NCBI GenBank assembly: GCA_051859245.1
Contig: JBHYGA010000001.1
Span: forward strand, 352,001 to 416,000
Direction of reading: 5' to 3'
Length of the DNA stretch: 64,000 bases
Source of the DNA: Gemmatimonadaceae bacterium
GTDB lineage: Bacteria > Gemmatimonadota > Gemmatimonadetes > Gemmatimonadales > Gemmatimonadaceae
Shown in pieces: positions 1 through 64,000 of this stretch; the stretch's first letter is position 1, and the number at the start of each line of letters is the position of its first letter. The translations under genes were made by a program, and so were the position numbers. The notes beneath the pieces were generated by a model. It worked only from the letters and a program-made list of their open reading frames with translations. It was not told the origin of the DNA and did no database searches.

Positions 1-1516
1 ACTGCTTGATCACCGACCAATCTGCACCGGCCACGATCGGCGCAATCACGTGAATGCCTTTCCCGCCACTCAGCATCGGGAAACTCAGCACTCCGACGTC
101 TTCAAGCAGTGACGCCACGGTACGCGCGGCATCACGCACCGCAGAAAACCCGAGGGATTCGTCTGGGTCCAGATCAAACACAAGTCGTTCCGGATACTCC
201 ACCGAATCAACGCACGATCCCCACACGTGCCACTCCAGCGTGTTCATCTGCACACCGGCGATCAGTCCCGCAACATCGCGTACGAAAAAATACTGTTCTG
301 TGTCTCCGTTTTTCTCCGTGATGGCCACGCGTTGCATTGCTTCCGGAAACCCACCGCTGTCGTGCTTCTGAAAGAAACAGTGCTTGGCCCGACCTTGTGG
401 ACAGCGCAACAGGCTGAGCGGACGATTGGCAATGAACGGCAGCATGTGGTGAGCCACCGCGTCGTAGTATCCGGCGAGGTCCGCTTTGGAAACGCCCTGT
501 TCAGGAAAGACAATGCGATCCGGGCTGGTGAGTCGCTGATCCACGCGCGCGGCTGCGGCAACACCACGCGTGGAAAGGTCTTGTTTGTCGAGTGACACGG
601 CACGTGCAGCCTTGTCCTCGCGGAGTGCGACGAACGATGGGTGACGCAAGCGACCATCCGGCGTGAGCTCCGTGAACGCGATCTCTGCCACCAGATCGGG
701 CGTGACCCAACGCGCGCCTTTCGCGATCTCGCGCGGTACATCAGCGAAGGGGCTCGTTTTGCGCGATCGCGCATCGAGCTGTTGTTGCAACTGGTGCGAT
801 TCGTCAACGGTAAAGCCGGTGCCAACACGCCCTCGATAGCGCAGCTCGTCTGATTCCCACGTGCCAAGCAGCAGCGACGCGAACGTGTGCTTGCGTGCGG
901 ATGGCGTCCAGCCAGCGATGACCAGTTCCTGTCGCTTGCCGCACTTGATTTTGAGCCAGCTTGTCGTGCGCTGGTGCCTGTATCGATCAGTGGCGCGTTT
1001 GGCGATCACGCCCTCGTGTCCGTCGCGGCACACTGCATCGAACACCGCTTGACTGTTGCCGAGTACGTGCGTGGAAAATTGGATCGCGACCGTGGCTGAG
1101 CGCTCGCCCAGCAGGGCTTCGAGTCGTTCCTTGCGCTCGAGCAGTGTCAGCGCGGTGAGATCTTCGCCGTTTTCCTCGAGCAGGTCGAAGGCGAAGAATA
1201 CAAGCGGCGCGCCACCCTTCAGCGCGTCGGTCAGGGTGGAGAAATCTGCGCGACCATCCGGCGTGAGCGCACACACTTCACCGTCGATCAACGCCGTGCC
1301 TTGGGTGAGTGACGAAAATGGTGCGACAAGCGATGCAAACTTGTGCGTCCAGTCGTGACCGTTGCGGGTGTAGAACCGCACGTCGCGCCCGCTCACCGAA
1401 GCAACACAGCGATAGCCGTCGTACTTCAGTTCAAAGGCCCAGTCTACGCCCGCTGGAATCGTATCGGTCAGCGTCGCGAGCTGCGGGGCACGAAAAGCGG
1501 GCAGGGCGTTCGGCAT
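1..1516 (-). CDS. ligD: NHEJ DNA ligase D (ligase domain then primase-polymerase domain), runs off window start
   Basis: Not in the ORF track; translated by hand from ATG at 1516: MPNALPAFRAPQLATL...WAFELKYDGYR (ligase KxDG motif), ...DGRLRHPSFVALREDK (end of OB fold), ...FPMLSGGKGIHV (LigD POL motif). Start and end are in the same frame; lies directly behind Ku. Confidence 0.93.
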   Translation of the reverse strand, partial: MPNALPAFRAPQLATLTDTIPAGVDWAFELKYDGYRCVASVSGRDVRFYTRNGHDWTHKFASLVAPFSSLTQGTALIDGEVCALTPDGRADFSTLTDALKGGAPLVFFAFDLLEENGEDLTALTLLERKERLEALLGERSATVAIQFSTHVLGNSQAVFDAVCRDGHEGVIAKRATDRYRHQRTTSWLKIKCGKRQELVIAGWTPSARKHTFASLLLGTWESDELRYRGRVGTGFTVDESHQLQQQLDARSRKTSPFADVPREIAKGARWVTPDLVAEIAFTELTPDGRLRHPSFVALREDKAARAVSLDKQDLSTRGVAAAARVDQRLTSPDRIVFPEQGVSKADLAGYYDAVAHHMLPFIANRPLSLLRCPQGRAKHCFFQKHDSGGFPEAMQRVAITEKNGDTEQYFFVRDVAGLIAGVQMNTLEWHVWGSCVDSVEYPERLVFDLDPDESLGFSAVRDAARTVASLLEDVGVLSFPMLSGGKGIHVIAPIVAGADWSVIKQ

Positions 1517-1517
1517 A

Positions 1518-2375
1518 TCAACTGGTCTTCCGTTTGGCGGCTGTCTTGCGTGCCGTCTTCTTTACGGGTTTTGCTTTGCCGCTCGCCTCAAGGCTTCGCT
1601 TGAGTGCGGCCATGAGATCGAGCACTTTGGTTTCGCCACGCGCTGCAGTCGCTTCGCCACCGGATACGCTGACGCGCTTGCCCTTGCTTGCGAGCTTTTC
1701 GTCGATCAGCTCGCGCAATGCGGTTTGGTAGTTGTCCTTGAACGCTGCGGCATCAAAGGGCGCCGATTTTTTCTTGATCAGCGCGGTAGCAACCTCTACC
1801 ATTTCAGCATCGGCCTTCTTCGACGAAATCTGCGCGAAGAACGCGTCAGATTTCCGAATCTCGGTTTCGTAGTGCAGCGTCTCAAGCATGATGCCGGTGC
1901 CTGTTGGCTTGAGCGCCACCAGATACTCCTTACCGCGCAAGGCAAGCTGGCCGAGTCCAACTTTTTCAGACTCGCGAAGCGCATCACGGATGACACGGAA
2001 CGCATCTTCGGCCAGTTCGTCTGACGGCACCACGAAGTACGACTTGTCATAGTAGATGGGGTCGATCTCACAGGCCCCCACAAACTGCGTGAGTTCCAGT
2101 GTTTTGCGCGTTTCGAGCTTTACCGCGTTGATCTCCGCGTCGCTCAGCAGCACGTAGTCGCCTTTTTCGTACTCGAAGCCCTTCATGATATCGTCGCGAT
2201 CAACGGGGCCAATACCGGCCACCACCTTTTCGTAGTTGATCGGCTTGCCAGACGGTTCGTGGATCTGCCGAAACGAGGGTTTGGCATTGGACTTTGTGGC
2301 TGTGAAGAGCTCCACCGCGATCGACACGAGTGAGAGTCGAAGCTGTCCTTTCCAGATGGGTCGCGTTGGTGGCAT
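1518..2375 (-). CDS. ku: NHEJ Ku protein
   Basis: RPIWKGQLRLSLVSIAVEL, KGFEYEKGDYV, IDPIYYDKSYFV, DLMAALKRSL and a basic C-terminal tail. Confidence 0.96.
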   Translation of the reverse strand: MPPTRPIWKGQLRLSLVSIAVELFTATKSNAKPSFRQIHEPSGKPINYEKVVAGIGPVDRDDIMKGFEYEKGDYVLLSDAEINAVKLETRKTLELTQFVGACEIDPIYYDKSYFVVPSDELAEDAFRVIRDALRESEKVGLGQLALRGKEYLVALKPTGTGIMLETLHYETEIRKSDAFFAQISSKKADAEMVEVATALIKKKSAPFDAAAFKDNYQTALRELIDEKLASKGKRVSVSGGEATAARGETKVLDLMAALKRSLEASGKAKPVKKTARKTAAKRKTS

Positions 2376-2425
2376 GTCAGTTGTCTCGTCGCAAGTGAGA
2401 AGACCTTCGGTATCGGACTGCTCGA

Positions 2426-3472
2426 CTACAGCATTGCAATGACGGCGCTCTCAGACGCTCGTCCATAGTTCCGCGCGTACTCGACCTTGCGCTCCATCGC
2501 CTCGATCACGGTTCGCGTGAAATCGACCTTCTCAAACTCTTCAGCCGAGCCCAGGCCGCCGGGACTGAACACGTTGATCTCCATCAGCTTGTCACCAACG
2601 ATATCCAGTCCGACGAGGAACATGCCGTCCAGAACGAGCTTGGGGCGCACGAGATCAGCGATGCCGAGCGCCACATCGTCGATCTTGGCACGCTTCACCG
2701 TTCCGCCAGCGGAGATGTTGCTCCGCATGTCGCCTTCTGATCGTACACGACGGAACGCGGCAAATTTTCCATCCGTCATCAATGGCACGCCGTTCATGAG
2801 AAACATGCGTGTGTCACCCTTTTCGGCGGCCGGCAGATACTCCTGCGCCACGATGTAGCCATCACGACTGACGGCGTCGATCATCTGATTCAGATTGGAC
2901 GCATCTTCCGGTCGCACCAGAAACACACTCTGGCCACCGGAGCCCTGCAGTGGCTTCAGTACGATCTTTCCGCCTTCGCTCTTGGCGAACGCCTTGATAT
3001 CAGCGCGATCGCGGGTGATGATCGTGCGTGGGCGCACGGCTTCCGGAAAATCCTGGAAATACATTTTGTTGAGCGCGCCGAGCAGCCCATCGGGGTGATT
3101 CAACACTACAAGCCCTTGCCGCATCGCGCGTCGACAGAACACAACGCCCGCCTGAGCGGCCCAGGGCCGTTCAATGGCATCGTCCGATGGGTCACTGCGC
3201 AGCAGGACCACGTCGAGCTCGGACAGCTTGATGCGCTCGACTTCGGCCTTTGGGCCGCGGAGTGCAGCCAAATACGATTCGCCCGATGCGTATTTCTTGC
3301 CAGGCGCCGCATGTGCGCGGGCCATGATGCTTGCGTCGACATCGTAGCCGAAGTCGGCGACACCGATGTAATACGCCTCGTGCCCCATGCTCAGGGCGGA
3401 GAGGGCCAATCGTGTGGTGGTGTAGTTGTCGATTTCTGTTTCCAGCTCGTTCACAACAAAGCCGATCTTCAT
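2426..3472 (-). CDS. Glutathione synthetase-like (GshB family) ATP-grasp ligase
   Basis: LDVVLLRSDP, NKMYFQDF, VLKPLQGSGGQSVF, QEYLP...GDTR, RSNISAGG, GLDIVGDKLMEINVFSPGG; start overlaps the upstream stop (ATGA). Confidence 0.88.
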   Translation of the reverse strand: MKIGFVVNELETEIDNYTTTRLALSALSMGHEAYYIGVADFGYDVDASIMARAHAAPGKKYASGESYLAALRGPKAEVERIKLSELDVVLLRSDPSDDAIERPWAAQAGVVFCRRAMRQGLVVLNHPDGLLGALNKMYFQDFPEAVRPRTIITRDRADIKAFAKSEGGKIVLKPLQGSGGQSVFLVRPEDASNLNQMIDAVSRDGYIVAQEYLPAAEKGDTRMFLMNGVPLMTDGKFAAFRRVRSEGDMRSNISAGGTVKRAKIDDVALGIADLVRPKLVLDGMFLVGLDIVGDKLMEINVFSPGGLGSAEEFEKVDFTRTVIEAMERKVEYARNYGRASESAVIAML

Positions 3473-5424
3473 GGCGCGGTCTCGGTGAGAATTTGAATGA
3501 GTGATTGGCTTTGCCGCAGACGCTGCATTCTGGTCTCAGCGCCGAACGCCGTGAGAAATCGTGGGGTAATTCGTGGTGGTCGCAAATATTCGCGCCACCG
3601 CAGCTCCTGAACCGCTGGCACATCGGCAAGCGCGAGTTTTCCCAGCAACAAGGGTTCGAGTTCGCCGCCAGCGCGCAGATACGAGAGAAACTCCTGCAAC
3701 CCTCGCAGGTAAATCAGATCCTTGGTGAGTCCACCGCTGCGGTACACGCGCATGCAGATGGTGAACGCCGTGTTTGGCGCGAAATCGTATTCGTTGGTGA
3801 GCAGACGGTAGCAGTCAACAAACGGTGCGCCGTCCACGAGCGCACGTACGGCAATCACTCGTCCGGCCAGCACGCGAACGCGACTACCGGTGAGCGCACC
3901 GGTCAGATACTCCGACGTCACGGCGAGCCCTTCCTGCGTTTCTTCGTAGCCGGCCAACCCGCTCGCAAGCTGGCTCAGCGGCTGGGCAAGTCCGTTCGAG
4001 TAGGTGACCACGTGCGTGCCAATCTCATGCTGCACAAGCGCTCGCGCACGCGTTGGTGTAACGCGCAGTGAATGTCCAATCAGCAAGTCACCCTCAGACA
4101 CGAGTACGCCGGCCACATCGGTGCGAATGTGCACCCTGGCGTTCAGTCCGGCGTATACGCTTCGGTAGTGCGATAGCTCGTCTTCGGCCATCGCGGCAAA
4201 CCCCGTTGCGGTGACCACACCTTCCGTATCCGGCGCGTCATCGTCGTCATCGTCCGCACTCGTTCGCTCGGAAACGCGAAGCAGCGTGACCGCTAACTCG
4301 TGTAATGCGTCACTGACCTCGCCGTACACGGAAAGACTACCATACATAAATCGCGACGTGTTGCGGTCGCCCAGCATCGTGAGCTTCCGCGAGAGTTCAC
4401 CGCGACACGCTGACAAGAGATTGGCAAGCGTGGGGTCCTCAAGCTGCTCCAACGGAAGATTGTACAGTCGACGTTTGAGCGAGGCGACGTCAACGATGAG
4501 CGGTCGATAGTCAAACTCCGGATCGCGATCTGCTCCATCGCGCATGAACTGCGCACGCGCACGGTCGGCGTTCACCGGTGTGACTTGCAGCAGGAAGTCG
4601 AATGATCGCGAGATCTGTGTGAGCGCTGCATCGGCTTCTTGCACCGCACGCACCGCGGTGCGACGACCCAGTGCGTGAAAGTGCGACGGCTCGAGCGCCG
4701 TATGCAGTTGCACGAAGTGATACGCCGTTTGCCGAATGGCCAGCGACATGCCGCGCCGGAGCGTCTCGAACAACACCGGGTACGGTGTGCCGGTGCGCGC
4801 CTGCCGATACACGGGTTGCACTTCGATGCCAATCGCGGTGCAGCCACCGGTATGCTGTCGAACACACGTCAGGAGCTCACCCAGCGTGGGCGGAGACGGT
4901 GATCCGTGTGTGTCCACTTCAACGTCCAGCGGTGGTGGCCGCAGCGGTATGTTGCTGAGTGCCTTCCGCAATGCGCGTACGGTTGGATCGTCGGCCGGCA
5001 ACACGGGCGACACGATCCGAAATGTGGGGTCTGGTACTTTGCGCGCCGCGTCCACACCTTCGCGTCTTGTTTCGGCCGTCCATACTTCGAGCAGCAGAAA
5101 CTCGCCGAACTTCTCCACCATCACGTCGGCGATGGCGCTCACCAGTTGCTGAAGTCGAGCATGAAGCTCCAGGCTGCCTGGTGCAATCAGGTGGGAGGCC
5201 TCACCGATGATCATCTGCGACGTCGGGCCCACGGTATCCTGCGCCGGCTCGCGATACACACACAGAAATGGCAACGCGCGGTCAATGTGCAGTCGACCTC
5301 CTCCGGGGAGCGAACGACGCACACCATGCCCCTGTCGCAGCCGTTCACACACCTGCGCAATGAACGCCGGCGTGATACGCTGTCGCGCCGAAATCGAGTT
5401 GTTCGTGGTGGCGATGTCGGGCAT
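3469..5424 (-). CDS. QEGLA-motif (DUF1704, MATCAP-like) zinc metallopeptidase
   Basis: HEIGTH zincin-type motif followed by YEETQEGLA; RVYRSGGLTKDLIYLRG. Confidence 0.9.
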   Translation of the reverse strand: MPDIATTNNSISARQRITPAFIAQVCERLRQGHGVRRSLPGGGRLHIDRALPFLCVYREPAQDTVGPTSQMIIGEASHLIAPGSLELHARLQQLVSAIADVMVEKFGEFLLLEVWTAETRREGVDAARKVPDPTFRIVSPVLPADDPTVRALRKALSNIPLRPPPLDVEVDTHGSPSPPTLGELLTCVRQHTGGCTAIGIEVQPVYRQARTGTPYPVLFETLRRGMSLAIRQTAYHFVQLHTALEPSHFHALGRRTAVRAVQEADAALTQISRSFDFLLQVTPVNADRARAQFMRDGADRDPEFDYRPLIVDVASLKRRLYNLPLEQLEDPTLANLLSACRGELSRKLTMLGDRNTSRFMYGSLSVYGEVSDALHELAVTLLRVSERTSADDDDDDAPDTEGVVTATGFAAMAEDELSHYRSVYAGLNARVHIRTDVAGVLVSEGDLLIGHSLRVTPTRARALVQHEIGTHVVTYSNGLAQPLSQLASGLAGYEETQEGLAVTSEYLTGALTGSRVRVLAGRVIAVRALVDGAPFVDCYRLLTNEYDFAPNTAFTICMRVYRSGGLTKDLIYLRGLQEFLSYLRAGGELEPLLLGKLALADVPAVQELRWREYLRPPRITPRFLTAFGAETRMQRLRQSQSLIQILTETAP

Positions 5425-6216
5425 TCAGTCGCCTACCTGATGCAAGGACTGCTCCAGCTTGGGCACAAGCAGCGCCAGCGCGTCGCGAATCGCTCGAACG
5501 TGCCCGGGATACGGTTCGCCGGTCCACTCATCCATAAACGATTTGCGAAACTCGATCGAGATCGAGCAGGCGTGTTCGCGGAACGTGCGGTGCACCCACT
5601 GCGAGAAGTGGCCACCTTTGAACTTGACGTTCTCTCGGACGTCGAGCGTGCGGCCAAGCATGTCGACCGATCGCAAGTGTTGCACCACGCAATCCACCAC
5701 CGGTGCCCACCGAACACGATCCATGCTGCCCGTGCCAATGTTCACTTCCGGGTTGGATGCTTCGTCTGCTGGCGGCGCATCGACCCCATCACGACGATGG
5801 TTGTAGCTGTGCAGGTCCAACACCACGAAGTGCCCCCACTGCTGGCGCATCTGCTCCAATGTTTCGGTCGCCGCGGCGTAGAACGCATCGTACTGCGCGA
5901 GCGATTCGGCGATCATCTCCGGCGTCGGGGGTTCGCGCCAGACGCGCAGCCCCCATGCGTCCTCCGGCGTCTGATACACGGCTTTCTCGCGCGGTCGATT
6001 GAGGTCACATTCGAATCGTGAGCGCAGGCCGATCAGGCGTGTATCGACGACGTCGACCCACTGCGCCGTGTACGGGTCCTCTTCCCGCAGACGCTCCGGC
6101 TCGCTGAGTGCGATCGCGTCGCGCACGGTGTCGCGCAACGCGTGGCCGTCATGTATGGCGGCCGTGGCGACGGGAACGTCATGTCCGAGGTGAATAGCGA
6201 AGCTGTTCGTCACCAC
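5425..6216 (-). CDS. N-formylglutamate amidohydrolase family protein
   Basis: AAIHDGH, REEDPYT, SRFECDLNRP, VLDLHSYN, EVNIGTG, ENVKFKGG, SIEFRK. Confidence 0.88.
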   Translation of the reverse strand: MVTNSFAIHLGHDVPVATAAIHDGHALRDTVRDAIALSEPERLREEDPYTAQWVDVVDTRLIGLRSRFECDLNRPREKAVYQTPEDAWGLRVWREPPTPEMIAESLAQYDAFYAAATETLEQMRQQWGHFVVLDLHSYNHRRDGVDAPPADEASNPEVNIGTGSMDRVRWAPVVDCVVQHLRSVDMLGRTLDVRENVKFKGGHFSQWVHRTFREHACSISIEFRKSFMDEWTGEPYPGHVRAIRDALALLVPKLEQSLHQVGD

Positions 6217-6348
6217 AGAGTCGACACCGCCCGTAAGAACGTGTTCCCATGAGTGTGAGGCGTGTCACGAACGAAACTGTCGCCCTCGGGCTTCGGGAAC
6301 GGTTCAGTGCAACCTTCCGCATTGTCGTGGAAGCCGTATGTTAGAGCC

Positions 6349-6789
6349 ATGAGCGTTTTCGAAGGCCTCACCCGCCGGCGCTGGTTGCTCACCATGCTGT
6401 CCGCCAGTCTGAGCGTGGTTCCGCGCGCGCTGCGCGCGCTGCCTTCGCGTGCGCTGGCTGCGCGTGCGCGCACGGACCACCCAACGCCGCGACGTGGCAT
6501 CACGGGCGCCAGGGTGGCCACGCCGGCCATGCTCGACGGCGACGCTGTGCTGATTGAGCTCTTCGACGCCGTCAGGGCGATTCCCGCAGTGGTCGACGGC
6601 ATTCGTTGTCACTGCGGATGCGCTGACCTGCACGGGCACTATTCGCTGCTCACGTGTTACGAAGGCGCGAACGCGATGGCCCGGATCTGCCCGATCTGTC
6701 AGGGCGAGGGCCGTGTTGCCGTGCGTATGGCAAAAGCTGGTCGCTCGCTCGCTGATATCCGGATTGCGATTGACGCGCAATACGGCTGA
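6349..6789 (+). CDS. PCYCGC-motif family Cys-rich exported protein
   Basis: RCHCGC...HYSLLTCY...ICPICQGE...IRIAIDAQYG; N-terminal TRRRWL Tat-like signal. Confidence 0.72.
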   Translation: MSVFEGLTRRRWLLTMLSASLSVVPRALRALPSRALAARARTDHPTPRRGITGARVATPAMLDGDAVLIELFDAVRAIPAVVDGIRCHCGCADLHGHYSLLTCYEGANAMARICPICQGEGRVAVRMAKAGRSLADIRIAIDAQYG

Positions 6790-6823
6790 ACATGTGCTGA
6801 CTCACCGCCAAACGTCGAGACCA

Positions 6824-7732
6824 ATGCTTCGCCATCTGACCGCACGCCTGCTGTCGTTCAGCATCGCATTCGTTGTGCCTCCCTCTGCCGCCTCGGCGCA
6901 GATCAGAGCCAGCGAGTTGCAAAGCATCTCGCAGATCGTGGACGGCACGAAGGTGACCATCGAATACTCGCGACCACGTTTGCGCGGACGTGATGTGGTG
7001 TTTGGGACCCGCGCCGTGAAATGGGGCGAAGTGTGGACACCGGGCGCCAACTGGGCGACGACGCTTGAAACAGATCGCCCGATCATGCTGTCGGGTGTAC
7101 GCGTGCCCAAGGGCAAGTACGGGCTCTGGATGATCGTGCAGCAGGATTCGTCGTGGACCATGTTGCTCGATCCTGTGTGGCGACAGTTTCACATGGATCA
7201 CCCCAAGCCGTCTGATCGTCACATCAAGGTGACGGTGAAAGCGGATTCAACCGCAGCGTGGAGTGAGGAAGCGCTCACGTTTTCCTTTCCGTCGGTAACC
7301 GCGCGAGGGGCCACGATTGCCATGCACTGGCATCGCATGCGCATCAGCATGAACTACACCGTGGAGCCAACACTCAGCGAGATGCTGCCTGAGTCAGAAG
7401 CGGCGCCGTATCTTGGACGGTATGCGTTAACGGGCAATCCTCCCGACACGACAACGGCCGCGCTCATTGTCTCCTACGAGCGTGGCGGCTTGAAGGCGCG
7501 TTTTGAGCCGGAAGACACATACATGCAAACGTTTGCGCTCATGAAAGTAGCGCCTGGCATCTTCACTGCGGGCCTGTACATGGCCGCCGAGGTCTTTGCG
7601 GCGGGCGAAATCTACGAAGTGATGCGTCCTGACTTCATGCTCACGTTCGCGGAGAAAGATGGTGTCATGCAGTTCGAAGTGCGTGGCAGCAAAGATGAAC
7701 TGTATTTTTCAGGTCGTCGAGTCGCCAAATAG
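6824..7732 (+). CDS. DUF2911 domain exported protein
   Basis: Signal peptide, then QIRASE...VTIEYSRPRLRGR...VWTPGANWATT...GKYGLW. Confidence 0.8.
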   Translation: MLRHLTARLLSFSIAFVVPPSAASAQIRASELQSISQIVDGTKVTIEYSRPRLRGRDVVFGTRAVKWGEVWTPGANWATTLETDRPIMLSGVRVPKGKYGLWMIVQQDSSWTMLLDPVWRQFHMDHPKPSDRHIKVTVKADSTAAWSEEALTFSFPSVTARGATIAMHWHRMRISMNYTVEPTLSEMLPESEAAPYLGRYALTGNPPDTTTAALIVSYERGGLKARFEPEDTYMQTFALMKVAPGIFTAGLYMAAEVFAAGEIYEVMRPDFMLTFAEKDGVMQFEVRGSKDELYFSGRRVAK

Positions 7733-7777
7733 GCGCTCGCGTTGTCCAACGGATCTACCTCAAGGAACGAACCGCTC

Positions 7778-8401
7778 ATGTTGCGCACTTCGATGCTTGC
7801 CGCGCGTGTGTTGTCGATTATGACATTGGCAGTTTCAGCAACACTCTCACGTGTCCCTGACGCCGTCGCGCAGGCAGCGGCAGTACCGAAGGCCGCATCG
7901 CAGATTGCCGCCGCCACGCTTCCGCTCCCAGAAGCGATGCGCGCCAATGCAACGGTGCTTGGCTATCGTTCGGTCGGTCGTCTTGAAATTTTGCGGCAGG
8001 GCAATAACGGAATGACGTGTCTCGCGCACAATCCGGCCGACGTGGATCGGTTTCACGTGGCCTGTTATCACGAGTCACTCGAGCCGTTCATGGCACGCGG
8101 GCGTATGTTGCGCGCGCAAGGCATGAGCGCGTCGAAGGTGGATACCGTTCGCTTTGCGGAAGTGAACTCGGGCCAACTGAAAATGCCACGGTCAGGTGCG
8201 CTCTATTCACTGACCGGCCCGGCCGGAGATTTTGACGAGGCCAAAGTTGCTGCGCCAAAATCACGTCTGCTGTTCGTTGTCTACATGCCGGGCGCCACGC
8301 AGCAGTCCACAGGCTTGAGTACGATTCCGCTCGCGGGGCAGCCGTGGCTGATGCTGCCGGGCACACCAAAAGCGCACATCATGTTTACGCAGTCCATGTG
8401 A
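7778..8401 (+). CDS. Hypothetical secreted protein
   Basis: Signal peptide; co-oriented with neighbours; C-terminal PWLMLPGTPKAHIM. Confidence 0.65.
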   Translation: MLRTSMLAARVLSIMTLAVSATLSRVPDAVAQAAAVPKAASQIAAATLPLPEAMRANATVLGYRSVGRLEILRQGNNGMTCLAHNPADVDRFHVACYHESLEPFMARGRMLRAQGMSASKVDTVRFAEVNSGQLKMPRSGALYSLTGPAGDFDEAKVAAPKSRLLFVVYMPGATQQSTGLSTIPLAGQPWLMLPGTPKAHIMFTQSM

Positions 8402-8455
8402 TGTGATCACGTCCCGTGTGTTCGAGCGTATCGTGCAACACCAGTCGGTGTTGAC

Positions 8456-9601
8456 GTGACCACACACGTCGCGCGCTGGATTCACTGCGCCGCGCTGGCT
8501 GCGCTGGCGCTCGCTTCGATGAGCACGCAGGTCCAATCGCAGAACGCTCCTGCGGCGCCCGCACGTAACGCGGAGCCGCCGCTGCAGTGGCACAACGTGT
8601 CGGAGTGGGGGGTTGAAGGACGCGCGTGGCCGGCGCTCGAACGCAGGCGATGGTACGACCGCTTCCCGGCGCAGGCGGAAGCTACGGTCACGCCGGCCGT
8701 GTGGTCACTCAGCCGCCACAGTGCCGGCATGCTCGTGCGTTTCAAAACGAATGCTGATGCGATCTGGGCAAACTACACATTGTTGAACGCGCAGCTCGCG
8801 CTGCCAAACATGACGGCGATTGGGGTGAGCGGCCTCGATCTGTACGCGCGCGACGAGAACGGGAAGTGGCGATGGGTCGGCGTGACGCGGCCATCGTCCA
8901 AGGTCGTGCGCCAGCGCATGATCGAGCGATTGGCTCCAGGAACGCGCGAGTACGCCATCTACCTGCCGCTGTACAACGGTATCGACAGCTTGTCGATCGG
9001 GGTACCAGTTGGCGCATCGTTCGAGCGGATGGCGCCGCGCACCGAGCGACCGATTGTGTTTTACGGCACGTCAATCACACACGGCGCGAGCGCGTCGCGA
9101 CCGGGAATGGCCCACGTCGCCATTCTCGGGCGTCGCCTGGATCGGCCTGTTGTGAATCTCGGCTTCTCAGGCAACGGCCGGATGGACGCCGCTGTTGGCG
9201 AGTTGTTGGCCAAGGTCGACGCCGCCGTGTACGTGATCGACTGTCTGCCAAACATGGACGCAGCAGCGGTGACGCTCAAATGCGTTCCTCTGGTCAAACA
9301 GATCCGCGCCGCGCGTCCCAACACGCCGATCGTGCTGGTTGAGGATCGTCGGCAGACCAACGCGTGGATTCTGCCAACGCTCACCCAGTTCCACACCGAT
9401 AATCACGCTGCGCTGCGTGCCTGCATGGCTGCGTTGCAAAAAGACGGCGTCACTGGTCTGTACTACCTCACCGGCAATGAACTGCTCGGCGACGATGACG
9501 AAGCCGCGACCGATGGCTCGCATCCGAGTGATCTCGGCATGGTGCGGCAAGCGGACTGGTTTGAGCCGGTGCTGCGGAGGGTGCTCGCGGGGCGGAACTG
9601 A
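8456..9601 (+). CDS. SGNH/GDSL hydrolase with N-terminal GxDLY domain
   Basis: SGLDLY, FYGTSITHG (block I), NLGFSGNG, DGSHP; signal peptide. Confidence 0.88.
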   Translation: MTTHVARWIHCAALAALALASMSTQVQSQNAPAAPARNAEPPLQWHNVSEWGVEGRAWPALERRRWYDRFPAQAEATVTPAVWSLSRHSAGMLVRFKTNADAIWANYTLLNAQLALPNMTAIGVSGLDLYARDENGKWRWVGVTRPSSKVVRQRMIERLAPGTREYAIYLPLYNGIDSLSIGVPVGASFERMAPRTERPIVFYGTSITHGASASRPGMAHVAILGRRLDRPVVNLGFSGNGRMDAAVGELLAKVDAAVYVIDCLPNMDAAAVTLKCVPLVKQIRAARPNTPIVLVEDRRQTNAWILPTLTQFHTDNHAALRACMAALQKDGVTGLYYLTGNELLGDDDEAATDGSHPSDLGMVRQADWFEPVLRRVLAGRN

Positions 9602-9639
9602 CGACCTGCGTGCAGGCGAGTTCGCGATCCGTTTCCCCG

Positions 9640-10242
9640 CTACTCGTTACCGTCGCCGTACGATCGCACGAAGTCCACTTCAAGACGAAAGGGCCCGTCC
9701 TGCCCATCGGCCATGTACAGCCCGAGCCCCCGGATACGCGCCACCTCGATCGGCGGCGCGTTTACTGCCTGCCCGAAGACGGTGCTTCGGAGCGCGCTGA
9801 ATGGCACGCGCACAATCGTCCACTCGGCCGACGTGGCAAACGGGGCACGCCTCGATACCATTCGGCCGTATGTCCGTAAGCCGTCGTCGAGCTCCACCTC
9901 AAACTGTCGGCCACTGCCGCGCACTCGCAGTTCGATCCCCAACTGACCGGTCAGGTCCACGGCGCGCCGCGCCCGCACCGAGGTGAAGCCGCCCCCCTGC
10001 GTGACCAGCGTGCCGGTGAAGCGCAGCGTGCCCTCGTCGATCGCGACGAACCCCGCCGAACGGCCGCCCATGACCCCGTCGTTCACCACGTCCCACTCGG
10101 CCTCGTCGGCGCGGTCGAAGGTGAAGAGTGTTACCGGAGCAGACATAGGCACGGTTTCCGAGACGGGACGGTGACGCTCGGCGAATGCGCCAAGCACCAT
10201 CATCAGAGAGGGCAAGAGCAGGAAGTGCATCGCAGCATGCAT
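9640..10242 (-). CDS. CIA30 family protein
   Basis: WDVVNDGVMGGRS, GGGFTSVR, VRVPFS, DGPFRLEVDFV. Confidence 0.88.
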   Translation of the reverse strand: MHAAMHFLLLPSLMMVLGAFAERHRPVSETVPMSAPVTLFTFDRADEAEWDVVNDGVMGGRSAGFVAIDEGTLRFTGTLVTQGGGFTSVRARRAVDLTGQLGIELRVRGSGRQFEVELDDGLRTYGRMVSRRAPFATSAEWTIVRVPFSALRSTVFGQAVNAPPIEVARIRGLGLYMADGQDGPFRLEVDFVRSYGDGNE

Positions 10243-10373
10243 ACAGCGAGAAAGCGGCGCGAGGCTGGTCAGGTTCCCGTAACCCGCTTGACGCGTGCGT
10301 GGAGTTCCTCAGTTCATGTGCCGCCGCACGTCGTCTCACACGAGCAAGAGCGTGCGTCCGGAGCGCAGTGCCG

Positions 10374-10844
10374 TCAGTCCTCCGCCAGCCGGAGTTTCAT
10401 TCCCACGTGTGTGGCCTCGAAGCCGAGCCGCTCGTAAAAGCGTTTTGCATCGGCGCGCGTATTGTCGGTGGTGAGCTGTACGAGCGCACAGTTCGCGTCT
10501 TTTGCGCGCTCAATAGCGTCGGCGACAAGCGCTTCACCTATGCGGGCGCCGCGATGCGTAGCGGCAACCCGAACGCCCTCAATCTGCGCGCGCGACGCGC
10601 CGAGTCGACTGATGCCAGGAATGACTGTCAACTGGAGACAGCCCACCACTTCACCGTCGACAATGGCAACGAGCAACACGTTGCCCGTTTGCGATTCCAT
10701 TGCGGCGAACGCGGTGTGGTACGCATCCGGCAGCGGATCAGCGTATTGCTCACGCGTTGCACCGAGTGGGTCATCTGCGAGCAGACGGACCACGGCTGGC
10801 AGATCGAGTGCCGTGGCGCGACGAATGTGTGCAGCGTTCAACAT
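10374..10844 (-). CDS. GNAT N-acetyltransferase
   Basis: IEGVRVAATHRGARIG, VQLTTDNTRADAKRFYERLGF. Confidence 0.9.
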   Translation of the reverse strand: MLNAAHIRRATALDLPAVVRLLADDPLGATREQYADPLPDAYHTAFAAMESQTGNVLLVAIVDGEVVGCLQLTVIPGISRLGASRAQIEGVRVAATHRGARIGEALVADAIERAKDANCALVQLTTDNTRADAKRFYERLGFEATHVGMKLRLAED

Positions 10845-10929
10845 GCGACTGGTTGTGTGGGTGTACACAATACGCCGCTATGACGGCGAGTCTGGAGGTT
10901 CGCCAACGTGTGCCAGGGGCTGAAGCGAT

Positions 10930-11337
10930 TTATCCAGCTGGTGAGGCCTCGCTCGAAGGTTTCGGAGTAAGCGCAACAAAAAGGAGCCACGCAACACCGA
11001 GTCCAAGCAGCGTCGCGACGATGTCGTCCAGGTCAAACACCAGCGTTCGACTCGACTGCTGTATGAACTCCCACGCAATCAGCGCCAGTCCTGCACCAAG
11101 TGTGATGAATACAAACGCGCGGCGCGCATCTGCATATGAAGCGTCCGTTTTTTGGTCTGCCCAGATGCTCAGCAAGACAAATGAAATGGCAATCGCCGCC
11201 GCCACGTTTGGCATCACGCCCATCAGGTACATCACGATCTCCGGACCATCGTACCGCGACGTGCGACCCCAGTGCACGAGGCTCAGCAGGCCGAGCGCGG
11301 CGATTCCGGCAAACGCATAGCGTGTCGCAGGCTTCAT
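10930..11337 (-). CDS. Hypothetical membrane protein (about 4 TM)
   Basis: Hydrophobic segments; WEFIQ...FDLDDIVAT VanZ-like pattern. Confidence 0.6.
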   Translation of the reverse strand: MKPATRYAFAGIAALGLLSLVHWGRTSRYDGPEIVMYLMGVMPNVAAAIAISFVLLSIWADQKTDASYADARRAFVFITLGAGLALIAWEFIQQSSRTLVFDLDDIVATLLGLGVAWLLFVALTPKPSSEASPAG

Positions 11338-11396
11338 TCGACGGTTTCCTTACCGCGGACGGCCAGCGGATTGCGCGCGCATGTTTCGCGACGCGT

Positions 11397-12038
11397 TCAC
11401 GGCGCCCGGTCCCTCAGGGTGGCCAGCATCTCCGCCGACGTTCGCTCATCGCCACGTGTTGACAGTGCGTGCGCCGCACTGGTGAGATCTCGCAGTTCCT
11501 TGTTCTGACCCAACTTCCACTTGCCAACGATTTTGTCGATGCTGATTTCAATGCCAACAATCGCGGTGAGCAGGTGATCGATAAACTCCTTTGACGAATC
11601 ACCCATGCGCCACGGGCGCTGTTCGCCTACGCGGGCTTCGTGCGTCTTGGTCTGACGAGCCACGATCATGCGGACAAATTTTGCATCATCGCGTACGGTG
11701 ATTCGCCCATGCACGTGCACGGCTTGATAGTTCCACGTGGGCACCTGCTGGTGGAACTCATGCTTGCTCGGGTACCAGTTGGGCGAGATGTACGCGTCTG
11801 CCGCGCGAAAAATCACGAGTGCTTCATCGCCGTCCCGCGATTCCTGCCACACGCTGTTGGCGCGTGCCACATGCGCCAGCAGCACCTGTTTGCCGTCCTG
11901 CTCATGTAACTCAAACGGAATGTGGTTGGCGTCGAGCCCGTCGGCACCGTTTACGACCAGCACGCCGAGCGGGAACTCGCGAATGATGCGATGGAGCTCC
12001 TCCTGTCGATGCTCTTCGAAATGTTTGGGGATGTACAT
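11397..12038 (-). CDS. PaiB-like FMN-binding negative transcriptional regulator
   Basis: MYIPKHF, AHVARAN, YISPNWYPSK, VPTWNYQAVH, GKWKLGQNK. Confidence 0.9.
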   Translation of the reverse strand: MYIPKHFEEHRQEELHRIIREFPLGVLVVNGADGLDANHIPFELHEQDGKQVLLAHVARANSVWQESRDGDEALVIFRAADAYISPNWYPSKHEFHQQVPTWNYQAVHVHGRITVRDDAKFVRMIVARQTKTHEARVGEQRPWRMGDSSKEFIDHLLTAIVGIEISIDKIVGKWKLGQNKELRDLTSAAHALSTRGDERTSAEMLATLRDRAP

Positions 12039-12050
12039 GCGGCACGTGGG

Positions 12051-12563
12051 TCAGCTGTGTTTGGATGCACGATTCTTGCGATCCCATGGTAGGGCTGTCT
12101 TTCCCAGCAATACCTCCTCAACTTGTGAAACACGCGCGGCTCGCGTTTCCGCGCGCTTCGCCGATGCGACCATGTGAGCGAGTCCGCGTTGTTTACCGGC
12201 GCTCAGCGCGTCCCACGCTTTTTTCACCCGTGCTTTTTTCGAGAGCAACGCGGCGAGCTCTTCGGGCACGTCCACATCGTCTTGCGGCAACACGCGAAAC
12301 CACACTTCCACGCTGCTTCCCACTTTGAGTCCTGCCGCTTTTAGCGACGCCTTCGGCAACATCAAGTACCATTTGCCGCGCGCCGGTTGCCATGCTCCTT
12401 TCACCGGCACGCCTGACACGTCTGCCTCAATGCGTAGTCGCGCGTGTTCGTGCAGCGGTAGTTCGCTGTGCAGCGATGGGTCGAGATACACAACCGTGTA
12501 GTGATACGTGCCGACGGCATGGCGAGCGACGCGAGTTTCGAAGTGATGCGTGAAGTACGACAT
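12051..12563 (-). CDS. DUF1905 / YdeI-OmpD-associated family protein
   Basis: VDVPEEL...AWDALSAGKQRGLAHMVASAKRAETRAARV. Confidence 0.8.
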   Translation of the reverse strand: MSYFTHHFETRVARHAVGTYHYTVVYLDPSLHSELPLHEHARLRIEADVSGVPVKGAWQPARGKWYLMLPKASLKAAGLKVGSSVEVWFRVLPQDDVDVPEELAALLSKKARVKKAWDALSAGKQRGLAHMVASAKRAETRAARVSQVEEVLLGKTALPWDRKNRASKHS

Positions 12564-12634
12564 GTGACACCCTGAGTCGGAAACAAGGAGCCGTTCGGCG
12601 CCGGGCGCGCAGCCGAACTAAGCTCGCATCTTCT

Positions 12635-13851
12635 TCAGCGCGACCGCAGTGCGTGGAACTGGGAGATCGCCGTGTACACCCCGAGTCCCACACCCTCCGC
12701 CCACTGATGCGGCTCGACCAAATGATGCGTCAAAAATACCATCGCGGAACCATCGGCAGGATCCGCCTGCCACCATCCGCCCCACGCACCTGGCCAGCCG
12801 ACGGTACCTAGATGGCCGGCACACAATGTCGCGGAAGCGTGCTCCGGCTCCATGACCACCGCGACTCCCATGCCATAGCCGTGTCCGGACGCAAAGATGG
12901 GCACACCGAAAATGTTGGCCGATGTTCGCTGGGTCGGCGTGAGCTGATTGCTCGTCATCATCGCAACGGTTGAGATCGCAGCAGTTGCACGCCGTCGACG
13001 CTTCCGCGATTGAGGAACAGACGAGCGAACGTGAGATAGTCGCCCACCGTCGACCACAGTCCGGATCCACCGGATACGTACAACATGTCGTCTGGCCGTT
13101 CGGGCACGGTCGATGAACCCGTGGCAACAGTTCGGCGTGACAACTGTCCTGCGTCATTGAATCCATACAGCGCGGCACGACGGTGCCACTGCTCGCGCGG
13201 CACAATAAAACACGTATCGAGCATGCCCAGCGGCTGGAAGATCAACTCGGCTAGCACATCACCGAGCGGTTTGTTCGCGATGCGCGCGATGATGAACCCC
13301 AGCAGGTCTGTGGCGTGGCCGTACGTAAAGCTTGTCCCCGGTTGTGCAATGAGCGGCAATGACGCGAGCGCCGCGATCCATGCATCGGGTGCAACATGGC
13401 TATCCACTTCGCCGCCCAGCGCGTTCGCGAACGCCGAGCGGAGCGGCTCCGGATGAAACGCGCCGTACGTGATGCCTGCGCGTTGTGTGAGCAGATCGCG
13501 AAACGTGATCGCCCGCTGCGCGCGAACTGTGTCAGTGAACGGACCATCAGGTGAACGCAGCACACGAGCGTCGGCGAACTCCGGCACCCAAGGCGTGATG
13601 GGATCGTCGAGCGCAAAATGTCCCTGCTCGTGCAACATGAGTGCGGCAGCGCACGTGATCGGTTTCGTCATTGACGCGATGCGATAGATCGTATCGTGTT
13701 CGGCCGGTAAGCCTGCCTCAATGTCGCGAAAACCGACGCCAGCGGCGTGCTCAATCACGCCGTTCCTCCAGAGGATGGAGGATGCACCCGCCAGGGCGCC
13801 CGCGTGGACGCTTTGGTTTAGAGCGGCGGTGATGTCATTGGTAATGGGCAC
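12635..13851 (-). pseudogene. Serine hydrolase (beta-lactamase family) split by a 1-bp frameshift near 12970
   Basis: 5' frame has IASMTK (SxxK) and FTYGHATD; 3' frame continues TVAMMTSNQLT...GYGMG...GWPGAWGGWWQADP. One extra base at CAA^CCG joins them. Confidence 0.8.
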
Positions 13852-13887
13852 TGGATCGCGGTTCCGTTAAATAGTGGTTGTATAAAA

Positions 13888-13903
13888 TAATATACGTATA
13901 TTA
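13888..13903. promoter_or_regulatory. Perfect 16-bp palindrome TAATATACGTATATTA, probable TetR operator
   Basis: Sits in the AT-rich 64-bp gap between the divergent hydrolase and tetR genes. Confidence 0.7.
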
Positions 13904-13915
13904 CGTTATCCACCC

Positions 13916-14545
13916 ATGAATCCCGACAAAGCCGCTCCGTCCGATCGCCGACAGCCCAAAGGCGACAAGCGCGCCCGAACCCGGGCCGCGCTGCTCGCCG
14001 CGGCCCGCGATCTCATTCGGGAGAAGGGATTCGAGCAGACCACGGTGCACGACATCGCGCAGCGTGCGGGCATGACGTCTGGCGCGGTCTATGGGAATTT
14101 CAAGGATCGGAACGACCTGTTCATGGCGCTCGCCGACGCGCACTGGGCGCCTATCGTGCCGGTGGTTGCCGAAGGCTCGACGTTCGCCGAGACGATGCGC
14201 GCGTTCGCTGAGGCGACCATCGCGTCCCTCCCGGAGCGTCGTCTCGCGGCGGGGGGACGGCTCGCGGGAATCGCCTACACGCTCTCAAACGAGGCGCTAC
14301 GTGCGCACGTACACGAGATCACGGCGAAACGATTCGACGCTGGCGCGGAGTGGCTACGCGCGGTTGCCGAGCAGCACGAGCTGTCGATGCCTCCAGAGAC
14401 GTTTGTGCGCGTGCTTCACGCGCTCACTGAAGGGCTGTTGTTTCAGCGATTTCTCACGCCGGAGTTATACCCCGACGAGGTGTTCTACGCGGCGTTTGCC
14501 GTGTTGGCATTGAGCGCGACCCGCGTGCCCCAACCTGCGGTGTGA
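13916..14545 (+). CDS. TetR/AcrR family regulator
   Basis: LLAAARDLIREKGFEQTTVHDIAQRAGMTSGAVYGNFKDRNDLF HTH. Confidence 0.93.
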   Translation: MNPDKAAPSDRRQPKGDKRARTRAALLAAARDLIREKGFEQTTVHDIAQRAGMTSGAVYGNFKDRNDLFMALADAHWAPIVPVVAEGSTFAETMRAFAEATIASLPERRLAAGGRLAGIAYTLSNEALRAHVHEITAKRFDAGAEWLRAVAEQHELSMPPETFVRVLHALTEGLLFQRFLTPELYPDEVFYAAFAVLALSATRVPQPAV

Positions 14546-14558
14546 TCCCGCACGTGGC

Positions 14559-15206
14559 TCAGTTGCACGACGGCGGTGGCAGGGTATCCGACCGAAAGCG
14601 TCCGAGGCATGTGCGGATATCCGAGGCCACGCGTCCAAGCCCTTCATTCAACTGTGCCACGAGCGCGCTGTAATCACCGACGGGAAAGCGACCGTCACGA
14701 TAGTCGGTGTTTCCGCGCACGAGCAGCGCGCCGTCGACCGGTCGGATAATGTCCCAGGACGTTACCACGTGTGCCCCTGCGGTGGTGGCGGCGGAGTCCG
14801 CGACGCCTTCAAAACGTATCACGTGCAGTTGTACGAGATAGTCGTGCTGCGCGCGCGCCGCCCACGGCGCAATGTTCACGTGCTTCACCGGCGCAACGTT
14901 CGCGAGATGCGCGGCGACCGTATGGTTGATGCCCTCTCCAAGATCTTCGCCCCATCGATGAAACTCGGACGCTTCGATGGTGTGCGCGCCGCGACGCACC
15001 ACAACGGAAGGTGTGGCGAGATACGGCGCGAGATCGAGGCGACGAATACCCACAGTGAGTCCGGCCGAGCTCGCAGACGCAGCGGCGACAGGCGTGCGCG
15101 CACCGCTCAACACATAGTGCTGAACGGGCGGCGCATTGCGCGAAAGCTTGAAGCAGCCCGCAAGCGCGAGGGCGGCCAAAGGAAACAGCAGACGAGTAGT
15201 TCGCAT
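14559..15206 (-). CDS. PqiC-like ABC transport auxiliary lipoprotein
   Basis: Lipobox LAGC; LAPYL, EFHRWGEDL; last gene of the MCE operon. Confidence 0.82.
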   Translation of the reverse strand: MRTTRLLFPLAALALAGCFKLSRNAPPVQHYVLSGARTPVAAASASSAGLTVGIRRLDLAPYLATPSVVVRRGAHTIEASEFHRWGEDLGEGINHTVAAHLANVAPVKHVNIAPWAARAQHDYLVQLHVIRFEGVADSAATTAGAHVVTSWDIIRPVDGALLVRGNTDYRDGRFPVGDYSALVAQLNEGLGRVASDIRTCLGRFRSDTLPPPSCN

Positions 15207-15231
15207 GAGACGAGATGGTGGAAGACGCACG

Positions 15232-16218
15232 TCAGTTCCGAGGCGGCTTCTTGCCGCGAAGCAACATGTCCGGATTCTGCTCAAGCGACTGGATCAGCAC
15301 GCGCAGTGCATCTGCCGCTTCCTTCATACTTGTGAGCGCGCCTTGCAGTGCATAGCCAGGGCCGGCGTCCGCCGACAGCAGCCCATGTGTTTCGTCAAGC
15401 GTTTTGCGCAGCGCCTGTAACGTGGCAATCGCTTCCGTCGACGCACCGGTGATCTGTGTTTGCATGGGGTCAATCGCCGCCTCGGCACGCGTCGCGAGTC
15501 GCTGCACTTCAGCCATCGTGGAGTTGAGCTGCTTCGTGACCTCAGGCAGATCACGCAACACCGCCTTGATCTCCGGCGAACTCACCAGTTCCTGAATTGC
15601 ATTCGCGGACTGCACCACCGCGCTGTTGATCTCTTCCGTGTTGAAGTCAACGAGCATGTCGTTCACGCGGTTGAGGATCTTCATGACCTCGGACAGCACA
15701 CTGCCTGCGCCGCCTCCAATCGCCGCCATGAGCGATGGAGTCGTTGGAATCTCAGGGTACGCATCAGAAGCATTGGCAAGCCGCGGCGGTGTCGAGTCGC
15801 TTCGGTAGGCGAGTTCGAGATACAGCAGCCCGGTGACGATGCTCTCCATCTGCAGCTGTGCACGCAGACCGTTCTCAATCTGCTGACGCAGAACGACAGT
15901 ATCCGCAAGGTTCACATAGGTGCCGAGATGCGTGGTCAGGCGAGGCAGATCAATATCAAACTTGATCGGCACCTGAAACGATTTGTCTTGCTGATTGATC
16001 TCAATCATGATCTCGGTGACTGAGCCCACGGGCACACCCTGGAACTTCACCGGTGCGCCATTCTCGAGCCCATTCACTGATTCAGGGAAGTACGCAATGA
16101 ATGAGGTGCGACGCTCGAACCATGCATTGGACGCGAGCATTGCCACCGCCAGCACCGCGAGCGCGAGTGCGCCAACCAGAAAGAATCCGATTTTTGTGGG
16201 ATTGGCACGCATACTCAT
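15232..16218 (-). CDS. MlaD/MCE family protein
   Basis: N-terminal TM, FPESVNGLENGAPVKFQGVPVGSV, helical tail ending LEQNPDMLLRGK. Confidence 0.9.
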   Translation of the reverse strand: MSMRANPTKIGFFLVGALALAVLAVAMLASNAWFERRTSFIAYFPESVNGLENGAPVKFQGVPVGSVTEIMIEINQQDKSFQVPIKFDIDLPRLTTHLGTYVNLADTVVLRQQIENGLRAQLQMESIVTGLLYLELAYRSDSTPPRLANASDAYPEIPTTPSLMAAIGGGAGSVLSEVMKILNRVNDMLVDFNTEEINSAVVQSANAIQELVSSPEIKAVLRDLPEVTKQLNSTMAEVQRLATRAEAAIDPMQTQITGASTEAIATLQALRKTLDETHGLLSADAGPGYALQGALTSMKEAADALRVLIQSLEQNPDMLLRGKKPPRN

Positions 16219-16982
16219 GTCAGGCCTTCGCTGCTGCGGGTAAGGAACCGATGCACTTCGTCGCTCGGTGGGTTGTCGCGTAACTCTGCGGGATTGCCAA
16301 GCGCTGTCATTGTTTTTTCGTTGATGTCAAGAAACAGCGCACGGTCTGCAATTCGGAAAATGCTGTCCAGATCATGCGTCACCACCACGATGGTCGTACC
16401 GAAGCTTGCCTTGAGCTCCACGATCAGGTCGTCGAGGCGGCTGGCGCTGATCGGATCGAGACCAGAAGACGGCTCGTCGAAGAACAACACCTCCGGATCG
16501 AGCGCGATGGCGCGAGCGAGTGCGGCGCGCTTGCGCATACCGCCACTGATCGCCGACGGATAGAACTCTTCAAAACCGCGCAGTCCCACAAGCGCCAGCT
16601 TGAGTGAGACGATCTCGGCGATTACCCGCTCGTCCAGCGACGTAAACTCGGCCAGCGGCAGTGCCACATTCTCGGCGAGTGTGAGTCCGCTCCAGAGCGC
16701 GCCGTTCTGGTATAGCACACCCATACGGCGCAGGACCTGCTTTCGATGGGCGTCGTCGTCGATGTCAAACTCTTTGCCGTCAAAGAGAATGGTGCCTTCG
16801 GCCGGTGCCTTCAATCCGATCAAATGCTTGAGCAGCGTGCTCTTGCCGCTGCCGCTACCGCCCATGATGACGAAAACTTCACCACGCTGAATGGAGAAGT
16901 TGAGATCGTTCATGATCACAAGGTCTCCGTACCGCATAGTGAGATTTCGCACTTCAATCGCGGGTGTGGTCGAGATTGTCAT
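16215..16982 (-). CDS. MlaF-like ABC transporter ATP-binding protein
   Basis: Walker A GGSGSGKS, signature ISGGMRKR, Walker B LFFDEP. Confidence 0.93.
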   Translation of the reverse strand: MTISTTPAIEVRNLTMRYGDLVIMNDLNFSIQRGEVFVIMGGSGSGKSTLLKHLIGLKAPAEGTILFDGKEFDIDDDAHRKQVLRRMGVLYQNGALWSGLTLAENVALPLAEFTSLDERVIAEIVSLKLALVGLRGFEEFYPSAISGGMRKRAALARAIALDPEVLFFDEPSSGLDPISASRLDDLIVELKASFGTTIVVVTHDLDSIFRIADRALFLDINEKTMTALGNPAELRDNPPSDEVHRFLTRSSEGLT

Positions 16983-18106
16983 ATGTTGAGCAGGGCAGCC
17001 AGCCAGTCGATCACGGCGTTGGCGAGAATGATGAGTGTGATGCCGAGCACAACCGCGGAGGTCGCCGCGCGACCAACCGCGCCAGCGTCACTGCCGGTCT
17101 GCAGCCCTTTCAGGCAACCCGAAAAACCGATGACCAAGCCGAACACCAGGCCCTTGAACACGCCAAGCAGCGCGTCGGTGAGCGTCATGACGTACAACAA
17201 GCCACCAATGAACTGCTTGGCGGACAGGTCAACCATAGAAACAGACACCAGCATGCCACCCATAATGCCAACAAAATCTGCGTAGAGCGTGAGCAGCGGC
17301 ATCATCAACAGAATGCCGAGCATGCGCGGCAACACCAGATGTTCAACCGGAGAGATGCCCAGTGTGACAAACGCATCGATCTCCTCGGTGATTTTCATGC
17401 TGCCGAGCTCGGCGGCAAAGCCGGCGCCGGTGCGGCCGGCCATGATGATTCCCGTCATGAGTGCGCCCATTTCGCGCAACATGCCAAAGCCCACCAGATA
17501 CGATGTGTAGTAACCAGCGCCAAACCGTTCGAGCACGACCACGCCAAGAAAGGCAATAATCACACCAACCAGCAGCGCGATGAGTGTGACAATCGGGAGT
17601 GCCCCGGAGCTGTTCGATTGCACGACCACCCAGAACTCACGCCATCGCATGCGCACACCGCGGCCGGGCAGCTGGGCCGCCGCCAACGCGACTTCACCGG
17701 CGAAAGTGATGGTTGATTCGACGTTCGCCCATGTCGCAATGCCCTTGCTGCCGAGTCGCGCGACGAACGTTTCCTGAGCGGGCGTCTCTGCGGTGGCCGT
17801 TCGCTCGGGGACCGCTCGCGAAAGGGTGAGCAAGCGCATGACCTGTTCCGGCAGGCCAGACGGGTCCATCTCAATCTTTTCTGCCGTGCAGTAGGCTTGT
17901 GCCTGCTCGAGAAACACGAGCAGGCTGCTGTCCCAGGAGCCGAGCGCGGAGGTGTCGAACGTGAGCCTGCGCGCCTGTTCGCCGGACGCGCGACGCGAAA
18001 CGCCGGGCTCAAAGCGCGGCGTCTTCTGCTCAACCGACCAGTCGCCGGAAAGAGCGGCAACAAGCGTACCAGCGTCCGAGCGAATCTCGGCGACGGCGGA
18101 TGTCAT
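16979..18106 (-). CDS. MlaE family permease with N-terminal STAS-like domain
   Basis: WDSS STAS motif; REMGALMTGIIMAGRTGAGFAAELGSMKITEEIDA; VGRAATSAVV. Confidence 0.92.
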   Translation of the reverse strand: MTSAVAEIRSDAGTLVAALSGDWSVEQKTPRFEPGVSRRASGEQARRLTFDTSALGSWDSSLLVFLEQAQAYCTAEKIEMDPSGLPEQVMRLLTLSRAVPERTATAETPAQETFVARLGSKGIATWANVESTITFAGEVALAAAQLPGRGVRMRWREFWVVVQSNSSGALPIVTLIALLVGVIIAFLGVVVLERFGAGYYTSYLVGFGMLREMGALMTGIIMAGRTGAGFAAELGSMKITEEIDAFVTLGISPVEHLVLPRMLGILLMMPLLTLYADFVGIMGGMLVSVSMVDLSAKQFIGGLLYVMTLTDALLGVFKGLVFGLVIGFSGCLKGLQTGSDAGAVGRAATSAVVLGITLIILANAVIDWLAALLNI

Positions 18107-18213
18107 ACCAAAAAGCAGTGCAGCAGGCGAGATACCTATCGATTGAGGGTGAGACGCACGATGCTGATGTCTGCGTACCCCAAACCGTCGATCGGTGTGC
18201 CAACGCACTTACG

Positions 18214-18774
18214 TCATATGCGATCTATCTCTTGAGAGAGAGACAAGGCATGTCGCGTCGGGGAATCAACGAGTTTGGCAATCTCCCATTGCAGCACGGA
18301 GCCGAGCGTTTCGTGTATCGACGCGCTTCGCGTGACAAATCCGCACTTCCTGAGAACACCTGCAGAATCTATCGCAGTCACCCTCGTGTGCGCCTTCACG
18401 GCGAGCACTCTCGGGTCGCTGAACGCTCGCCGTACGAGCTGCAGTGTGGCGGCGGTTGCATACCCCCGCCGTCGATACGCAGGTGCAATCTCGTAGCCAA
18501 TCTCCACCCGACCGTGGTTGTCTGGCGGACCCTTGAAGCCGCCGTTGCCGACCAGCGCCGCACGCTCTGTGTCAACAAAGAAAAAGCCACCCCACTCGCG
18601 TGCATTCGCCTGCGCCTGTGCAACGTGAGTGCTGGCGAAGGCGTGAGCAAACATGGGCCAATCTTCTGGAATCGACGCGTTCAGCACGCGAGCAAGCTCA
18701 TGTCTGTCTTCACGCACCAGCTGTGCGTGCTCAGGCGACACGTCAACGAGTAACACGAACACGCTGCTCTCCAT
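18214..18774 (-). CDS. RimJ/RimL-type GNAT acetyltransferase
   Basis: VGNGGFKGPP, VEIGYEIAPAYRRRGYAT, VLRKCGF. Confidence 0.85.
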   Translation of the reverse strand: MESSVFVLLVDVSPEHAQLVREDRHELARVLNASIPEDWPMFAHAFASTHVAQAQANAREWGGFFFVDTERAALVGNGGFKGPPDNHGRVEIGYEIAPAYRRRGYATAATLQLVRRAFSDPRVLAVKAHTRVTAIDSAGVLRKCGFVTRSASIHETLGSVLQWEIAKLVDSPTRHALSLSQEIDRI

Positions 18775-18789
18775 GCTGCACTCACACCT

Positions 18790-19689
18790 TCATCGTGAGC
18801 CAGTGACGCGCGGCGTTACAGTTGCCAGATAAAGGCGTAGCGCAATCAACTCCTCGTCGGTCATGCCGCCGATTTGTTTCCATGGCATGGCCTCGTGCAG
18901 CGCGTGTCCGCTCGGATTGATGCCGGTTCGCATCGTTCGGATAAAATCGGTTTCGCTCCATGTGCCGATGCCAGTCGGTGTCAGGTTGGATGCCGCGGGC
19001 CAATCCGGCGGCGCGCCGGGAATCTTTCCGCCACCAAGCGTGGCGCCGTGACATCCCGCACAGCCGGCTGCGAGATACGCGCCGTGTTCAACCGTGGCGC
19101 CCGTTGGTGCCACCAAGGGTGCGCGTTTGTCATGATCAATCCGGTAGTACGGAAACAGCGCGAGTTGACCGGCAACGGCGAGCGCGCGCCCAACGGGTCC
19201 AACGCGCATGGGCGGCAGTATGCGGTCAACCGGCGGTTGCGCACGCATGTACGCGATGATGGCAACTAACTGGTCGTCTGCCATGCCGGCGTACTCGTGC
19301 GACGGCATGAAGCGCAACACGCGACCGTCAGGCGCGACGCCATGTCGAATCGCGGCTTCCAACGCGGCGTTGTCGTACTGTGCCAACACGCCGCCATGAC
19401 CCAACGTCAGATTTGGGGCGGTGAGCCGCATAACGAGTGGCTCGTCGACCAGCACATCGCCGCCGAGATCTGCGCCATGACAATGCACACAACCGGACAC
19501 GGCATCAACGATGTGGGCACCCTTGGCGACTGTCGCAGAATCCTGTGTCACATTCAGGGAGACGGGCGGAGGCAGTGGCACCCGATGGTGAATCAACCAT
19601 TCGGTACGCGCATACACGGCGGCGATGACGAATGCGCCAAGGGCGATGACGGCCAGGAGACCCCGGCCAATCCAGCGTAACACGTTCAT
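18790..19689 (-). CDS. Membrane-anchored di-haem cytochrome c
   Basis: N-terminal TM; two CxxCH motifs (CVHCH, CAGCH), each followed by xNLT and a distal MP. Confidence 0.9.
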   Translation of the reverse strand: MNVLRWIGRGLLAVIALGAFVIAAVYARTEWLIHHRVPLPPPVSLNVTQDSATVAKGAHIVDAVSGCVHCHGADLGGDVLVDEPLVMRLTAPNLTLGHGGVLAQYDNAALEAAIRHGVAPDGRVLRFMPSHEYAGMADDQLVAIIAYMRAQPPVDRILPPMRVGPVGRALAVAGQLALFPYYRIDHDKRAPLVAPTGATVEHGAYLAAGCAGCHGATLGGGKIPGAPPDWPAASNLTPTGIGTWSETDFIRTMRTGINPSGHALHEAMPWKQIGGMTDEELIALRLYLATVTPRVTGSR

Positions 19690-19727
19690 ATGTTCCTACG
19701 TTGATTAAGGTGAAATAGCGCGCGTAT

Positions 19728-20360
19728 TCAGCGCATCAGCCCGTGAGCCACCACGTAGCGAACGAGCTCGGCGTTCGATGTGGCAGGTAGTTTCTCCAGC
19801 AGTCGCATGCGATACGTGCTGACCGTTTTTACACTCAGCGACAGCACGGCTGCGATTTCCGTGACGGAACGTCCGGAACCGAGCAGGCACAACACTTCAA
19901 ACTCACGATCGCTCAGGCGTTCGTGTGGCAATCCCTGCGTGCCCGCGCTCAACTCGGCGGCCAATCGTTCCGCGAGAGTCGCGCTCACGTATCGACCACC
20001 CGCGTGCACTTTTCGGACGGCCGCAACCAGTTCGCCCGGCGAATGATCCTTCGTGAGGTATCCGCGGGCGCCAGCACGCAGCGCGCGCGTCGCGTACTGC
20101 TCTTCCGAGTGCACGCTGAGTACGAGCACGCCAATCGTGGGATGCATTTCGCGCAGCGCTTCCAGCAGTGGTACGAGCCCTGGTCCGGGCATTGAGACAT
20201 CCAGCAGCAATACATCGGTCGGTACTTTGCGAAGGCGCTCCACCAGATCAACACCACTGGTCGCTTCTCCAACAACCACCATATCGCCTTCGTCCGCCAC
20301 GATGCCGATGAGTCCGGCGCGAACGATCGGATGATCGTCGGCAATGAACAGACGCATCAT
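19728..20360 (-). CDS. NarL/LuxR family response regulator
   Basis: IADDH, LLDVSMP, GYLTK, LSDREFEV...KTVSTYR. Confidence 0.95.
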   Translation of the reverse strand: MMRLFIADDHPIVRAGLIGIVADEGDMVVVGEATSGVDLVERLRKVPTDVLLLDVSMPGPGLVPLLEALREMHPTIGVLVLSVHSEEQYATRALRAGARGYLTKDHSPGELVAAVRKVHAGGRYVSATLAERLAAELSAGTQGLPHERLSDREFEVLCLLGSGRSVTEIAAVLSLSVKTVSTYRMRLLEKLPATSNAELVRYVVAHGLMR

Positions 20361-21904
20361 GGACGTGCACCAACGGGGGGAATGACAAGCCGTACCTGAG
20401 TACCACCAGTGGACAGACTGTCAATCGACAACGTGCCGCCAGCCGCAGCGGCACGTTCGTATTGGCCGAGCAGACCGAGCGAACACCGATCAGACAGCTC
20501 GGCCTCGGTGATGCCGCGTCCGTCATCGCTGATCACCACAACAACCTGCGTGTCGTCGGCTTGCATTGAAACATGCACCGTACGTGCCCCCGCATGCCGC
20601 GCTACGTTGGTGAGCGCCTCCTGCACAATGCGAAACACCGTCGTGCGCGCGTTGCTGTCGAGCGGGGGATCCGTTGCCGGCAAATCCACAGCCACACGCA
20701 CGTTCGACATGCGTGCAAATCGCTGTGCCTGCCACTCCAGCGCCGCGACGATGCCGAGATCGTCCAGCACGGCGGGACGCAACTCCGTGGCGATGCGGCG
20801 CACCACGTTCATGGCGCCCGCAATCCGCTCGAGCGCGTCCGCGACACGCTCACGAGCTGGCGCAGCATCGAGCGGCAAGTGAGCGTGCGTCCACGCAAGA
20901 TCCAGCTTGACGCCCGTGAGCAACTGTCCGAGTTCATCGTGAATCTCCCGCGAAATGGCGCGCCTTTCCTCTTCGCGGACGTGCTGCTGTCGACTGGCCA
21001 GTGCACGCAACTGCTGTCGTGAGGCCTCTACTTCCGCTTCGGCCAATCGTCGATCTGTGACATCATGCGCGATGGTCAGTACGCACATGGTGCCTTGCAG
21101 TTCAATGAGTGTTGACGACAACTGCGTGATCTCACGACGGCCATCCCGCGTATAACCCGCGAACTCGAGATCGACCACGGTGCCCTCGCGACGCAAGCGT
21201 TCGATGTATCGCTCGCGCGCGGCGGGTTCCTGCCACAGCCCGAGTTCCACCGACGTGCGACCGATGACCTCTTCCCTGGTGCGCCGAAGATCGCGCAGGA
21301 ACGCGTCGTTCACTTCCACGAATCGGCCATCGTCAAGTCGATTAATCGTGAGGCGAAAGGGCGAGAGCCGGAACGCCGCTTCGTAACGGGCTTCGGAATC
21401 ACGCAGCGCACGTTCCGCCTGATATCGCTCGGTCACATCGCGCTGTACGCCGAAATGTCCGGCAATGCGACCGTCCGGCGTGTAGAGGCACATGTACTCG
21501 CCGTCAATGCGCACTGGCGCGCCATCTTCACGGCGTTCGTCGGTTTCGTAACGCGCCTGTCCGTTGTCGAAGAACTCCGCCCACATGCGACGTCCCTCGG
21601 CAATGTCGTGTGCGTAGAAGTCAGCCGGCGTCCGTCCGAGAAATGAATCACGGGTCGCTTGATATTGCTGTAACATCGCGTCATTCACACGTGTGATTCG
21701 CTGGTGAGCAAACGCGTAGTCGAGCAGCGCTTCGCGGTTTGACTCACTGTGGTTCCAGGGGATGGGCGTATCGAGCATCATGAAGAACGCGCCCGTCAGC
21801 GATTGACTGAAGAACAGTTCGAGCAGGTCACGATCTGCCAGTGACGCTCCACCCGCGATCTCGGTCATCACCAGGCTCCAGGGCGTGAGGACTTGGGAGG
21901 CCAC
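20357..21904 (-). CDS. Soluble PAS-PAS sensor histidine kinase (HisKA_3)
   Basis: Two PAS/PAC repeats (QRDVTER, AHDVTDR); ISREIHDELGQ H-box; QEALTNVARHA; DDGRG; no TM. Confidence 0.92.
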   Translation of the reverse strand: MASQVLTPWSLVMTEIAGGASLADRDLLELFFSQSLTGAFFMMLDTPIPWNHSESNREALLDYAFAHQRITRVNDAMLQQYQATRDSFLGRTPADFYAHDIAEGRRMWAEFFDNGQARYETDERREDGAPVRIDGEYMCLYTPDGRIAGHFGVQRDVTERYQAERALRDSEARYEAAFRLSPFRLTINRLDDGRFVEVNDAFLRDLRRTREEVIGRTSVELGLWQEPAARERYIERLRREGTVVDLEFAGYTRDGRREITQLSSTLIELQGTMCVLTIAHDVTDRRLAEAEVEASRQQLRALASRQQHVREEERRAISREIHDELGQLLTGVKLDLAWTHAHLPLDAAPARERVADALERIAGAMNVVRRIATELRPAVLDDLGIVAALEWQAQRFARMSNVRVAVDLPATDPPLDSNARTTVFRIVQEALTNVARHAGARTVHVSMQADDTQVVVVISDDGRGITEAELSDRCSLGLLGQYERAAAAGGTLSIDSLSTGGTQVRLVIPPVGARP

Positions 21905-22083
21905 GGCACGAACCGCTCGCGCCCGCGACCGTCAATAATCGGCTCTCGTGAATCACTCCACGCAAGGGAGGATAGACCGGCCGGTTCGCGGATGGCATCG
22001 GTGCAAACCGCGGGTGCGTGCGGGACGATTAGACGCACGGCTGTCAGCGTGTGTCCGACGGCGAACGCGAGCGGCATGGCGGG

Positions 22084-23991
22084 CTAATGCACCACGACGG
22101 GGATTGCGCCACGCTGCCGGAGCGCTGGCGGCATCTCCGACATGGAGTGGTGTAGCAGGTACGTTCCACGGTGCCTGAGCGTAAACTCGACGTCGTGAAT
22201 TTCTCCCGGGCCGAACAGCACGCGCGCCGGTCCCGCCACGCGCTGCCGCTGCGGTAGGTGGGCGCCGTCCTTTGCCACCGGCGTCCATGTCGCCGGAAAC
22301 ACGAACTGCATCAGCGACACATTGAGAGTGTAGTCCGTGCGGATATTGATGAGACGCAGTCGGTATGTAACGCCCACTGAAAGGTGCAGTGTATCGGCGC
22401 TCAATTTGCCGTTCACTCGCGTCGCAGGAAACGGACCGCTGATCAGATTGCCGGTCGGGCCGTCGTCGCTGAAGAGCAGGACGCGATCCGTCTCTGGTGA
22501 CCAGCGTTCTGTTGAATCGAGCACGATGATCGCTCCGTGCAGCCCGGATGATATCTGCCCGATCTCGTTGAAGTGCGAGTGATACATGAACGTGCCGGCT
22601 CGTGTTGGCGTGAAGCGCACGGTCAGCGAATCGCCGGTCGCGATTGCCGGCAGTACAGTGTTGCCTTCGCCACTAAATCCCGGCACACCATCGGGAAAGC
22701 TCTCGAGCTCAATGCCATGCCAGTGCACGGCGGCCGGCTCGTGTGACCGGTTCACGATCCTGACTGCGACCGGCTCATTCCGTGTGAGCACGAGCGTTGG
22801 CCCATTCGCGGTGAAATCACGACCGGCGGCAGTGCTGTCGTCTCCGAAACGATAGCGGTATCCCGGTTGCGCACCGAACACGTTTGGGTGCGAATCGATG
22901 AGCAGTCGAAGCGGGCGATGGGTCGCGGGAGGCTCCGGTGTAGTACCACGAGGCGCCACGTAGATGCCCATCACCATGCCGGCCATCGCGTGCGAATGTG
23001 CACTATGCCCTGATGCCGCTGACGCAACACCGCGCGTTGTGCTGAGCGAGGCGATATGCGACATGTGTGTTGCCACATGGCAATGCAGCAGCCAGTTGCC
23101 GGGGCGCGACGGAGACCAGGTGAACTCCATCGTGCCCCCTGCAGACATGAGCTCGGTCACCGCCTGGCGTTGATCTTGCGCGGCGTACGTGGTGTATCGC
23201 GAGCCATCGCCAACGCCGTCCACACGAAAATAGAAGCCATGCAGATGCATGGGATGGTTCAGAATCGTCATGTTGATCCACCGCCAACGCAGCGAATCGC
23301 CCTGCGCTACATGCAGGGGCTCGGTGTGTGGCCATGACTGGCCGTTAATCGCGATGGTAAGTCGCTCCACCCCGGTCGTACTCGTCGCGTCCAGTTTGTA
23401 CCACCACGAAATCAGGAACACGCGATCGTCTCGCACGACAGCATCCGAACCATCGATGACGATCGCACCGTTGAGCTGACTGTCTTCATCACCACGCGTC
23501 AACCACTGTGCTCGTGAGGTCTTGCCAGCGTAGTAAAAGGTCCCGGGCGCCGTTGCGTAAAATGCGAACGTATGCCGTGCGCCCGGCGCAATGCTCACGC
23601 TATCTGCTGCGAGTCCAAGAGTGCTGCCGAGACCACGCAGCGTAAGGGCTTTCGCGAGCTGATTATGCACCACCACCACCACACGCATGCCTTGGCGCGC
23701 GCGAATCACGGGTCCGGGATTCTGCAGTGTCTTACCTACCTCGGCGAACGCGGCCACGTCCAGACCGAGTCCGCTTCGACTTTCGGGATGCCAACGTCCC
23801 ATTCGCGTTTCCAACTCGACGAACAACGTGTCGCCACGAATGACACCCGCCGTCACGCGGTTGTCATTGGGCGAGACATCGCTCACAACGTGCCGCAGGG
23901 TGTCACGTGCAGGTTCTGCATGTGTTGTTGTCGCGGCGACCATCAAGGCAGCGCCTGCTCCAACCGAGCACATCAATATCACTTTGCGCAT
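22084..23991 (-). CDS. Secreted multicopper oxidase, four cupredoxin domains
   Basis: HPMHLHG, WLLHCHVATH, VHWHG, FMYHSH copper motifs; signal peptide. Confidence 0.88.
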   Translation of the reverse strand: MRKVILMCSVGAGAALMVAATTTHAEPARDTLRHVVSDVSPNDNRVTAGVIRGDTLFVELETRMGRWHPESRSGLGLDVAAFAEVGKTLQNPGPVIRARQGMRVVVVVHNQLAKALTLRGLGSTLGLAADSVSIAPGARHTFAFYATAPGTFYYAGKTSRAQWLTRGDEDSQLNGAIVIDGSDAVVRDDRVFLISWWYKLDATSTTGVERLTIAINGQSWPHTEPLHVAQGDSLRWRWINMTILNHPMHLHGFYFRVDGVGDGSRYTTYAAQDQRQAVTELMSAGGTMEFTWSPSRPGNWLLHCHVATHMSHIASLSTTRGVASAASGHSAHSHAMAGMVMGIYVAPRGTTPEPPATHRPLRLLIDSHPNVFGAQPGYRYRFGDDSTAAGRDFTANGPTLVLTRNEPVAVRIVNRSHEPAAVHWHGIELESFPDGVPGFSGEGNTVLPAIATGDSLTVRFTPTRAGTFMYHSHFNEIGQISSGLHGAIIVLDSTERWSPETDRVLLFSDDGPTGNLISGPFPATRVNGKLSADTLHLSVGVTYRLRLINIRTDYTLNVSLMQFVFPATWTPVAKDGAHLPQRQRVAGPARVLFGPGEIHDVEFTLRHRGTYLLHHSMSEMPPALRQRGAIPVVVH

Positions 23992-24249
23992 ACGTCTCTC
24001 TGCAATGCTGATTCGGACAGAACATCAGGATGAGCCGATATGCTAGCGACGCCGCACTCCCGAATGGCGTGACTTCCGGAACGTCCTACAGAGATTGTTA
24101 TTGGGCGCTGGCACACGGACGATCGGACCGGTGCGCACGCTGCGTGAAGCAGTTGGCGCAGGCACGCGCGAACGTGTCGCGGCGCGCAGGGTGACAGCGC
24201 GCACGTACACAATGCGCGCTTTCGTCACACTCAACATGTAACTCCCCCC

Positions 24250-24268
24250 GGGGCTTGCCACAAGCGGG
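24250..24268. promoter_or_regulatory. RAE-like inverted repeat GGGGCTTGCCACAAGCGGG
   Basis: GCTTG-N3-CAAGC core, flanked by C6 (24244-49) and G7 (24266-72), 57 bp before the ATG of a Rox-like gene; resembles the remembered RAE consensus. Confidence 0.6.
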
Positions 24269-24325
24269 GGGGCAGGTGACATCATCGGCGGCTCGCCGCA
24301 ACAGCCCATTTCTTCGGAGGACAAC

Positions 24326-25831
24326 ATGGACGAGTCGCTCAACACACGTTCGTTACACAACATGCAACACGCGGTGGTGGTCGTTGGTGCAGGACCAACC
24401 GGACTGATGCTGGCTGGTGAGCTCGCATTAGCCGGCGTCGACGTGGTCATCATCGAACGTCGGGGAAACCAGCAGCTGATGGGAGCACGTGCTGGCGGGT
24501 TGCATGCACGCACCATCGAAGTGTTTGATCAGCGTGGCATTGCAGATCGGTTTCTCGCCGACGCCATGAAGTATCCCTCCGTTGGCTTTGCGGGCGTCTC
24601 ACTCGATATCAGTGATTTCCCGACGCGCCACCACTATCTGCTTGCACTCTGGCAAACACACATCGAACGGATTCTTGCGGCGTGGGTCGGCGAACTGCGT
24701 GTTCCCATTCACTACGGCGTGGCGGTCGACACTTTTACGCAGCACGACACGCATGTGGAGATCGGCCTCACGGCCGGTCAACGCGTATCAGCGCAGTTTC
24801 TGGTGGGATGCGACGGCGGCCGCAGTACGGTGCGAAACGTCGCCGGCATCGAGTTTGTCGGCACGGATCCGACAACCAGCAATCTCATCGCCGAGGCACA
24901 GCTCATGAGTGAACCGACGGCGTGGGGAATTCGTCGAGACGCGGTGGGCATTCACTCATTGAGCAAGAAAGATGACGGCCGAACGGTGCGCGTGCTTGTG
25001 ACTGAACAGAATGCCGGTGCTACGTCGGAGCCAACAATGCGCGAGCTGAGCGATGCGCTCATCGCCGTGTACGGAACGGACTACGGTATTCATTCTCCCA
25101 CGTGGCTGTCGCGTTTCACGGATGCCACACGACAGGCCATTCGTTATCGGGACCGACGTGTGCTTCTCGCAGGTGACGCGGCGCACATACATCCACCCGA
25201 CGGCGGACACGGTTTACAAACCGGTGTCCAGGACGCGGTTAACCTCGGCTGGAAGTTGGCGCAGGTTGTGAAGGGAATCTCGCCCGACACCTTGCTCGAT
25301 TCGTACCACGAAGAGCGTCATCCGATTGGGGCGCGCGTCCTGCAGAATACGATGGCGTCTGTGGTGCTCCGACGCGCCGACGACCGGACACAAGCGCTGC
25401 GAGACACAATCACAGAGCTGCTCGCGTTCGATGAGCCGCGAAAGCACGTTGCGGCGCTGATGTCTGGCCTCGATGTGCGCTATAACCTTGGTGACGGACA
25501 CGAACTGCTCGGTCGACGTATGCCCGATCTTGACATCGTCACCGCTCATGGACCGCAGCGCGTGTTCACGCTGCTGCACGCGGCGAAGCCGCTGGTGTTC
25601 AACTTTGGCCAACTGCCGAGCATCGATATCACGCCGTGGCGTGATCGCGTAATGATCGTGGATGCGGAATACCACGGTGTGTGGGAACTACCGGCCATCG
25701 GCGCGGTGCGGGCGCCAACTGCCGTCCTGGTTCGGCCAGACGGATACGTTGCATGGGTGGGCGACGCCACGCGGCGTGGTCTGTCAGAGGCGCTCACGCT
25801 CTGGTTCGGACCAGCAGCGGTAATCGATTGA
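24326..25831 (+). CDS. FAD-dependent monooxygenase, rifampicin monooxygenase (Rox)-like
   Basis: GAGPTGLMLAGEL, GLHARTIEVFDQRG, VGCDGGRSTVR, WLSRFTDATRQA.RYR..RVLLAGDAAHIHPP.GG.G, RYNLGDGHELLGRRM, AVLVRPDGYVAW; RBS GGAGG. Confidence 0.8.
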   Translation: MDESLNTRSLHNMQHAVVVVGAGPTGLMLAGELALAGVDVVIIERRGNQQLMGARAGGLHARTIEVFDQRGIADRFLADAMKYPSVGFAGVSLDISDFPTRHHYLLALWQTHIERILAAWVGELRVPIHYGVAVDTFTQHDTHVEIGLTAGQRVSAQFLVGCDGGRSTVRNVAGIEFVGTDPTTSNLIAEAQLMSEPTAWGIRRDAVGIHSLSKKDDGRTVRVLVTEQNAGATSEPTMRELSDALIAVYGTDYGIHSPTWLSRFTDATRQAIRYRDRRVLLAGDAAHIHPPDGGHGLQTGVQDAVNLGWKLAQVVKGISPDTLLDSYHEERHPIGARVLQNTMASVVLRRADDRTQALRDTITELLAFDEPRKHVAALMSGLDVRYNLGDGHELLGRRMPDLDIVTAHGPQRVFTLLHAAKPLVFNFGQLPSIDITPWRDRVMIVDAEYHGVWELPAIGAVRAPTAVLVRPDGYVAWVGDATRRGLSEALTLWFGPAAVID

Positions 25832-25939
25832 CGTTGCGCTGACTGCTCGTGGCTCGCGTACTCGCTCGCCCTGATGGTATTCTTTGAAGCGTACCGCCGT
25901 GCACAAAACGAAACCCGCTCCTCGATTCCCTTCGGCACG

Positions 25940-28759
25940 ATGAACGAAGAAACGCCGCGCAATACCATCGCATCGCCCACCGACCATCTCGACCAACCGC
26001 TACGCGATGATATTCGCTGGCTGGGGCGACTGCTCGGCGATACGGTGCGAGAGCAAGAGGGCGAGCACGTCTTCAATCTGGTGGAGTCGGTGCGGCGAAC
26101 GGCGGTTCGGTTTGCGCGCGAGGGCAAGCTGGAGGATCGCAGCGAACTGAACACCATGCTCCATGATCTGCCCGAGGGCACGATGTTGTCGGTGGTGCGC
26201 GCCTTCACCTACTTCCTGCAACTGGCGAACATCGCAGAAGATGCGCACCAGATACGGCAGCAGCGAGACGCTGACCTTGCCGGCACACTGCGTGGCGAAG
26301 GCAGCGTGGCACACGCACTGCGCGTGCTTCGCCGCGATCCACGATACGGCGCGGCGGCAGAGCGCATCGCCAATGCGCTGCTCGACTTTTTCAACGACGC
26401 GCATATTTCGCCCGTGCTTACGGCCCATCCCACTGAAGTACAGCGGCAAAGCACCCAGCGCGCATTGCAAGGTATTCTCACGCTAATCGATCGGCGCGAC
26501 CGCGTGAAACAAACGCCGGATGAATTGCACGAGAGCAACGCCAAGCTGGTCCGACTGGTGCTTACGTTATGGCACACGCGCATGGTGCGTCCTAATCGTT
26601 TGCACGTGATCGACGAAGTGAAGAACTGCGTTCACTACTTCGAGCAGACCTTTCTTCAGGAACTGCCACGGCTGTACGGGTACACTGAAGACCTCATGCG
26701 TGCAGAGCTGCCCGGGCATGAGTGGCAGTTGCCGAGCTTCTTTCGCGTGGGCAGCTGGATTGGCGGGGACCGCGACGGCAATCCGTTTGTGAACGCGTCG
26801 GTACTCACAGAAACCGTTCGCCTGCAGAGTGGTGCGGCATTCAATCACTATTTGCACGAAGTACATTTGCTCGGCGAAGAGTTGCCGCTGTCGGGCATGT
26901 TGCTCCCGGTGAGCGCAGAACTGAAGGCACTCTCGGACGCCTCGCCGGACCGTCAGCCGCAGCGACTCGACGAGCCGTACCGACGCGCGCTCATTGGCAT
27001 CTACGCGCGACTCGCCTCAACAGCGCGTGCCCTGGATGTCGTCGCCACCTCGCGTTCGTCGGTGGCAACGGCAGCGCCGTATGCCAGCGCTGCCGAGTTC
27101 GCACGCGACCTCCAGATCATTCGTGACTCGCTGGCAGAGCACCGGGTTGAACGCCTCACGGTGGGTCGACTTCGGCGTCTGATCCGCGCGGTTGATGTGT
27201 TCGGGTTTCATCTGGCGCCGCTGGATCTTCGCCAAAACGCCGACGTGCACGAACGGGTCGTGGACGAGTTGTTGCGCGCCGCTGGCGTGTGCGATGACTA
27301 TCGCGCGCTTGCTGAACCAGAGCGCATCGCGCTGCTCGAACGGGAGCTACGAGGCATGCGTCCGTTGTACGCCACCTATCTCGGGTACAGCGACGAAACG
27401 CGAGGTGAGCTGGACATCGTGTTCGCTGCGTCTGCATTGCGCGCGCAGTTCGGGAACGAGGCTTTACCGCACTACATCATTTCGAAGTGTGACGGCGTCT
27501 CCGATCTGCTCGAGGTCGCAGTATTGCTGAAAGAAGCGGCGTTGATGTCGAGTGGCGATGCGCCATCGTTGCGCATGGCAATTATTCCGCTCTTTGAAAC
27601 AATCGACGACCTGCGAAACGCTGCGCGTACCATGCGTGCGGCCTTCGCACTGCCTCTTTACCGATCACTCGTCACATCAATGGGCAATGTGCACGAAGTG
27701 ATGCTGGGCTATTCCGATAGCAATAAGGACGGAGGGTTTCTGACATCCGGCTGGGAGTTGTATCAAGCGGAACTCGCGTTGATGCAACTGTTCAAGGAAG
27801 AGGGTGTGACGCTGCGCCTTTTTCATGGCCGCGGTGGTTCAGTGGGGCGGGGTGGAGGGCCAAGTTATCAGGCGGTGCTCGCCCAGCCCGCCGGTGTGGT
27901 GAACGGACAGATTCGTATCACCGAACAAGGCGAAGTGATCACGTCAAAGTACTCTACTCCAGAAGTTGGTCGTCGCAACCTTGAGCGGCTCATGGCGGCC
28001 ACCATCGAAGCCACGCTCACGGATCACGAGTCGGCGGTCGAGCCTGCAGAGATGTTTCATCCGGTGATGGACCGACTGTCGGCGCTTGCGTTTCGCGCCT
28101 ACCGTGCGCTCGTCTACGAAACACCTGGCTTTACGCAGTACTTTCACGAATCAACGCCACTGTCGGAGATTGCCACGCTCAACATTGGGAGTCGCCCGTC
28201 GTCACGTGCGTCTTCAGGACGTATCGAAGACTTACGAGCGATTCCCTGGGTGTTTTCCTGGGCCCAGTGTCGTGTATTGTTGCCGGGATGGTACGGGTTT
28301 GGCAGCGCGGTCGACGCGTGGATCGACGAGAACGCCGACGGCATGGAGACGCTGCAGCGCATGGCGCGCACGTGGCCGTTCTTTCGTATGCTGCTCTCCA
28401 ACATGGCCATGGTGCTCGGCAAGTCCGACATGGCCGTGGCTTCACGCTACGCGGAGCTGGTCACCGATGTCGCGTTGCGTGCACAGATATTTGGCACGAT
28501 CGAAGCGGAGTGGCATCGCACGCGCCGCGCACTGCTGGCGATTACGGGACAGTCGCGTTTGCTCGGCGACAATCCCGATCTGGAACGCTCCTTCGCGAAT
28601 CGTGTGCCATACATGGATCCGCTCAATCACTTGCAGATCGCGCTGCTGCGACGGCATCGCGCAGCGGCGGCGAGCGATGCTGGCCCGGAGAACCGGATCG
28701 AACGTGGAATTCACCTGACGATCAACGGTATTTCGGCGGGGCTTCGGAATAGCGGGTGA
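25940..28759 (+). CDS. ppc: Phosphoenolpyruvate carboxylase
   Basis: VLTAHPTE, SWIGGDRDGNP, VMLGYSDSNKDGG, FHGRGGSVGRGGGP, LRAIPWVFSW, C-terminal GLRNSG. Confidence 0.97.
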   Translation: MNEETPRNTIASPTDHLDQPLRDDIRWLGRLLGDTVREQEGEHVFNLVESVRRTAVRFAREGKLEDRSELNTMLHDLPEGTMLSVVRAFTYFLQLANIAEDAHQIRQQRDADLAGTLRGEGSVAHALRVLRRDPRYGAAAERIANALLDFFNDAHISPVLTAHPTEVQRQSTQRALQGILTLIDRRDRVKQTPDELHESNAKLVRLVLTLWHTRMVRPNRLHVIDEVKNCVHYFEQTFLQELPRLYGYTEDLMRAELPGHEWQLPSFFRVGSWIGGDRDGNPFVNASVLTETVRLQSGAAFNHYLHEVHLLGEELPLSGMLLPVSAELKALSDASPDRQPQRLDEPYRRALIGIYARLASTARALDVVATSRSSVATAAPYASAAEFARDLQIIRDSLAEHRVERLTVGRLRRLIRAVDVFGFHLAPLDLRQNADVHERVVDELLRAAGVCDDYRALAEPERIALLERELRGMRPLYATYLGYSDETRGELDIVFAASALRAQFGNEALPHYIISKCDGVSDLLEVAVLLKEAALMSSGDAPSLRMAIIPLFETIDDLRNAARTMRAAFALPLYRSLVTSMGNVHEVMLGYSDSNKDGGFLTSGWELYQAELALMQLFKEEGVTLRLFHGRGGSVGRGGGPSYQAVLAQPAGVVNGQIRITEQGEVITSKYSTPEVGRRNLERLMAATIEATLTDHESAVEPAEMFHPVMDRLSALAFRAYRALVYETPGFTQYFHESTPLSEIATLNIGSRPSSRASSGRIEDLRAIPWVFSWAQCRVLLPGWYGFGSAVDAWIDENADGMETLQRMARTWPFFRMLLSNMAMVLGKSDMAVASRYAELVTDVALRAQIFGTIEAEWHRTRRALLAITGQSRLLGDNPDLERSFANRVPYMDPLNHLQIALLRRHRAAAASDAGPENRIERGIHLTINGISAGLRNSG

Positions 28760-28806
28760 GCCGCAGGTTGTCCTCACGAGATGCGAAGCTGCGCAGGGTG
28801 CGTTGA

Positions 28807-29193
28807 CTACCGGTCTGACGAATCATCGAACGGACCACGAAACAAGACGACACCGTACACACTTGCCATGATCAGCATCGGTGCCGTCACCATTCGGATC
28901 GCGAGCGTCGGATTGTTCGCCTTCAGCAAAGCGAGCGCACTCACGGTGTACAAAACCAGGTTGAGATTGACAGCCGGACGTCCGTAGATCCCTCCGAGAA
29001 TCATCGCACGCGAGTTCCAGTTGAACAACGCAACGCTCAGCCAGGCCGCGGCGATCATTTGACCTAGCCATGCGGCAGAGGAAGGCAGGCCCGGCACGAG
29101 CAGTGGAAGCAATACTTCACTTGCGAACAGCAGCGCCGTGCCGGCGAGTGCCAGCACCGCCGCGCTGATCACCGAGATGGTTGTGGAGATCAC
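28807..29193 (-). CDS. Hypothetical membrane protein
   Basis: Four hydrophobic segments; NW...ILGGIYGRP..N motif. Confidence 0.65.
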   Translation of the reverse strand: MISTTISVISAAVLALAGTALLFASEVLLPLLVPGLPSSAAWLGQMIAAAWLSVALFNWNSRAMILGGIYGRPAVNLNLVLYTVSALALLKANNPTLAIRMVTAPMLIMASVYGVVLFRGPFDDSSDR

Positions 29194-29315
29194 GATCAGT
29201 CCTCACGGTGAAGGGTATCCTGCGCAGGCGTATTGCCGAGTCGCCACGCGCGATGCAGCTTCTACTTGAGTACCTCACCAAAGCTCGTCGGCGCGCTCCT
29301 TGACTCCTCCTTCCG

Positions 29316-30470
29316 ATGACCGACTCTCGACGTGATTTTCTCCGCGCCAGCGCAGTACTCGGCGCCGCCTTCGCACTGAAACCGTCGCTGGCACACGCGA
29401 CTGAGCGCATCGCACAAACGTCGCCTACCCACACCGTGCACTCTGGCTCTGCGAAAAAGCTGCTGATCCTGGGCGGCACGGGTTTCATCGGGCCGAACAC
29501 CGTAAAATACGCGCTCGCACGCGGCCACGAAGTCACGATTCTCACGCGTGGGCGCAGCGCCACAAAGGTGGAAGGTGTCGAACACATCATCGCCGATCGA
29601 GAGGGCGACCTTGGCATGCTCTCCGCGCGAAAGTGGGACGCAGTGCTCGACAATAATGCGCGCGACTATCGCTGGGTGCAGCGCAGCACCAAGGCGCTGC
29701 GGAACTCGACGGATCAGTATCTCTTCGTCTCCTCGATCTCCGCGTATGCGACGCCGTCCATGAGCTACAACAATGCGGGCGACGTGCGCATGCAGCCCGT
29801 GGCTGAATCGTACGAGCGTTTCACGCCGCCGGCGAACTGGAAGGACGGAGACGACGCACCGTACGGGCTGACGAAAGCGATCTCAGAGAACATTGTGCAC
29901 GAAGTGTTTCCGGGACGCGCAACGGTGGTGCGCCCGGGGCTTATTGTTGGTCCAACGGATCCCACGGATCGCTGGACGTACTGGCCGGTGCGTGTTGATG
30001 AAGGCGGCGAAGTGCTTGCACCCGGCAATCCGAATCATTCGTCGCAGGTTATTGATCAGCGCGACCTGACGGAGTGGATTGTCCGTCTCGCCGAGTCTGG
30101 TACGGTTGGAGATTTCAACGCAACAGGCCCGGCGACGCGCATGACATTCGCCGAGATGCTCGCTGGATGTCGCGCTGTGACGTCGTCACCAGTGCGATTC
30201 ACATGGGTGTCGGAAGCGTTTCTTGCCGAGCAGAAGGTCGCGATCTGGAGTCAAATGCCCGCCTGGGCGCCAGGCGATCCGCTCATGTACGTGGACGTGT
30301 CGCGCGCCGTCGCGAACGGGCTGACGTATCGCCCACTCGCCGACACCGCGCGCGACACCATCGCATGGGATAAAGCTCGACCGGCGGCCGAGCGCGAGAA
30401 GCGCGCGGCGGGCATTTCTCGGGAGCGAGAGAAGGAGTTGCTCACACTTTGGCACCAGCGGAGCAAGTGA
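29316..30470 (+). CDS. Tat-exported NAD-dependent epimerase/dehydratase (extended SDR)
   Basis: SRRDFL Tat motif; LILGGTGFIG; YGLTK; VRPGLIVGP. Confidence 0.88.
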   Translation: MTDSRRDFLRASAVLGAAFALKPSLAHATERIAQTSPTHTVHSGSAKKLLILGGTGFIGPNTVKYALARGHEVTILTRGRSATKVEGVEHIIADREGDLGMLSARKWDAVLDNNARDYRWVQRSTKALRNSTDQYLFVSSISAYATPSMSYNNAGDVRMQPVAESYERFTPPANWKDGDDAPYGLTKAISENIVHEVFPGRATVVRPGLIVGPTDPTDRWTYWPVRVDEGGEVLAPGNPNHSSQVIDQRDLTEWIVRLAESGTVGDFNATGPATRMTFAEMLAGCRAVTSSPVRFTWVSEAFLAEQKVAIWSQMPAWAPGDPLMYVDVSRAVANGLTYRPLADTARDTIAWDKARPAAEREKRAAGISREREKELLTLWHQRSK

Positions 30471-30474
30471 CGTT

Positions 30475-30594
30475 ATGTCGAACGACAACACGATTCAGGT
30501 GGCCTATGCCGCCTTCGCGAACAACGATCCGTCGGTGCTGTTCGGCGCAATGTCGCAGGATATCCAATGGTATGAAGCCGAAGGCAATCCGCTT
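30475..30594 (+). pseudogene. 5' remnant (about 40 codons) of a SnoaL/NTF2-like gene
   Basis: MSNDNTIQVAYAAFANNDPSVLFGAMSQDIQWYEAEGNPL fits the family N-terminus, then similarity stops. Confidence 0.65.
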
Positions 30595-30701
30595 GAAGGC
30601 GCGTCACGGGGCCTTGAGCCCGGGTTTCTTGAGCCGTGTCCGCTTTCGGGCGGGTTTCGCGCCTCAAGCGTGAACCCTCAAGCCACGAGGCACGTTTTCT
30701 C

Positions 30702-31898
30702 ATGTCCCGCCGCACTCTGCCGTTCGTCGCCGTCTCAGCTTTTTGTGCTGCACTCGCAATCGCCGTCCCAAGTGAGGCTGTCTCCGCTCAGGAGAAGGCC
30801 CCGCTTATCGACCAGGATATTCGGGCCTCGGCGTCGTATCTCCGATACTACGCGTCCCCGTCCCCATTCGTCCGCAGTGCTGTTGGTACATCATGGGATC
30901 GCACGGTGTACGTCGCTGATCCAACGGCCTCCGTCTCGGGAATTTCCTGCGCGCTGTTCCTCGTGACGTGGTCGCAGTGCGTAAACAACCCGAATGACCC
31001 GTCCGTCAGTCAGTTCGAGTTCGGGTCCGCAGGAGCCGAGACGAATACGGCTGGCGAGTTGGTGTCCCGACAGATCCAGACGACGCCGCTCAGCGGCAGC
31101 GTAAACCGCCCCACGGAGGGATCGGCGTCTGCGAAGGCAGAAACAGAAATCGGCAGCAACAAGGTTTTCGCAGCGGCGCGCGGCGGCTTTGAACGCGAAG
31201 TCTTCTTTCCGTCGTACATCAGTTTCCAAAACGGCGGCTCAGGCGGCAGCGAAAAAGATGAACACCTCTGGTTGACAGGCGCGGCGATCAGTATCTGGTC
31301 GGACACCTTTACGCCCGACTTTACCGGCACGATGACGATCGGACTCAGCTCGTATCTGCATGGTAGTGCTGCGGAAGAGACGTCATACCTTGGCGCGCTA
31401 CCGTCGGGTGCGAATCGTCAGGCGGAATCCAACCTGCAGTTTGGTGTCTTCGACCCAACGCAAAAAACGTATTACGGCAGTGAGTTCAGCTACGAGTTTG
31501 ACTACAGCACTTTCAACGAGGGCATGCGATGGGTGACTGGCCTTGCCGCGGACTTCAGCGGCTTACCGTACGGTCTGTCGCCATACGCGCTGACGTTTGA
31601 TGTAATCGCCGGTCGCACCTACACAATGGTGATGAGTCTCGATGCAACGGCAGGGCAGAATGCGTTGATCGATCTGTTCGGGACATCGAAGGTGGACTAT
31701 TTCGAGGTCCCAGACGGCGGTGCTGTTGCCTTCGGCGGGGGAAGTTTCGCGCTGCGTAACGCGGGTGACGGCGATCCCGACGATGGCGGTCCGATCGACG
31801 GCGGGCCCGTGTCCAGCGTGCCTGAGCCCTCGATGGCGGCGCTACTCGGGGGCGCGCTGATACTGCTGCTGTTGCAACGTCGGCGCCGCGCAACATAG
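30702..31898 (+). CDS. PEP-CTERM sorting domain surface protein
   Basis: Signal peptide; Ser/Gly/Thr-rich body; C-terminal VPEPS + hydrophobic helix + RRRR. Confidence 0.9.
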   Translation: MSRRTLPFVAVSAFCAALAIAVPSEAVSAQEKAPLIDQDIRASASYLRYYASPSPFVRSAVGTSWDRTVYVADPTASVSGISCALFLVTWSQCVNNPNDPSVSQFEFGSAGAETNTAGELVSRQIQTTPLSGSVNRPTEGSASAKAETEIGSNKVFAAARGGFEREVFFPSYISFQNGGSGGSEKDEHLWLTGAAISIWSDTFTPDFTGTMTIGLSSYLHGSAAEETSYLGALPSGANRQAESNLQFGVFDPTQKTYYGSEFSYEFDYSTFNEGMRWVTGLAADFSGLPYGLSPYALTFDVIAGRTYTMVMSLDATAGQNALIDLFGTSKVDYFEVPDGGAVAFGGGSFALRNAGDGDPDDGGPIDGGPVSSVPEPSMAALLGGALILLLLQRRRRAT

Positions 31899-31943
31899 GC
31901 GGTTCTTGCTGGACAAATGCGGTGATTGGGCGGACATTCTGTC

Positions 31944-33290
31944 ATGCGCATGCACAGACGTCAGTTCGCAACGATCGTAGGAGGCGCCGCCGCCGCTCTC
32001 GCGCTCCCGCAGTCGCTGCTGGCGCTCGCGCCCCGTCGGTTCGGCGTCAGCGGTGACGTTGCCCCCGTGATCAACGGCGCACGCCTGAACGCGCGACTCG
32101 CCGAGCTCGCAACGATCGGCGCGCGCACGGACGGTGGCGTGGATCGTGTCGGTTATTCCGATCCTGACATTGCTGCGCGCGCCTGGATCGAACCGTTGTT
32201 GCAGCAAGCCGGACTCACCGTGCGCCGAGACACGGCGGGCAACATCATTGCACGTCGTGAAGGCAGCGACGCATCGCTGCGACCACTCGTGATTGGTTCG
32301 CACATTGACTCGGTGCCGGCCGGCGGTCGATACGATGGTACCGTCGGTGTGCTCGCCTCGATCGAAGTCGCGGACGCACTGCGTGTATCGCGCACACCGC
32401 TGCGTCATCCGCTCGAAGTTGTGATCTGGATGAATGAAGAAGGTGGACTGATCGGAAGTCGCATCGTGGCCGGAGATTTTCGCGACGAAGATCTCAATGC
32501 AACAGCCGTTGCTGGTATGACGCATCGTGAGGGCATCACGCGACTCGGCGGTGATCCAACACGACTCGATACGGCACAGTGGAAGCCGGGTCGAATCGCG
32601 GCGTACGTCGAGTTGCACATCGAGCAAGGTGGCTCGCTCGACCGCGACGGACTGGAGATTGGCGTGGTCGAAGGCATTGTCGGAATTTATGCCTGGGACG
32701 TCACGATTACCGGGCAACAGAACCACTCTGGCGCGACTGCGATGGTGGATCGCAAAGACGCGTTGCTGGCTGCGTCGCGTTATGTCGCGGCGGTTGATCG
32801 CATTGTGCGCGCCGAGGGGCAGGCGGTTGGCACCGTGGGGCGGTTGGCGGTATCGCCCGGAGCACGCAACGTAATTCCGGGTCGTGTTGACGCATCGCTT
32901 GAACTGCGCTCCCTCGACGAGGCTCGCATTACCCGACTGTTCAACGCGATTCAACGCGAGTGCACGCAGATCGCTGAAGCGAACGGCACCGCATTCGAGT
33001 TCAAACTCGCGCAGTCACGGGGACCCTCCATGTGCGTGCCGGAAATCCGTGACATCGTACGCACGCAGGCGCGGCGACTCGGACGCAGCACGAATGATGT
33101 GCCCAGTGGCGCAGGGCATGACGCGCAGAGCATGGCTCACATCGGACCTATGGGCATGTTGTTCGTGCCAAGCATTGGTGGTATCAGCCACTCGCCCTGG
33201 GAGTTCACGCAGCCCGCGCAGGTCACGCATGGCGCCGAGGTGTTGTTGCAAACGGTGCTCACAATCGACGCCAATCCGCCCCGTTTGTGA
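31944..33290 (+). CDS. M20 Zn-dependent hydrolase (allantoate / N-carbamoyl-amino acid amidohydrolase), Tat signal
   Basis: HRRQF; GSHIDSVP.GGRYDG; NEEG; ELHIEQG; SGAGHDAQ; GISHSP.E. Confidence 0.9.
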   Translation: MRMHRRQFATIVGGAAAALALPQSLLALAPRRFGVSGDVAPVINGARLNARLAELATIGARTDGGVDRVGYSDPDIAARAWIEPLLQQAGLTVRRDTAGNIIARREGSDASLRPLVIGSHIDSVPAGGRYDGTVGVLASIEVADALRVSRTPLRHPLEVVIWMNEEGGLIGSRIVAGDFRDEDLNATAVAGMTHREGITRLGGDPTRLDTAQWKPGRIAAYVELHIEQGGSLDRDGLEIGVVEGIVGIYAWDVTITGQQNHSGATAMVDRKDALLAASRYVAAVDRIVRAEGQAVGTVGRLAVSPGARNVIPGRVDASLELRSLDEARITRLFNAIQRECTQIAEANGTAFEFKLAQSRGPSMCVPEIRDIVRTQARRLGRSTNDVPSGAGHDAQSMAHIGPMGMLFVPSIGGISHSPWEFTQPAQVTHGAEVLLQTVLTIDANPPRL

Positions 33291-33304
33291 GACGCCTTCG
33301 CTAC

Positions 33305-34579
33305 TCAGCGCCCGCCGCTGCGCGCTTCGATCAGCCGCATTGACTCGCGACTGACGAATACCTGGGCGTCATATTTCTCAGCCCAGCTGAGCGCGGTCAC
33401 ATCACGATACTCGCGGAGCGGCCCACCGCCATGTCCTTCCTCACGCTGCGCGCGCAATGATGCGCGTGCATTCGGATCGGCACCATGATCCAACAACAAC
33501 TTCGTGAAGCGCGCCTCGTCGGGCTGCCCCTTTCCATAGTTTACCCAGAAATTCCGCTGCGACACCACAGTCGAGAACAACGCCGTGTATCCGCCAAAAC
33601 CTTCAGCATCAATCGCAGCGCGCACATTCGGATCCATGCCTCGATCCAGTAGCCATCGCGCAATTTCCACCTCGTCGAAGTAGGCGGCGATGTGCAATAG
33701 CGTTGTCCCGTGTATCGGCGTGCCCTGAGCCATGTATGGATGCTCAGCCCACAAGGGGCCGAGTGGAAACACATCGAGCTTCGTGAAGGTGCGCGTGAGC
33801 AGCTGCGAGTCGTTCGCGAGATGCGCCTCAAGCAAGTCGACACGGCCGCGATGGAGCGCCATGACGGGCGTGTCGGGCGGTTGGTAACCGTGCTCGATGA
33901 ACATTTCAAGAATGCGATGTTTGGCGTCCGGATTTCGACTGTCCGTTCCAAACAAGTGCTCCAACGCATTGATGTCCGGCCCATCTGTCTTCACAATGCG
34001 CGCGCCGAGCGCGAAGAGCGCCGCCACACCTTCCACGTTCAGCGTGTATGCCGGGCCAGCAAGTGTCCAATGCTCAAGCGACGGACTGCCAGCGAGCGCG
34101 TAGATCAGGCGAACGGTGTGCGTCTGCCCCTGTAGCGCGGCGCGTCCCGCCGCTTTCTCAAAATCGGTTGCGCCCATGGCGTGCAACATCGTGATGATGC
34201 GGTCCCGACCAAGATTCGCCGCGTAACTCATTGGAGGACCCCAGTTACTATCGGCGCGAATGAGCACCGGTTCGTGAATGAGTTCCGGGTGGCGATTCAC
34301 GAGCTCGGCCACAATCTCCGCGTCATCGCGCCAGATGGCATCGGAGAGCTGCACCGCCTCGACAAGCCTCGCCCAGCTTGCTGCCTGGTAACTGCGCGCG
34401 ATCACAAGCTGCGCATTTTCGATCGTTGCCGATTGGGGTTCGATCACTTCAGCGAATCGCGCATGCAGCTCAGCAACTGCGTCGGCGTCACCCTTGTGGA
34501 GCGCGCGCAGCAGCGCTTCAGCCTCTTGCTGGAGTTGCGCGAGATCAGGTCGTACCGGCAGTCGTCGGTCGGTCATCAT
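33305..34579 (-). CDS. Ankyrin repeat protein
   Basis: TLLHIAAYFDEVEIARWLLDRGMDPN; LLLDHGADPN; N-terminal RRLPVRPDLAQL domain. Confidence 0.85.
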   Translation of the reverse strand: MMTDRRLPVRPDLAQLQQEAEALLRALHKGDADAVAELHARFAEVIEPQSATIENAQLVIARSYQAASWARLVEAVQLSDAIWRDDAEIVAELVNRHPELIHEPVLIRADSNWGPPMSYAANLGRDRIITMLHAMGATDFEKAAGRAALQGQTHTVRLIYALAGSPSLEHWTLAGPAYTLNVEGVAALFALGARIVKTDGPDINALEHLFGTDSRNPDAKHRILEMFIEHGYQPPDTPVMALHRGRVDLLEAHLANDSQLLTRTFTKLDVFPLGPLWAEHPYMAQGTPIHGTTLLHIAAYFDEVEIARWLLDRGMDPNVRAAIDAEGFGGYTALFSTVVSQRNFWVNYGKGQPDEARFTKLLLDHGADPNARASLRAQREEGHGGGPLREYRDVTALSWAEKYDAQVFVSRESMRLIEARSGGR

Positions 34580-34719
34580 GGTGAATAATGCGATGCAAGT
34601 CCCGCCCCGTGAAGATTTCCGGCCAACTCGGACGAATCAGGAACTCCATTGCATACCATTCAGTATGTATAGTCAGTGCGGCGTTGCCGGCTTGTTGAAC
34701 TGAATCGTGTGGAGACTAC

Positions 34720-35424
34720 ATGCGGGTGGAAATCTGGTCGGATATCGCGTGTCCCTGGTGCTATGTCGGCAAGCGTCGTTTCGAATCGGCGCTCGCCGAC
34801 TTCGCGCATCGCGACGAGATCACGGTCACGTGGCGAAGCTTTGAACTCGATCCGCACGCGCCGCGCCAGCATGACGAAGCGCAGCCCGTATTGCTCGCGC
34901 GCAAATACCGCACGTCAGTAGAGCAGGCACGCGCGATGAACGCGCGCATGACAGAAGCGGCGGCGAGCGAAGGACTCGACTTTCGTCTGGACGACGTCAA
35001 GGTTGGCAACACGTTCGATGCACACCGGTTGTTGCACTTTGCCGCTGCGCACAATCTGCGTGAGCAACTCGCCGAGCGGCTGTTCGCCGCGTACCTCGGC
35101 GAAGGTGCGTCTCTCGGCGACACGGAAACGCTTGTCGCACTCGCGACGGATGTAGGGCTTGATGCAATCGCCGTGCGCGCGATGCTCACGGAGACAGAGT
35201 TTTCGGACGCGGTGCGCGCTGACGAAGCCGAGGCGCAGGCGATCGGTGTGAGCGGCGTTCCGTTCTTCGTATTGGATCGACGCTACGGCGTGTCGGGTGC
35301 GCAAAGTCCGGCGGTGTTACTCAGTGCGCTGCAGCAGGCGTGGAATGAGCGAACGCCGGTGATGCAGCGTATCGGACCTGACTCGTCAGATGCTGATTGC
35401 GCGGATGGCAGCTGTACAGTGTGA
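34720..35424 (+). CDS. DsbA family (FrnE-like) oxidoreductase
   Basis: WSDIACPWCYVG, NTFDAHRL, GVPFF, SGAQ, C-terminal CADGSC. Confidence 0.92.
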   Translation: MRVEIWSDIACPWCYVGKRRFESALADFAHRDEITVTWRSFELDPHAPRQHDEAQPVLLARKYRTSVEQARAMNARMTEAAASEGLDFRLDDVKVGNTFDAHRLLHFAAAHNLREQLAERLFAAYLGEGASLGDTETLVALATDVGLDAIAVRAMLTETEFSDAVRADEAEAQAIGVSGVPFFVLDRRYGVSGAQSPAVLLSALQQAWNERTPVMQRIGPDSSDADCADGSCTV

Positions 35425-35625
35425 GCATTCAGCTCGATCACGGTTAGCGGATCGAATCTTGTTACGTCCCAGAACGGGTAGGCCGCCTTGCATGCGGTAC
35501 TCGCCGAAGGCAACTCGCGTCAGGGACCAGCGTTTTCGCTGCGAACGGAATGGCGTCTTGCGCACCGCGTGATCTCGCCCGATGTTCGCACATCGACCAA
35601 TGTCTCCTCTCTTCCGGACGTCAAT

Positions 35626-36966
35626 TTGCGCACACTGTGGCATCATCGTTCATTCTCTTTGGTGGGTGTCGCCTTGCTGGCGGCCTGCTCACCGGATCAA
35701 CCAACGGACGTACATCGCTCCTCGTCGCTATCGCCGCAAACGTCCATCAGCGTGGCGCAGGTCGGTCCGCTTGATGTGAGTGGCGACATCGAGGGTGCTG
35801 CGTACCGGATTGTGGTTCCCGCCGTGTGGAACGGCACGTTGCTAGTGTACGCGCACGGGTACCGTGACAAGGCGGATCATCCAGGCGAAGTGGACAACGT
35901 GAACGCCGATGTGGTGCCGAACGCCGCGCTGGCGAATGTACTGTTGGCACAAGGATACGCGCTCGCTGGCTCAGCATTCCGAGACAACGGGTGGGCGGTT
36001 GATGAAGGTATTCAGGACATGGCAGCGCTCGTTTCACATTTCCGCGAAACGGTCGCGAAGCCAAGCCAGACGATCATGTGGGGCTTTTCGATGGGAAGCG
36101 TGATCGCGCTCAAGAGCATGGAGCGATTTGGTGGACTGTATGACGGTGCAATCGCGGCCTGTGCCGCAGGAGCTGGTGCAAGTAGCACGTGGGATGCTGT
36201 GGCCGACCTGTCGCTAGCATACCAGACGGTATTTGGCATTCCCGATTCATGGGGTACGTTCGACGATGTGCGTGACGACCTCGATTTTGAAACGGAGGTG
36301 CAGCCCAAACTGATTGCAGAAGTGGGCGACCCCGCGAACTTCCCGAGGTTTGAGTTTATGCGTCTTGTTACTGGCACGCCTGGGCGTGGCATCACGACGC
36401 CACCGCCGCCGGCGTTTTATCCGGGCTGGGTCTTCACGGATTTCTTCTTTGGTTTCGAAGCGCGTGCCGAGCTTGAACGCCGCGCGGGTGGGCCAATCGT
36501 GCAGAATCGCGATCGCGAATATTCGCTGGCGGCGAGTGAAATAGCGTACCTGCAGTCCTTGGGGATTCCCGAGCCGGTCATCACGGCCTGGCTCGCCTCG
36601 ATGAATGGCCAGCGCACCGCCGATGCGCCCCCGAATGCACGTGCGTATCTCAGGAACAACGCCGATTATTCTGGCAATATCAAACATCCCGTGTTGACGT
36701 TGCACACGGTGATCGATCCGCTCTTACCAGTTTCGCAGCAGAATGCGTACGCGCAAACAGTGATCGCTGCCGGACGAAGCGACCGTCTGGTGCAAGCGTT
36801 CACGAATGGCAACGGTCACTGCGCTTTCACCGGACCGCAGCTCATCTCGGCGGTGAATACGATCAACGCGTGGGTCACCACCGGCACGGCGCCCACAGCG
36901 TCCGCCTTTCCCGCCGCGCTCGGCTTCGTTCCGAACTTTGCACCGCCGGCGATGCTTCAGCCGTAA
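35626..36966 (+). CDS. Alpha/beta hydrolase lipoprotein
   Basis: Probable TTG start; lipobox LAAC; YAHGY, GFSMG nucleophile elbow, HTVIDP, GHCAF. Confidence 0.8.
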   Translation: MRTLWHHRSFSLVGVALLAACSPDQPTDVHRSSSLSPQTSISVAQVGPLDVSGDIEGAAYRIVVPAVWNGTLLVYAHGYRDKADHPGEVDNVNADVVPNAALANVLLAQGYALAGSAFRDNGWAVDEGIQDMAALVSHFRETVAKPSQTIMWGFSMGSVIALKSMERFGGLYDGAIAACAAGAGASSTWDAVADLSLAYQTVFGIPDSWGTFDDVRDDLDFETEVQPKLIAEVGDPANFPRFEFMRLVTGTPGRGITTPPPPAFYPGWVFTDFFFGFEARAELERRAGGPIVQNRDREYSLAASEIAYLQSLGIPEPVITAWLASMNGQRTADAPPNARAYLRNNADYSGNIKHPVLTLHTVIDPLLPVSQQNAYAQTVIAAGRSDRLVQAFTNGNGHCAFTGPQLISAVNTINAWVTTGTAPTASAFPAALGFVPNFAPPAMLQP

Positions 36967-36992
36967 AGCGAGCGTCGTAAATTGCGTGGCAC

Positions 36993-37022
36993 CCCGCAGT
37001 AGCGCGTCAACGTTACTGCGGG
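36993..37022. terminator. Stem-loop between convergent genes, probable terminator
   Basis: CCCGCAGTAGCG-cgtcaa-CGTTACTGCGGG, 12-bp stem with one G-U pair; no strong U-tract. Confidence 0.5.
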
Positions 37023-37078
37023 CACGTGCTTGCGGGTGCCCCTGTGTTGAATGACGCCGCGTTGGTATTGCGGGGGAG

Positions 37079-37555
37079 CTAGTCGGTCTCCGACTGGCTC
37101 GTCAGCACCTTGACCAACAGCTTGTGAAACGTTTGTGATTCCGACGGAGAAAGCGCGGCCAGCACTTCGTCGGCGGCCGACTGAGACTGCGCATCCACCT
37201 TGGCGGCGAGTTTCATACCTCTGCTCGTGAGACGGAGCACGTTCACCCGACGATCATTCGGATCTGCCTCGCGCACCAGTAGACCCTGCGCTTCGAGTGC
37301 GCTCACGAGATGCATGGTCGTGGTACGATCCATGCCCAGGCGTTCGCCCAGCAACTGTTGCTGCGACCGGCCCTCCGCACGCAGCACAAGCAGCAGTCCG
37401 ATCTGTCGAGGCCGAAGCGCGGCGGACCCAATGCGCTCCATCGTCACCTCGCGCAGCCGTTCGGCCAGTCGGTTGACAAGGAATCCGGTGACCTCACGCA
37501 TCGCGGGGGGCAACGCGGAGGCGGGCGGAGGCGACGGTGAGACTCGGTCTGCCAT
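37079..37555 (-). CDS. MarR family regulator
   Basis: QQLLGERLGMDRTT...LEAQGLLVREADPNDRRVNVLRLTSRG. Confidence 0.92.
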   Translation of the reverse strand: MADRVSPSPPPASALPPAMREVTGFLVNRLAERLREVTMERIGSAALRPRQIGLLLVLRAEGRSQQQLLGERLGMDRTTTMHLVSALEAQGLLVREADPNDRRVNVLRLTSRGMKLAAKVDAQSQSAADEVLAALSPSESQTFHKLLVKVLTSQSETD

Positions 37556-37630
37556 AGTGCGCGGGCGGGGATGGCGGAGAACGGACGGACAGGAGAACAG
37601 TAACGGAATCGGCCGCCACTGCCACCGCGG

Positions 37631-37687
37631 TTGACAGATGCGCCGGTCGCGATAATACTCAGTACTACTGATAATCAGTGTTGCTGA
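37631..37687 (+). promoter_or_regulatory. Sigma70-like promoter with tandem TCAG-N5-CTGA palindromes (probable MarR operators)
   Basis: TTGACA at 37631, AATACT 17 bp later; TCAGTACTACTGA (37659-71) and TCAGTGTTGCTGA (37675-87). Confidence 0.62.
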
Positions 37688-37743
37688 ATAAATTCGTCGC
37701 GGCCTGAGTTCGCGTCGTCGTCAACCCACTTCTGGAACCAGCC

Positions 37744-38382
37744 ATGCATACGATTAACGATTTGCGGATCGACAATTGTCTGATCGCTTTCATCGATCAT
37801 CAGCCATTCGTTGCGTTCCCGGTGCGTTCGATCTCCCCCGACGAGCTGACAAACAATGTGACCGGTCTGGCAAAGGTGGCCAAAGCACTTGAAGTGCCGG
37901 TCATCCTGACAACGATCAACGCCGAGGGTGGACCGCTGTCGGATCCACTATTTACCTCGTTGCAGTCGGTCTTTCCCGACGTGACACCGATTGATCGCAA
38001 GAACACCAACGCGTTTAGCGATCCAGTGTTTGTGCAGGCGGTGCAGGCAACGGGGCGAAAGAAGCTGGTGCTGTGCGGTCTGTGGACTGAGGTGTGTCTC
38101 GCACAAACGGCGGGGTCCGCGTTGAAGGCGGGATACGAGGTGTATTTCGTGAGTGATGCGTCGGGTGGAGTGAGTGCTGAGGCGCATCAGGACGCGAAGG
38201 TTCGCATGCAGCAGGCCGGTGCCATTCCCATGACCTGGCAGGCGGTGATGGCAGAACTCTCGCCCGACAACACGGCGCCGGAATATGCGCGACTGTACCA
38301 ACCCGTTGTCGAACACGGCGGCGGTGTGAGCTACGCGGTGCAGTATGTGCTCGCGCAGTTGTCACGCAGCGCCGCAAACTAG
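37744..38382 (+). CDS. Isochorismatase family (YcaC-like) cysteine hydrolase
   Basis: FIDHQP, IDRKNTNAF, GLWTEVC, VSDASGG. Confidence 0.9.
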   Translation: MHTINDLRIDNCLIAFIDHQPFVAFPVRSISPDELTNNVTGLAKVAKALEVPVILTTINAEGGPLSDPLFTSLQSVFPDVTPIDRKNTNAFSDPVFVQAVQATGRKKLVLCGLWTEVCLAQTAGSALKAGYEVYFVSDASGGVSAEAHQDAKVRMQQAGAIPMTWQAVMAELSPDNTAPEYARLYQPVVEHGGGVSYAVQYVLAQLSRSAAN

Positions 38383-38393
38383 AACGCAGGCCG

Positions 38394-40070
38394 TCAACGA
38401 TTCAACAGCTTGAGTATCAGCGGCGTGACATCCAGCTGCGATGGCTTCTCCTCAACTGCAGCCACCATCTTCGCCCGCAGCTCCGAGCCCGTTGAGCCGT
38501 GACGCATCAGGGCGAAGAGGATCTCGCTATCCTGACGGCTCGGGCTGCCGTGCCACGACCGATAACGATGCGAGAAGTAGAAACGCTCCGTTTCGGGGTC
38601 CTGCTCGCGGTATTTTGACAGCAGCAACACGTCGCCGCTTCGATGTCCGTAGCGGCCTACGCCCAGCCCCTCGAGTCGTCGCTCGAGATCCAGCAAGTCA
38701 GGACGCGGATTGGCGGCGAGGTATTCCTTCACCGGGACCAGTGCCTCGCCGTTCCACACCTTGAACGGCGCGGCCGACTCGACGCCGCGTGACTCACGTC
38801 CGAAGATCAAATCGATGGCTCCCTCAAGTTTTGAACCCGCTGCGCCAGTCCGACCAGCGGCGTCAAACGCGCGCACGACCGCGAGTACATCCTCTTCATA
38901 GCGCGGCGGAGAGCGCCAATCGCAGCGGTCCTCTGGCCGCGGACAGGTAGACCGATTCGCGAGGTGCACGTAGGCGATTGCGCCCTGATATGCCAGAACA
39001 GACTGGAACGTGCTGTCCTCGCTCTCAAGCTCGAATGGCCGCACGCGAAATCCGGCAGACTCCAGCACATCACTCGGCTCACCCCCATTTCCCGCACCGA
39101 GCGCGTGGCGTTCGTCGGCGATCGATGGCGTGTGTCCGTGATCGGACACCAGCAACACATACGTGGAATCAAGGGCGCCACGACTGCGATACGCACTGAC
39201 CAGTTGACCAATTGCTGAATCAACAACGGTGGTCAGGTAACGCTGCTGCGCGTGCATTGCCGAGTCGGCAACGTGTGTGAACAGATCAACTCCGGGAAAA
39301 TACACCACCTGAAGATCAGCGAGTCCGTACTCCTCGATAGCTTCGAGCGTCTGATCGATGGCTGCCTGATCAAGCGCGCTATACGTCTCCCAGTTCGAGT
39401 CACCGTCGACAACACCCGCGGCGAACGAGGCGGCGAGTTTCGCAAACGAGCCGGCGTCTGGACGCACCAGCAGATCTGCACCCCGATACTGCGCGGCTAA
39501 CGTGACATAAGTGCGTACATTTGCGCGCTCGAAGAGTGTGGGGACGGCGATCCAGTCATGAAGCAGACTGCCGGAGTACACGCGTACGGCGTCCCCGTGT
39601 TCCGAAACGGATACTGGCGCCGGTGCTGCAAACGTCATGGTTTCGCGATCAAACCATTCGTTCCCCGCAACGCCGTGCTGCGACACGGTGGTGCCGGTGT
39701 AGACCGACGTCCAGGCGGCGAACGTGGTGGACGGAAGAATGCTCAGTACGCCTTCTGGGGCCACGCCGTGTTCGAAAAGGCCACGCTCGCGATCAAGCTC
39801 GGATCCGAGCAGCGATGCAACGTGCGGCATCCCGCCACGTCGCAGTGCATCGGCAAACTCCTGGCCACCCACGCCGTCGAGTGCGATCACAAGCACCCGC
39901 GGCCCGTCGCGTCGCGCGGGGCGCATTGGCTCTCGCAGCTGTACCACCGCATCGGAGGCGATGAGGCGCATGACCTCTGAGGGCGGAGTACCGGTGTACA
40001 CGAGCAGCCCGCCCACTCCCACAACGCAGGCGAGCAGCACTGAAGAAACAACGAGCAGCCAACGCGGCAT
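38394..40070 (-). CDS. Alkaline phosphatase superfamily (nucleotide pyrophosphatase/phosphodiesterase) protein
   Basis: IALDG, PSTTFAAW (Thr nucleophile), DLFTH, VSDHGH, SWHGS. Confidence 0.85.
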   Translation of the reverse strand: MPRWLLVVSSVLLACVVGVGGLLVYTGTPPSEVMRLIASDAVVQLREPMRPARRDGPRVLVIALDGVGGQEFADALRRGGMPHVASLLGSELDRERGLFEHGVAPEGVLSILPSTTFAAWTSVYTGTTVSQHGVAGNEWFDRETMTFAAPAPVSVSEHGDAVRVYSGSLLHDWIAVPTLFERANVRTYVTLAAQYRGADLLVRPDAGSFAKLAASFAAGVVDGDSNWETYSALDQAAIDQTLEAIEEYGLADLQVVYFPGVDLFTHVADSAMHAQQRYLTTVVDSAIGQLVSAYRSRGALDSTYVLLVSDHGHTPSIADERHALGAGNGGEPSDVLESAGFRVRPFELESEDSTFQSVLAYQGAIAYVHLANRSTCPRPEDRCDWRSPPRYEEDVLAVVRAFDAAGRTGAAGSKLEGAIDLIFGRESRGVESAAPFKVWNGEALVPVKEYLAANPRPDLLDLERRLEGLGVGRYGHRSGDVLLLSKYREQDPETERFYFSHRYRSWHGSPSRQDSEILFALMRHGSTGSELRAKMVAAVEEKPSQLDVTPLILKLLNR

Positions 40071-40086
40071 AGTGTGCCTTCTGCCT

Positions 40087-40800
40087 TCAGTACACGCGAA
40101 TGGTCACAAGTTGCGGCAGATCAATCACGCGCTTCGTTGTGCGGTCGCGCTGCGCCTCTTGCACCAGCTCCGCCGCTCGCTCAACACCGGTGCGACGCAG
40201 CAGCAGCTCCGCCATCGACAGTACCGATTCGTTGGTGGCACGAATGGATCCATGCGATACCGCTTTGCCAATGGACGCAGGCGCGTTGGTACCATGAATG
40301 CTGCGCGGCAGATCGTACACAAGTTGTGCGTGGCCAAGCGGATTGTCGGGATCGCCGGGCTGACTGCCCTTTTCCTCTTCCGCCCAGGACTCGTCGGTGG
40401 GCGGAATCCACTCGGGATTCAGCACGACCTGACTGATGGTCCACTCACCCGTGCGCGTGGGCCATTCCTTTGAACCGACGGCGATGTCGTGCTGTGCGAG
40501 CGTGTCGGCGAACGCGTCGAGTACGCGCACGCGTCGCGCGGCAATGTCGACTTCCACACGGATGTCCACCGAATCGCGAGCCGCCAAGTCGTCGAGTGTG
40601 GCTTGCAGCGTGCGGAGTCGAACCAAGCGCAGTTCACGCGCGACGGAATCAGCGGCGACGGCGAGCTGAACAGAGTCTTCTGCAGCGCGACTGGAGTCCA
40701 TTGTGGAAACCGTTCCTGAGCGATCGGCATCCGACCCTGTACACGACGCACAAGCGACAACCACACACAGGACGCGAACGAACAGGCGATGAGGAGACAT
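40087..40800 (-). CDS. YkuD L,D-transpeptidase family lipoprotein (Cys replaced by Ser)
   Basis: IAVGSKEWPTRTG, NPEWIPP, PDNPLG, IHGTNAPASIGKAVSHGSIR. Confidence 0.85.
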   Translation of the reverse strand: MSPHRLFVRVLCVVVACASCTGSDADRSGTVSTMDSSRAAEDSVQLAVAADSVARELRLVRLRTLQATLDDLAARDSVDIRVEVDIAARRVRVLDAFADTLAQHDIAVGSKEWPTRTGEWTISQVVLNPEWIPPTDESWAEEEKGSQPGDPDNPLGHAQLVYDLPRSIHGTNAPASIGKAVSHGSIRATNESVLSMAELLLRRTGVERAAELVQEAQRDRTTKRVIDLPQLVTIRVY

Positions 40801-40958
40801 GAACCGGGATAGCGACAGTGTGAAACAAGGTCTGTACGATCCCTGAAGTCTATTGGTGTACGCTGCTGTGTTCGCTTCGGTGTGTGTGGTGAATCACAAA
40901 TGCTACGTATTTCGTTATCGCACGGACGTCGTGCCGCCATCAGTGCAGGTCGGAGTGC

Positions 40959-41357
40959 TCACGACGGCAACGTGTACGTGAACTCGTAGCTGTGCGAGCC
41001 ATTCGCGACAATAATCTTGAACTCGCCGGCCAGGCCAACCAGTTCGCCGGCTCCCGAGTCCGGCACCACCGTCACTGTCAAACTCGACGCACCACGGTTC
41101 ATGGTACCCGTGTGTTGTAGCACGAACGTTCCCCGTCGCCCGTGCAAGACACCGTCAACACGTTCGATCGCGACGTAGCCGGCCGATCCGGGCACGTCCG
41201 TCATCGCACTGAGCATCTGTCCCGACGTGGTCGCGATTAGGTCGCCGGAAATTGTCTTGTCGATCGAACGGCGACCGAGCGTGGAGCCATCGGGCTGACC
41301 CTCCATGGTCAAGGGCAGGAGCGTAACCACGAACTCGCCGCGAGCAGTCTGGTGCAT
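40959..41357 (-). CDS. DUF3224 domain protein
   Basis: GSAGYVAIERVDGVLHGRRGTFVLQH, VVPDSGAGELVGLAG. Confidence 0.88.
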   Translation of the reverse strand: MHQTARGEFVVTLLPLTMEGQPDGSTLGRRSIDKTISGDLIATTSGQMLSAMTDVPGSAGYVAIERVDGVLHGRRGTFVLQHTGTMNRGASSLTVTVVPDSGAGELVGLAGEFKIIVANGSHSYEFTYTLPS

Positions 41358-41375
41358 TGTTGATTCAATCCTGTG

Positions 41376-41654
41376 TTAGCGGTTGCTGGGGCCGCGCTCG
41401 AGCCCACGAACGATTCGTTCGACCGCATCGGCCGGGACGGTGCCGGTGCTCACGAGCAATCGCGACAGCTCTGCAACCACAAGCTGCAAGTCCGTCACTT
41501 CGCGTCGCAACGTGGCGATCTGATTGTTCTGTGTCTGATCTGTTGCCTGTCGTGACTGCAGAACACTTCGCAACTGCGCAACGTCGTCTTCGATGTCATT
41601 GATGTCGAACTGTTGTCCTACGTTTCCCAACAGCAGCATGCGGCCCCAACTCAT
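41376..41654 (-). CDS. Small hypothetical coiled-coil protein
   Basis: GGGAG RBS-like sequence upstream; MSWGRMLLLGNVGQQFDI. Confidence 0.6.
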   Translation of the reverse strand: MSWGRMLLLGNVGQQFDINDIEDDVAQLRSVLQSRQATDQTQNNQIATLRREVTDLQLVVAELSRLLVSTGTVPADAVERIVRGLERGPSNR

Positions 41655-41963
41655 GGATCAGCTCCCTTTTTCGTGAGTCGCGTTTTCCTGCACGTTGTCA
41701 ATAGAACGCGTGCGACGGCGTGGCGCCACCGCCCCGACTTGTGATTCTGGAGACTGGCAGTCGAATCACTAGCCTACCCATGCTTCCTGCCTCGGGACGA
41801 TAACACCGGGCGGTGCTGTTACGTGGCGTCATCGCCGCGATTGCGTGTCGTGAGTTGGCCGCGTCGTACGCAGAATGTGGTGGAAATGCGATGGCAGTAA
41901 TCGACTGTCGTGCAGCATTTCCGTCCGATCACCCTCGGATTGCCTCCTCTGCAACTTTGTCAC

Positions 41964-43295
41964 ATGCCACGTATAGCGATCTCTCCTGTCTCCCGCACGA
42001 GCACGTCGGCGGTTTTCGCGCCGACCGCGCGTGCTATCCTTGTAGGACTCACGCTCTTTCCTGCGCTCGCCTGCTCCGATCGCGATAGCGTTACGGAACC
42101 GTCTCCGATCGAGCAGCAGTCCAACCGTGTGATTCTTGATTGGAATCTCGCGACGCTGGATGCGCTCGTCGCACATGATGAGTACGCCAACGGACTGAAC
42201 GCGGTGCGTGTCTCCGCGATGGTACACACGGCCCAACATGACGCGCTCAACGCTGTGTATCCACAGTTCGAGCAGTACGCGTATCAAGGAAGCGACACCG
42301 CCGCGGATCCCGTCGCGGCGGCCGCTTCGGCGGCGCATGGCGTGCTCACGGCCTTGTTCCCTGCGCAGAAATCCACGTTCGATACGCGCCTGGCCGCAAC
42401 ACTCGACAGTATTTCGGATGGCGACGCGGAAACGCGCGGTGTCGCACTGGGCGCGCAGGCTGCCGCCGCGATCGTTGCGGCGCGCGTGAACGACGGTTCT
42501 GACACGCCGCTCGTTGGCGGATACGAGCCGGGAACCGGCCCAGGCAAGTATCAGCTCACGCTACCGTTCAACATTGCCTATGTGCCGGGCTGGAAAAACG
42601 TCAAGCCGTTTACGCTCACGAACGCCATGCAGTTTCGACCCGTCGCTCCTCCCGCACTCACGAGCGCCGCGTACACAGAGGCGTTCAACGAAGTCCGCAC
42701 GGTCGGCAAACTCGGAAGTACAACACGCACCGCCGATCAGACCGCGTATGCGAAATTCTGGTACGAGCTATCAGAAATCGGCTGGAACCGCATTGCGCGA
42801 ACGGTTGCCGAATCGCGCGGCCTCGGTCTGCAGTCCACGGCGCGCTTGTTCGCGCTGCTGAACATGGTGATGTCCGATGCGTACGTCGCCGGCTGGGATG
42901 CAAAGTATCACTACGACTTCTGGCGTCCAATCACGGCGATTCGCGCGGCCGATACCGATGGCAACGACGCGACGCTGGTCGATGCGGCCTGGGAACCGTC
43001 CGAGCCAACGCCTCCGGTGCAGGACTATCCGTCCACACACAGCGCTCTTGGCGACGCCGCGGCGGCGGTACTTGCCAACGTGTTCGGAGATGCGACGAGC
43101 TTCACGTTTGCGTCGCCTACGGCCGTGCCAGCGAACAGCACGCGCAGCTTTGCCAGCTTCACCGCGGCTGCGAATGAGAACGCCGATTCACGTGTGATGG
43201 CAGGCATTCATTTCCGCTTCGCGATCGTTGCCGGCCAGTCGCTTGGTCGCCAGATCGGGACGTGGGCAATCAACAATCATCTCCAGGTACGCTAG
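41964..43295 (+). CDS. Vanadium haloperoxidase / PAP2 family lipoprotein
   Basis: Lipobox ALAC; WDAKYHYDFWRP, YPSTH, SRVMAGIHF. Confidence 0.85.
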   Translation: MPRIAISPVSRTSTSAVFAPTARAILVGLTLFPALACSDRDSVTEPSPIEQQSNRVILDWNLATLDALVAHDEYANGLNAVRVSAMVHTAQHDALNAVYPQFEQYAYQGSDTAADPVAAAASAAHGVLTALFPAQKSTFDTRLAATLDSISDGDAETRGVALGAQAAAAIVAARVNDGSDTPLVGGYEPGTGPGKYQLTLPFNIAYVPGWKNVKPFTLTNAMQFRPVAPPALTSAAYTEAFNEVRTVGKLGSTTRTADQTAYAKFWYELSEIGWNRIARTVAESRGLGLQSTARLFALLNMVMSDAYVAGWDAKYHYDFWRPITAIRAADTDGNDATLVDAAWEPSEPTPPVQDYPSTHSALGDAAAAVLANVFGDATSFTFASPTAVPANSTRSFASFTAAANENADSRVMAGIHFRFAIVAGQSLGRQIGTWAINNHLQVR

Positions 43296-43327
43296 TTCGG
43301 CCTGCACGTGGCTGTCGGCGAACGAAG

Positions 43328-44560
43328 TCAGGTGATGTCAACCGCTCGAAGGGTGTCACGCGCGATCAGCAACTCTTCATCGGTTGGCACCACCCAGGCT
43401 TCGAGCGTGGATGAGGCGGTACTGCAGCGGCCTTCGCGACCACCGAGCAATGCGTTGTTCGCGTCTGGATCGATTGAAAGGCCGGCCCATTGCAGCCCAT
43501 CGCAAATGCGCGCACGAATTTCTGGCGCGTTCTCGCCAATGCCTCCGGCAAACAGAATCGCATCGGCACCGCCCATCGCCGCGAGGTATGCGCCGATGTA
43601 CTTGCGTGCTCGATAACAGAACATGTCGATCGCGAGCTTGGCTCGGCGATCGTCATGTTCACGCGCTTCCGCGAGCAGATCACGCATGTCATTGGTGAGC
43701 CCCGACACGCCGAGCAAGCCGGATTGGGAGTTCAGCAGCGCTTCCACCTGCGGCAACGACAAGCCTTCCTTGCTCGCGATATAGTCGAGGACGGCCGCGT
43801 CGATATCTCCGGAGCGCGTGCCCATGACCAGGCCTTCGAGTGGCGTGAATCCCATCGATGTGTCAACGGATTCGCCGCCCACGATCGCGCAGGCTGAACA
43901 CCCGTTCCCCAGATGCAGCGTGATCACGCGCACATCGGCTTTTGCTTTGCCGCTCAGCTGACGCCATCGATACGCCACGGAGCGATGCGACGTACCGTGG
44001 AATCCGTAGCGTCTGACCCGGTGGCGACGGTAGAGCGGATAGGGAATCGCGTAGAGATACGCGTGTTCTTCGAGCGTCTGATGGAACGCGGTGTCGAACA
44101 CGGCAACCTGTGGCACGCCTTCGCCGAGTGCACGCTGAGCCGCCCGAATGCCGGCGAGGTTATGCGGATTGTGAAGCGGCGCCAGTTCAATCATGTCCTC
44201 AATCGCACGCTCGACGTCGGGTGTTACGCACACCGACGTGGAGAATCGTTCTCCACCGTGGACCACACGATGTCCGACGGCATTGAGTTCGGCCCGTGAC
44301 GTGAGTCCCGTGCCACTCTCGGTCGACGTCACCCAGCTCACCAGCCACTCCACCGCGGCGTTCATGTCACGCAGCGACGCGGTGCGTCTGGTGAGCGATC
44401 CGTCAGGGCCGCGCAGGGTGATGACCGACTCGCCGCCGATGCGTTCGATCTGTCCGCGCGCCAGTTTTTCGTCGGCGTTGTTGGCGATCTGCTCGCGATT
44501 GGTGCGCACTACCTGAAACTTGAGTGTGGCCGAGCCGGCGTTCAGGACGAGTATGTGCAT
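43328..44560 (-). CDS. ackA: Acetate kinase
   Basis: [58 protein letters not shown]. Confidence 0.96.
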
Positions 44561-44679
44561 GCGCGGTGCGTCGCGAGAGAGAGGTCCCCTGGCACAATAG
44601 TAAAGCGTAAAGAACTGCCGCTCAAGCACGCTCCAACGACGAACAGTTTCTTGTGCGCGCCTTGAGTCTGAGCTCTGGT

Positions 44680-45444
44680 CTATGCGGCATCCATTTCCGG
44701 GACACGCGCCAGGCGCTCGCGGCGCGCACGGAATCGACGAAGCAGCTCCGGTACCAACTCAGCGGGAAAGCTGCGATTGTACGACCCATCAAGTATGCGT
44801 CTGCCGTCGTGCGTGTCGCCGCGGCACGCGCGCTCCAGCGCCTGCGGCAATACGCGCAGCTGCGTTTCATACAAGCGCAAACTGAGATCGACGAGCGTGT
44901 CGTCCGGAAACTCATCAATGCGCTCTGACTCCAGCACAAGACCCGCATCAACGCGTTCGTTGATCAGATGCGCCGTGACGCCGAGTGGTAGCTCGCGATA
45001 GAGAGCCCATGCCAGTGCGTCGAGTCCGCGCACGTCCGGCAGGAGTCCCGGGTGTAAGTTGATAATGCCACCTGGCACGCGTTCAATCACCGCGCGTGAG
45101 AGGATGCGCGCGCCCGCAATGACCGCAACATGTGCGCCCAGTGCATCAAGCTCGAACAGACAGGCATCACTGTTGTGTGGCAATACGAGGTAGGGAATAT
45201 CGAGCGATCGGCAGAGCGCATGCGGCTCCATCAAGTCTGAGTGACGTGGCTTGAGACGAATCGCTGGTGCGGGTACCCGAAGCGAAACAGGCGGTGCCGC
45301 GATGACCGCCATAGGTGTTCGACCGATCGCCACCAGGCGAAGGATCACGTCCTGCGTTTTCTTGTGCGGAAAATCGTAAGCGAAAACAAGGGGGTGCGCG
45401 GCATCGTTGTGTTCGCCGCGCAAAAGTATTGCGTCATTCATCAT
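44680..45444 (-). CDS. Stand-alone formyltransferase family protein
   Basis: [29 protein letters not shown] (N, H, D catalytic residues); start uncertain. Confidence 0.78.
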
Positions 45445-45666
45445 GGCATCGTCCAGCGTGCGTGCGCGATGTGAGGTCGAGCGGTTGTCTCCGTGATCCG
45501 TTGTACCAGTGCAGTATGTCATCGCGTCACATTCTCGCGTGCGTTTGCTGTGCGCACCACGATGTGTTTTGCAGCGCACTGCGTCGAGACGCGCTATGGC
45601 GGGATAAGTCGTATGACTTCAGGACGTGTGTGTGAAGTATAAGAGCGCACACTTTCTGGAGAACTC

Positions 45667-47064
45667 ATGAACAAGTTGTGCTTCCCTCATCTTCGCGCGA
45701 CGTATGCACTGCTGCTCGCGTGTGTGAGTATCACCGTTGTCGCGTGTGATTCCGATGCGACCGTTGCACCAGACGACACACCGGCATCGCTCTTGATTGA
45801 AGGCGGTGACAATCAGATCACGACAGCCGGGCAAGTACTTCCGCAACCACTGACCGTTCGTGTGCTTGATACCAACGGCATCCCATTGTCCGGTGTGTCG
45901 GTTCGATTTGTCGCCGAAGACGGCGGGACCACCGATCCCGCGATTGTCACCACCGGCGCTGACGGCCGTGCGTCGTCGCGCTGGACGCTGGGCCCGGCAG
46001 TCGCTCGTGGAGAAACACGACGCGCCCGTGCCGAGTTAACGTACGCATCTCGTACGGCGACGATACGCTTCTCGGCGCGTGCCGATGAGGCGGAAGCGCC
46101 ACCGAAAGAGCTGCGTGTGTTGGCGCTATCCACGTACGACGGCTCTGGGCAAACGGTACATCCGGATGTGCTGCCGTTTTCCGCATCAATGAATTGGTCG
46201 GCGTCGTGGCTGCTGGCGGTCACACCATATCCCTGGGGCAACGCCACGCACGAGAATCCCTCGGTGTATACAAGTCTCGACGGCGTGACGTTCAGCGAGC
46301 CACGTGCTGGATTGAATCCGGTTGCACGTCCGACGGCGGGCCATCTCAGTGATCCCGATATTGTGCAGGATCCCGTGACCCAACAGCTTCGATTGTACTA
46401 TCGTGAGGCGTCCGATCGAAACCGGATCTGGCTTGTTCAGTCGTTGGGTCTCACGCAATGGAGTGAACCGCGACTAGTCGCGAGTGGTCCGAACCACACG
46501 ATTGTGTCGCCATCCGTGTTGCGAGCGTCGACGGGTGAGTGGCGTATGTACGCCATTGATGGCGAGGGTGGATGTTCGGCATCGAAAGCGTGGCTCACGC
46601 TGCGCCGCTCGAACAACGGCGTGGACTGGGGCGCAGCGCAGCGCGTCTCGCTGGATCAACCGGGCTTCTCGCCGTGGCACGTTGAGGTGCAATGGATTCC
46701 TGAGCTTCGTGAGTACTGGGCGTTGTACAACGTGAAAACCGCCGGTGGTTGCACGACGTCAGCGCTGTATCTGGCAACGAGTCCTGACGGAGAGCAGTGG
46801 ACCACCTATCCATCGCCGGTGCTGACTCGTGGCGCGATCAAGGAGTTCGCCGACATCGTGTATCGCGCGAGCTTTCACTACGATGCCGCGCGCGATCTCG
46901 TGACGATGTGGCATTCTGGCGCACGCTATGCGTCCAACGGCTACGAGTGGCGCAGCGCCGTCGAGACACGGTCGCGCGCGGCCTTGTTCAGCGATGTGCG
47001 ACGAAAGTCTGTGGCAATTCCCGAGGGAACGCCCGGGGCGCCACCGTTGCTGACGTGGCCGTGA
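45667..47064 (+). CDS. Lipoprotein with Ig-like domain and beta-propeller glycoside-hydrolase-like domain
   Basis: Lipobox VVAC; GGDNQ...PLTVRVLD..G.P Big domain; blade motifs HPDV, SDPDI, SPSV, PWHVEV; Asp-box-like SxDG repeats. Confidence 0.65.
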   Translation: MNKLCFPHLRATYALLLACVSITVVACDSDATVAPDDTPASLLIEGGDNQITTAGQVLPQPLTVRVLDTNGIPLSGVSVRFVAEDGGTTDPAIVTTGADGRASSRWTLGPAVARGETRRARAELTYASRTATIRFSARADEAEAPPKELRVLALSTYDGSGQTVHPDVLPFSASMNWSASWLLAVTPYPWGNATHENPSVYTSLDGVTFSEPRAGLNPVARPTAGHLSDPDIVQDPVTQQLRLYYREASDRNRIWLVQSLGLTQWSEPRLVASGPNHTIVSPSVLRASTGEWRMYAIDGEGGCSASKAWLTLRRSNNGVDWGAAQRVSLDQPGFSPWHVEVQWIPELREYWALYNVKTAGGCTTSALYLATSPDGEQWTTYPSPVLTRGAIKEFADIVYRASFHYDAARDLVTMWHSGARYASNGYEWRSAVETRSRAALFSDVRRKSVAIPEGTPGAPPLLTWP

Positions 47065-47077
47065 GGTGAAGAGAGCG

Positions 47078-48568
47078 TCACCGCCCACCAAGGTGCTGCG
47101 CCAGTCGAAGCGCCAGCGCAACAATCGTCAACGTTGGATTGGCGAAGCCCGCGGTGGGCATCACGGAGCCGCCCGACACGTACAGGTTCTCAACGCCGAA
47201 CACGGCCCCGTGTGCGTCTACCACGCCGTTGTGTTCGTGCGTGGCCATACGTGTGGTGCCCGCATGGTGATGTGCACTCAGATCCGGCCGACGCCCGCGC
47301 TCGAAGCGCAGCGTTCCCAACCCGGCACCGCGAAACCACTCCGCCAAACAATCACGCAATCGGTCTAGCCGAGCCTGCTCCTCATCACTCCACTTCAGAG
47401 AGAGCAGCGGCAGCGGATTCCCGAATCGATCGTGACGCGTGCTCAACGCAATCCGATTCTGCGCGTCCGGTCGCTGTTCCAGATTGAGCACCATGCCAAA
47501 CTCGGTGAAAACGCGACCCGGCTGTCTCGACCATCCGTAACGACTCCGCTTGTGAGACGAGGCACCGGAAACACGGCGCAGCACGCGGTGCAGCACCGAG
47601 GGTCGTTGACTATTGCCTTCCCGAGGAATCAGCGTGATTGCCGCGTTCGGGATGTCCAGGCGATCGATACTTTCAGCGCGCAGCGAGAGCCGTCCGCCAA
47701 ACAGTGTGCCGCAACTCGCCCTGTTCAGATCGTAGAATGCGGCGCGAGCGAACAGCTCCGGCGAATCCGGCACCAGCGTCACGGAAAAGTCGCGCGCGTG
47801 TTCCATGAAGCCGCGACCAAGCCACTGCGCGTGTTCGCCAACACCAGCCATCAGCAACAGTCTCGCGTTTTCTACCGCACCGCAGGCGAGCACGACGCGC
47901 GGCGCCTGGATGTCTGACAGCGTACCACTTGCACCGGCCACACGCACGCCGAGCACGCGTTGCCGCGACCGATCAAGCAGCAAGGCGGTCACGGTGCACG
48001 ACGTAAGAATACGAACGCCGTCGAGCTGCTGCAGTTCGTCACGCAGCGCCTGGGTAAAGCGCTCCGCCGAGCCGAACTGGTAGACGCGTGAAGTCAGTCC
48101 TGTTCCGGTCACGTCGAACGGAAGTAGTCCCGGTTGTTGCCAGTCGGCCGCTTCGTAGGCAAACTGTCCGAGACCGCACACATCCTGCGCCGACGCGTAA
48201 AAAGGCTCCAGCTCCTTCCAGGCGAGTGGCCATGTTCTCACGTCACAGGCGTCGAGCGGCGCGTATTTGGCGCCTGGTTTGCTGCCAATCTCGACGTCCC
48301 ATATATTCGCCGAACCGCCAAAGTCCCGTGCGCGTGTGCGCTGGAGACCGGCGTATGGCTCCCCCACTACATCCCCGTCGTTCAGCGCCTGGTCGAGCGG
48401 AGCGGAGACACCGGAACCGCTTTCGAGCAGCGTGACGCGGTGCCCTGTGCGTCCGAGTGCGCGAGCCAGGGTAATGCCAGCAGGACCGGCGCCCACGATA
48501 CACACGTCCGCACACACGTCCGCTGCCGGCACGTCGACGATTCCCCGAGTCTGGATAGTAGATGACAT
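47078..48568 (-). CDS. GMC family FAD oxidoreductase
   Basis: IVGAGPAG, LACGAVENARLLL, GRGFMEH, HHAGTTRM, ANPTLTIVALA; start may be GTG at 48532. Confidence 0.88.
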   Translation of the reverse strand: MSSTIQTRGIVDVPAADVCADVCIVGAGPAGITLARALGRTGHRVTLLESGSGVSAPLDQALNDGDVVGEPYAGLQRTRARDFGGSANIWDVEIGSKPGAKYAPLDACDVRTWPLAWKELEPFYASAQDVCGLGQFAYEAADWQQPGLLPFDVTGTGLTSRVYQFGSAERFTQALRDELQQLDGVRILTSCTVTALLLDRSRQRVLGVRVAGASGTLSDIQAPRVVLACGAVENARLLLMAGVGEHAQWLGRGFMEHARDFSVTLVPDSPELFARAAFYDLNRASCGTLFGGRLSLRAESIDRLDIPNAAITLIPREGNSQRPSVLHRVLRRVSGASSHKRSRYGWSRQPGRVFTEFGMVLNLEQRPDAQNRIALSTRHDRFGNPLPLLSLKWSDEEQARLDRLRDCLAEWFRGAGLGTLRFERGRRPDLSAHHHAGTTRMATHEHNGVVDAHGAVFGVENLYVSGGSVMPTAGFANPTLTIVALALRLAQHLGGR

Positions 48569-50144
48569 GGCCCCACAACTGATCGTACTTGGAATTGATG
48601 CCGCCAGCCCGGCACTGATTGAACGGTGGGCAGGTGAAGGCAAGCTACCGGCGCTCCGCGCGCTCATGGATCGCGGGGTGTCCGGGACGGTGGCAGGAGT
48701 GGAGGGCTTCTACATCGGCAGCACGTGGCCGTCATTGTACACCGGTCTCAACCCGGCCCGCCATGGCATTTACCGGATCGAACAGTTCAAGAGCGGCACG
48801 TACACCTTCTTCAAACCGTTCGACGATCCCGATGGCATCGCGGGCACAACGTTCTGGAAGCGGGCGTCCGATGCGGGGCTGCGAGTGGCCGTGCTCGACG
48901 TACCGCTCAGTCGCCTGGAGTCGCAGCTCAATGGCGTTCAGTCTGTCGAGTGGGGTGGGCACGATTCCGTCTTCGGCTTTCGCGCCTCACCGCCGGCGTT
49001 CGCCGAACAGATCGTGGAACGTGTCGGGCCGTACCCGCTCCCCGAAGACTGCAACGGCGATCGGAAATCTGCTGCTGACTTCGAGGTGTTCGTGTCGGGA
49101 CTGGAGCGCGCGGCTGCTCTGCGAACACAGCTCACGATTGACGTGATGCAGCAAGAAGAGTGGGACCTGGTCGTGCAGGTGTTCACCGAAGCGCACTGTT
49201 GCGGACATCAGTGCTGGCATCTGCACGACGCAAGTAATCCCGCACATGATGCGACCATTCGCGCGGAACTTGGCGATCCGATGGAACGCGTCTATCGCGC
49301 GGTCGACGCCGGAATCGCGCGTATTCTCGAGCACGCAGGCGATGCGCCGGTGCTCGTGTTTTCAGCGCACGGCATGAGCTACTTTCGCGGCGCGCACTTT
49401 CTGCTGCCAGAAATTCTTCAGCGACTCGGTGCGACGGTCAAACGCGAAGCACCGCCTGCATCGCGAAGTGTTTCGCGTTCGTTTCAAGCCGTCGCGCGCG
49501 ACACCGTGGTGCGACTCTTGCCCGCATCGGTGAAGCAGGCACTACGACCAATGCGCCAGCGCCTGCGTGGCACGCCGGCACGACGCGATCCCTTTGCGTC
49601 GATTGACTTGCATCGCAGCCGCTGCTTCCCGATGGCGAATGGATTTCCGGTGGCCGGCATCCGGCTCAATGTCGCCGGACGCGAGCCGCTGGGCGTGCTG
49701 CAACCTGGGGCGGAAGTCGACGAGTTTTGTGCGCAGCTCGAGCGCGATCTGTTGGCGATTCGTGATGAGCGCAACGGCGAACCATTGATCCGGACGGTTG
49801 TTCGCACGAACACACTGTACCACGGCCCTCGGATTGATGCGCTCCCGGACCTGTTGGTTGAGTGGAATAGCGTGCCGACTGGCACCGTCGCCCACGGCAG
49901 CGGACGTCAGGCGACCGTGCGCGCAAGTTCACCGGCGATTGGAACGCTGCAGGGAGAGAATAATTGGGTGCGAACAGGCGAGCACGTGTCGCAGGGATTC
50001 TTTACGTTCCGCGGTCGTGGCGTTGGCGAAGGACAACGCAACGTGCTGGTTTCATCGCTCGACATTCATCCGACCATCTGCCACCTGCTCGGCATCGCGC
50101 ACCCTGATGTTGACGGTGTGGTGATCAAGGAACTGACAACGTGA
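48567..50144 (+). CDS. Alkaline phosphatase superfamily phosphodiesterase-like protein
   Basis: IVLGIDAAS, STWPSLYTGLNPARHG, FSAHGM, TGEH, DIHPTI. Confidence 0.82.
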   Translation: MAPQLIVLGIDAASPALIERWAGEGKLPALRALMDRGVSGTVAGVEGFYIGSTWPSLYTGLNPARHGIYRIEQFKSGTYTFFKPFDDPDGIAGTTFWKRASDAGLRVAVLDVPLSRLESQLNGVQSVEWGGHDSVFGFRASPPAFAEQIVERVGPYPLPEDCNGDRKSAADFEVFVSGLERAAALRTQLTIDVMQQEEWDLVVQVFTEAHCCGHQCWHLHDASNPAHDATIRAELGDPMERVYRAVDAGIARILEHAGDAPVLVFSAHGMSYFRGAHFLLPEILQRLGATVKREAPPASRSVSRSFQAVARDTVVRLLPASVKQALRPMRQRLRGTPARRDPFASIDLHRSRCFPMANGFPVAGIRLNVAGREPLGVLQPGAEVDEFCAQLERDLLAIRDERNGEPLIRTVVRTNTLYHGPRIDALPDLLVEWNSVPTGTVAHGSGRQATVRASSPAIGTLQGENNWVRTGEHVSQGFFTFRGRGVGEGQRNVLVSSLDIHPTICHLLGIAHPDVDGVVIKELTT

Positions 50145-51151
50145 GCCGCGCGGCGTACCGGATCGCGGATATGCACCAAGCGAACGCACTGGCGCACACT
50201 CACGCGCACTCGACAGCACCGCTCCTCCTGTCATTACTGTCACCGATTCTTGGCGAACTCGGAGCGGGGCAGCGCGGTCGCGCGCTGCTGAAGCGGCTTG
50301 GTGTGCGCAGGCTCGCCCAACGGTTGCTGCGAACAGCCGTGGTTGAGCCGCAGCGAGACCGAGCCGACGATGTAACTGTATTGATCGGCATTCGTAACCG
50401 CACCGATCATCGGTTGAGTCTTGCGCTGCGCAGTATTCGCGAGCAGCAGTATCGCGAGGCCGCGGTGCAAGCGGTTGTCATTGACTACGGAAGCGAGCCG
50501 ATTGCCGCGGAACGCGCCGCCGCAGTGTGTCGTGAGTTCGGGGCGTCGCTCGTGCGTGTAGAAACAACGGATGTGTGGAGTCGTTCGCGGTGTCTGAACA
50601 TTGGTATCCGACGCGCGACGAGCAAGTTCCTGCTCACAAGTGACGTCGATATCATTTTCTCGCCATCATACATCACCGAAGCGGTGCAGCGCCTGCGCGA
50701 ATCGCCGCTTTCTATCGTGTGCGCGCGTATGCTCGATCTGCCGGAGCCCACATCTGACGTGCTGCGCGGCGCCAGCGAGAGCGCGGCAGGGCTGCGAATG
50801 CACGATCTCAAGCCAACGAGTACTCCGCGACTGAACTGGGCGTACCATCCCAGCATCGCGATGACGTACACCGCGTTCTATCAGTTCATCCGCGGCTACG
50901 ACGAGTTCTACGAACTCTGGGGCAGTGAAGATGACGATCTGTTTCGCCGACTGACCAAGCTCGGCCTTGAAGCAAATGTGATCGATTCAGATGACGCGTT
51001 CTATCTGCATCAGTGGCACCCGAAGTACGAAAACATCCCGGAAGATGGCCGAGAGCAGAGTGTAAAGCGCAACGCGGAACGGTGGCGGCGCATGCAGTCA
51101 ATTGTGCGTAACGATGCGTCGTGGGGCGGGGGTGACGCGCTGTCCTTGTAG
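50141..51151 (+). CDS. Glycosyltransferase family 2 with GT7C-like C-terminus
   Basis: VIDYGS, RSRCLNIGI, SDVD (DxD), GYDEFYELWGSEDDDL, HQWH; overlaps upstream stop (GTGA). Confidence 0.88.
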   Translation: MSRAAYRIADMHQANALAHTHAHSTAPLLLSLLSPILGELGAGQRGRALLKRLGVRRLAQRLLRTAVVEPQRDRADDVTVLIGIRNRTDHRLSLALRSIREQQYREAAVQAVVIDYGSEPIAAERAAAVCREFGASLVRVETTDVWSRSRCLNIGIRRATSKFLLTSDVDIIFSPSYITEAVQRLRESPLSIVCARMLDLPEPTSDVLRGASESAAGLRMHDLKPTSTPRLNWAYHPSIAMTYTAFYQFIRGYDEFYELWGSEDDDLFRRLTKLGLEANVIDSDDAFYLHQWHPKYENIPEDGREQSVKRNAERWRRMQSIVRNDASWGGGDALSL

Positions 51152-51185
51152 TCACCCCCGTAGGTTGCGGCAGCCGAACTCGCGC

Positions 51186-51707
51186 CTACCGAAAAAAGAA
51201 CCCGACGCCAAACGTGATGCCGTACAGCGGATCACGAAAGCTGTCGCCATCACGCACCGTGAGGGCGAGGCGCCACGCCAGCGTTTCGCGCATGGGGGCG
51301 CGCACACCCACGTCCACGCCGTAGTCAACGCGCGCGTCAGACTCCAGATCGCCGGTGGTTTTACTCACGCCGAATCCTGGCGCAATGAACGGTCCGAAGC
51401 GGCCGCCGTTACGCAGATACAGCGGCACAAAAAACTCGGCGCCGAGACTGCCTCCGCTGCGATCATCCGACGATGAGTAGCCGAAGCCGAGACGCGGTTC
51501 GAGCGCCACACGTGGCGTGAGAAACAACGCGAAGCTCACGCTGCCGGGGAACGAGACAACGGTCGTCGTGGCATCGTCATTGGTCTGAACACGCGCCACA
51601 TCAAGACGGATCTCCTTGGCCCGATCTTGTGCAAACGCCACATTGGTGGCACTGGCAAGCAGCAATGCAATCATGCCGAAATGAGCAGTCAGAAAACGAG
51701 AGCGCAC
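51186..51707 (-). CDS. Small outer-membrane beta-barrel protein
   Basis: Signal peptide, alternating amphipathic strands, aromatic C-terminus FGVGFFFR. Confidence 0.7.
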   Translation of the reverse strand: MRSRFLTAHFGMIALLLASATNVAFAQDRAKEIRLDVARVQTNDDATTTVVSFPGSVSFALFLTPRVALEPRLGFGYSSSDDRSGGSLGAEFFVPLYLRNGGRFGPFIAPGFGVSKTTGDLESDARVDYGVDVGVRAPMRETLAWRLALTVRDGDSFRDPLYGITFGVGFFFR

Positions 51708-51878
51708 GAGTTCTCCTTGAAGTGGGATTGAACGGTGCAGAACGATACCGGCGCCCGTGGCGAAGCAGCCGGGACGTGACGCACACCGTGCGGAGAGCGG
51801 GGCAAACCGTATCAGGGTGGGATGAACAATCGATGGCAGCGCCGCCGCGAAACCATACTCTACGCCCGCGACATCCCG

Positions 51879-52592
51879 CTAGCGCGCCTCATCTGCACGC
51901 GGTATTGCACCGGTCAAACGCGTGATGAATCGCTCGAGGCGCGGAAAGAACCGAACGCGCACCAGCACCCCGTTACACCAGCCCAGCGCAATACAGTAGT
52001 TCGACACAAAGGGTGGGGCGTGGTGTTCGGCGTGATGCTTGTGGCTCATGAGCACGCCGAAGCGCTGAAGCACGCGCACGAACACCGGTGGTGATGTCAT
52101 GTGCGCCCACTGATGCACTTGGTTCGTTGGCAGAGTGGTGGCCGAGACCGCGAGGATGAACGTGGTGCTTGCCAGTCCGGCGCGAGGCTCGAGCGGAATC
52201 AGCAAAGCCAGGGCGAGCACGACGGCCACGATGATCGCGACATCACCGTTCGTATCAATCCAGTGTCGCGTGAGAAAATCGGCCGGATTAATGTGGTGCA
52301 CACGAAACGGTCGCAGCAACCGTTTGCCAAGCACGGGCATGGTCTCCGATCCCCAGGTGTCTGCACCCCAGTGGACCACGCCGGACAGAAAATCCGCCAC
52401 AATCATGCCTGCCAACCACATGGGCAGCATCCACCACGCGAGGCCGCCTGAGGCCTGTGCGAGGCGTATCGCGTGCACCACACACAGCATGACGGCGGCA
52501 ACAATCGCACCGACCGACACCGCTCGCGTCATGAAACCAGGCGTCTCCAACACGGGAAGCGCCTCGTGCGCCGGCTGTTGCGTGGCGCTCAT
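51879..52592 (-). CDS. CarF/TMEM189 (PEDS1/FAD4) family lipid desaturase
   Basis: ADFLSGVVHWGADTWG, FRVHH, TNQVHQWAH, HHAEHH, YCIALGWCN. Confidence 0.88.
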   Translation of the reverse strand: MSATQQPAHEALPVLETPGFMTRAVSVGAIVAAVMLCVVHAIRLAQASGGLAWWMLPMWLAGMIVADFLSGVVHWGADTWGSETMPVLGKRLLRPFRVHHINPADFLTRHWIDTNGDVAIIVAVVLALALLIPLEPRAGLASTTFILAVSATTLPTNQVHQWAHMTSPPVFVRVLQRFGVLMSHKHHAEHHAPPFVSNYCIALGWCNGVLVRVRFFPRLERFITRLTGAIPRADEAR

Positions 52593-53743
52593 GTGGCGTC
52601 TGTGGAGCCGCGGCGCGAACGCACCGGATACACAAGTTGCGCGGCGAATCCGTCCGGTACATCGCTCTCGTGAATGCCATACCCTTCGGGCCACGCGCCC
52701 TCGGGGCCGTAATAGGTACCAAACAGCTTATCGAGGAACGGAAAGTGCACCGCAAAGTTCTTGTCGATGGCGTCACGCTCAATCGCGTGATGCCAGTGGT
52801 GAAAGCGTGGCGTGACAATCACCGACTCCACCCAACGCGGAAAACGCCACGACACATTGCTGTGGATGAACACGGCGTGCACTGACACGAACACCAGATA
52901 CGCGTACAGCGGCCCGGTATCAAAACCGAGCACAAACAGTGGAACGAACGTGAGCCCTCGCGTGAGCACGATGTCCACAATGTGCAAGCGCGAGCCCGCC
53001 AGCCAGTCCATCTCGGTGCTCGAATGATGCACCGCATGAAACGGCCACAGCCATCGAGACTTGTGGAAGAACCGATGAATGCTGTATTCGGCGAGATCGG
53101 CGACCAGCATGCACTGCAGGAATTGCAGCACGGCCGGCTGCGCGCGAACCGCCGACTGTAAGGCCGGATGAATGGCCCAGTCGAAAAACACCTGCGCAGG
53201 CATGAGCGTGAGCAGCGTTGACACCTGCACGAGCAGATGACTGACAAAAAAGTAGATGGTGTCGGTGGTCCAGCCACGTCGGAACACTGTTTGTCCGCGC
53301 CTGTGCGGCCACAGTTTTTCCAGTGGCACAAACACGATCGCGAGCAGCAGCAGGTTGAGCAGGAACCAGTCGAGGCCGAGATAGACCGGCGTCTTGGGCA
53401 CGGCGCCTTCGTACGGAATGTTGCCACCACCCCCCAGCGCAGCGGTCATAGCCAGCACAACACCGGTAATGCCGAGTGTTTTGCGGCGACGCAACAACAG
53501 ACTCAGAAAACCCAGTAGAAAACCGGCGCCAATCACCAGTTGGATGGTGGTGCGCACGATCGGCATGGGCAGCACCGCGCGCACATCCGGACTCGTCAAC
53601 AGCTCGGGCACATAAAAACAGGCGACAGCGCCGACGGCCAGCACGCCGAAGAACAACGAGATGGTACCGCTCACCCATCCGGAGCCTACGTGTGTAGGTT
53701 CGTCGTCGCCAAAGACGCGTGCTACCCGATCGTCGAGACTCAT
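52589..53743 (-). CDS. Sterol desaturase / fatty acid hydroxylase superfamily protein
   Basis: His boxes HRFFH, FHAVHH, FIHSN, FHHWHH; DKLFGT; stop overlaps the CarF-like start (ATGA). Confidence 0.9.
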   Translation of the reverse strand: MSLDDRVARVFGDDEPTHVGSGWVSGTISLFFGVLAVGAVACFYVPELLTSPDVRAVLPMPIVRTTIQLVIGAGFLLGFLSLLLRRRKTLGITGVVLAMTAALGGGGNIPYEGAVPKTPVYLGLDWFLLNLLLLAIVFVPLEKLWPHRRGQTVFRRGWTTDTIYFFVSHLLVQVSTLLTLMPAQVFFDWAIHPALQSAVRAQPAVLQFLQCMLVADLAEYSIHRFFHKSRWLWPFHAVHHSSTEMDWLAGSRLHIVDIVLTRGLTFVPLFVLGFDTGPLYAYLVFVSVHAVFIHSNVSWRFPRWVESVIVTPRFHHWHHAIERDAIDKNFAVHFPFLDKLFGTYYGPEGAWPEGYGIHESDVPDGFAAQLVYPVRSRRGSTDAT

Positions 53744-53810
53744 GGGTGCAAAATCAACACGATGTTGTGCGGTGCGCCAAGTTTTGATCGCGCGAACGCG
53801 GCACCATGGC

Positions 53811-54185
53811 CTATCGGTGCTGGTCCACGAGGATCGTATTGCCGTCCGGGTCCACCACGACAAAGCTTGCCGGGCCCGACGTGGACTCGTCGGCTTCGGT
53901 GACGAACGCGATGCCCTGTGCTTTCAGTGCCTGTTGAATCTCCCGCACGTCAGCGAACTCAGCGAGGTTTTTCGCATTGCTGTCCCACCCGGGATTGAAC
54001 GTGAGAATGTTCTCTGAGAACATCCCCTGGAACAGTCCGATGATCGTTTCGTCCTCATTCTTCATGATCAGCCAGTTCTGGGACTGATCGCCCCCGAACT
54101 GAGTGAATCCGAACTTCTCGTAGAAGGCTCGCGAAGCGGCGATGTCTTTGACTGCGAGACTCACGGAGAACGCACCGAGTTTCAT
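53811..54185 (-). CDS. VOC/glyoxalase family protein
   Basis: MKLGAFSVSLAVKDI..SRAFYEKFGF; DPDGNTILVDQH. Confidence 0.9.
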   Translation of the reverse strand: MKLGAFSVSLAVKDIAASRAFYEKFGFTQFGGDQSQNWLIMKNEDETIIGLFQGMFSENILTFNPGWDSNAKNLAEFADVREIQQALKAQGIAFVTEADESTSGPASFVVVDPDGNTILVDQHR

Positions 54186-54370
54186 TGCCGCTCCTGGCTG
54201 GTGGGAGGAATTCGTGCGCTGCCGCACAATGAAATGTGCGTCTACGGCGTGAACGTCAAGCTGGATGGCCAGAAGATCGTGCGGACAGCCCGGCCGTTGC
54301 GAGAGACTCCGGCCGCAGCGGGGTACTCTGCAACACGAGCGGGTCCCTTGGCACCGAACAACACGACCAG

Positions 54371-55735
54371 ATGAGCGTACTTGGATGGATGACAGCCGTT
54401 GGGGCCCTGCTGCTGCTCATGGCGCTGCTGTCAGCGGTCGTCGAGCGGCTGCCGATCTCAACGTCTCTCATCTACCTGATGGTTGGCCTGGGGCTCGGTC
54501 CGTTGGGCTTCGGCCTGATGCAGCTCAATGTCGACACTCAGCGTGTGTGGTTGGAGACGCTCACGGAGATCGCGGTCATCGTCTCGCTGTTCGTGGGCGG
54601 ACTTCGTCTGCGACTGCCGCTCAAGAACAGCGCCTGGTTCGTGGCGCTTCGACTTGCGGGCCCCGTCATGCTGCTGTCCATCGTTGGTGTCGCGGCGACG
54701 GCTCACCTGCTGCTCGGGCTTCCCGTGGCGGTCGCGCTCCTGCTCGGCGCCATTGTAGCTCCCACCGACCCAGTCCTCGCGGCTGAAGTTGCCGTGCATG
54801 ACGCGGAAGATCATGATCGCGTGCGCTATGGCCTCTCGGGTGAGGCCGGACTGAACGACGGTGCTGCATTCCCGTTCGTGATATTCGGACTTGAGTTCAT
54901 GCGTGCTGGCGGTGTTGACGCATGGATCGGCGAATGGATGCTCAGTCGTGTGCTGTGGGCAGTGCCGGCGGGTATTGCGATCGGCTATCTCCTGGGCACC
55001 GGCGTAGGTCAGCTGGCGATTCGCGTGCGTTCTCGCAGCAATCACGCGAGCGCGCCCAATGACTTTCTTGCGCTCGCACTTATCGCGCTGTCGTACGTTG
55101 CGGCAGAATACGCGCACGCGTGGGGCTTTCTGGCCGTGTTCGCGGCCGGCGTTGGGCTTCGACATGCGGAGGTGCGCGTAGTGCGTGCATCGCCGCATCA
55201 CGAACACGCTCACGTGGCTGATCCTGTGGGTGCGCAAGCCGAGAATCACCCGCCGGCGGAAACGCTCGTCAGTGCGCAGAAAAGTGATGAACCGAATCAG
55301 CAGCCAGCCATGGCGGCTGGCATATTGATCGCGGAAGCGCTGTCCTTTGGCGACACGCTCGAACGGATGCTCGAAGTGCTGCTGGTTGTGCTCGTTGGCA
55401 TCGCCGTGGCGAGCGTGTGGAGATGGCAGGGCGCGCTACTCGCTTTGCTCCTGTTCGCCATTATTCGTCCCGCGGCCACCTGGCTGTCCATGACCGGCTC
55501 ACGCACATCACGTGCGCAACGCTGGCTGCTCGGCTGGTTCGGCATTCGCGGCATTGGCAGTCTGTACTATCTGAGCTACGCATTGAATCACGGCGTGCCG
55601 AGTGGTGCTGCTGAGCAGTTGGTGGGCCTCGTGGTCACCGTGGTAGCATGCAGCATTGTGGTGCATGGCATTACGGTGACGCCGGCGTTGCAGTGGTACG
55701 AGCGATCCCTTGCCAGGCGCACCGCATCGGCCTGA
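54371..55735 (+). CDS. CPA1 cation:proton antiporter
   Basis: APTDPVLA, GEAGLNDG, WFGIRGIGSLYY; about 12 TM. Confidence 0.9.
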   Translation: MSVLGWMTAVGALLLLMALLSAVVERLPISTSLIYLMVGLGLGPLGFGLMQLNVDTQRVWLETLTEIAVIVSLFVGGLRLRLPLKNSAWFVALRLAGPVMLLSIVGVAATAHLLLGLPVAVALLLGAIVAPTDPVLAAEVAVHDAEDHDRVRYGLSGEAGLNDGAAFPFVIFGLEFMRAGGVDAWIGEWMLSRVLWAVPAGIAIGYLLGTGVGQLAIRVRSRSNHASAPNDFLALALIALSYVAAEYAHAWGFLAVFAAGVGLRHAEVRVVRASPHHEHAHVADPVGAQAENHPPAETLVSAQKSDEPNQQPAMAAGILIAEALSFGDTLERMLEVLLVVLVGIAVASVWRWQGALLALLLFAIIRPAATWLSMTGSRTSRAQRWLLGWFGIRGIGSLYYLSYALNHGVPSGAAEQLVGLVVTVVACSIVVHGITVTPALQWYERSLARRTASA

Positions 55736-55866
55736 CCAACGCGCTGCGATGTCGGCAGATTCCGTACATGCGCAGATGGAATACCCGACGCTTCTGCGCA
55801 TTTGGGCCCGTATAGTGAAAGGAGCAATGGTCAGCGTGCCAACTTCCACATGCGGAGGGCGTCATC

Positions 55867-58710
55867 ATGCGCTCGCGATCGTCAGCAACTGCACGATTCG
55901 TCCGACTGCCCGCAATGGTGGCGCTCGCTACGTGCTTCTCGGCGTGTGGTGACAGCAGCACGGCACCTCCGCCAGCAGTGACCGTATCGATCACCGCGAG
56001 TAGCACCGACATTGACGCCGGCGCAACTGTCGCGTTGACCGCTAGCGTATTGAACAGCAGCAATACTGGCGTACGGTGGCAGACAACGGGTGGCGCGCTC
56101 TCGCCAAGTGGTCTTACTGCTACGTTCACGGCGCCATTTACTGGCGGTAGCTACACGATCAAGGCAACGAGTCTGGCCGATACCACGCGTCAGGCAAGTG
56201 TCACGATCAACGTGCGCACCGTCACCATCACGGTCACCCCCGCTACGATCACGCTTGGTGCATCGGCGGTGCAAACATTCACGGCCACGGTCACCAACTC
56301 CGTGAACACCGGATTGCAATGGAGCGCGACCGCCGGCACCATCACGGGAACGGGGAGCACTATCTCGTATGCCGCACCGATCCGCGGTGGTATCTACACG
56401 CTCACCGCAACGAGCGTCGCCGATTCTACTCGTCGTGCCAGCAGCAGCATCACCGTCACTCCCGTGACATTGCGCCTCTCCGCAGACAGCGCTGTGCTGG
56501 TGCGAGGCGAACGGCTGGTTTTGACTGCCGATGTCACCGGCACACCGTTTACGGATGTCACATGGACGGGCACGTGCGTACCCGTCTCAACCGCGGGCAA
56601 CACCGTGACGTACTCTCCATTATTCGCCGGCGCATGTCAGATCACGGCGCGAAGCGTGACCGACACAAGTGTGTCGACCACATCCAGTGTGCGCGTTCGT
56701 CCAGTGTTTCGCACAACCCACTTTGACGACACAGATGATGGCAGCTGCAACACAACGCACTGCTCGCTTCGCGAAGCAATTGCGGCGGCGAACGCCGCGA
56801 ACGATGTGGACTCGGTGCTCATTTCTTCTGTCACACCGGTGACCATCACCTTGTCGAGTGCGCTGCCGAGCATCACGAGTCCAATGCATGTCGCAGGCAC
56901 GAGTTCATCACGAATCACGATCGACGCGGCCGCATCGCTGGTCGCGCAGCGCCGTGTACTCGACGTAAACGGTACCGTCACCGGTTCGATCAGCGGGTTG
57001 ACGCTACGCGGAGGAATACGCGACATCGGCGGCGGTCTCTCGCTGCAGCGCGTCACGGATTGGGAAGTGCGAGACGTGCTGGTGACGCGCAATGACGCCC
57101 GACTTGGCACCGGCGGCGGCGTGCACATCAGCGCTGGCGCACGCGTGCGCTTCAGCAGCGTGGATATCACGTCCAATCGAACGTTGACGGGAAGCGGCGG
57201 TGGTGCTGGGTTGAATGTGCAAGATGGCGCGATTGTTCAACTCACCAAGACACGCGTGTCCGACAACGAATCCGAGGCGAGTGGCGGGGGGGTACGCGTG
57301 AACAGCGCTCAGCTCATTCTCGACGGTGTCCGCATTGATCGAAACCGCGCTGGCACCAACGGGGGTGGCCTCGCCCTCAGTGGCGGCGCCGAAGTGCGCG
57401 CGAGTACTTCGATGATTGAGGAGAACACGGTCGCGGCCGGGAGGGGAGGCGGCGTGTACGGAATCGGCGCTCGCGTGTTCTTCGCTGGGGTGACGGTGCG
57501 TCGCAATGTGGCCGCACAAGGCGCGGGTGGCGGTCTGGCATTGCTTGACGGCGCCGAGTGGCGCATGACGGGCGGAGCGATCAGCGAGAACCGTGCTTCT
57601 ACGGGTAGCGGAGGCGGAGCGTACGTTGCGAATACCGAGGCGCGGCTCGACAGTGTCGAGGTGCGAAGCAATGGAGCATTCGCAACCGGCGGCGCGATCA
57701 GTTCCGAGGCGCTGGGTTATGTGGTGCTCGATCGTGTCGCGTTTACACTCAACACGGTGAACGGCACGTTCGGGCCCGAAGGTGGACTCGGCGGTGCAGT
57801 GTCTGTTCGCGGCAATACGATCGTAAATATCACGCGAAGCGTGTTCAGTCAGAATGTTTCGACCGGCAGTGGCGGCGCGGTGCATGCCGCGAACACTGCA
57901 CCAATCAGCATTACCGATTCACGATTCGAGGGGAACAACGCCGTGGCAAACGGTGGTGCGATTGAATCCCGAGGTGACGGTACGCTCACGGTGCTTCGCG
58001 CCGTGATACGTGACAATTCGACAACCAGTGGGGCCGGCGGTGGGGTCGCGCTGTTCGGGCCGTTTCTGATTGAACAGTCAACCATCAGCAGCAATCGATC
58101 AACGAACAGTACCGGCGGTGGCGTCTATGTGAGTCCGGGTGCGCCGAACCCGCTGAGTTCAAGAACCATTCGAAACAGTACCATTTCTGGTAATAGTGCA
58201 GGCTTCGGCGGTGGACTCGCCGTTGGTGGTCCTTCGCCAGCTGGCGTGGTGCAAGTGTGGCACGTGTCCATCGTGGGGAACCGCGCGCAGCACTCGAGTG
58301 GCGGTATCGGAATCATGACAGCGCCGGGCGCGGTGCTGATCAACTCACTGCTCGCGGGCAACATCGGTGCTCAGGGAGCGGCGAACTGCAGTCAGTCCAC
58401 GCCGCCCGCTCCGACGTCGCTGGGTGGTAACCTGAGTGATGACGCGAGCTGCACCGGCCTCATCACTCTCACAGATCGAGTGAACGTGCCAGCCGGTGTG
58501 GCGCTCACGTTGTCAGACAACGGCGGAAGTACGTTGACCCATGCACTGCTGCCGGGAAGTATGGCCATCAACGGTGGTCTGCTGCCGCACTGCGTCCCAA
58601 CGGATCAGCGCGGTTGGCAGCGAATCGGGCTGTGTGATATCGGGGCGTTTGAGTTCGGCGCGAGCGGTACGGGGGCGAGGACTGTTGTGCGATTACCTGC
58701 TGGAAAGTGA
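55867..58710 (+). CDS. CSLREA-domain surface lipoprotein (Ig-like repeats, beta-helix, choice-of-anchor Q)
   Basis: Lipobox FSAC; Thr-rich Ig repeats; CNTTHCSLREAI; many N.A..GGG repeats; THALLPGS.AIN, DQRG, CDIGAFE. Confidence 0.85.
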   Translation: MRSRSSATARFVRLPAMVALATCFSACGDSSTAPPPAVTVSITASSTDIDAGATVALTASVLNSSNTGVRWQTTGGALSPSGLTATFTAPFTGGSYTIKATSLADTTRQASVTINVRTVTITVTPATITLGASAVQTFTATVTNSVNTGLQWSATAGTITGTGSTISYAAPIRGGIYTLTATSVADSTRRASSSITVTPVTLRLSADSAVLVRGERLVLTADVTGTPFTDVTWTGTCVPVSTAGNTVTYSPLFAGACQITARSVTDTSVSTTSSVRVRPVFRTTHFDDTDDGSCNTTHCSLREAIAAANAANDVDSVLISSVTPVTITLSSALPSITSPMHVAGTSSSRITIDAAASLVAQRRVLDVNGTVTGSISGLTLRGGIRDIGGGLSLQRVTDWEVRDVLVTRNDARLGTGGGVHISAGARVRFSSVDITSNRTLTGSGGGAGLNVQDGAIVQLTKTRVSDNESEASGGGVRVNSAQLILDGVRIDRNRAGTNGGGLALSGGAEVRASTSMIEENTVAAGRGGGVYGIGARVFFAGVTVRRNVAAQGAGGGLALLDGAEWRMTGGAISENRASTGSGGGAYVANTEARLDSVEVRSNGAFATGGAISSEALGYVVLDRVAFTLNTVNGTFGPEGGLGGAVSVRGNTIVNITRSVFSQNVSTGSGGAVHAANTAPISITDSRFEGNNAVANGGAIESRGDGTLTVLRAVIRDNSTTSGAGGGVALFGPFLIEQSTISSNRSTNSTGGGVYVSPGAPNPLSSRTIRNSTISGNSAGFGGGLAVGGPSPAGVVQVWHVSIVGNRAQHSSGGIGIMTAPGAVLINSLLAGNIGAQGAANCSQSTPPAPTSLGGNLSDDASCTGLITLTDRVNVPAGVALTLSDNGGSTLTHALLPGSMAINGGLLPHCVPTDQRGWQRIGLCDIGAFEFGASGTGARTVVRLPAGK

Positions 58711-61700
58711 GCTCACTGCCCCGCACCCGTCTGCCTCTTCACACGAGGGATCAACCGGTGCCAGACCGAGACGCGACAGCTGCGCATTCACCGCGCTCAG
58801 GTCCTCCTTCATGATGCGATCAAGCTCGGTGCGATAACCTGCCAACTCGTCGCGCAGAATACCAAAGATCTCCGGCATGTAGGTACCCGGCGGACCATCG
58901 CCGCGCTCTGACATGGAGAGCAGGTTCGCCAACCGATTGTTGACGCGGATCGGATAGTTGAGCGGATCCTGTCCGCTCTGATTCTTCACCTGATAGATCT
59001 TTTGTTCCACATCAGATGCCTTGCGCACCAGTTCGGCGGCGCTGCGCGCGAGCGCACCGTCCTTTGATTGCGTGAGGCGCTGGGCCACCTGCGCCTTGAC
59101 TCGGCGAATCGCAATCACCGCTTCATTTGCTTCTGTGGCCTTGTCGCGAACCATCCGACCGAACTGGTATTGCTTGTGCAGGTCACTATCCGTGACATCG
59201 GCGATCAGCGGGTTACGCTGCACGATGAGCGGCGCATTCATGACTTGACCATCCACGCTCAGGCGCATTGAATAGCGGCCTGGCGGCACCGCTGGTCCGT
59301 TCAACCCGGCGCCCCATAAAATCATGCCCGGAAAACCAACAATCGGATTTGTCCGCAGATCCCACGCAAAACTGTTGAGACCGGCGCGGTTCGGGAGCCA
59401 GCTGACGCGTGCGCCACGACGCCCACCACCTGCTGCCTGCGCCGAGCTGTCACCACGCGTGGTGTCAATCGAGAACGTGCGCAGCACCGCGCCTGTGGAG
59501 TCGATGATGTCGAGCTGGGCGCGCGAGGCTGGCTTCGCGAGCGTGTAACTGATGTTCGCACCGTTCGTTGAACGCAGCGCCGGCGGCGGCGTAAACAGGT
59601 GATTGGCCGACGCGTTCAGTGCGGGTGTCCACTGACGAAGTGGACCAATGTTGTCGAGAATCCAGAAGCCGCGTCCGTGCGTGCCGATCACCAGCTCATT
59701 CGCTTCAACAATCAGGTCCGCAACGGGCGTGGAGGGCATGTTGAGCGAGAGATCACTCCACGACGCGCCGTCGTCGTACGAAATCACGACACCGCGCTGT
59801 GTGCCCGCGTAGAGCAAACCGCGCCGCGTCGGATCCTCACGCACGACGTGGACGTAGGCATCGGCTGCAATGCCATTCGTGATTTTCGTCCACGATGCGC
59901 CGAAGTCGTTCGTGCGAAAAATGTAGGGCGCGCGATCATTGAGCAGTGGTCGACGCACCGACACATATGCGGTACCGTCGTCAAATACCGACGCGTCGAT
60001 CTGGCTAACGCGTCCGAAGTCCGGCATGTCTTTGGGGGTGACGTTTGTCCATGTGGTGCCGCCGTCGCGCGTGACATGCACCAGACCGTCGTCGGAACCT
60101 GTCCAGATAATGTTGGTGTTTCGCTTGCCGGGACCCACCGCAAAGATGGTGGCGTACACTTCGGGTCCATTCATGTCGCCCGTAATCGGACCGCCAGACG
60201 GACCAAGTGTTGACGGGTCATGACGTGTGAGATCGGGGCTGCGATTCGCCCACGTCAGACCACCGTCGGTGGTGCTCCACAAACGCTGCGATGACACGAA
60301 CAGCAGCTTCGGATCCGCTTGCGAAAAAATGATCGGGAACGTCCACTGCCAGCGTTCACGAATCGCGCTGGCCGGCTCGCCCGAATAGAACCAGGGATAC
60401 GGGTTCACTTCGCGACTGAATCCTGTGCGACGATTGTATTTGTCGAGATACCGACCGTTGTTTGTGCCGGCGTAGAACACATCGACGTCGAGTGGGTCAG
60501 GTGCGATGTAACCAGGCTCGCCACCACCCACACCATACGACACAGCCATGCCACCGGCGGTCAGGTCAACCGGACGCGCGGCGTTGGCTGGGGCATTCCG
60601 GGTCGCGTTAAACCGCGCGAGATTCCAGTTGCTCGGTACGCACAACGTACTGTTGTCTTGCTGCGACCCGCACACATGAAACGGCTGATGCTTGGTGGTA
60701 ATAACGTGATACCACTGCTCCGTGGAGAAGTCCTGCTCTGTGTACGCGCCGCCGGTGTTTGTGGTCACGGTGCCACCACCGTCGTTCGCGACTACCAGAT
60801 GCGCGGGATCTGCGGGATCGATCCACAGATCGTGAAAGTCACCATGCGTGCCGTTTCCGATGGACTGCAACGTCTTGCCGCCGTCAGCGGAGCGGAAGAA
60901 CGACACGTTTTGCACGTACACGACATCGGCATTCTGATGATCCGCAAACAGATGGGTGTAGTAGAACGCACGCTGCCGAATTGCGCGATCACTGTTCACT
61001 AGCTCCCACGTGGCGCCGGCATCGTTGCTGCGAAACAGTCCGCCATTTTCGTGTTCGATCAGCGCATACACGCGGTTGGGATCAGCGGCGGTCACCGCAA
61101 CGCCAATGCGTCCAACAAGACCCTTCGCGGGCAGGCCCTTGTTGCGCGTGAGTTCCTTCCACGTTTCGCCGCCGTCGGTACTCTTGAATAATCCGCTCCC
61201 CGGACCGCCGCTCGACATCTGATATTCCTTGCGGTACGCCTCCCACAAGGCGGCGTACATCACATTCGGATTCTTGCGGTCAATCGTGATGTCAACTGCA
61301 CCGGTCTTGCCATCACGAAAGAGCACTTTGCGCCAGCTCTTGCCGCCATCGGTGCTCTTGAACACGCCCCGCTCATCACTCGGCACACTGTACTGACCAA
61401 ACGCTGCTACAAAGACAATGTCGGGATTCGTGGGGTGAATGCGAATCTTTGAAATCGCATCAACGGTGCGAAATCCCATGTGTGTCCACGTCTTGCCTGC
61501 ATCGCCACTGCGGTACACGCCATCGCCCGGCATGATGTTGCCGCGAATGGCCGATTCGCCCATGCCAATGAACACCACGTCCGGATTGGATTCACTCACG
61601 GCCACGGCGCCAACTGACGCACTATTCACCTGGCCGTCGGTCACGGGTACCCACGTTTGCCCGCTATCTACGGTTTTCCAGAGTCCACCGCCGGTAGCGC

Positions 61701-61950
61701 CGAAGTACGCCTCGTTTCGCCGGCCCACCACACCACTTGCGGCAATGGAGCGTCCACCGCGGCCCGGGCCGAGATTTCGCCAGCGATAGTTCCTGAGCAG
61801 CGCCGAATCCGGCGCAACAGTGCGCACAGCCGTTCGTGCGGTTGACTGCGCGTTCGCGCGCGCGTGCGACGAATCAGGCGTACCGAGAGCACTTGCCCAC
61901 AGTGCGGCAGAGGCGATGGCAGCGGTCAGAACAGGGCGAATGACATTCAT
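58693..61950 (-). CDS. VPS10/BNR-repeat glycosyl hydrolase-like exported protein
   Basis: WRNLGPGRGGRS; repeated Asp-boxes S/TxDGGxTW; GTHGRGFWILD; 18-bp convergent overlap with the CSLREA gene. Confidence 0.88.
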   Translation of the reverse strand: MNVIRPVLTAAIASAALWASALGTPDSSHARANAQSTARTAVRTVAPDSALLRNYRWRNLGPGRGGRSIAASGVVGRRNEAYFGATGGGLWKTVDSGQTWVPVTDGQVNSASVGAVAVSESNPDVVFIGMGESAIRGNIMPGDGVYRSGDAGKTWTHMGFRTVDAISKIRIHPTNPDIVFVAAFGQYSVPSDERGVFKSTDGGKSWRKVLFRDGKTGAVDITIDRKNPNVMYAALWEAYRKEYQMSSGGPGSGLFKSTDGGETWKELTRNKGLPAKGLVGRIGVAVTAADPNRVYALIEHENGGLFRSNDAGATWELVNSDRAIRQRAFYYTHLFADHQNADVVYVQNVSFFRSADGGKTLQSIGNGTHGDFHDLWIDPADPAHLVVANDGGGTVTTNTGGAYTEQDFSTEQWYHVITTKHQPFHVCGSQQDNSTLCVPSNWNLARFNATRNAPANAARPVDLTAGGMAVSYGVGGGEPGYIAPDPLDVDVFYAGTNNGRYLDKYNRRTGFSREVNPYPWFYSGEPASAIRERWQWTFPIIFSQADPKLLFVSSQRLWSTTDGGLTWANRSPDLTRHDPSTLGPSGGPITGDMNGPEVYATIFAVGPGKRNTNIIWTGSDDGLVHVTRDGGTTWTNVTPKDMPDFGRVSQIDASVFDDGTAYVSVRRPLLNDRAPYIFRTNDFGASWTKITNGIAADAYVHVVREDPTRRGLLYAGTQRGVVISYDDGASWSDLSLNMPSTPVADLIVEANELVIGTHGRGFWILDNIGPLRQWTPALNASANHLFTPPPALRSTNGANISYTLAKPASRAQLDIIDSTGAVLRTFSIDTTRGDSSAQAAGGGRRGARVSWLPNRAGLNSFAWDLRTNPIVGFPGMILWGAGLNGPAVPPGRYSMRLSVDGQVMNAPLIVQRNPLIADVTDSDLHKQYQFGRMVRDKATEANEAVIAIRRVKAQVAQRLTQSKDGALARSAAELVRKASDVEQKIYQVKNQSGQDPLNYPIRVNNRLANLLSMSERGDGPPGTYMPEIFGILRDELAGYRTELDRIMKEDLSAVNAQLSRLGLAPVDPSCEEADGCGAVSSLSSR

Positions 61951-61996
61951 GGCACGGCGGGAGGGAGGGCGGCAGGACCAACCGGGAACACAGTGC

Positions 61997-63316
61997 TTAC
62001 AACATGCCCGACAATAGTGTGGCAATGCCCAGAAAACTTGCAAATCCAACGATATCCGTCACGGTCGTGAGAATGATTGACGACGACTGCGCCGGGTCCT
62101 GACCAATCTTGGTGAGTCCTGTGGGGACCAGTACGCCCGCGATGCCGGCAGCGGCCATCGACATCACCATCGACGCACCGATCACCAGCGCGAGCCCCAC
62201 CGACCGGCTCCAGATCCACACCGCCGCTGAGGTGGTGAGTGCCACCGCCACGCCGTTGAACAACGCCACGCTGGCTTCCTTGCGCACGACGCTGAGCCAC
62301 TGACCGATGCGAATCTCACGCATTGCCAGACCGCGCATGGTGACCGCGAGTGCTTGCGCGCCCGTGTTGCCGGACTGACCGGCGACCACCGGCAACAACA
62401 CGGCAAGGGCGGTAAATCGCGCAATCGTATCTTCGAACAAGCCAACGACTGACGCGGCAAGAAACGCGGTGAGCAAGTTGATCTGCAGCCACGGCAGTCG
62501 CTTGCGCACCGCAAACGATACGGGTGACAGAGCACGTTCTTCACGGTTCACGCCAACCATGGTGAGCATGTCGGCGGCGACATCTTCCTGAGCGGTGAGT
62601 GCCAATGTGTCGTAACTCACCACCCCGATCAGACGGCCTTCGAAGTCCACAACCGGGAGGCTGGTCAAACGCCCCTTGGTGAAGTGTTCGACGACTTCAT
62701 CTTGTGGATCAATCGCCTGCACGGAAACGGCGGGCTGCACCAGCGTTTCAACCAACGTGTCAGGTTCGGCAAGCGCGAGTCGCTGCAACGACACCGTGCC
62801 GGTGAGAAAGCCGTCATCGTCGGTGAAGAACACATCGGCCATGCGCTGCGCTCGACCTGCTCGCAAACGCACGAGCGCCTGTTGAGCCGTTGTGCCTGGT
62901 TTCACGCCAATCGCGCGCGGATCCATCAGGCGACCTGCCGTTTCGGGCGGATACTCCGCGATCAGCTGCAATTCCCGCGTAAGCCCGGGATCCAGCAGTG
63001 CCAGCAGCGCTGTACGAGGTTCCTGGTCGAGCCACGCGAGCAGGGCAGCAACTCGCATCGGATCCATGGCGCTTGCAAGGTCACGACGCGCGTTGTCAGG
63101 AAGCATCTCCAGCACATCGGCAGCAATTCGCGGCTCAAGTCGCTCCATGAGCGCCGTCGCGTACCGCAGCGGCTCGGCGCGCACAAGTCGTGCGATTTCC
63201 TTGACCGGTAGATCATCGAGTCGACGGGTCGCTTCGTCGGGAAACTCACGCAAGAACGTGCGTGCCAGCTTCTCGAATCCTGCCGCGGCATCATTCTTCA
63301 CGAGCCGTCTCCGCAT
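61997..63316 (-). CDS. mgtE: Magnesium transporter MgtE
   Basis: MgtE-N, CBS pair (YPPETAGRLM, LPVVD), RLPWLQINL, GQSGNTGAQ, DPAQSS..ILTTVTD; start may be GTG 63301. Confidence 0.92.
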   Translation of the reverse strand: MRRRLVKNDAAAGFEKLARTFLREFPDEATRRLDDLPVKEIARLVRAEPLRYATALMERLEPRIAADVLEMLPDNARRDLASAMDPMRVAALLAWLDQEPRTALLALLDPGLTRELQLIAEYPPETAGRLMDPRAIGVKPGTTAQQALVRLRAGRAQRMADVFFTDDDGFLTGTVSLQRLALAEPDTLVETLVQPAVSVQAIDPQDEVVEHFTKGRLTSLPVVDFEGRLIGVVSYDTLALTAQEDVAADMLTMVGVNREERALSPVSFAVRKRLPWLQINLLTAFLAASVVGLFEDTIARFTALAVLLPVVAGQSGNTGAQALAVTMRGLAMREIRIGQWLSVVRKEASVALFNGVAVALTTSAAVWIWSRSVGLALVIGASMVMSMAAAGIAGVLVPTGLTKIGQDPAQSSSIILTTVTDIVGFASFLGIATLLSGML

Positions 63317-64000
63317 CGCCTGCGGCAGGACGTGTCAGATCGCGATTCGGAAGCGCCGTTGCGGACAAGCCGGCCACCATGCCGCTGGTACCAAGCTGGA
63401 AGAGTTCGGCCAAGGCACCTGCGGTCACATTCGCTGGCGCCGGACCGGCCTTGCTCGCTTCCCGCTCGAGGCGACGCAGCGTCTGATAGCGAATCGCACC
63501 GAGCAATCGATCGTCGTCGTCTACTACAGGCAACGCATGAAAGCGTTGCCAGCCCGTGTGGTCTCGCACGAGTGCAACCGGCGCGAACACATTGACACGA
63601 TCAACCTCGCGATGCATTGACACGCTCACAGGATCACGTGCGCGTGCCACCATGAGCTCCGGAATATCGAGTACGCCAACGAGCCGCTGATCGCGGTCGA
63701 CCACGTACAAGTAGTAGAGCAGATCCCGAGCCGCCCGGACCAGACGTGATCTCGCGTCGGCGACTATCACATCATCAGGCAACCGGAAGATCGACGGGTC
63801 CATGATGGAACCGGCTGTGCCGATCTCATACGGCAACAGGCGAACAATCGGGTCGCGCGCGTCAATCGGCAGTGCATCGAGCACCGGCTGCCGGAGATCA
63901 GCGGGCATCACGCGTACGATACTGGCCGCATCATCAACCGTGAGTTCCGCCAGCATTGCGGACGCCGCGGTCGCGCGGCCTGCGTTCGCGAGATGGCTCA
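63291..64000 (-). CDS. Soluble MgtE-N / CBS-pair protein, 5' end outside window
   Basis: YEIGTAGSIMDP, YLYVVDRDQRLVGVL, ALPVVDDDDRLLG; frame open to the window edge; no MgtE TM domain. Confidence 0.82.
   Translation of the reverse strand, partial: SHLANAGRATAASAMLAELTVDDAASIVRVMPADLRQPVLDALPIDARDPIVRLLPYEIGTAGSIMDPSIFRLPDDVIVADARSRLVRAARDLLYYLYVVDRDQRLVGVLDIPELMVARARDPVSVSMHREVDRVNVFAPVALVRDHTGWQRFHALPVVDDDDRLLGAIRYQTLRRLEREASKAGPAPANVTAGALAELFQLGTSGMVAGLSATALPNRDLTRPAAGDAETAREE

Follow-up and report, generated by a model that had tools for sequence, protein, structure and literature searches.

What might a GshB-like ATP-grasp ligase, a relative of the eukaryotic tubulin carboxypeptidase MATCAP, and a formylglutamate amidohydrolase (FGase)-like protein do together in one bacterial operon? 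To our knowledge, no function has been assigned to the bacterial relatives of MATCAP. In the window, i.e., the whole 64-kb stretch of DNA analysed here, the three genes lie on the minus strand and encode the FGase-like amidohydrolase (P0001, 5425..6216, 263 aa, GTG start), the QEGLA/MATCAP-like protein (P0002, 3469..5424, 651 aa), and the ligase, of the PRK12458 subfamily (P0003, 2426..3472, 348 aa). The tight coupling described in the initial annotation is present: the TGA of the FGase-like gene (5427-5425) abuts the ATG of the QEGLA gene (5424-5422), an abutment spanning 5422..5427, and the QEGLA and ligase genes share an ATGA start/stop overlap at 3469..3472, as read from the sequence. The same annotation had found no glutamate-cysteine ligase gene (gshA) in the window, and none of the 59 window ORFs (55 of at least 170 aa, plus 4) matched this family in Pfam; because the window is only 64 kb long, this absence says little. 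None of the three operon proteins matched the PADLOC anti-phage defence models.

Linkage of the three genes across bacteria

Of 583 related loci, the 80 closest were used to count linkage; these are the nearest relatives of the long-form QEGLA protein, distant QEGLA proteins being outside the scope of this count. The sample spans about 15 phyla, as counted from the record titles. By tblastn, an FGase-like gene was found in 77 of the 80 loci and a ligase gene in 78, and the complete set was present in 75, with order and strand unchanged in 72 and both intergenic gaps below 350 nt in 67. In the five loci missing one partner, three cases are real absences within the available DNA (L076 without the FGase-like gene, L049 and L055 without the ligase); two of the three FGase misses, L005 and L019, have contigs that begin inside the QEGLA gene. 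The three-gene linkage is far beyond chance, so that the co-occurrence on which the initial annotation depended is borne out, and the interpretation of the three genes as a conserved functional unit is supported.

Around this unit, no fourth gene was conserved in the 80 loci, the next commonest ORF cluster being present in 17 loci at scattered positions; likewise, no exporter, regulator, or precursor-supply gene was conserved nearby, and no small ORF was conserved beside the operon outside the genus Pontibacter. Among the three operon proteins, the ligase is conserved best, with a median identity of 61% to 75 loci, and it occurs as tandem paralogues in two loci (two ligase genes in L011, three in L028).

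The QEGLA protein: a MATCAP-family peptidase with an additional domain

The peptidase domain (3511..4551, minus strand; residues 292-638) matches Pfam PF08014 (MATCAP/DUF1704) with 295.5 bits against a cut-off of 27 (E 7e-88) and scores 316.3 bits, under the cut-off of 338.65, on the QEGLA hypothetical equivalog TIGR02421. Its HEIGTH sequence, a HExxxH zinc-binding/catalytic motif (4012..4029, minus strand; residues 466-471), and its QEGLA motif (3922..3936, minus strand; residues 497-501) are both intact and align to HEIGTH and EEGLA of human MATCAP. The family profile aligned to human MATCAP (7z5g) with the HExxxH motif in register (E 1.3e-7), and the AlphaFold model (pLDDT 89.5) matched the same structure in Foldseek at E 3.3e-8 and TMt 0.65. 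HE(V/I)GTH is present in 80/80 loci and QEG(L/I)A in 79/80, and H466, E467, H471, and E498 do not vary across 58 homologues, the Glu of the QEGLA motif presumably being the third zinc ligand. Altogether, Pfam, profile alignment, and fold confirmed the earlier assignment of this protein to the MATCAP family, as a true gluzincin with an intact HExxxH...E site, and carboxypeptidase activity is predicted from the motifs and the fold. In the available text of PMC10499314, MATCAP-family members take off C-terminal Tyr and then Glu, and the only enzymes of the family that have been characterised act on protein tails.

The present analysis adds a new result, namely, that the QEGLA protein begins with a degenerate FGase-like domain of ~260 residues (4639..5424, minus strand; about residues 1-262), as seen in both profile and fold comparison, on a moderate match. 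Pfam returned nothing for this region at E values up to 10. By hhalign, residues 54-231 aligned to residues 78-252 of the FGase-like family with a probability of 89.9% (E 1.7e-6), versus at most 1.5% in three control comparisons, and Foldseek with the full QEGLA-protein model retrieved 2q7s (E 1.3e-3, TMt 0.42). Where the FGase-like family has its DxH motif, this domain carries an invariant E113-x-W115, and it is probably noncatalytic. Its family comprises 852 representative clusters at E<=1e-3, and most of the proteins are 620 to 660 aa long among the 150 best-scoring of these clusters. Short-form QEGLA proteins share the catalytic domain and motifs of the window peptidase, which differs from them by its ~260 extra N-terminal residues; the only short-form gene examined, in Pseudoalteromonas (426 aa), lacks the N-domain as well as FGase or ligase neighbours. 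In one database ORF, an FGase part is continuous with the N-domain, and in another the end of an AbgT transporter runs into it; no fused form was found among proteins of >1140 aa, which is weak evidence.

The FGase-like amidohydrolase

The product of the first gene matches Pfam PF05013 (FGase) with 78.7 bits against a cut-off of 28.9 (E 9e-22). Its AlphaFold model (pLDDT 94.4) has 2q7s as best Foldseek match (E 1.2e-13, TM 0.71), followed by 2odf, PghP, bacterial M14 CCP-like enzymes, CCP5 (low similarity, E 1.9e-3), and YndL. Thus, fold and Pfam family are common to this protein and HutG (2q7s, 2odf), and the nearest folds beyond the FGases are those of glutamyl amide bond hydrolases (PghP, YndL, CCP5, and succinylglutamate desuccinylase). 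Residues invariant in 27 homologues include H22, D47, D71, N73, R74, D134, H136, and E222, and the protein is probably an active metal-dependent hydrolase with the N-formylglutamate amidohydrolase fold, as predicted from sequence and model. HutG itself was considered and rejected, with 32 bits on the equivalog model TIGR02017 against a cut-off of 278.75; a sequence search of the PDB did not find the HutG structures, and no histidine-utilisation family was present in the Pfam matches of the 55 window ORFs of at least 170 aa.

The ligase is not a canonical GshB

Pfam detected GSH-S_ATP (2e-49) and GSH-S_N in the ligase, whose full-length identity to E. coli GshB is ~30%. The two proteins share a two-domain ATP-grasp architecture, and the conserved ATP-grasp segments align (1gsa, E 1.8e-35), so that the ligase looks competent; at 348 aa, it is longer than GshB (~315 aa) and has insertions in the N-terminal domain and the flexible loop. 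The subfamily scores set the two apart: the window ligase passes the PRK12458 model (NF009110; 439.4 bits, cut-off 408) and fails both GshB equivalogs (204.1 versus 272 on NF003573 and 186.3 versus 299.05 on TIGR01380), and reciprocally the canonical Sinorhizobium meliloti GshB, taken as a control, passes both equivalogs (458.5 and 413.6 bits) and fails PRK12458. On this latter model, the S. meliloti pSymB paralogue scored 501 and the extra ligases of L028 scored 426 and 474. A tblastn search against plasmids gave two identity bands, at 46 to 51% and at <=36% (60 rows sampled across 165 matching records). Hence, the operon ligase belongs to a separate subfamily (PRK12458); unlike GshB, it is linked to two hydrolases.

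Two other assignments were tried and rejected. RimK-family alpha-L-glutamate ligase models gave 66.1 bits against 143.4 (TIGR00768) and 36.5 against 331 (NF007764), and at E<=0.01 the Pfam matches were GSH-S_ATP, RimK, and GSH-S_N only, TTL not being among them. By these scores, the ligase is a GshB/RimK-clade ATP-grasp enzyme and not a TTL. Models for ligases that add glutamate to cofactor tails, such as MptN, also gave weak scores, below their cut-offs.

S. meliloti carries the same operon on pSymB along with a canonical gshB in the same genome; the pSymB orthologue is 47% identical to the window ligase, and the operon is intact in strain 2011. In the available text of PMC7063052, GSH was absent by HPLC in the S. 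meliloti 2011 gshB (SMc00419) mutant. This is indirect evidence that the pSymB counterpart does not replace gshB for GSH supply; alternatively, the pSymB operon could simply be silent in culture.

Proposed model

We propose, tentatively and with somewhat less than even confidence, that the three genes encode one self-contained cytoplasmic module in which residues are added to a terminal carboxylate at the expense of ATP and removed by two hydrolases. It is from the linkage that we infer a substrate common to the three enzymes, which would be encoded elsewhere or would be a metabolite. The ligase would activate the terminal carboxylate as an acyl phosphate and then attach an amino acid, in a single step or in several rounds; where a lineage has two or three paralogues in tandem, several kinds of residue may be added. 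The metallocarboxypeptidase of the MATCAP type would strip residues from the same C-terminus, and the FGase-type amidohydrolase would cut a bond that the carboxypeptidase cannot, e.g., the innermost acyl-amino-acid (acyl-Glu-like) link, so that the two hydrolases together could fully reverse the ligation. The pseudo-FGase domain would most likely serve to bind this same acyl-amino-acid moiety. By analogy with the fold neighbours and the eukaryotic relatives, the added residues may be acidic. Nevertheless, a ligase and opposing hydrolases in one operon would make a futile cycle unless regulated, and the gene set is explained equally well by a biosynthetic pathway that includes steps of maturation or recycling.

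Such a pathway is the first rival to be weighed: the operon would make a small cytoplasmic peptide or acyl-amino-acid metabolite (e.g., a compatible solute, a thiol-free glutathione analogue, or a cofactor tail) that the hydrolases mature, proofread, or recycle, no protein being modified. We regard it as possible, if on the whole doubtful. Where the family models name a characterised member, it is an enzyme acting on small molecules (GshB in the case of the ligase, HutG in that of the FGase), the sub-cut-off scores with MptN-like ligases and the high conservation of the ligase across phyla are in its favour, the tandem ligases of L011 and L028 suggest stepwise oligopeptide assembly, and a carrier or precursor gene was not found linked. 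It is opposed by the protein tails that are, in the available text of PMC10499314, the substrates of the only characterised MATCAP-family enzymes, by the unusual ratio of two hydrolases per ligase, and by the lack of a conserved exporter, regulator, or precursor-supply gene near the operon in the 80 loci. The operon could also serve the salvage or catabolism of imported or damaged acyl-glutamates or short acidic peptides (e.g., N-acyl amino acids or p-aminobenzoyl-glutamate-like compounds), the hydrolases freeing the amino acid and the ligase reattaching or reusing the product. The FGase fold neighbours do free Glu from acyl-Glu compounds, an AbgT gene lies ~2 kb from the short-form QEGLA gene of Pseudoalteromonas, one database ORF spans an AbgT end and the N-domain, and the rhizobial copies adjoin transporter genes. 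However, these transporters differ (ABC in one copy, MFS in the other), neither the 80 loci nor the window yielded an AbgT homologue, and catabolism can do without a ligase that consumes ATP, yet it is the ligase that is conserved best among the three proteins. We consider salvage distinctly improbable.

Taken at face value, the public annotation would make the ligase a second glutathione synthetase, with hydrolases turning over glutathione or gamma-glutamyl peptides. The two Pfam GshB domains, the identity to E. coli GshB, and the name glutathione synthase/synthetase in five annotated rhizobial records agree with this reading, which we nevertheless judge very improbable. Known glutathione degradation involves gamma-glutamyl transferase and ChaC-type enzymes, families that differ from the operon hydrolases. 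Moreover, because of the reciprocal subfamily scores and the GSH-less S. meliloti gshB mutant, the ligase is very probably not a glutathione synthetase, as the initial annotation had suspected, and its public name is probably wrong.

Relation to known systems and significance

RimK and RimB, which in Pseudomonas add a glutamate tail to ribosomal protein S6 and remove it, are a precedent for a bacterial ligase and peptidase that together act on a protein tail. There, an ATP-grasp enzyme from the same broad clade and a peptidase that undoes its ligation share one operon, but the operon ligase falls well below the RimK family cut-off (66 bits versus 143), RimB is a retropepsin-like protease whereas the operon peptidase is a gluzincin, and the RimK/RimB system has no FGase-like partner. 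The tubulin-code enzymes (TTL/TTLL, MATCAP/TMCP, CCP) offer a second comparison, in that an ATP-grasp ligase extends a C-terminus and hydrolases of two kinds shorten it again, a logic that may, by analogy, also be that of the operon. Pfam family, HExxxH...E site, and fold are common to MATCAP and the operon peptidase, and the FGase-like enzyme has the carboxypeptidase-like fold of CCP5, at low similarity. In contrast, the operon ligase is in the GshB/RimK clade and not a TTL, MATCAP has no pseudo-FGase domain, and the operon unites all three genes and has no tubulin link. The writer/eraser cycle first suggested for this locus by analogy with tubulin tyrosination therefore stands in part: the conserved unit, the true MATCAP-family peptidase, and the non-GshB ligase argue for it, and the clade of the ligase departs from the TTL parallel.

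A bolder version of our model, which we think unlikely, sees in the operon a forerunner of the tubulin code, in which the GshB-like writer would extend the C-terminus of a conserved cytoplasmic protein, encoded outside the operon, by one or more residues, probably acidic, the MATCAP eraser would trim the tail, the FGase/CCP-fold eraser would remove the last residue, and the pseudo-FGase domain would read the modified tail. If so, a reversible ATP-driven protein C-terminal code would exist in at least 15 bacterial phyla.

Our study indicates that, in hundreds of species, bacterial MATCAP relatives appear to be tied firmly to a second hydrolase and an ATP-grasp ligase. The name glutathione synthase or synthetase in the rhizobial records, if wrong, would distort metabolic reconstructions for these organisms, and the pSymB operon of S. 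meliloti makes the question directly testable in a tractable model. Should the operon prove to tail a protein or a cofactor reversibly, it would represent a new regulatory chemistry in bacteria and would also hint at the origin of the eukaryotic tubulin detyrosinase.

Three coupled genes in the window and their surroundings

The three genes are arranged head to tail on the minus strand of the window, beginning with the FGase-like gene (P0001; 5425-6216, 263 aa, GTG start; Pfam FGase, 78.7 bits), followed by the QEGLA gene (P0002; 3469-5424, 651 aa; Pfam MATCAP/PF08014 over residues 292-638, 295.5 bits) and the ligase gene (P0003; 2426-3472, 348 aa; Pfam GSH-S_ATP, GSH-S_N and, more weakly, RimK). 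The TGA stop of the FGase-like gene (5427-5425) lies directly against the ATG of the QEGLA gene (5424-5422), and an ATGA at 3472-3469 is common to the QEGLA and ligase genes. On the same strand, the HEIGTH motif occupies residues 466-471 of P0002 (window 4012-4029) and the QEGLA motif residues 497-501 (window 3922-3936). With these ORFs, junctions, families and motifs, the initial annotation of three coupled genes was right in every particular. It had also reported no gshA in the window, and indeed none of the 59 ORFs compared with Pfam matched a Glu-Cys ligase family, a result of little weight as it covers 64 kb only. The nearest protein relatives place the source organism in the Gemmatimonadota.

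Downstream (3') on the same strand, the operon is followed by a Ku gene (1518-2375; TIGR02772, 290 bits) and then by a LigD-like gene (2-1516) with ligase and primase-polymerase domains, which extends past the window edge. Together they are a bacterial nonhomologous end-joining (NHEJ) pair, and no Ku gene was found in any of the 80 related loci described below; the pair therefore falls outside the module. On the 5' side, the closest genes are divergent, on the plus strand. A 130-aa minus-strand ORF (6210-6602) overlaps the start of the FGase-like gene and looks like a shadow of the opposite plus-strand ORF (6262-6789), which has a PCYCGC domain (E = 7e-7). If the plus-strand start at 6262 is real, only ~45 nt separate it from the predicted GTG start of the FGase-like gene. 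No Rfam family matched window positions 1-9000, promoter and terminator patterns near the operon were no more frequent than expected by chance, and none of the three operon proteins matched the anti-phage defence models of PADLOC.

Elsewhere in the window, three long plus-strand ORFs of 947, 492 and 420 aa (55867-58707, 35488-36963 and 30636-31895, respectively) lacked Pfam matches at E <= 1e-5. A lipid desaturase domain gene (PF10520) and a 424-aa ORF with a fatty acid hydroxylase domain (51882-53863, minus strand), which overlap by ~100 nt as called, may be a lipid-modification pair.

A three-enzyme module conserved across phyla

Genome contigs, with one genome per species, were scanned with a profile of 15 homologues of the long form of the QEGLA protein, i.e., the form carrying an N-terminal domain of ~260 residues. 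At least 604 stretches matched, of which at least 583 encode a relative; the best 80 were retained together with flanks of up to 8 kb, and partner genes were sought in them by tblastn with the window proteins. As these loci are the nearest relatives of the long form, the counts describe the long form only. Among these best 80 of at least 583 loci, the FGase-like gene was found in 77 and the ligase gene in 78; all three genes were together in 75, in the order FGase-like, QEGLA, ligase on a single strand in 72, and with both gaps below 350 nt in 67. The co-occurrence that the initial annotation had singled out for checking thus holds in nearly all of the loci kept. Across these loci, the ligase had a median tblastn identity of 61% to its window counterpart, the FGase-like protein one of 53% and the QEGLA protein one of 42%.

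Two of the missing FGase-like genes (L005 and L019) are due to contigs that start inside the QEGLA gene, and one locus (L076) truly lacks the FGase-like gene within its bounds. The ligase gene is truly missing from L049 and L055, where an SDR gene and a metallo-beta-lactamase-fold gene come next instead. Gene order is rearranged in L064, L071 and L077, and an MgtE gene is inserted in L043. Counted from record titles, the best 80 loci represent ~15 phyla: Gemmatimonadota, Acidobacteriota, Planctomycetota, Bacteroidota including Ignavibacteria, Chloroflexota, Calditrichota, Poribacteria, Myxococcota, Verrucomicrobiota, Actinomycetota, Desulfobacterota, Dadabacteria, Latescibacteria and Proteobacteria, plus one unclassified bacterium. 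With opposite-strand shadow ORFs set aside, the 80 loci share no conserved fourth gene, the next ORF cluster being present in 17 loci at scattered positions on either strand, and the remaining clusters mostly reflect synteny within the genus Pontibacter. We also considered a small linked peptide acting as carrier or precursor, as LysW and RiPP precursors do, but no ORF of 25-89 aa was conserved beyond Pontibacter in a blastp comparison, a method that is weak for very short peptides. Altogether, the three genes constitute a conserved three-enzyme module.

Two loci carry additional ligase genes. In L011 (Gemmatimonadota; 3118-5272), an extra paralogue separates the QEGLA gene from the usual ligase gene, and in L028 (Phycisphaerae; 9917-13149) three ligase genes follow the QEGLA gene in tandem. 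The ligase paralogues of both loci are 55-59% identical to P0003, the inserted ones are 68% identical between the two loci and form a group of their own, and the two extra L028 ligases pass the PRK12458 model of the GshB-like subfamily. These tandem paralogues suggest that residues of more than one kind are added in some lineages.

A degenerate FGase-like domain in the QEGLA/MATCAP carboxypeptidase

The family profile of P0002 matched human MATCAP in the PDB (7z5g, 7z5h and 7z6s; E = 1.3e-7), and the HExxxH and (Q/E)EGLA motifs coincide in this alignment; a PDB search with the single P0002 sequence gave no match. MATCAP was also the top PDB match in Foldseek (E = 3.3e-8, TMt 0.65) of the AlphaFold model of P0002, built with 58 homologues (pLDDT 89.5, pTM 0.88). 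P0002 scored 316 on TIGR02421, below the cut-off of 339. HE(V/I)GTH is present in all 80 and QEG(L/I)A in 79 of the best 80 of at least 583 loci. According to PMC10499314, TMCP1 (MATCAP) removes the C-terminal Tyr of alpha-tubulin and then a Glu, and is inactivated by E281A in its HExxxH motif, while TMCP2 is inactivated by E329A and E364A, 35 residues apart. The same spacing of 35 residues separates the HExxxH Glu from the EEGLA Glu in the MATCAP alignment. By its motifs, the carboxypeptidase site of P0002 is intact. Among bacteria, a QEGLA-motif gene of Photobacterium damselae changed 27.5-fold in expression between salinities in a table of PMC10308900, and the same table lists a hypothetical protein gene four locus tags away at 18.6-fold.

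The N-terminal third of the QEGLA protein brings a new point. Residues 1 to ~262 of P0002 had no Pfam match, even at E values up to 10, and no usable match in the ESM Atlas, yet the domain is conserved throughout the long-form homologues. In profile-profile comparison, its residues 54-231 align to residues 78-252 of the operon's own FGase-like family (probability 89.9%, E = 1.7e-6, 169 columns), whereas three control comparisons reached probabilities of at most 1.5%. With the full-length P0002 model, the first Foldseek match beyond zinc-peptidase-like folds was the N-formylglutamate amidohydrolase 2q7s (E = 1.3e-3, probability 1.00, TMt 0.42), followed by other enzymes of its fold. We conclude that this third is a degenerate FGase-like (pseudo-FGase) domain. 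Where the FGase-like family has its invariant D134-x-H136, the N-domain shows an equally invariant E113-x-W115 in the alignment, from which we infer that part of the metal site has been lost and that the domain has a putative binding role.

Searched against 1.84 billion proteins, the N-domain profile matched 852 representative clusters at E <= 1e-3, and most of the 150 best-scoring ones are 620-660 aa long. In one of these database proteins (P0130, 528 aa), the end of an FGase domain (residues 15-145) precedes a pseudo-FGase domain (196-436), through either natural fusion of the first two genes or read-through in an assembly; no fused form above 1140 aa was found, which is weak evidence. The one short-form gene examined, from Pseudoalteromonas (426 aa), has neither the N-domain nor an FGase or ligase neighbour, so that the operon and this domain seem to occur together. 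In Pseudoalteromonas donghaensis (L084, 2363-3958), an AbgT gene (p-aminobenzoyl-glutamate transporter family) lies ~2 kb from a short-form QEGLA gene, and in a metagenomic ORF (P0175) the C-terminal end of an AbgT protein runs into a pseudo-FGase domain. A link with this transporter was dropped after a search of the 80 loci and of the window for AbgT homologues came back empty.

A ligase subfamily distinct from glutathione synthetase

P0003 passes the PRK12458 model (NF009110; 439 bits, cut-off 408) and fails both GshB equivalog models, NF003573 and TIGR01380 (204 against a cut-off of 272 and 186 against 299). The same operon is carried by the pSymB chromid of Sinorhizobium meliloti and by large replicons in other rhizobia, where the products are named N-formylglutamate amidohydrolase, QEGLA motif protein and glutathione synthase. 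In a tblastn search of the plasmid collection with P0003, identities fell into two bands, 46-51% for the operon paralogues and at most 36% for canonical gshB, as taken from 60 rows sampled over 165 matching plasmid records. The canonical S. meliloti GshB encoded on a 3.7-Mb replicon (L085; CP090106.1) served as a control: it reached 458 and 414 bits on the equivalog models but no more than 222 on PRK12458. Reciprocally, the pSymB paralogue scored 501 bits on PRK12458, and just 213 and 206 on the two equivalog models. The 3.72-Mb record CP090106.1 is named 'pSymB' in the plasmid collection; as it is chromosome-sized and has the canonical gshB aboard, this label appears wrong.

The whole 3.8-kb operon of strain RCAM1750 is present in S. 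meliloti 1021 and 2011 (100% cover, 99.3% identity), with all three ORFs open in strain 2011 and a ligase 47% identical to P0003. In strain 2011, according to PMC7063052, a mutant with the chromosomal gshB (SMc00419) disrupted by single crossover had no glutathione (GSH) by HPLC. With the operon intact, its ligase thus supplied no glutathione under those conditions, although a silent operon in culture is another possible explanation. The reciprocal scores define a subfamily distinct from GshB; taken with the mutant, they support the earlier suggestion that the ligase may not make glutathione and render the public name glutathione synthase very doubtful. The conserved ATP-grasp segments of P0003 align with those of Escherichia coli GshB (1gsa; E = 1.8e-35), and on this basis P0003 looks catalytically competent.

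The FGase-like enzyme

P0001 scored only 32 bits on the HutG model (cut-off 278.75), and no histidine-utilisation family was among the Pfam matches of the window. Its structure model (pLDDT 94.4) matches the FGase structures 2q7s (E = 1.2e-13, TM 0.71) and 2odf; a PDB sequence search with P0001 and its family profile retrieved no FGase entry. The next fold matches are to enzymes of a carboxypeptidase-like fold that hydrolyse glutamyl or acyl-glutamate bonds, namely PghP (phage poly-gamma-glutamate hydrolase), YndL, bacterial M14 CCP-like carboxypeptidases, CCP5 (the tubulin branch-point deglutamylase), succinylglutamate desuccinylase and aspartoacylase. Among the residues invariant in 27 homologues are two His along with several Asp, Glu and Arg, as would be expected of an active enzyme.

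Proposed mechanism and alternatives

We tentatively propose, with somewhat less than even confidence, a mechanism in which the ligase would extend a terminal carboxylate in an ATP-dependent manner, the MATCAP-type enzyme would trim the product from its C-terminus, the FGase-type enzyme would cleave the innermost acyl-amino-acid bond, and the pseudo-FGase domain would hold the same acyl-amino-acid moiety.

What is extended and trimmed can be weighed from the relatives of the three enzymes. GshB and HutG, to which the ligase and the FGase-like enzyme are respectively related, act on small molecules; those relatives of the peptidase that have been characterised all act on protein tails. A small molecule is a possible substrate, on the unlikely side in our estimate. 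That the substrate is a protein tail, as in the writer/eraser cycle resembling tubulin tyrosination that the initial annotation had proposed, seems unlikely. A salvage or catabolic role of the module is quite improbable. Were the ligase simply a glutathione synthetase, its low scores on the equivalog models and the GSH-less mutant of strain 2011 with its intact operon would be hard to account for, and we give this reading very little credence.

The pairing of an ATP-grasp ligase with a peptidase is a known theme, and Iyer, Abhiman, Burroughs and Aravind (Mol Biosyst, 2009) may already have listed this neighbourhood. We found no description of the operon, of the long-form protein or of its N-domain in the full-text literature, a corpus that leaves most subscription journals outside its coverage. 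The proposed cycle of extension, trimming and cleavage would be accessible to direct testing, since S. meliloti carries the operon.

Follow-up and report, generated by a model that had tools for sequence, protein, structure and literature searches.

Does the rifamycin-responsive switch of Actinobacteria also operate in other phyla and, if so, what senses the drug there? The question is raised by a locus in a 64,000 nt stretch of a Gemmatimonadaceae genome (the window), in which a palindrome resembling the rifamycin-associated element (RAE) stands ahead of a gene encoding a Rox-like monooxygenase. The RAE was reportedly defined by Spanogiannopoulos et al. in 2014 (PNAS), upstream of rifamycin-resistance genes. 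According to the available parts of two preprints (bioRxiv 10.1101/2021.05.10.443488, 10.1101/2021.05.10.443476), the actinobacterial element lies ahead of rgt, rph, rox, arr and helR, and is required for induction by rifamycins. The accessible sections of a 2022 review (PMC10719064) and of a 2026 paper (PMC12802891) describe the sensing mechanism as unknown, and assume that a transcription factor yet to be named is involved.

Host genome and genomic context

The locus lies within a 1.83-Mb contig of the 4.7-Mb genome of a soil-type bacterium (completeness 99.87%, contamination 2.2%), and its G+C content is that of the flanking DNA. The host had been placed in the Gemmatimonadota, as a probable assignment, from the window sequence, and RpoB bears this out: the 1517 aa protein shares 76-85% identity along its full length with that of a named Gemmatimonadaceae MAG, and 53-61%, in partial alignments only, with those of Myxococcota, Pseudomonadota, Bacillota and Actinomycetota. 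The neighbours of the monooxygenase locus in the window encode a multicopper oxidase and a PEP carboxylase, neither of which was found within 1.5 kb at any of 34 other Gemmatimonadota monooxygenase loci. PEP carboxylase was dropped as a taxonomic marker; its full-length matches, from Terrabacter, Polyangium and the Gemmatimonadaceae MAG, were 38-39% identical, a Streptomyces match that covered only part of the protein was 47% identical, and one genome was without a match.

The rifampicin-resistance region of RpoB carries Asp, His and Ser at three positions which we take to be the classical rifampicin hot spots, that is, the drug-sensitive residues. With such an RNA polymerase, a rifamycin-inactivating cassette would be useful to the host. 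The original prediction had proposed looking for the motif ahead of any helR, rph or arr gene in the same genome; no rph, arr, HelD-type or helR gene was found there, and so there was none to share RAE control.

A degenerate RAE upstream of the monooxygenase gene

The 19-mer GGGGCTTGCCACAAGCGGG is present on the forward strand at 24250-24268, flanked by CCCCCC (24244-24249) and a seven-G run (24266-24272). As first described, it ends 57 bp ahead of the ATG of the monooxygenase gene (24326), which the sequence confirms. Aligned to the RAE consensus, which was derived here from genomes, the site is a degenerate 21-mer, CGGGGCTTGCCACAAGCGGGG, at 24249..24269, with no strand assigned, and is centred on a dyad at 24259. 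Its left arm and CTTG-N3-CAAG core match the canonical form, but the C-run of the right arm is replaced by G, which breaks the palindrome at +7 and +8, where the consensus has C.

We scored the site with a 21-mer matrix derived from 19 sites that precede NF033145-type genes (actinobacterial Rox promoters). Read on the minus strand, against the direction of the gene, the site reached 12.4 bits; read on the plus strand, with the gene, it reached 8.3 bits, whereas the real sites scored 6.6-32.8 bits when each was left out in turn (n=19; median 29.7, the lowest two at 6.6 and 10.8). The matrix check suggested with the original prediction therefore cuts both ways: 12.4 bits is weak against a median of 29.7, yet the site ranks ninth among 9.4 million genome positions, above background. 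Only 14 positions score at least 12 bits, and about 0.001 such sites are expected per 410-nt upstream region on both strands. When up to three mismatches are allowed, the full 19-mer has one match in the window, where 0.01 would be expected. Three better-scoring RAE-like sites elsewhere in the genome (C1:3906, 20.5 bits; C1:1021379; C4:191569) lie within long ORFs; we took them to be chance occurrences.

Small nhmmer models (21-mer, 80-bp module, left flank and right flank) run over the genome gave no significant match at the window locus; the site scored 7.8 bits, with genome-wide E-values of 33 (21-mer) and 11 (module). The published RAE census used this type of tool with models that differ from ours, and a 10-bit rule would miss a site of 7.8 bits. 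In nhmmer models this short, local alignment costs most of the score, for which reason ungapped matrices were used here. The CCA at the centre of the window site also occurs in sites ahead of two NF033145-type Rox genes (L025, L114). Folding of the RAE as an RNA hairpin was no better than that of shuffled sequences (z -1.0 and -1.4). Judged by its bases and by the flanks described below, the window site is a weak, asymmetric and degenerate RAE, homologous to the RAE module.

The RAE lies at the centre of a conserved module

With the RAE 21-mer masked, a flank-only matrix built from 13 other Gemmatimonadota modules gave the window locus 32.5 bits, close to the leave-one-out median of its own members (34.7), a score unmatched at any other of 9,395,324 genome positions. 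A 61-bp matrix from 21 canonical Gemmatimonadota modules gave 30.9 bits, against a mean of -33.6 (sd 5.8, maximum -15.0) for the best score in each of 300 random 410-nt genome pieces, and a matrix that spans the whole module, derived from 15 actinobacterial Rox promoters, ranked the window locus first in the genome. The original identification of an RAE-like element is thus upheld by the flank-only and 61-bp scores, which mark the site as a homologue of the RAE module.

Within this module, a -10-like hexamer, CATCAT, lies on the forward strand at 24280..24285, +21..+26 from the dyad. Its counterpart on the left occupies 24233..24238, at -26..-21, and reads AACATG on the forward strand and CATGTT outward on the minus strand; the conserved A and T of this left element fit the hexamer on either strand. 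The pattern NANNNT was found at +21..+26 in 49/49 canonical modules and was almost absent at other offsets, and it occupied the mirror position in 46/49; the window has both. These offsets suggest a promoter-like module that is symmetric and two-way, with the RAE at its midpoint, in which CATCAT is likely the -10 element of the promoter driving the monooxygenase gene. A simple sigma-70 and terminator scan of 24050-24400 returned no promoter or terminator. In the available portion of PMC10719064, the RAE overlaps the -35 element of the downstream sense promoter of Mycobacterium smegmatis helD.

Directly upstream of the module, at 24186..24233 (no strand assigned), is a GC-rich stretch predicted to form a hairpin of -20 to -22 kcal/mol, with z-scores of -3.3 on the plus and -3.65 on the minus strand against 200 dinucleotide shuffles. 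It might insulate against, or terminate, transcription that runs leftward. Comparable hairpins (z < -2) accompany 10/17 Rox, 3/11 actinobacterial and 5/21 Gemmatimonadota modules, so the module does not invariably include the hairpin.

The window element shares with the actinobacterial RAE the CTTG-N3-CAAG core, the G-run on the left and a position 44-200 bp ahead of a rifamycin-resistance-type gene, together with a left CAACAT(A/G)T block and a right -10-like hexamer at +21..+26, as seen in 17 Rox promoters. It differs in its Gemmatimonadota host, its incomplete 19-bp palindrome and its lower score (12.4 against a median of 29.7 bits). By sequence comparison, we show here that the module is homologous to that before actinobacterial rox, rph and rgt.

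The module precedes resistance-type genes in several phyla

Upstream of PRK06834-type monooxygenase genes, the subfamily to which the window enzyme belongs, the RAE was canonical (at least 20 bits) at 19 of 34 Gemmatimonadota loci, with nine at 10-20 bits and six below 10. The motif is therefore present at 10 bits or more ahead of 28/34 Gemmatimonadota orthologues, as the original prediction would have it. The 27 Actinomycetota loci divided into 11 at 20 bits or more, four at 10-20 and 12 below 10, and the RAE reached at least 22 bits at 5/9 Myxococcota loci with the same type of monooxygenase. No RAE of at least 20 bits preceded any of 62 other aligned homologues outside the three RAE-linked clades. 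The PRK06834-type proteins compared across loci are only about 60-70% identical, a divergence at which neutral non-coding DNA would be randomized, which argues for selection on the module in these phyla.

A search of 401 Gemmatimonadota genomes with a 17-mer RAE pattern returned 21 sites, 14 of them directly ahead of a resistance-type gene: ten monooxygenase genes, one truncated monooxygenase remnant, one operon (in G484) in which an Rgt-like glycosyltransferase gene is followed by the monooxygenase gene, and two rph genes. Both rph products are bona fide, scoring 1557 and 1491 bits against NF041857 (cut-off 999). The raw frequency of the pattern in Gemmatimonadota was no higher than that of the reversed control, so gene association alone carries this argument. 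None of the 21 sites had a HelR-type gene next to it, and no linked regulator gene was seen in the RAE loci that were read. Several canonical Gemmatimonadota modules lie on contigs of 3.7-5.3 Mb, which makes mis-binned actinobacterial contigs an unlikely source.

The occurrence of the module ahead of monooxygenase orthologues, rph and an Rgt-like gene in Gemmatimonadota supports the earlier proposal that the RAE regulon reaches another phylum. We found no literature report of an RAE outside Actinobacteria, in a search that lacked the text of the RAE-defining 2014 PNAS paper. To judge from these upstream regions, the RAE switch is not confined to actinomycetes, and is kept before the monooxygenase gene in many Gemmatimonadota and Actinomycetota and in some Myxococcota. 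The nearest tree neighbour of the window enzyme (L010) has no module at all, and so this sub-lineage may be losing RAE control; another relative (L186) has no RAE of its own.

The monooxygenase belongs to a clade apart from Rox

The monooxygenase ORF (24326..25831, forward strand, 501 aa) is preceded by a Shine-Dalgarno-like GGAGGA at 24317..24322 on the same strand, 3 nt ahead of the ATG, as read from the sequence. Its product is a Rox-like class A FAD monooxygenase with the Pfam domains FAD_binding_3 (PF01494, 5e-78) and Rng_hyd_C (1e-23), and its alignment contains the class A flavin motifs GAGPTG, GCDGGRS and LAGDAAH (GxGxxG, DG and GD). It is assigned to the NCBIfam subfamily PRK06834 (NF005303, an unnamed FAD monooxygenase subfamily), with 809.1 bits against a cut-off of 625 and residues 13-498 aligned to positions 2-486 of the 488-position profile.

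The peptide motifs first quoted as typical of rifampicin monooxygenase are present in the translation. The claim that the enzyme follows rifampicin monooxygenase closely did not hold. Against NF033145, the rif_monoox equivalog model, it scored 443.8 bits, below the cut-off of 800, and the enzymes of 12/12 Gemmatimonadota loci and of three RAE-linked actinobacterial relatives reached only 453-490 bits. The PRK06834-type proteins formed a clade of their own with 100% support in both trees, so that the proposed comparison with characterized Rox enzymes puts the window enzyme outside the Rox clade. The matches in the PDB were OxyS (4e-106), CabE (4e-103), RIFMO (5KOW, 2e-102) and Rox (5VQB, 4e-100), OxyS and CabE being as close as the rifampicin enzymes.

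With Rox of Streptomyces venezuelae (5VQB) and RIFMO of Nocardia farcinica (5KOW/5KOX), the window enzyme shares the class A FAD type, the C-terminal Rng_hyd_C domain, all flavin motifs, alignment over the full length and linkage to an RAE. OxyS (4K2X), CabE (2QA2) and PgaE (2QA1) belong to the same fold family, with sequence matches equal or better, but sit in biosynthetic clusters as angucycline and tetracycline polyketide oxygenases.

The 14 residues of the RIFMO rifampicin pocket were taken from the available part of a secondary source (PMC11375879); ten of the 14 positions could be mapped reliably, and positions 256-341 were used only where mapped by hand. By hand mapping to this list, four of the 14 residues are identical in the window enzyme, four conservative and six different. 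The window enzyme has Gly in place of Arg201, and positions 43, 71, 74 and 93 of the same list are also changed. Arg201 is present in 19/21 Rox proteins, and Gly stands there in 33/34 and 30/30 PRK06834-type proteins. Position 74 as listed is Phe in 12/21 Rox proteins and Gly in 23/34 and 20/30 PRK06834-type proteins; it is His in 53/62 other homologues and Gly in the window enzyme.

The PRK06834 family occurs in about 8-9% of sampled genomes, in Gemmatimonadota and Actinomycetota alike, and we know of no assayed member of the clade. A third, unrelated monooxygenase clade, in Nocardia, is also RAE-linked. On its profile scores and tree position, the enzyme is PRK06834-type, a member of a separate RAE-linked clade and no Rox equivalog.

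A candidate rifamycin-induced cassette and its alternatives

We consider it reasonably probable that a resistance cassette spread by horizontal transfer is present in the window, and that in it an approximately 55-bp RAE-centred module is joined to a PRK06834-type Rox-like monooxygenase for rifamycin-induced inactivation. Under this proposal, partial inhibition of RNA polymerase by a rifamycin would raise transcription from the right-hand promoter (-10 at 24280-24285), and the enzyme, with FAD, NAD(P)H and O2, would hydroxylate and inactivate the drug as Rox does. The loss of the right-arm C-run in this genome may have weakened or abolished induction; both -10-like elements remain.

The occurrence of the module across phyla with no linked regulator in the loci read would favour a common bacterial sensor over an actinobacterial transcription factor, and the sensor that we favour is RNA polymerase itself, working at a two-way promoter. 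A possible precedent comes from Bacillus subtilis, in the rifampicin alarm of helD and pps (Sudzinova et al. 2026, PMC12802891), which, in the sections available, operates without a dedicated transcription factor and raises the expression of protective genes at sub-inhibitory rifampicin. This system appears to share the cis-acting arrangement of two promoters; as the same sections describe it, however, it has convergent promoters and lacks an RAE palindrome, whereas here two predicted -10-like elements face outward from a palindromic centre. More tentatively, and with greater doubt than about the cassette, we suggest that the RAE is a factor-free symmetric two-way promoter at which RNA polymerase senses rifamycin, that the ~55-bp module has moved with the genes of at least three enzyme classes (PRK06834-type monooxygenase, Rph and Rgt-like transferase) among Actinomycetota, Gemmatimonadota and Myxococcota, and that the PRK06834-type enzymes would be a second rifamycin-inactivating family, as common as Rox in soil bacteria.

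Three other explanations have to be weighed against the cassette. That the palindrome arose by chance in G+C-rich intergenic DNA, unrelated to the RAE, might be suggested by the non-significant nhmmer E-values, by the frequency of the core GCTTG-N3-CAAGC (eight copies in the 4.7-Mb genome, and eight for the reversed control) and by the 14 positions of at least 12 bits, among which the three better ones that were read lie inside long ORFs. This account is already refuted and is highly improbable: the flanks, with the RAE masked, single out the window locus as the sole best position in the genome, the site is positionally homologous to the canonical RAEs of orthologues, and both -10-like hexamers stand at the exact conserved offsets. 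A more serious, though still rather unlikely, alternative is that a working RAE was acquired and its right arm then decayed, leaving a monooxygenase gene that is constitutively expressed from the retained -10 element, or silent, and not induced by rifamycin. The low score and the symmetry broken at +7 and +8 fit such a relic, as do the closest tree relatives, L010 and L186, and the frequency of loss, with sites below 10 bits at 6/34 Gemmatimonadota and 12/27 actinobacterial loci; furthermore, deletion of half the RAE ended function in Mycobacterium abscessus, according to the available part of one preprint (10.1101/2021.05.10.443476). Against decay, the flanks and both hexamers are preserved to the same degree as in canonical modules, the core and the entire left arm are intact, real NF033145-type sites can reach no more than 6.6 and 10.8 bits, and an actinobacterial locus (L217) has a similar G-run in its right arm.

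The remaining alternative concerns the substrate: the PRK06834-type enzyme may act on another aromatic polyketide or RNA-polymerase inhibitor, with the RAE reporting general transcription stress. The failed Rox cut-off, the equal closeness of OxyS, CabE and PgaE, and, on the partial pocket source, the absence of the Rox-typical Arg201 and the change at position 74 point in this direction. The RAE-linked Nocardia clade indicates that the element can accompany more than one enzyme lineage, and the available part of 10.1101/2021.05.10.443488 also places RAEs ahead of genes without a known resistance function. In that same text, however, all characterized RAE-linked enzyme classes act on rifamycins; in Gemmatimonadota, moreover, the same module precedes bona fide rph, and the G484 monooxygenase gene shares its RAE-led operon with an Rgt-like glycosyltransferase gene. 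A different substrate thus seems a poor prospect, less probable than decay of the element, and a rifamycin-induced cassette is our preferred reading.

Significance

Whilst the RAE was known in Actinobacteria, conserved modules are described here for Gemmatimonadota and Myxococcota. How the RAE senses rifamycin has been an open question since 2014. The position of the element before three types of inactivating enzyme, with no linked regulator in the loci read, narrows the search for the sensor, and selected modules in Gemmatimonadota and Myxococcota confine it to a sensor common to distant phyla or to RNA polymerase itself. Taken alone, this genome is a more modest case: its cassette is of a kind already known, and is present in one worn copy. 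More broadly, the PRK06834 monooxygenases may belong to the environmental rifamycin resistome.

A worn RAE ahead of a flavin monooxygenase gene

The 19-mer GGGGCTTGCCACAAGCGGG (24250-24268), with six C on its left flank and a right side running into seven G, stops 57 bp short of the ATG (24326) of a class A flavin monooxygenase (FMO), just as the original prediction had placed it. The 501-aa ORF (24326-25831, plus strand) is preceded by a GGAGGA ribosome-binding site and followed by a PEP carboxylase gene. The site lies in a divergent intergenic region (23992-24325) between the FMO ORF and a minus-strand multicopper oxidase gene. We saw no link between the cassette and these upstream neighbours (20357-23991, minus strand), which encode a PAS-PAS HisKA_3 sensor kinase and a multicopper oxidase of 635 aa whose cupredoxin domains are duplicated. 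The bare core GCTTG-N3-CAAGC occurs at chance level (eight copies in the genome, eight for the reversed control); only the flanked form of the site is unusual.

A rifamycin-associated element (RAE) consensus was derived from genomes, using 32 loci that scored 754-925 bits on the rifampin monooxygenase model NF033145 (24 over the cut-off, eight just under). The source of 30 of these was a set of 101 genomes belonging to the order of a Nocardia genome; the other two were named loci. In 19 of the 32, the 350 bp upstream held a site that departs from GCTTG-N3-CAAG by at most one mismatch; a further locus, L132, with two overlapping A+T-rich matches, was left out of the matrix. The resulting 21-mer, GGGG-N-CTTGCGGCAAG-N-CCCG, agrees with the RAE sequence given in the original prediction. 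Leave-one-out scores of the 19 sites ranged from 6.6 to 32.8 bits (median 29.7), and the window site scored 12.4 bits opposite to gene orientation and 8.3 bits in gene orientation. The site ranks ninth among 9.4 million genome positions, 14 of which reach at least 12 bits, yet falls below the median of the reference sites. The three higher-scoring RAE-like sites that were inspected lay inside long ORFs.

Compared with the canonical sites of its relatives, the window RAE has CCA rather than CGG at its centre, a variant also seen before the Rox-type genes L025 and L114, and G for C at +7 and +8 from the dyad, so that the palindrome is broken. No net insertion or deletion has occurred, because the distance to the downstream hexamer is kept. 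A similar variant occurs at an actinobacterial PRK06834-type locus (L217, G733:C59:70752-75209), where a G-run likewise closes the right arm of the RAE (CGGGGCTTGCGGCAACCGGGG, 9.8 bits).

Homology extends beyond the 21-mer

When actinobacterial Rox promoters and the Gemmatimonadota loci were aligned on the dyad (24259 in the window), common blocks were found on either side of the RAE. With the RAE masked, a flanks-only matrix from 13 other Gemmatimonadota modules gave the window 32.5 bits (members' median 34.7), a score equalled by no other of the 9,395,324 genome positions. A 61-bp matrix from 21 canonical Gemmatimonadota modules gave 30.9 bits, against a null with a mean of -33.6 (sd 5.8, maximum -15.0), and under a whole-module matrix from 15 actinobacterial Rox promoters the window was the top position in the genome. 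The flanks alone scored poorly under the actinobacterial Rox matrix (-21.5 bits, with 475 genome positions equally good), and small nhmmer models reached only 7.8 bits on the window locus, a negative result for that method. Judged from these comparisons, the window of this Gemmatimonadota genome appears to hold a genuine, though worn, RAE module; the element's proposed identity as an RAE stood for the homologous module and needed qualifying for the site itself, with its low score and altered +7 and +8.

The enzyme is a relative of Rox

The window FMO carries FAD_binding_3 and Rng_hyd_C domains (Pfam). Its NCBIfam score is 809 bits on NF005303 (the PRK06834 'hypothetical protein' subfamily), above the cut-off of 625, and 443.8 bits on the rifampin monooxygenase equivalog NF033145, short of the 800 required. 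In the PDB, OxyS and CabE, both polyketide oxygenases, are as near to it as RIFMO and Rox (E-values 4e-106 to 4e-100). A FastTree phylogeny of 139 rows separated the PRK06834 type, the NF033145-type Rox enzymes and a third clade from Nocardia, all three RAE-linked and with 100% support, and so placed the window FMO type outside the Rox clade. The third clade, neither Rox nor PRK06834 type, comprises class A monooxygenases of Nocardia (L073, L083, L086 and L093, all with an upstream RAE of 30-33 bits) and Patulibacter (L085).

A secondary source (PMC11375879) lists 14 residues in the rifampicin pocket of RIFMO. By hand count on the alignment, the window FMO is identical at four of these, conservative at four and different at six. 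In a residue table across the families, whose final four rows are offset by one residue, Arg201 is retained as R by 19 of the 21 Rox proteins but is G in 33 of the 34 PRK06834-type proteins from Gemmatimonadota and in all 30 from actinobacteria. Taken together, the profile scores, PDB matches, tree and pocket residues show that the protein is Rox-like yet outside the Rox equivalog family, contrary to the expectation that it would follow Rox closely. We class it as a Rox relative from the PRK06834 subfamily, and infer that rifamycin may be its substrate. No report of an assayed PRK06834-type enzyme was found in the literature searched, which was of limited coverage.

An RAE regulon in Gemmatimonadota

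The PRK06834-type gene is patchily distributed, occurring in five of 60 close relatives and in 33 of 401 sampled Gemmatimonadota genomes, including 23 of the 93 from the window's own family. It was also present in 36 of 401 Actinomycetota genomes (a tally that includes G927 and G660, two genomes flagged as unpublished and used for this count alone) and in nine of 301 sampled Myxococcota genomes. Conservation of the motif upstream of orthologues, as predicted, was observed: among 34 Gemmatimonadota loci (four further matches without a locus being outside this tally), 19 had an RAE of at least 20 bits, nine, including the window, scored 10-20 and six scored below 10, so that 28 reached at least 10 bits. 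One of the six low-scoring loci lies behind an RAE-carrying Rgt-like gene, and at another the site is in place but visibly decayed. The corresponding counts were 11, four and 12 for 27 Actinomycetota loci, and five (all at least 22 bits), none and four for nine Myxococcota loci. The five Myxococcota sites (L231, L232, L233, L238 and L239, including a Polyangium) scored 22-30 bits, with flanking blocks as elsewhere.

A 17-mer RAE pattern matched 21 of the 401 Gemmatimonadota genomes, once each. A reversed control pattern also matched many genomes, so RAE frequency alone is no proof; location is more informative, with 14 of the 21 sites immediately 5' of resistance-type genes. Ten of these precede an FMO gene and one an FMO remnant (L164, G476:C1:686222-694238, ORF 3904-4611), a 235-aa product with the C-terminal Rng_hyd_C domain only. 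One lies ahead of an Rgt-like gene followed on the same strand by a PRK06834-type FMO gene (L135/L186, G484:C7:19271-25019), and this single-RAE pair looks like a two-enzyme operon, the glycosyltransferase scoring 371 bits on NF000354, below the 800-bit cut-off. The remaining two stand directly upstream of bona fide rph genes as canonical modules (L161, G420:C197:53092-56500, 1557 bits; L162, G231:C9:17830-25846, 1491 bits; NF041857 cut-off 999). Mis-binning is no explanation, since several RAE loci lie on 3.7-5.3 Mb contigs or in single-contig genomes. As originally proposed, the regulon reaches another phylum, and Gemmatimonadota as a phylum have an RAE regulon that spans three classes of enzyme.

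The history of the cassette was reconstructed with IQ-TREE (70 rows, quick search, SH-aLRT support only), with Rox as our chosen outgroup. Under this rooting every basal branch of the PRK06834 clade is actinobacterial, and the 34 Gemmatimonadota sequences fall in a crown group mixed with 11 actinobacterial ones. At least three phylum changes are forced by well-supported branches, and parsimony gives seven. The window's neighbour genes were absent from all 34 other Gemmatimonadota FMO loci. From the phylum changes and the lack of common neighbours we conclude that the cassette has changed place repeatedly and taken its control region along. The G+C content of the window FMO gene (0.59-0.62) equals that of its flanks, so any transfer was not recent. 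Retention of the cassette despite 30-40% protein divergence speaks for a working module in these hosts.

Module architecture and a possible mechanism

In 49 canonical modules (21 Gemmatimonadota, 11 actinobacterial PRK06834-type and 17 Rox), a NANNNT hexamer was found at exactly +21 to +26 from the dyad in every case, and its mirror image at -26 to -21 in 46, other offsets being almost empty. The window has the -10-like hexamers CATCAT (24280-24285) on the right and AACATG (24233-24238) on the left. These mirror offsets suggest that the RAE is the centre of a palindrome-like module of ~53 bp with two outward-facing -10-like elements. Eight Gemmatimonadota loci (L175, L013, L183, L184, L188, L194, L196 and L011) form a subtype with a fixed 55 nt from dyad to coding start, a conserved leader (…CTTCGCGC.CATT…GGAGTTGCGATGAC…) and a left block of TATCA form, not CATATAGC. 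A strong hairpin also lies just 5' of the window module (24186-24233; z -3.3 and -3.65), and many actinobacterial Rox promoters have a like-placed hairpin followed by an opposite-strand T-run. This hairpin is not universal (10/17 Rox, 3/11 actinobacterial PRK06834-type and 5/21 Gemmatimonadota modules).

The right element fits the downstream sense promoter of helD, whose -35 is overlapped by the RAE according to a published account (PMC10719064). The left element is ambiguous as to strand, because its conserved A and T fit both, and the literature places a second sense promoter upstream. We think it most likely that two outward promoters would compete for a single common -35 region, and that rifamycin, by partly inhibiting RNA polymerase, would shift the balance towards the gene. 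A dual-promoter alarm in B. subtilis that senses without a dedicated factor (PMC12802891) would be a precedent for factor-free sensing by the module. It is possible, alternatively, that a transcription factor common to these phyla is the sensor.

Host genome and drug target

The window lies on a 1.83-Mb contig of a 4.70-Mb genome (11 contigs, 99.87% complete, 2.2% contamination, 62% G+C). Its RpoB (L133, G000:C5:136268-142891) is 76-85% identical across the full length to that of a named Gemmatimonadaceae MAG, versus partial matches only, at 53-61%, to Polyangium, Duganella, Bacillus and Conexibacter, confirming the suspected Gemmatimonadota host. The unusual length of this protein, 1517 aa, is shared with the Gemmatimonadaceae MAG, which points to lineage-specific insertions. 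The rifampicin region is of the drug-sensitive type, with Asp, His and Ser at the rifampicin hot spots, so drug inactivation would pay. No rph, arr or HelD-type gene was found in the genome itself.

The published RAE descriptions that were consulted are actinobacterial. A census over Actinobacteria and Firmicutes reports no RAE in Firmicutes (10.1101/2021.05.10.443488), and a 2026 survey concerns Actinomycetota alone. In the literature searched, a limited body, no RAE was reported from a non-actinobacterial phylum. The earlier interpretation is partly supported, and the comparative result around the window is more interesting than the window's own single copy of the cassette, which is itself of a known kind.
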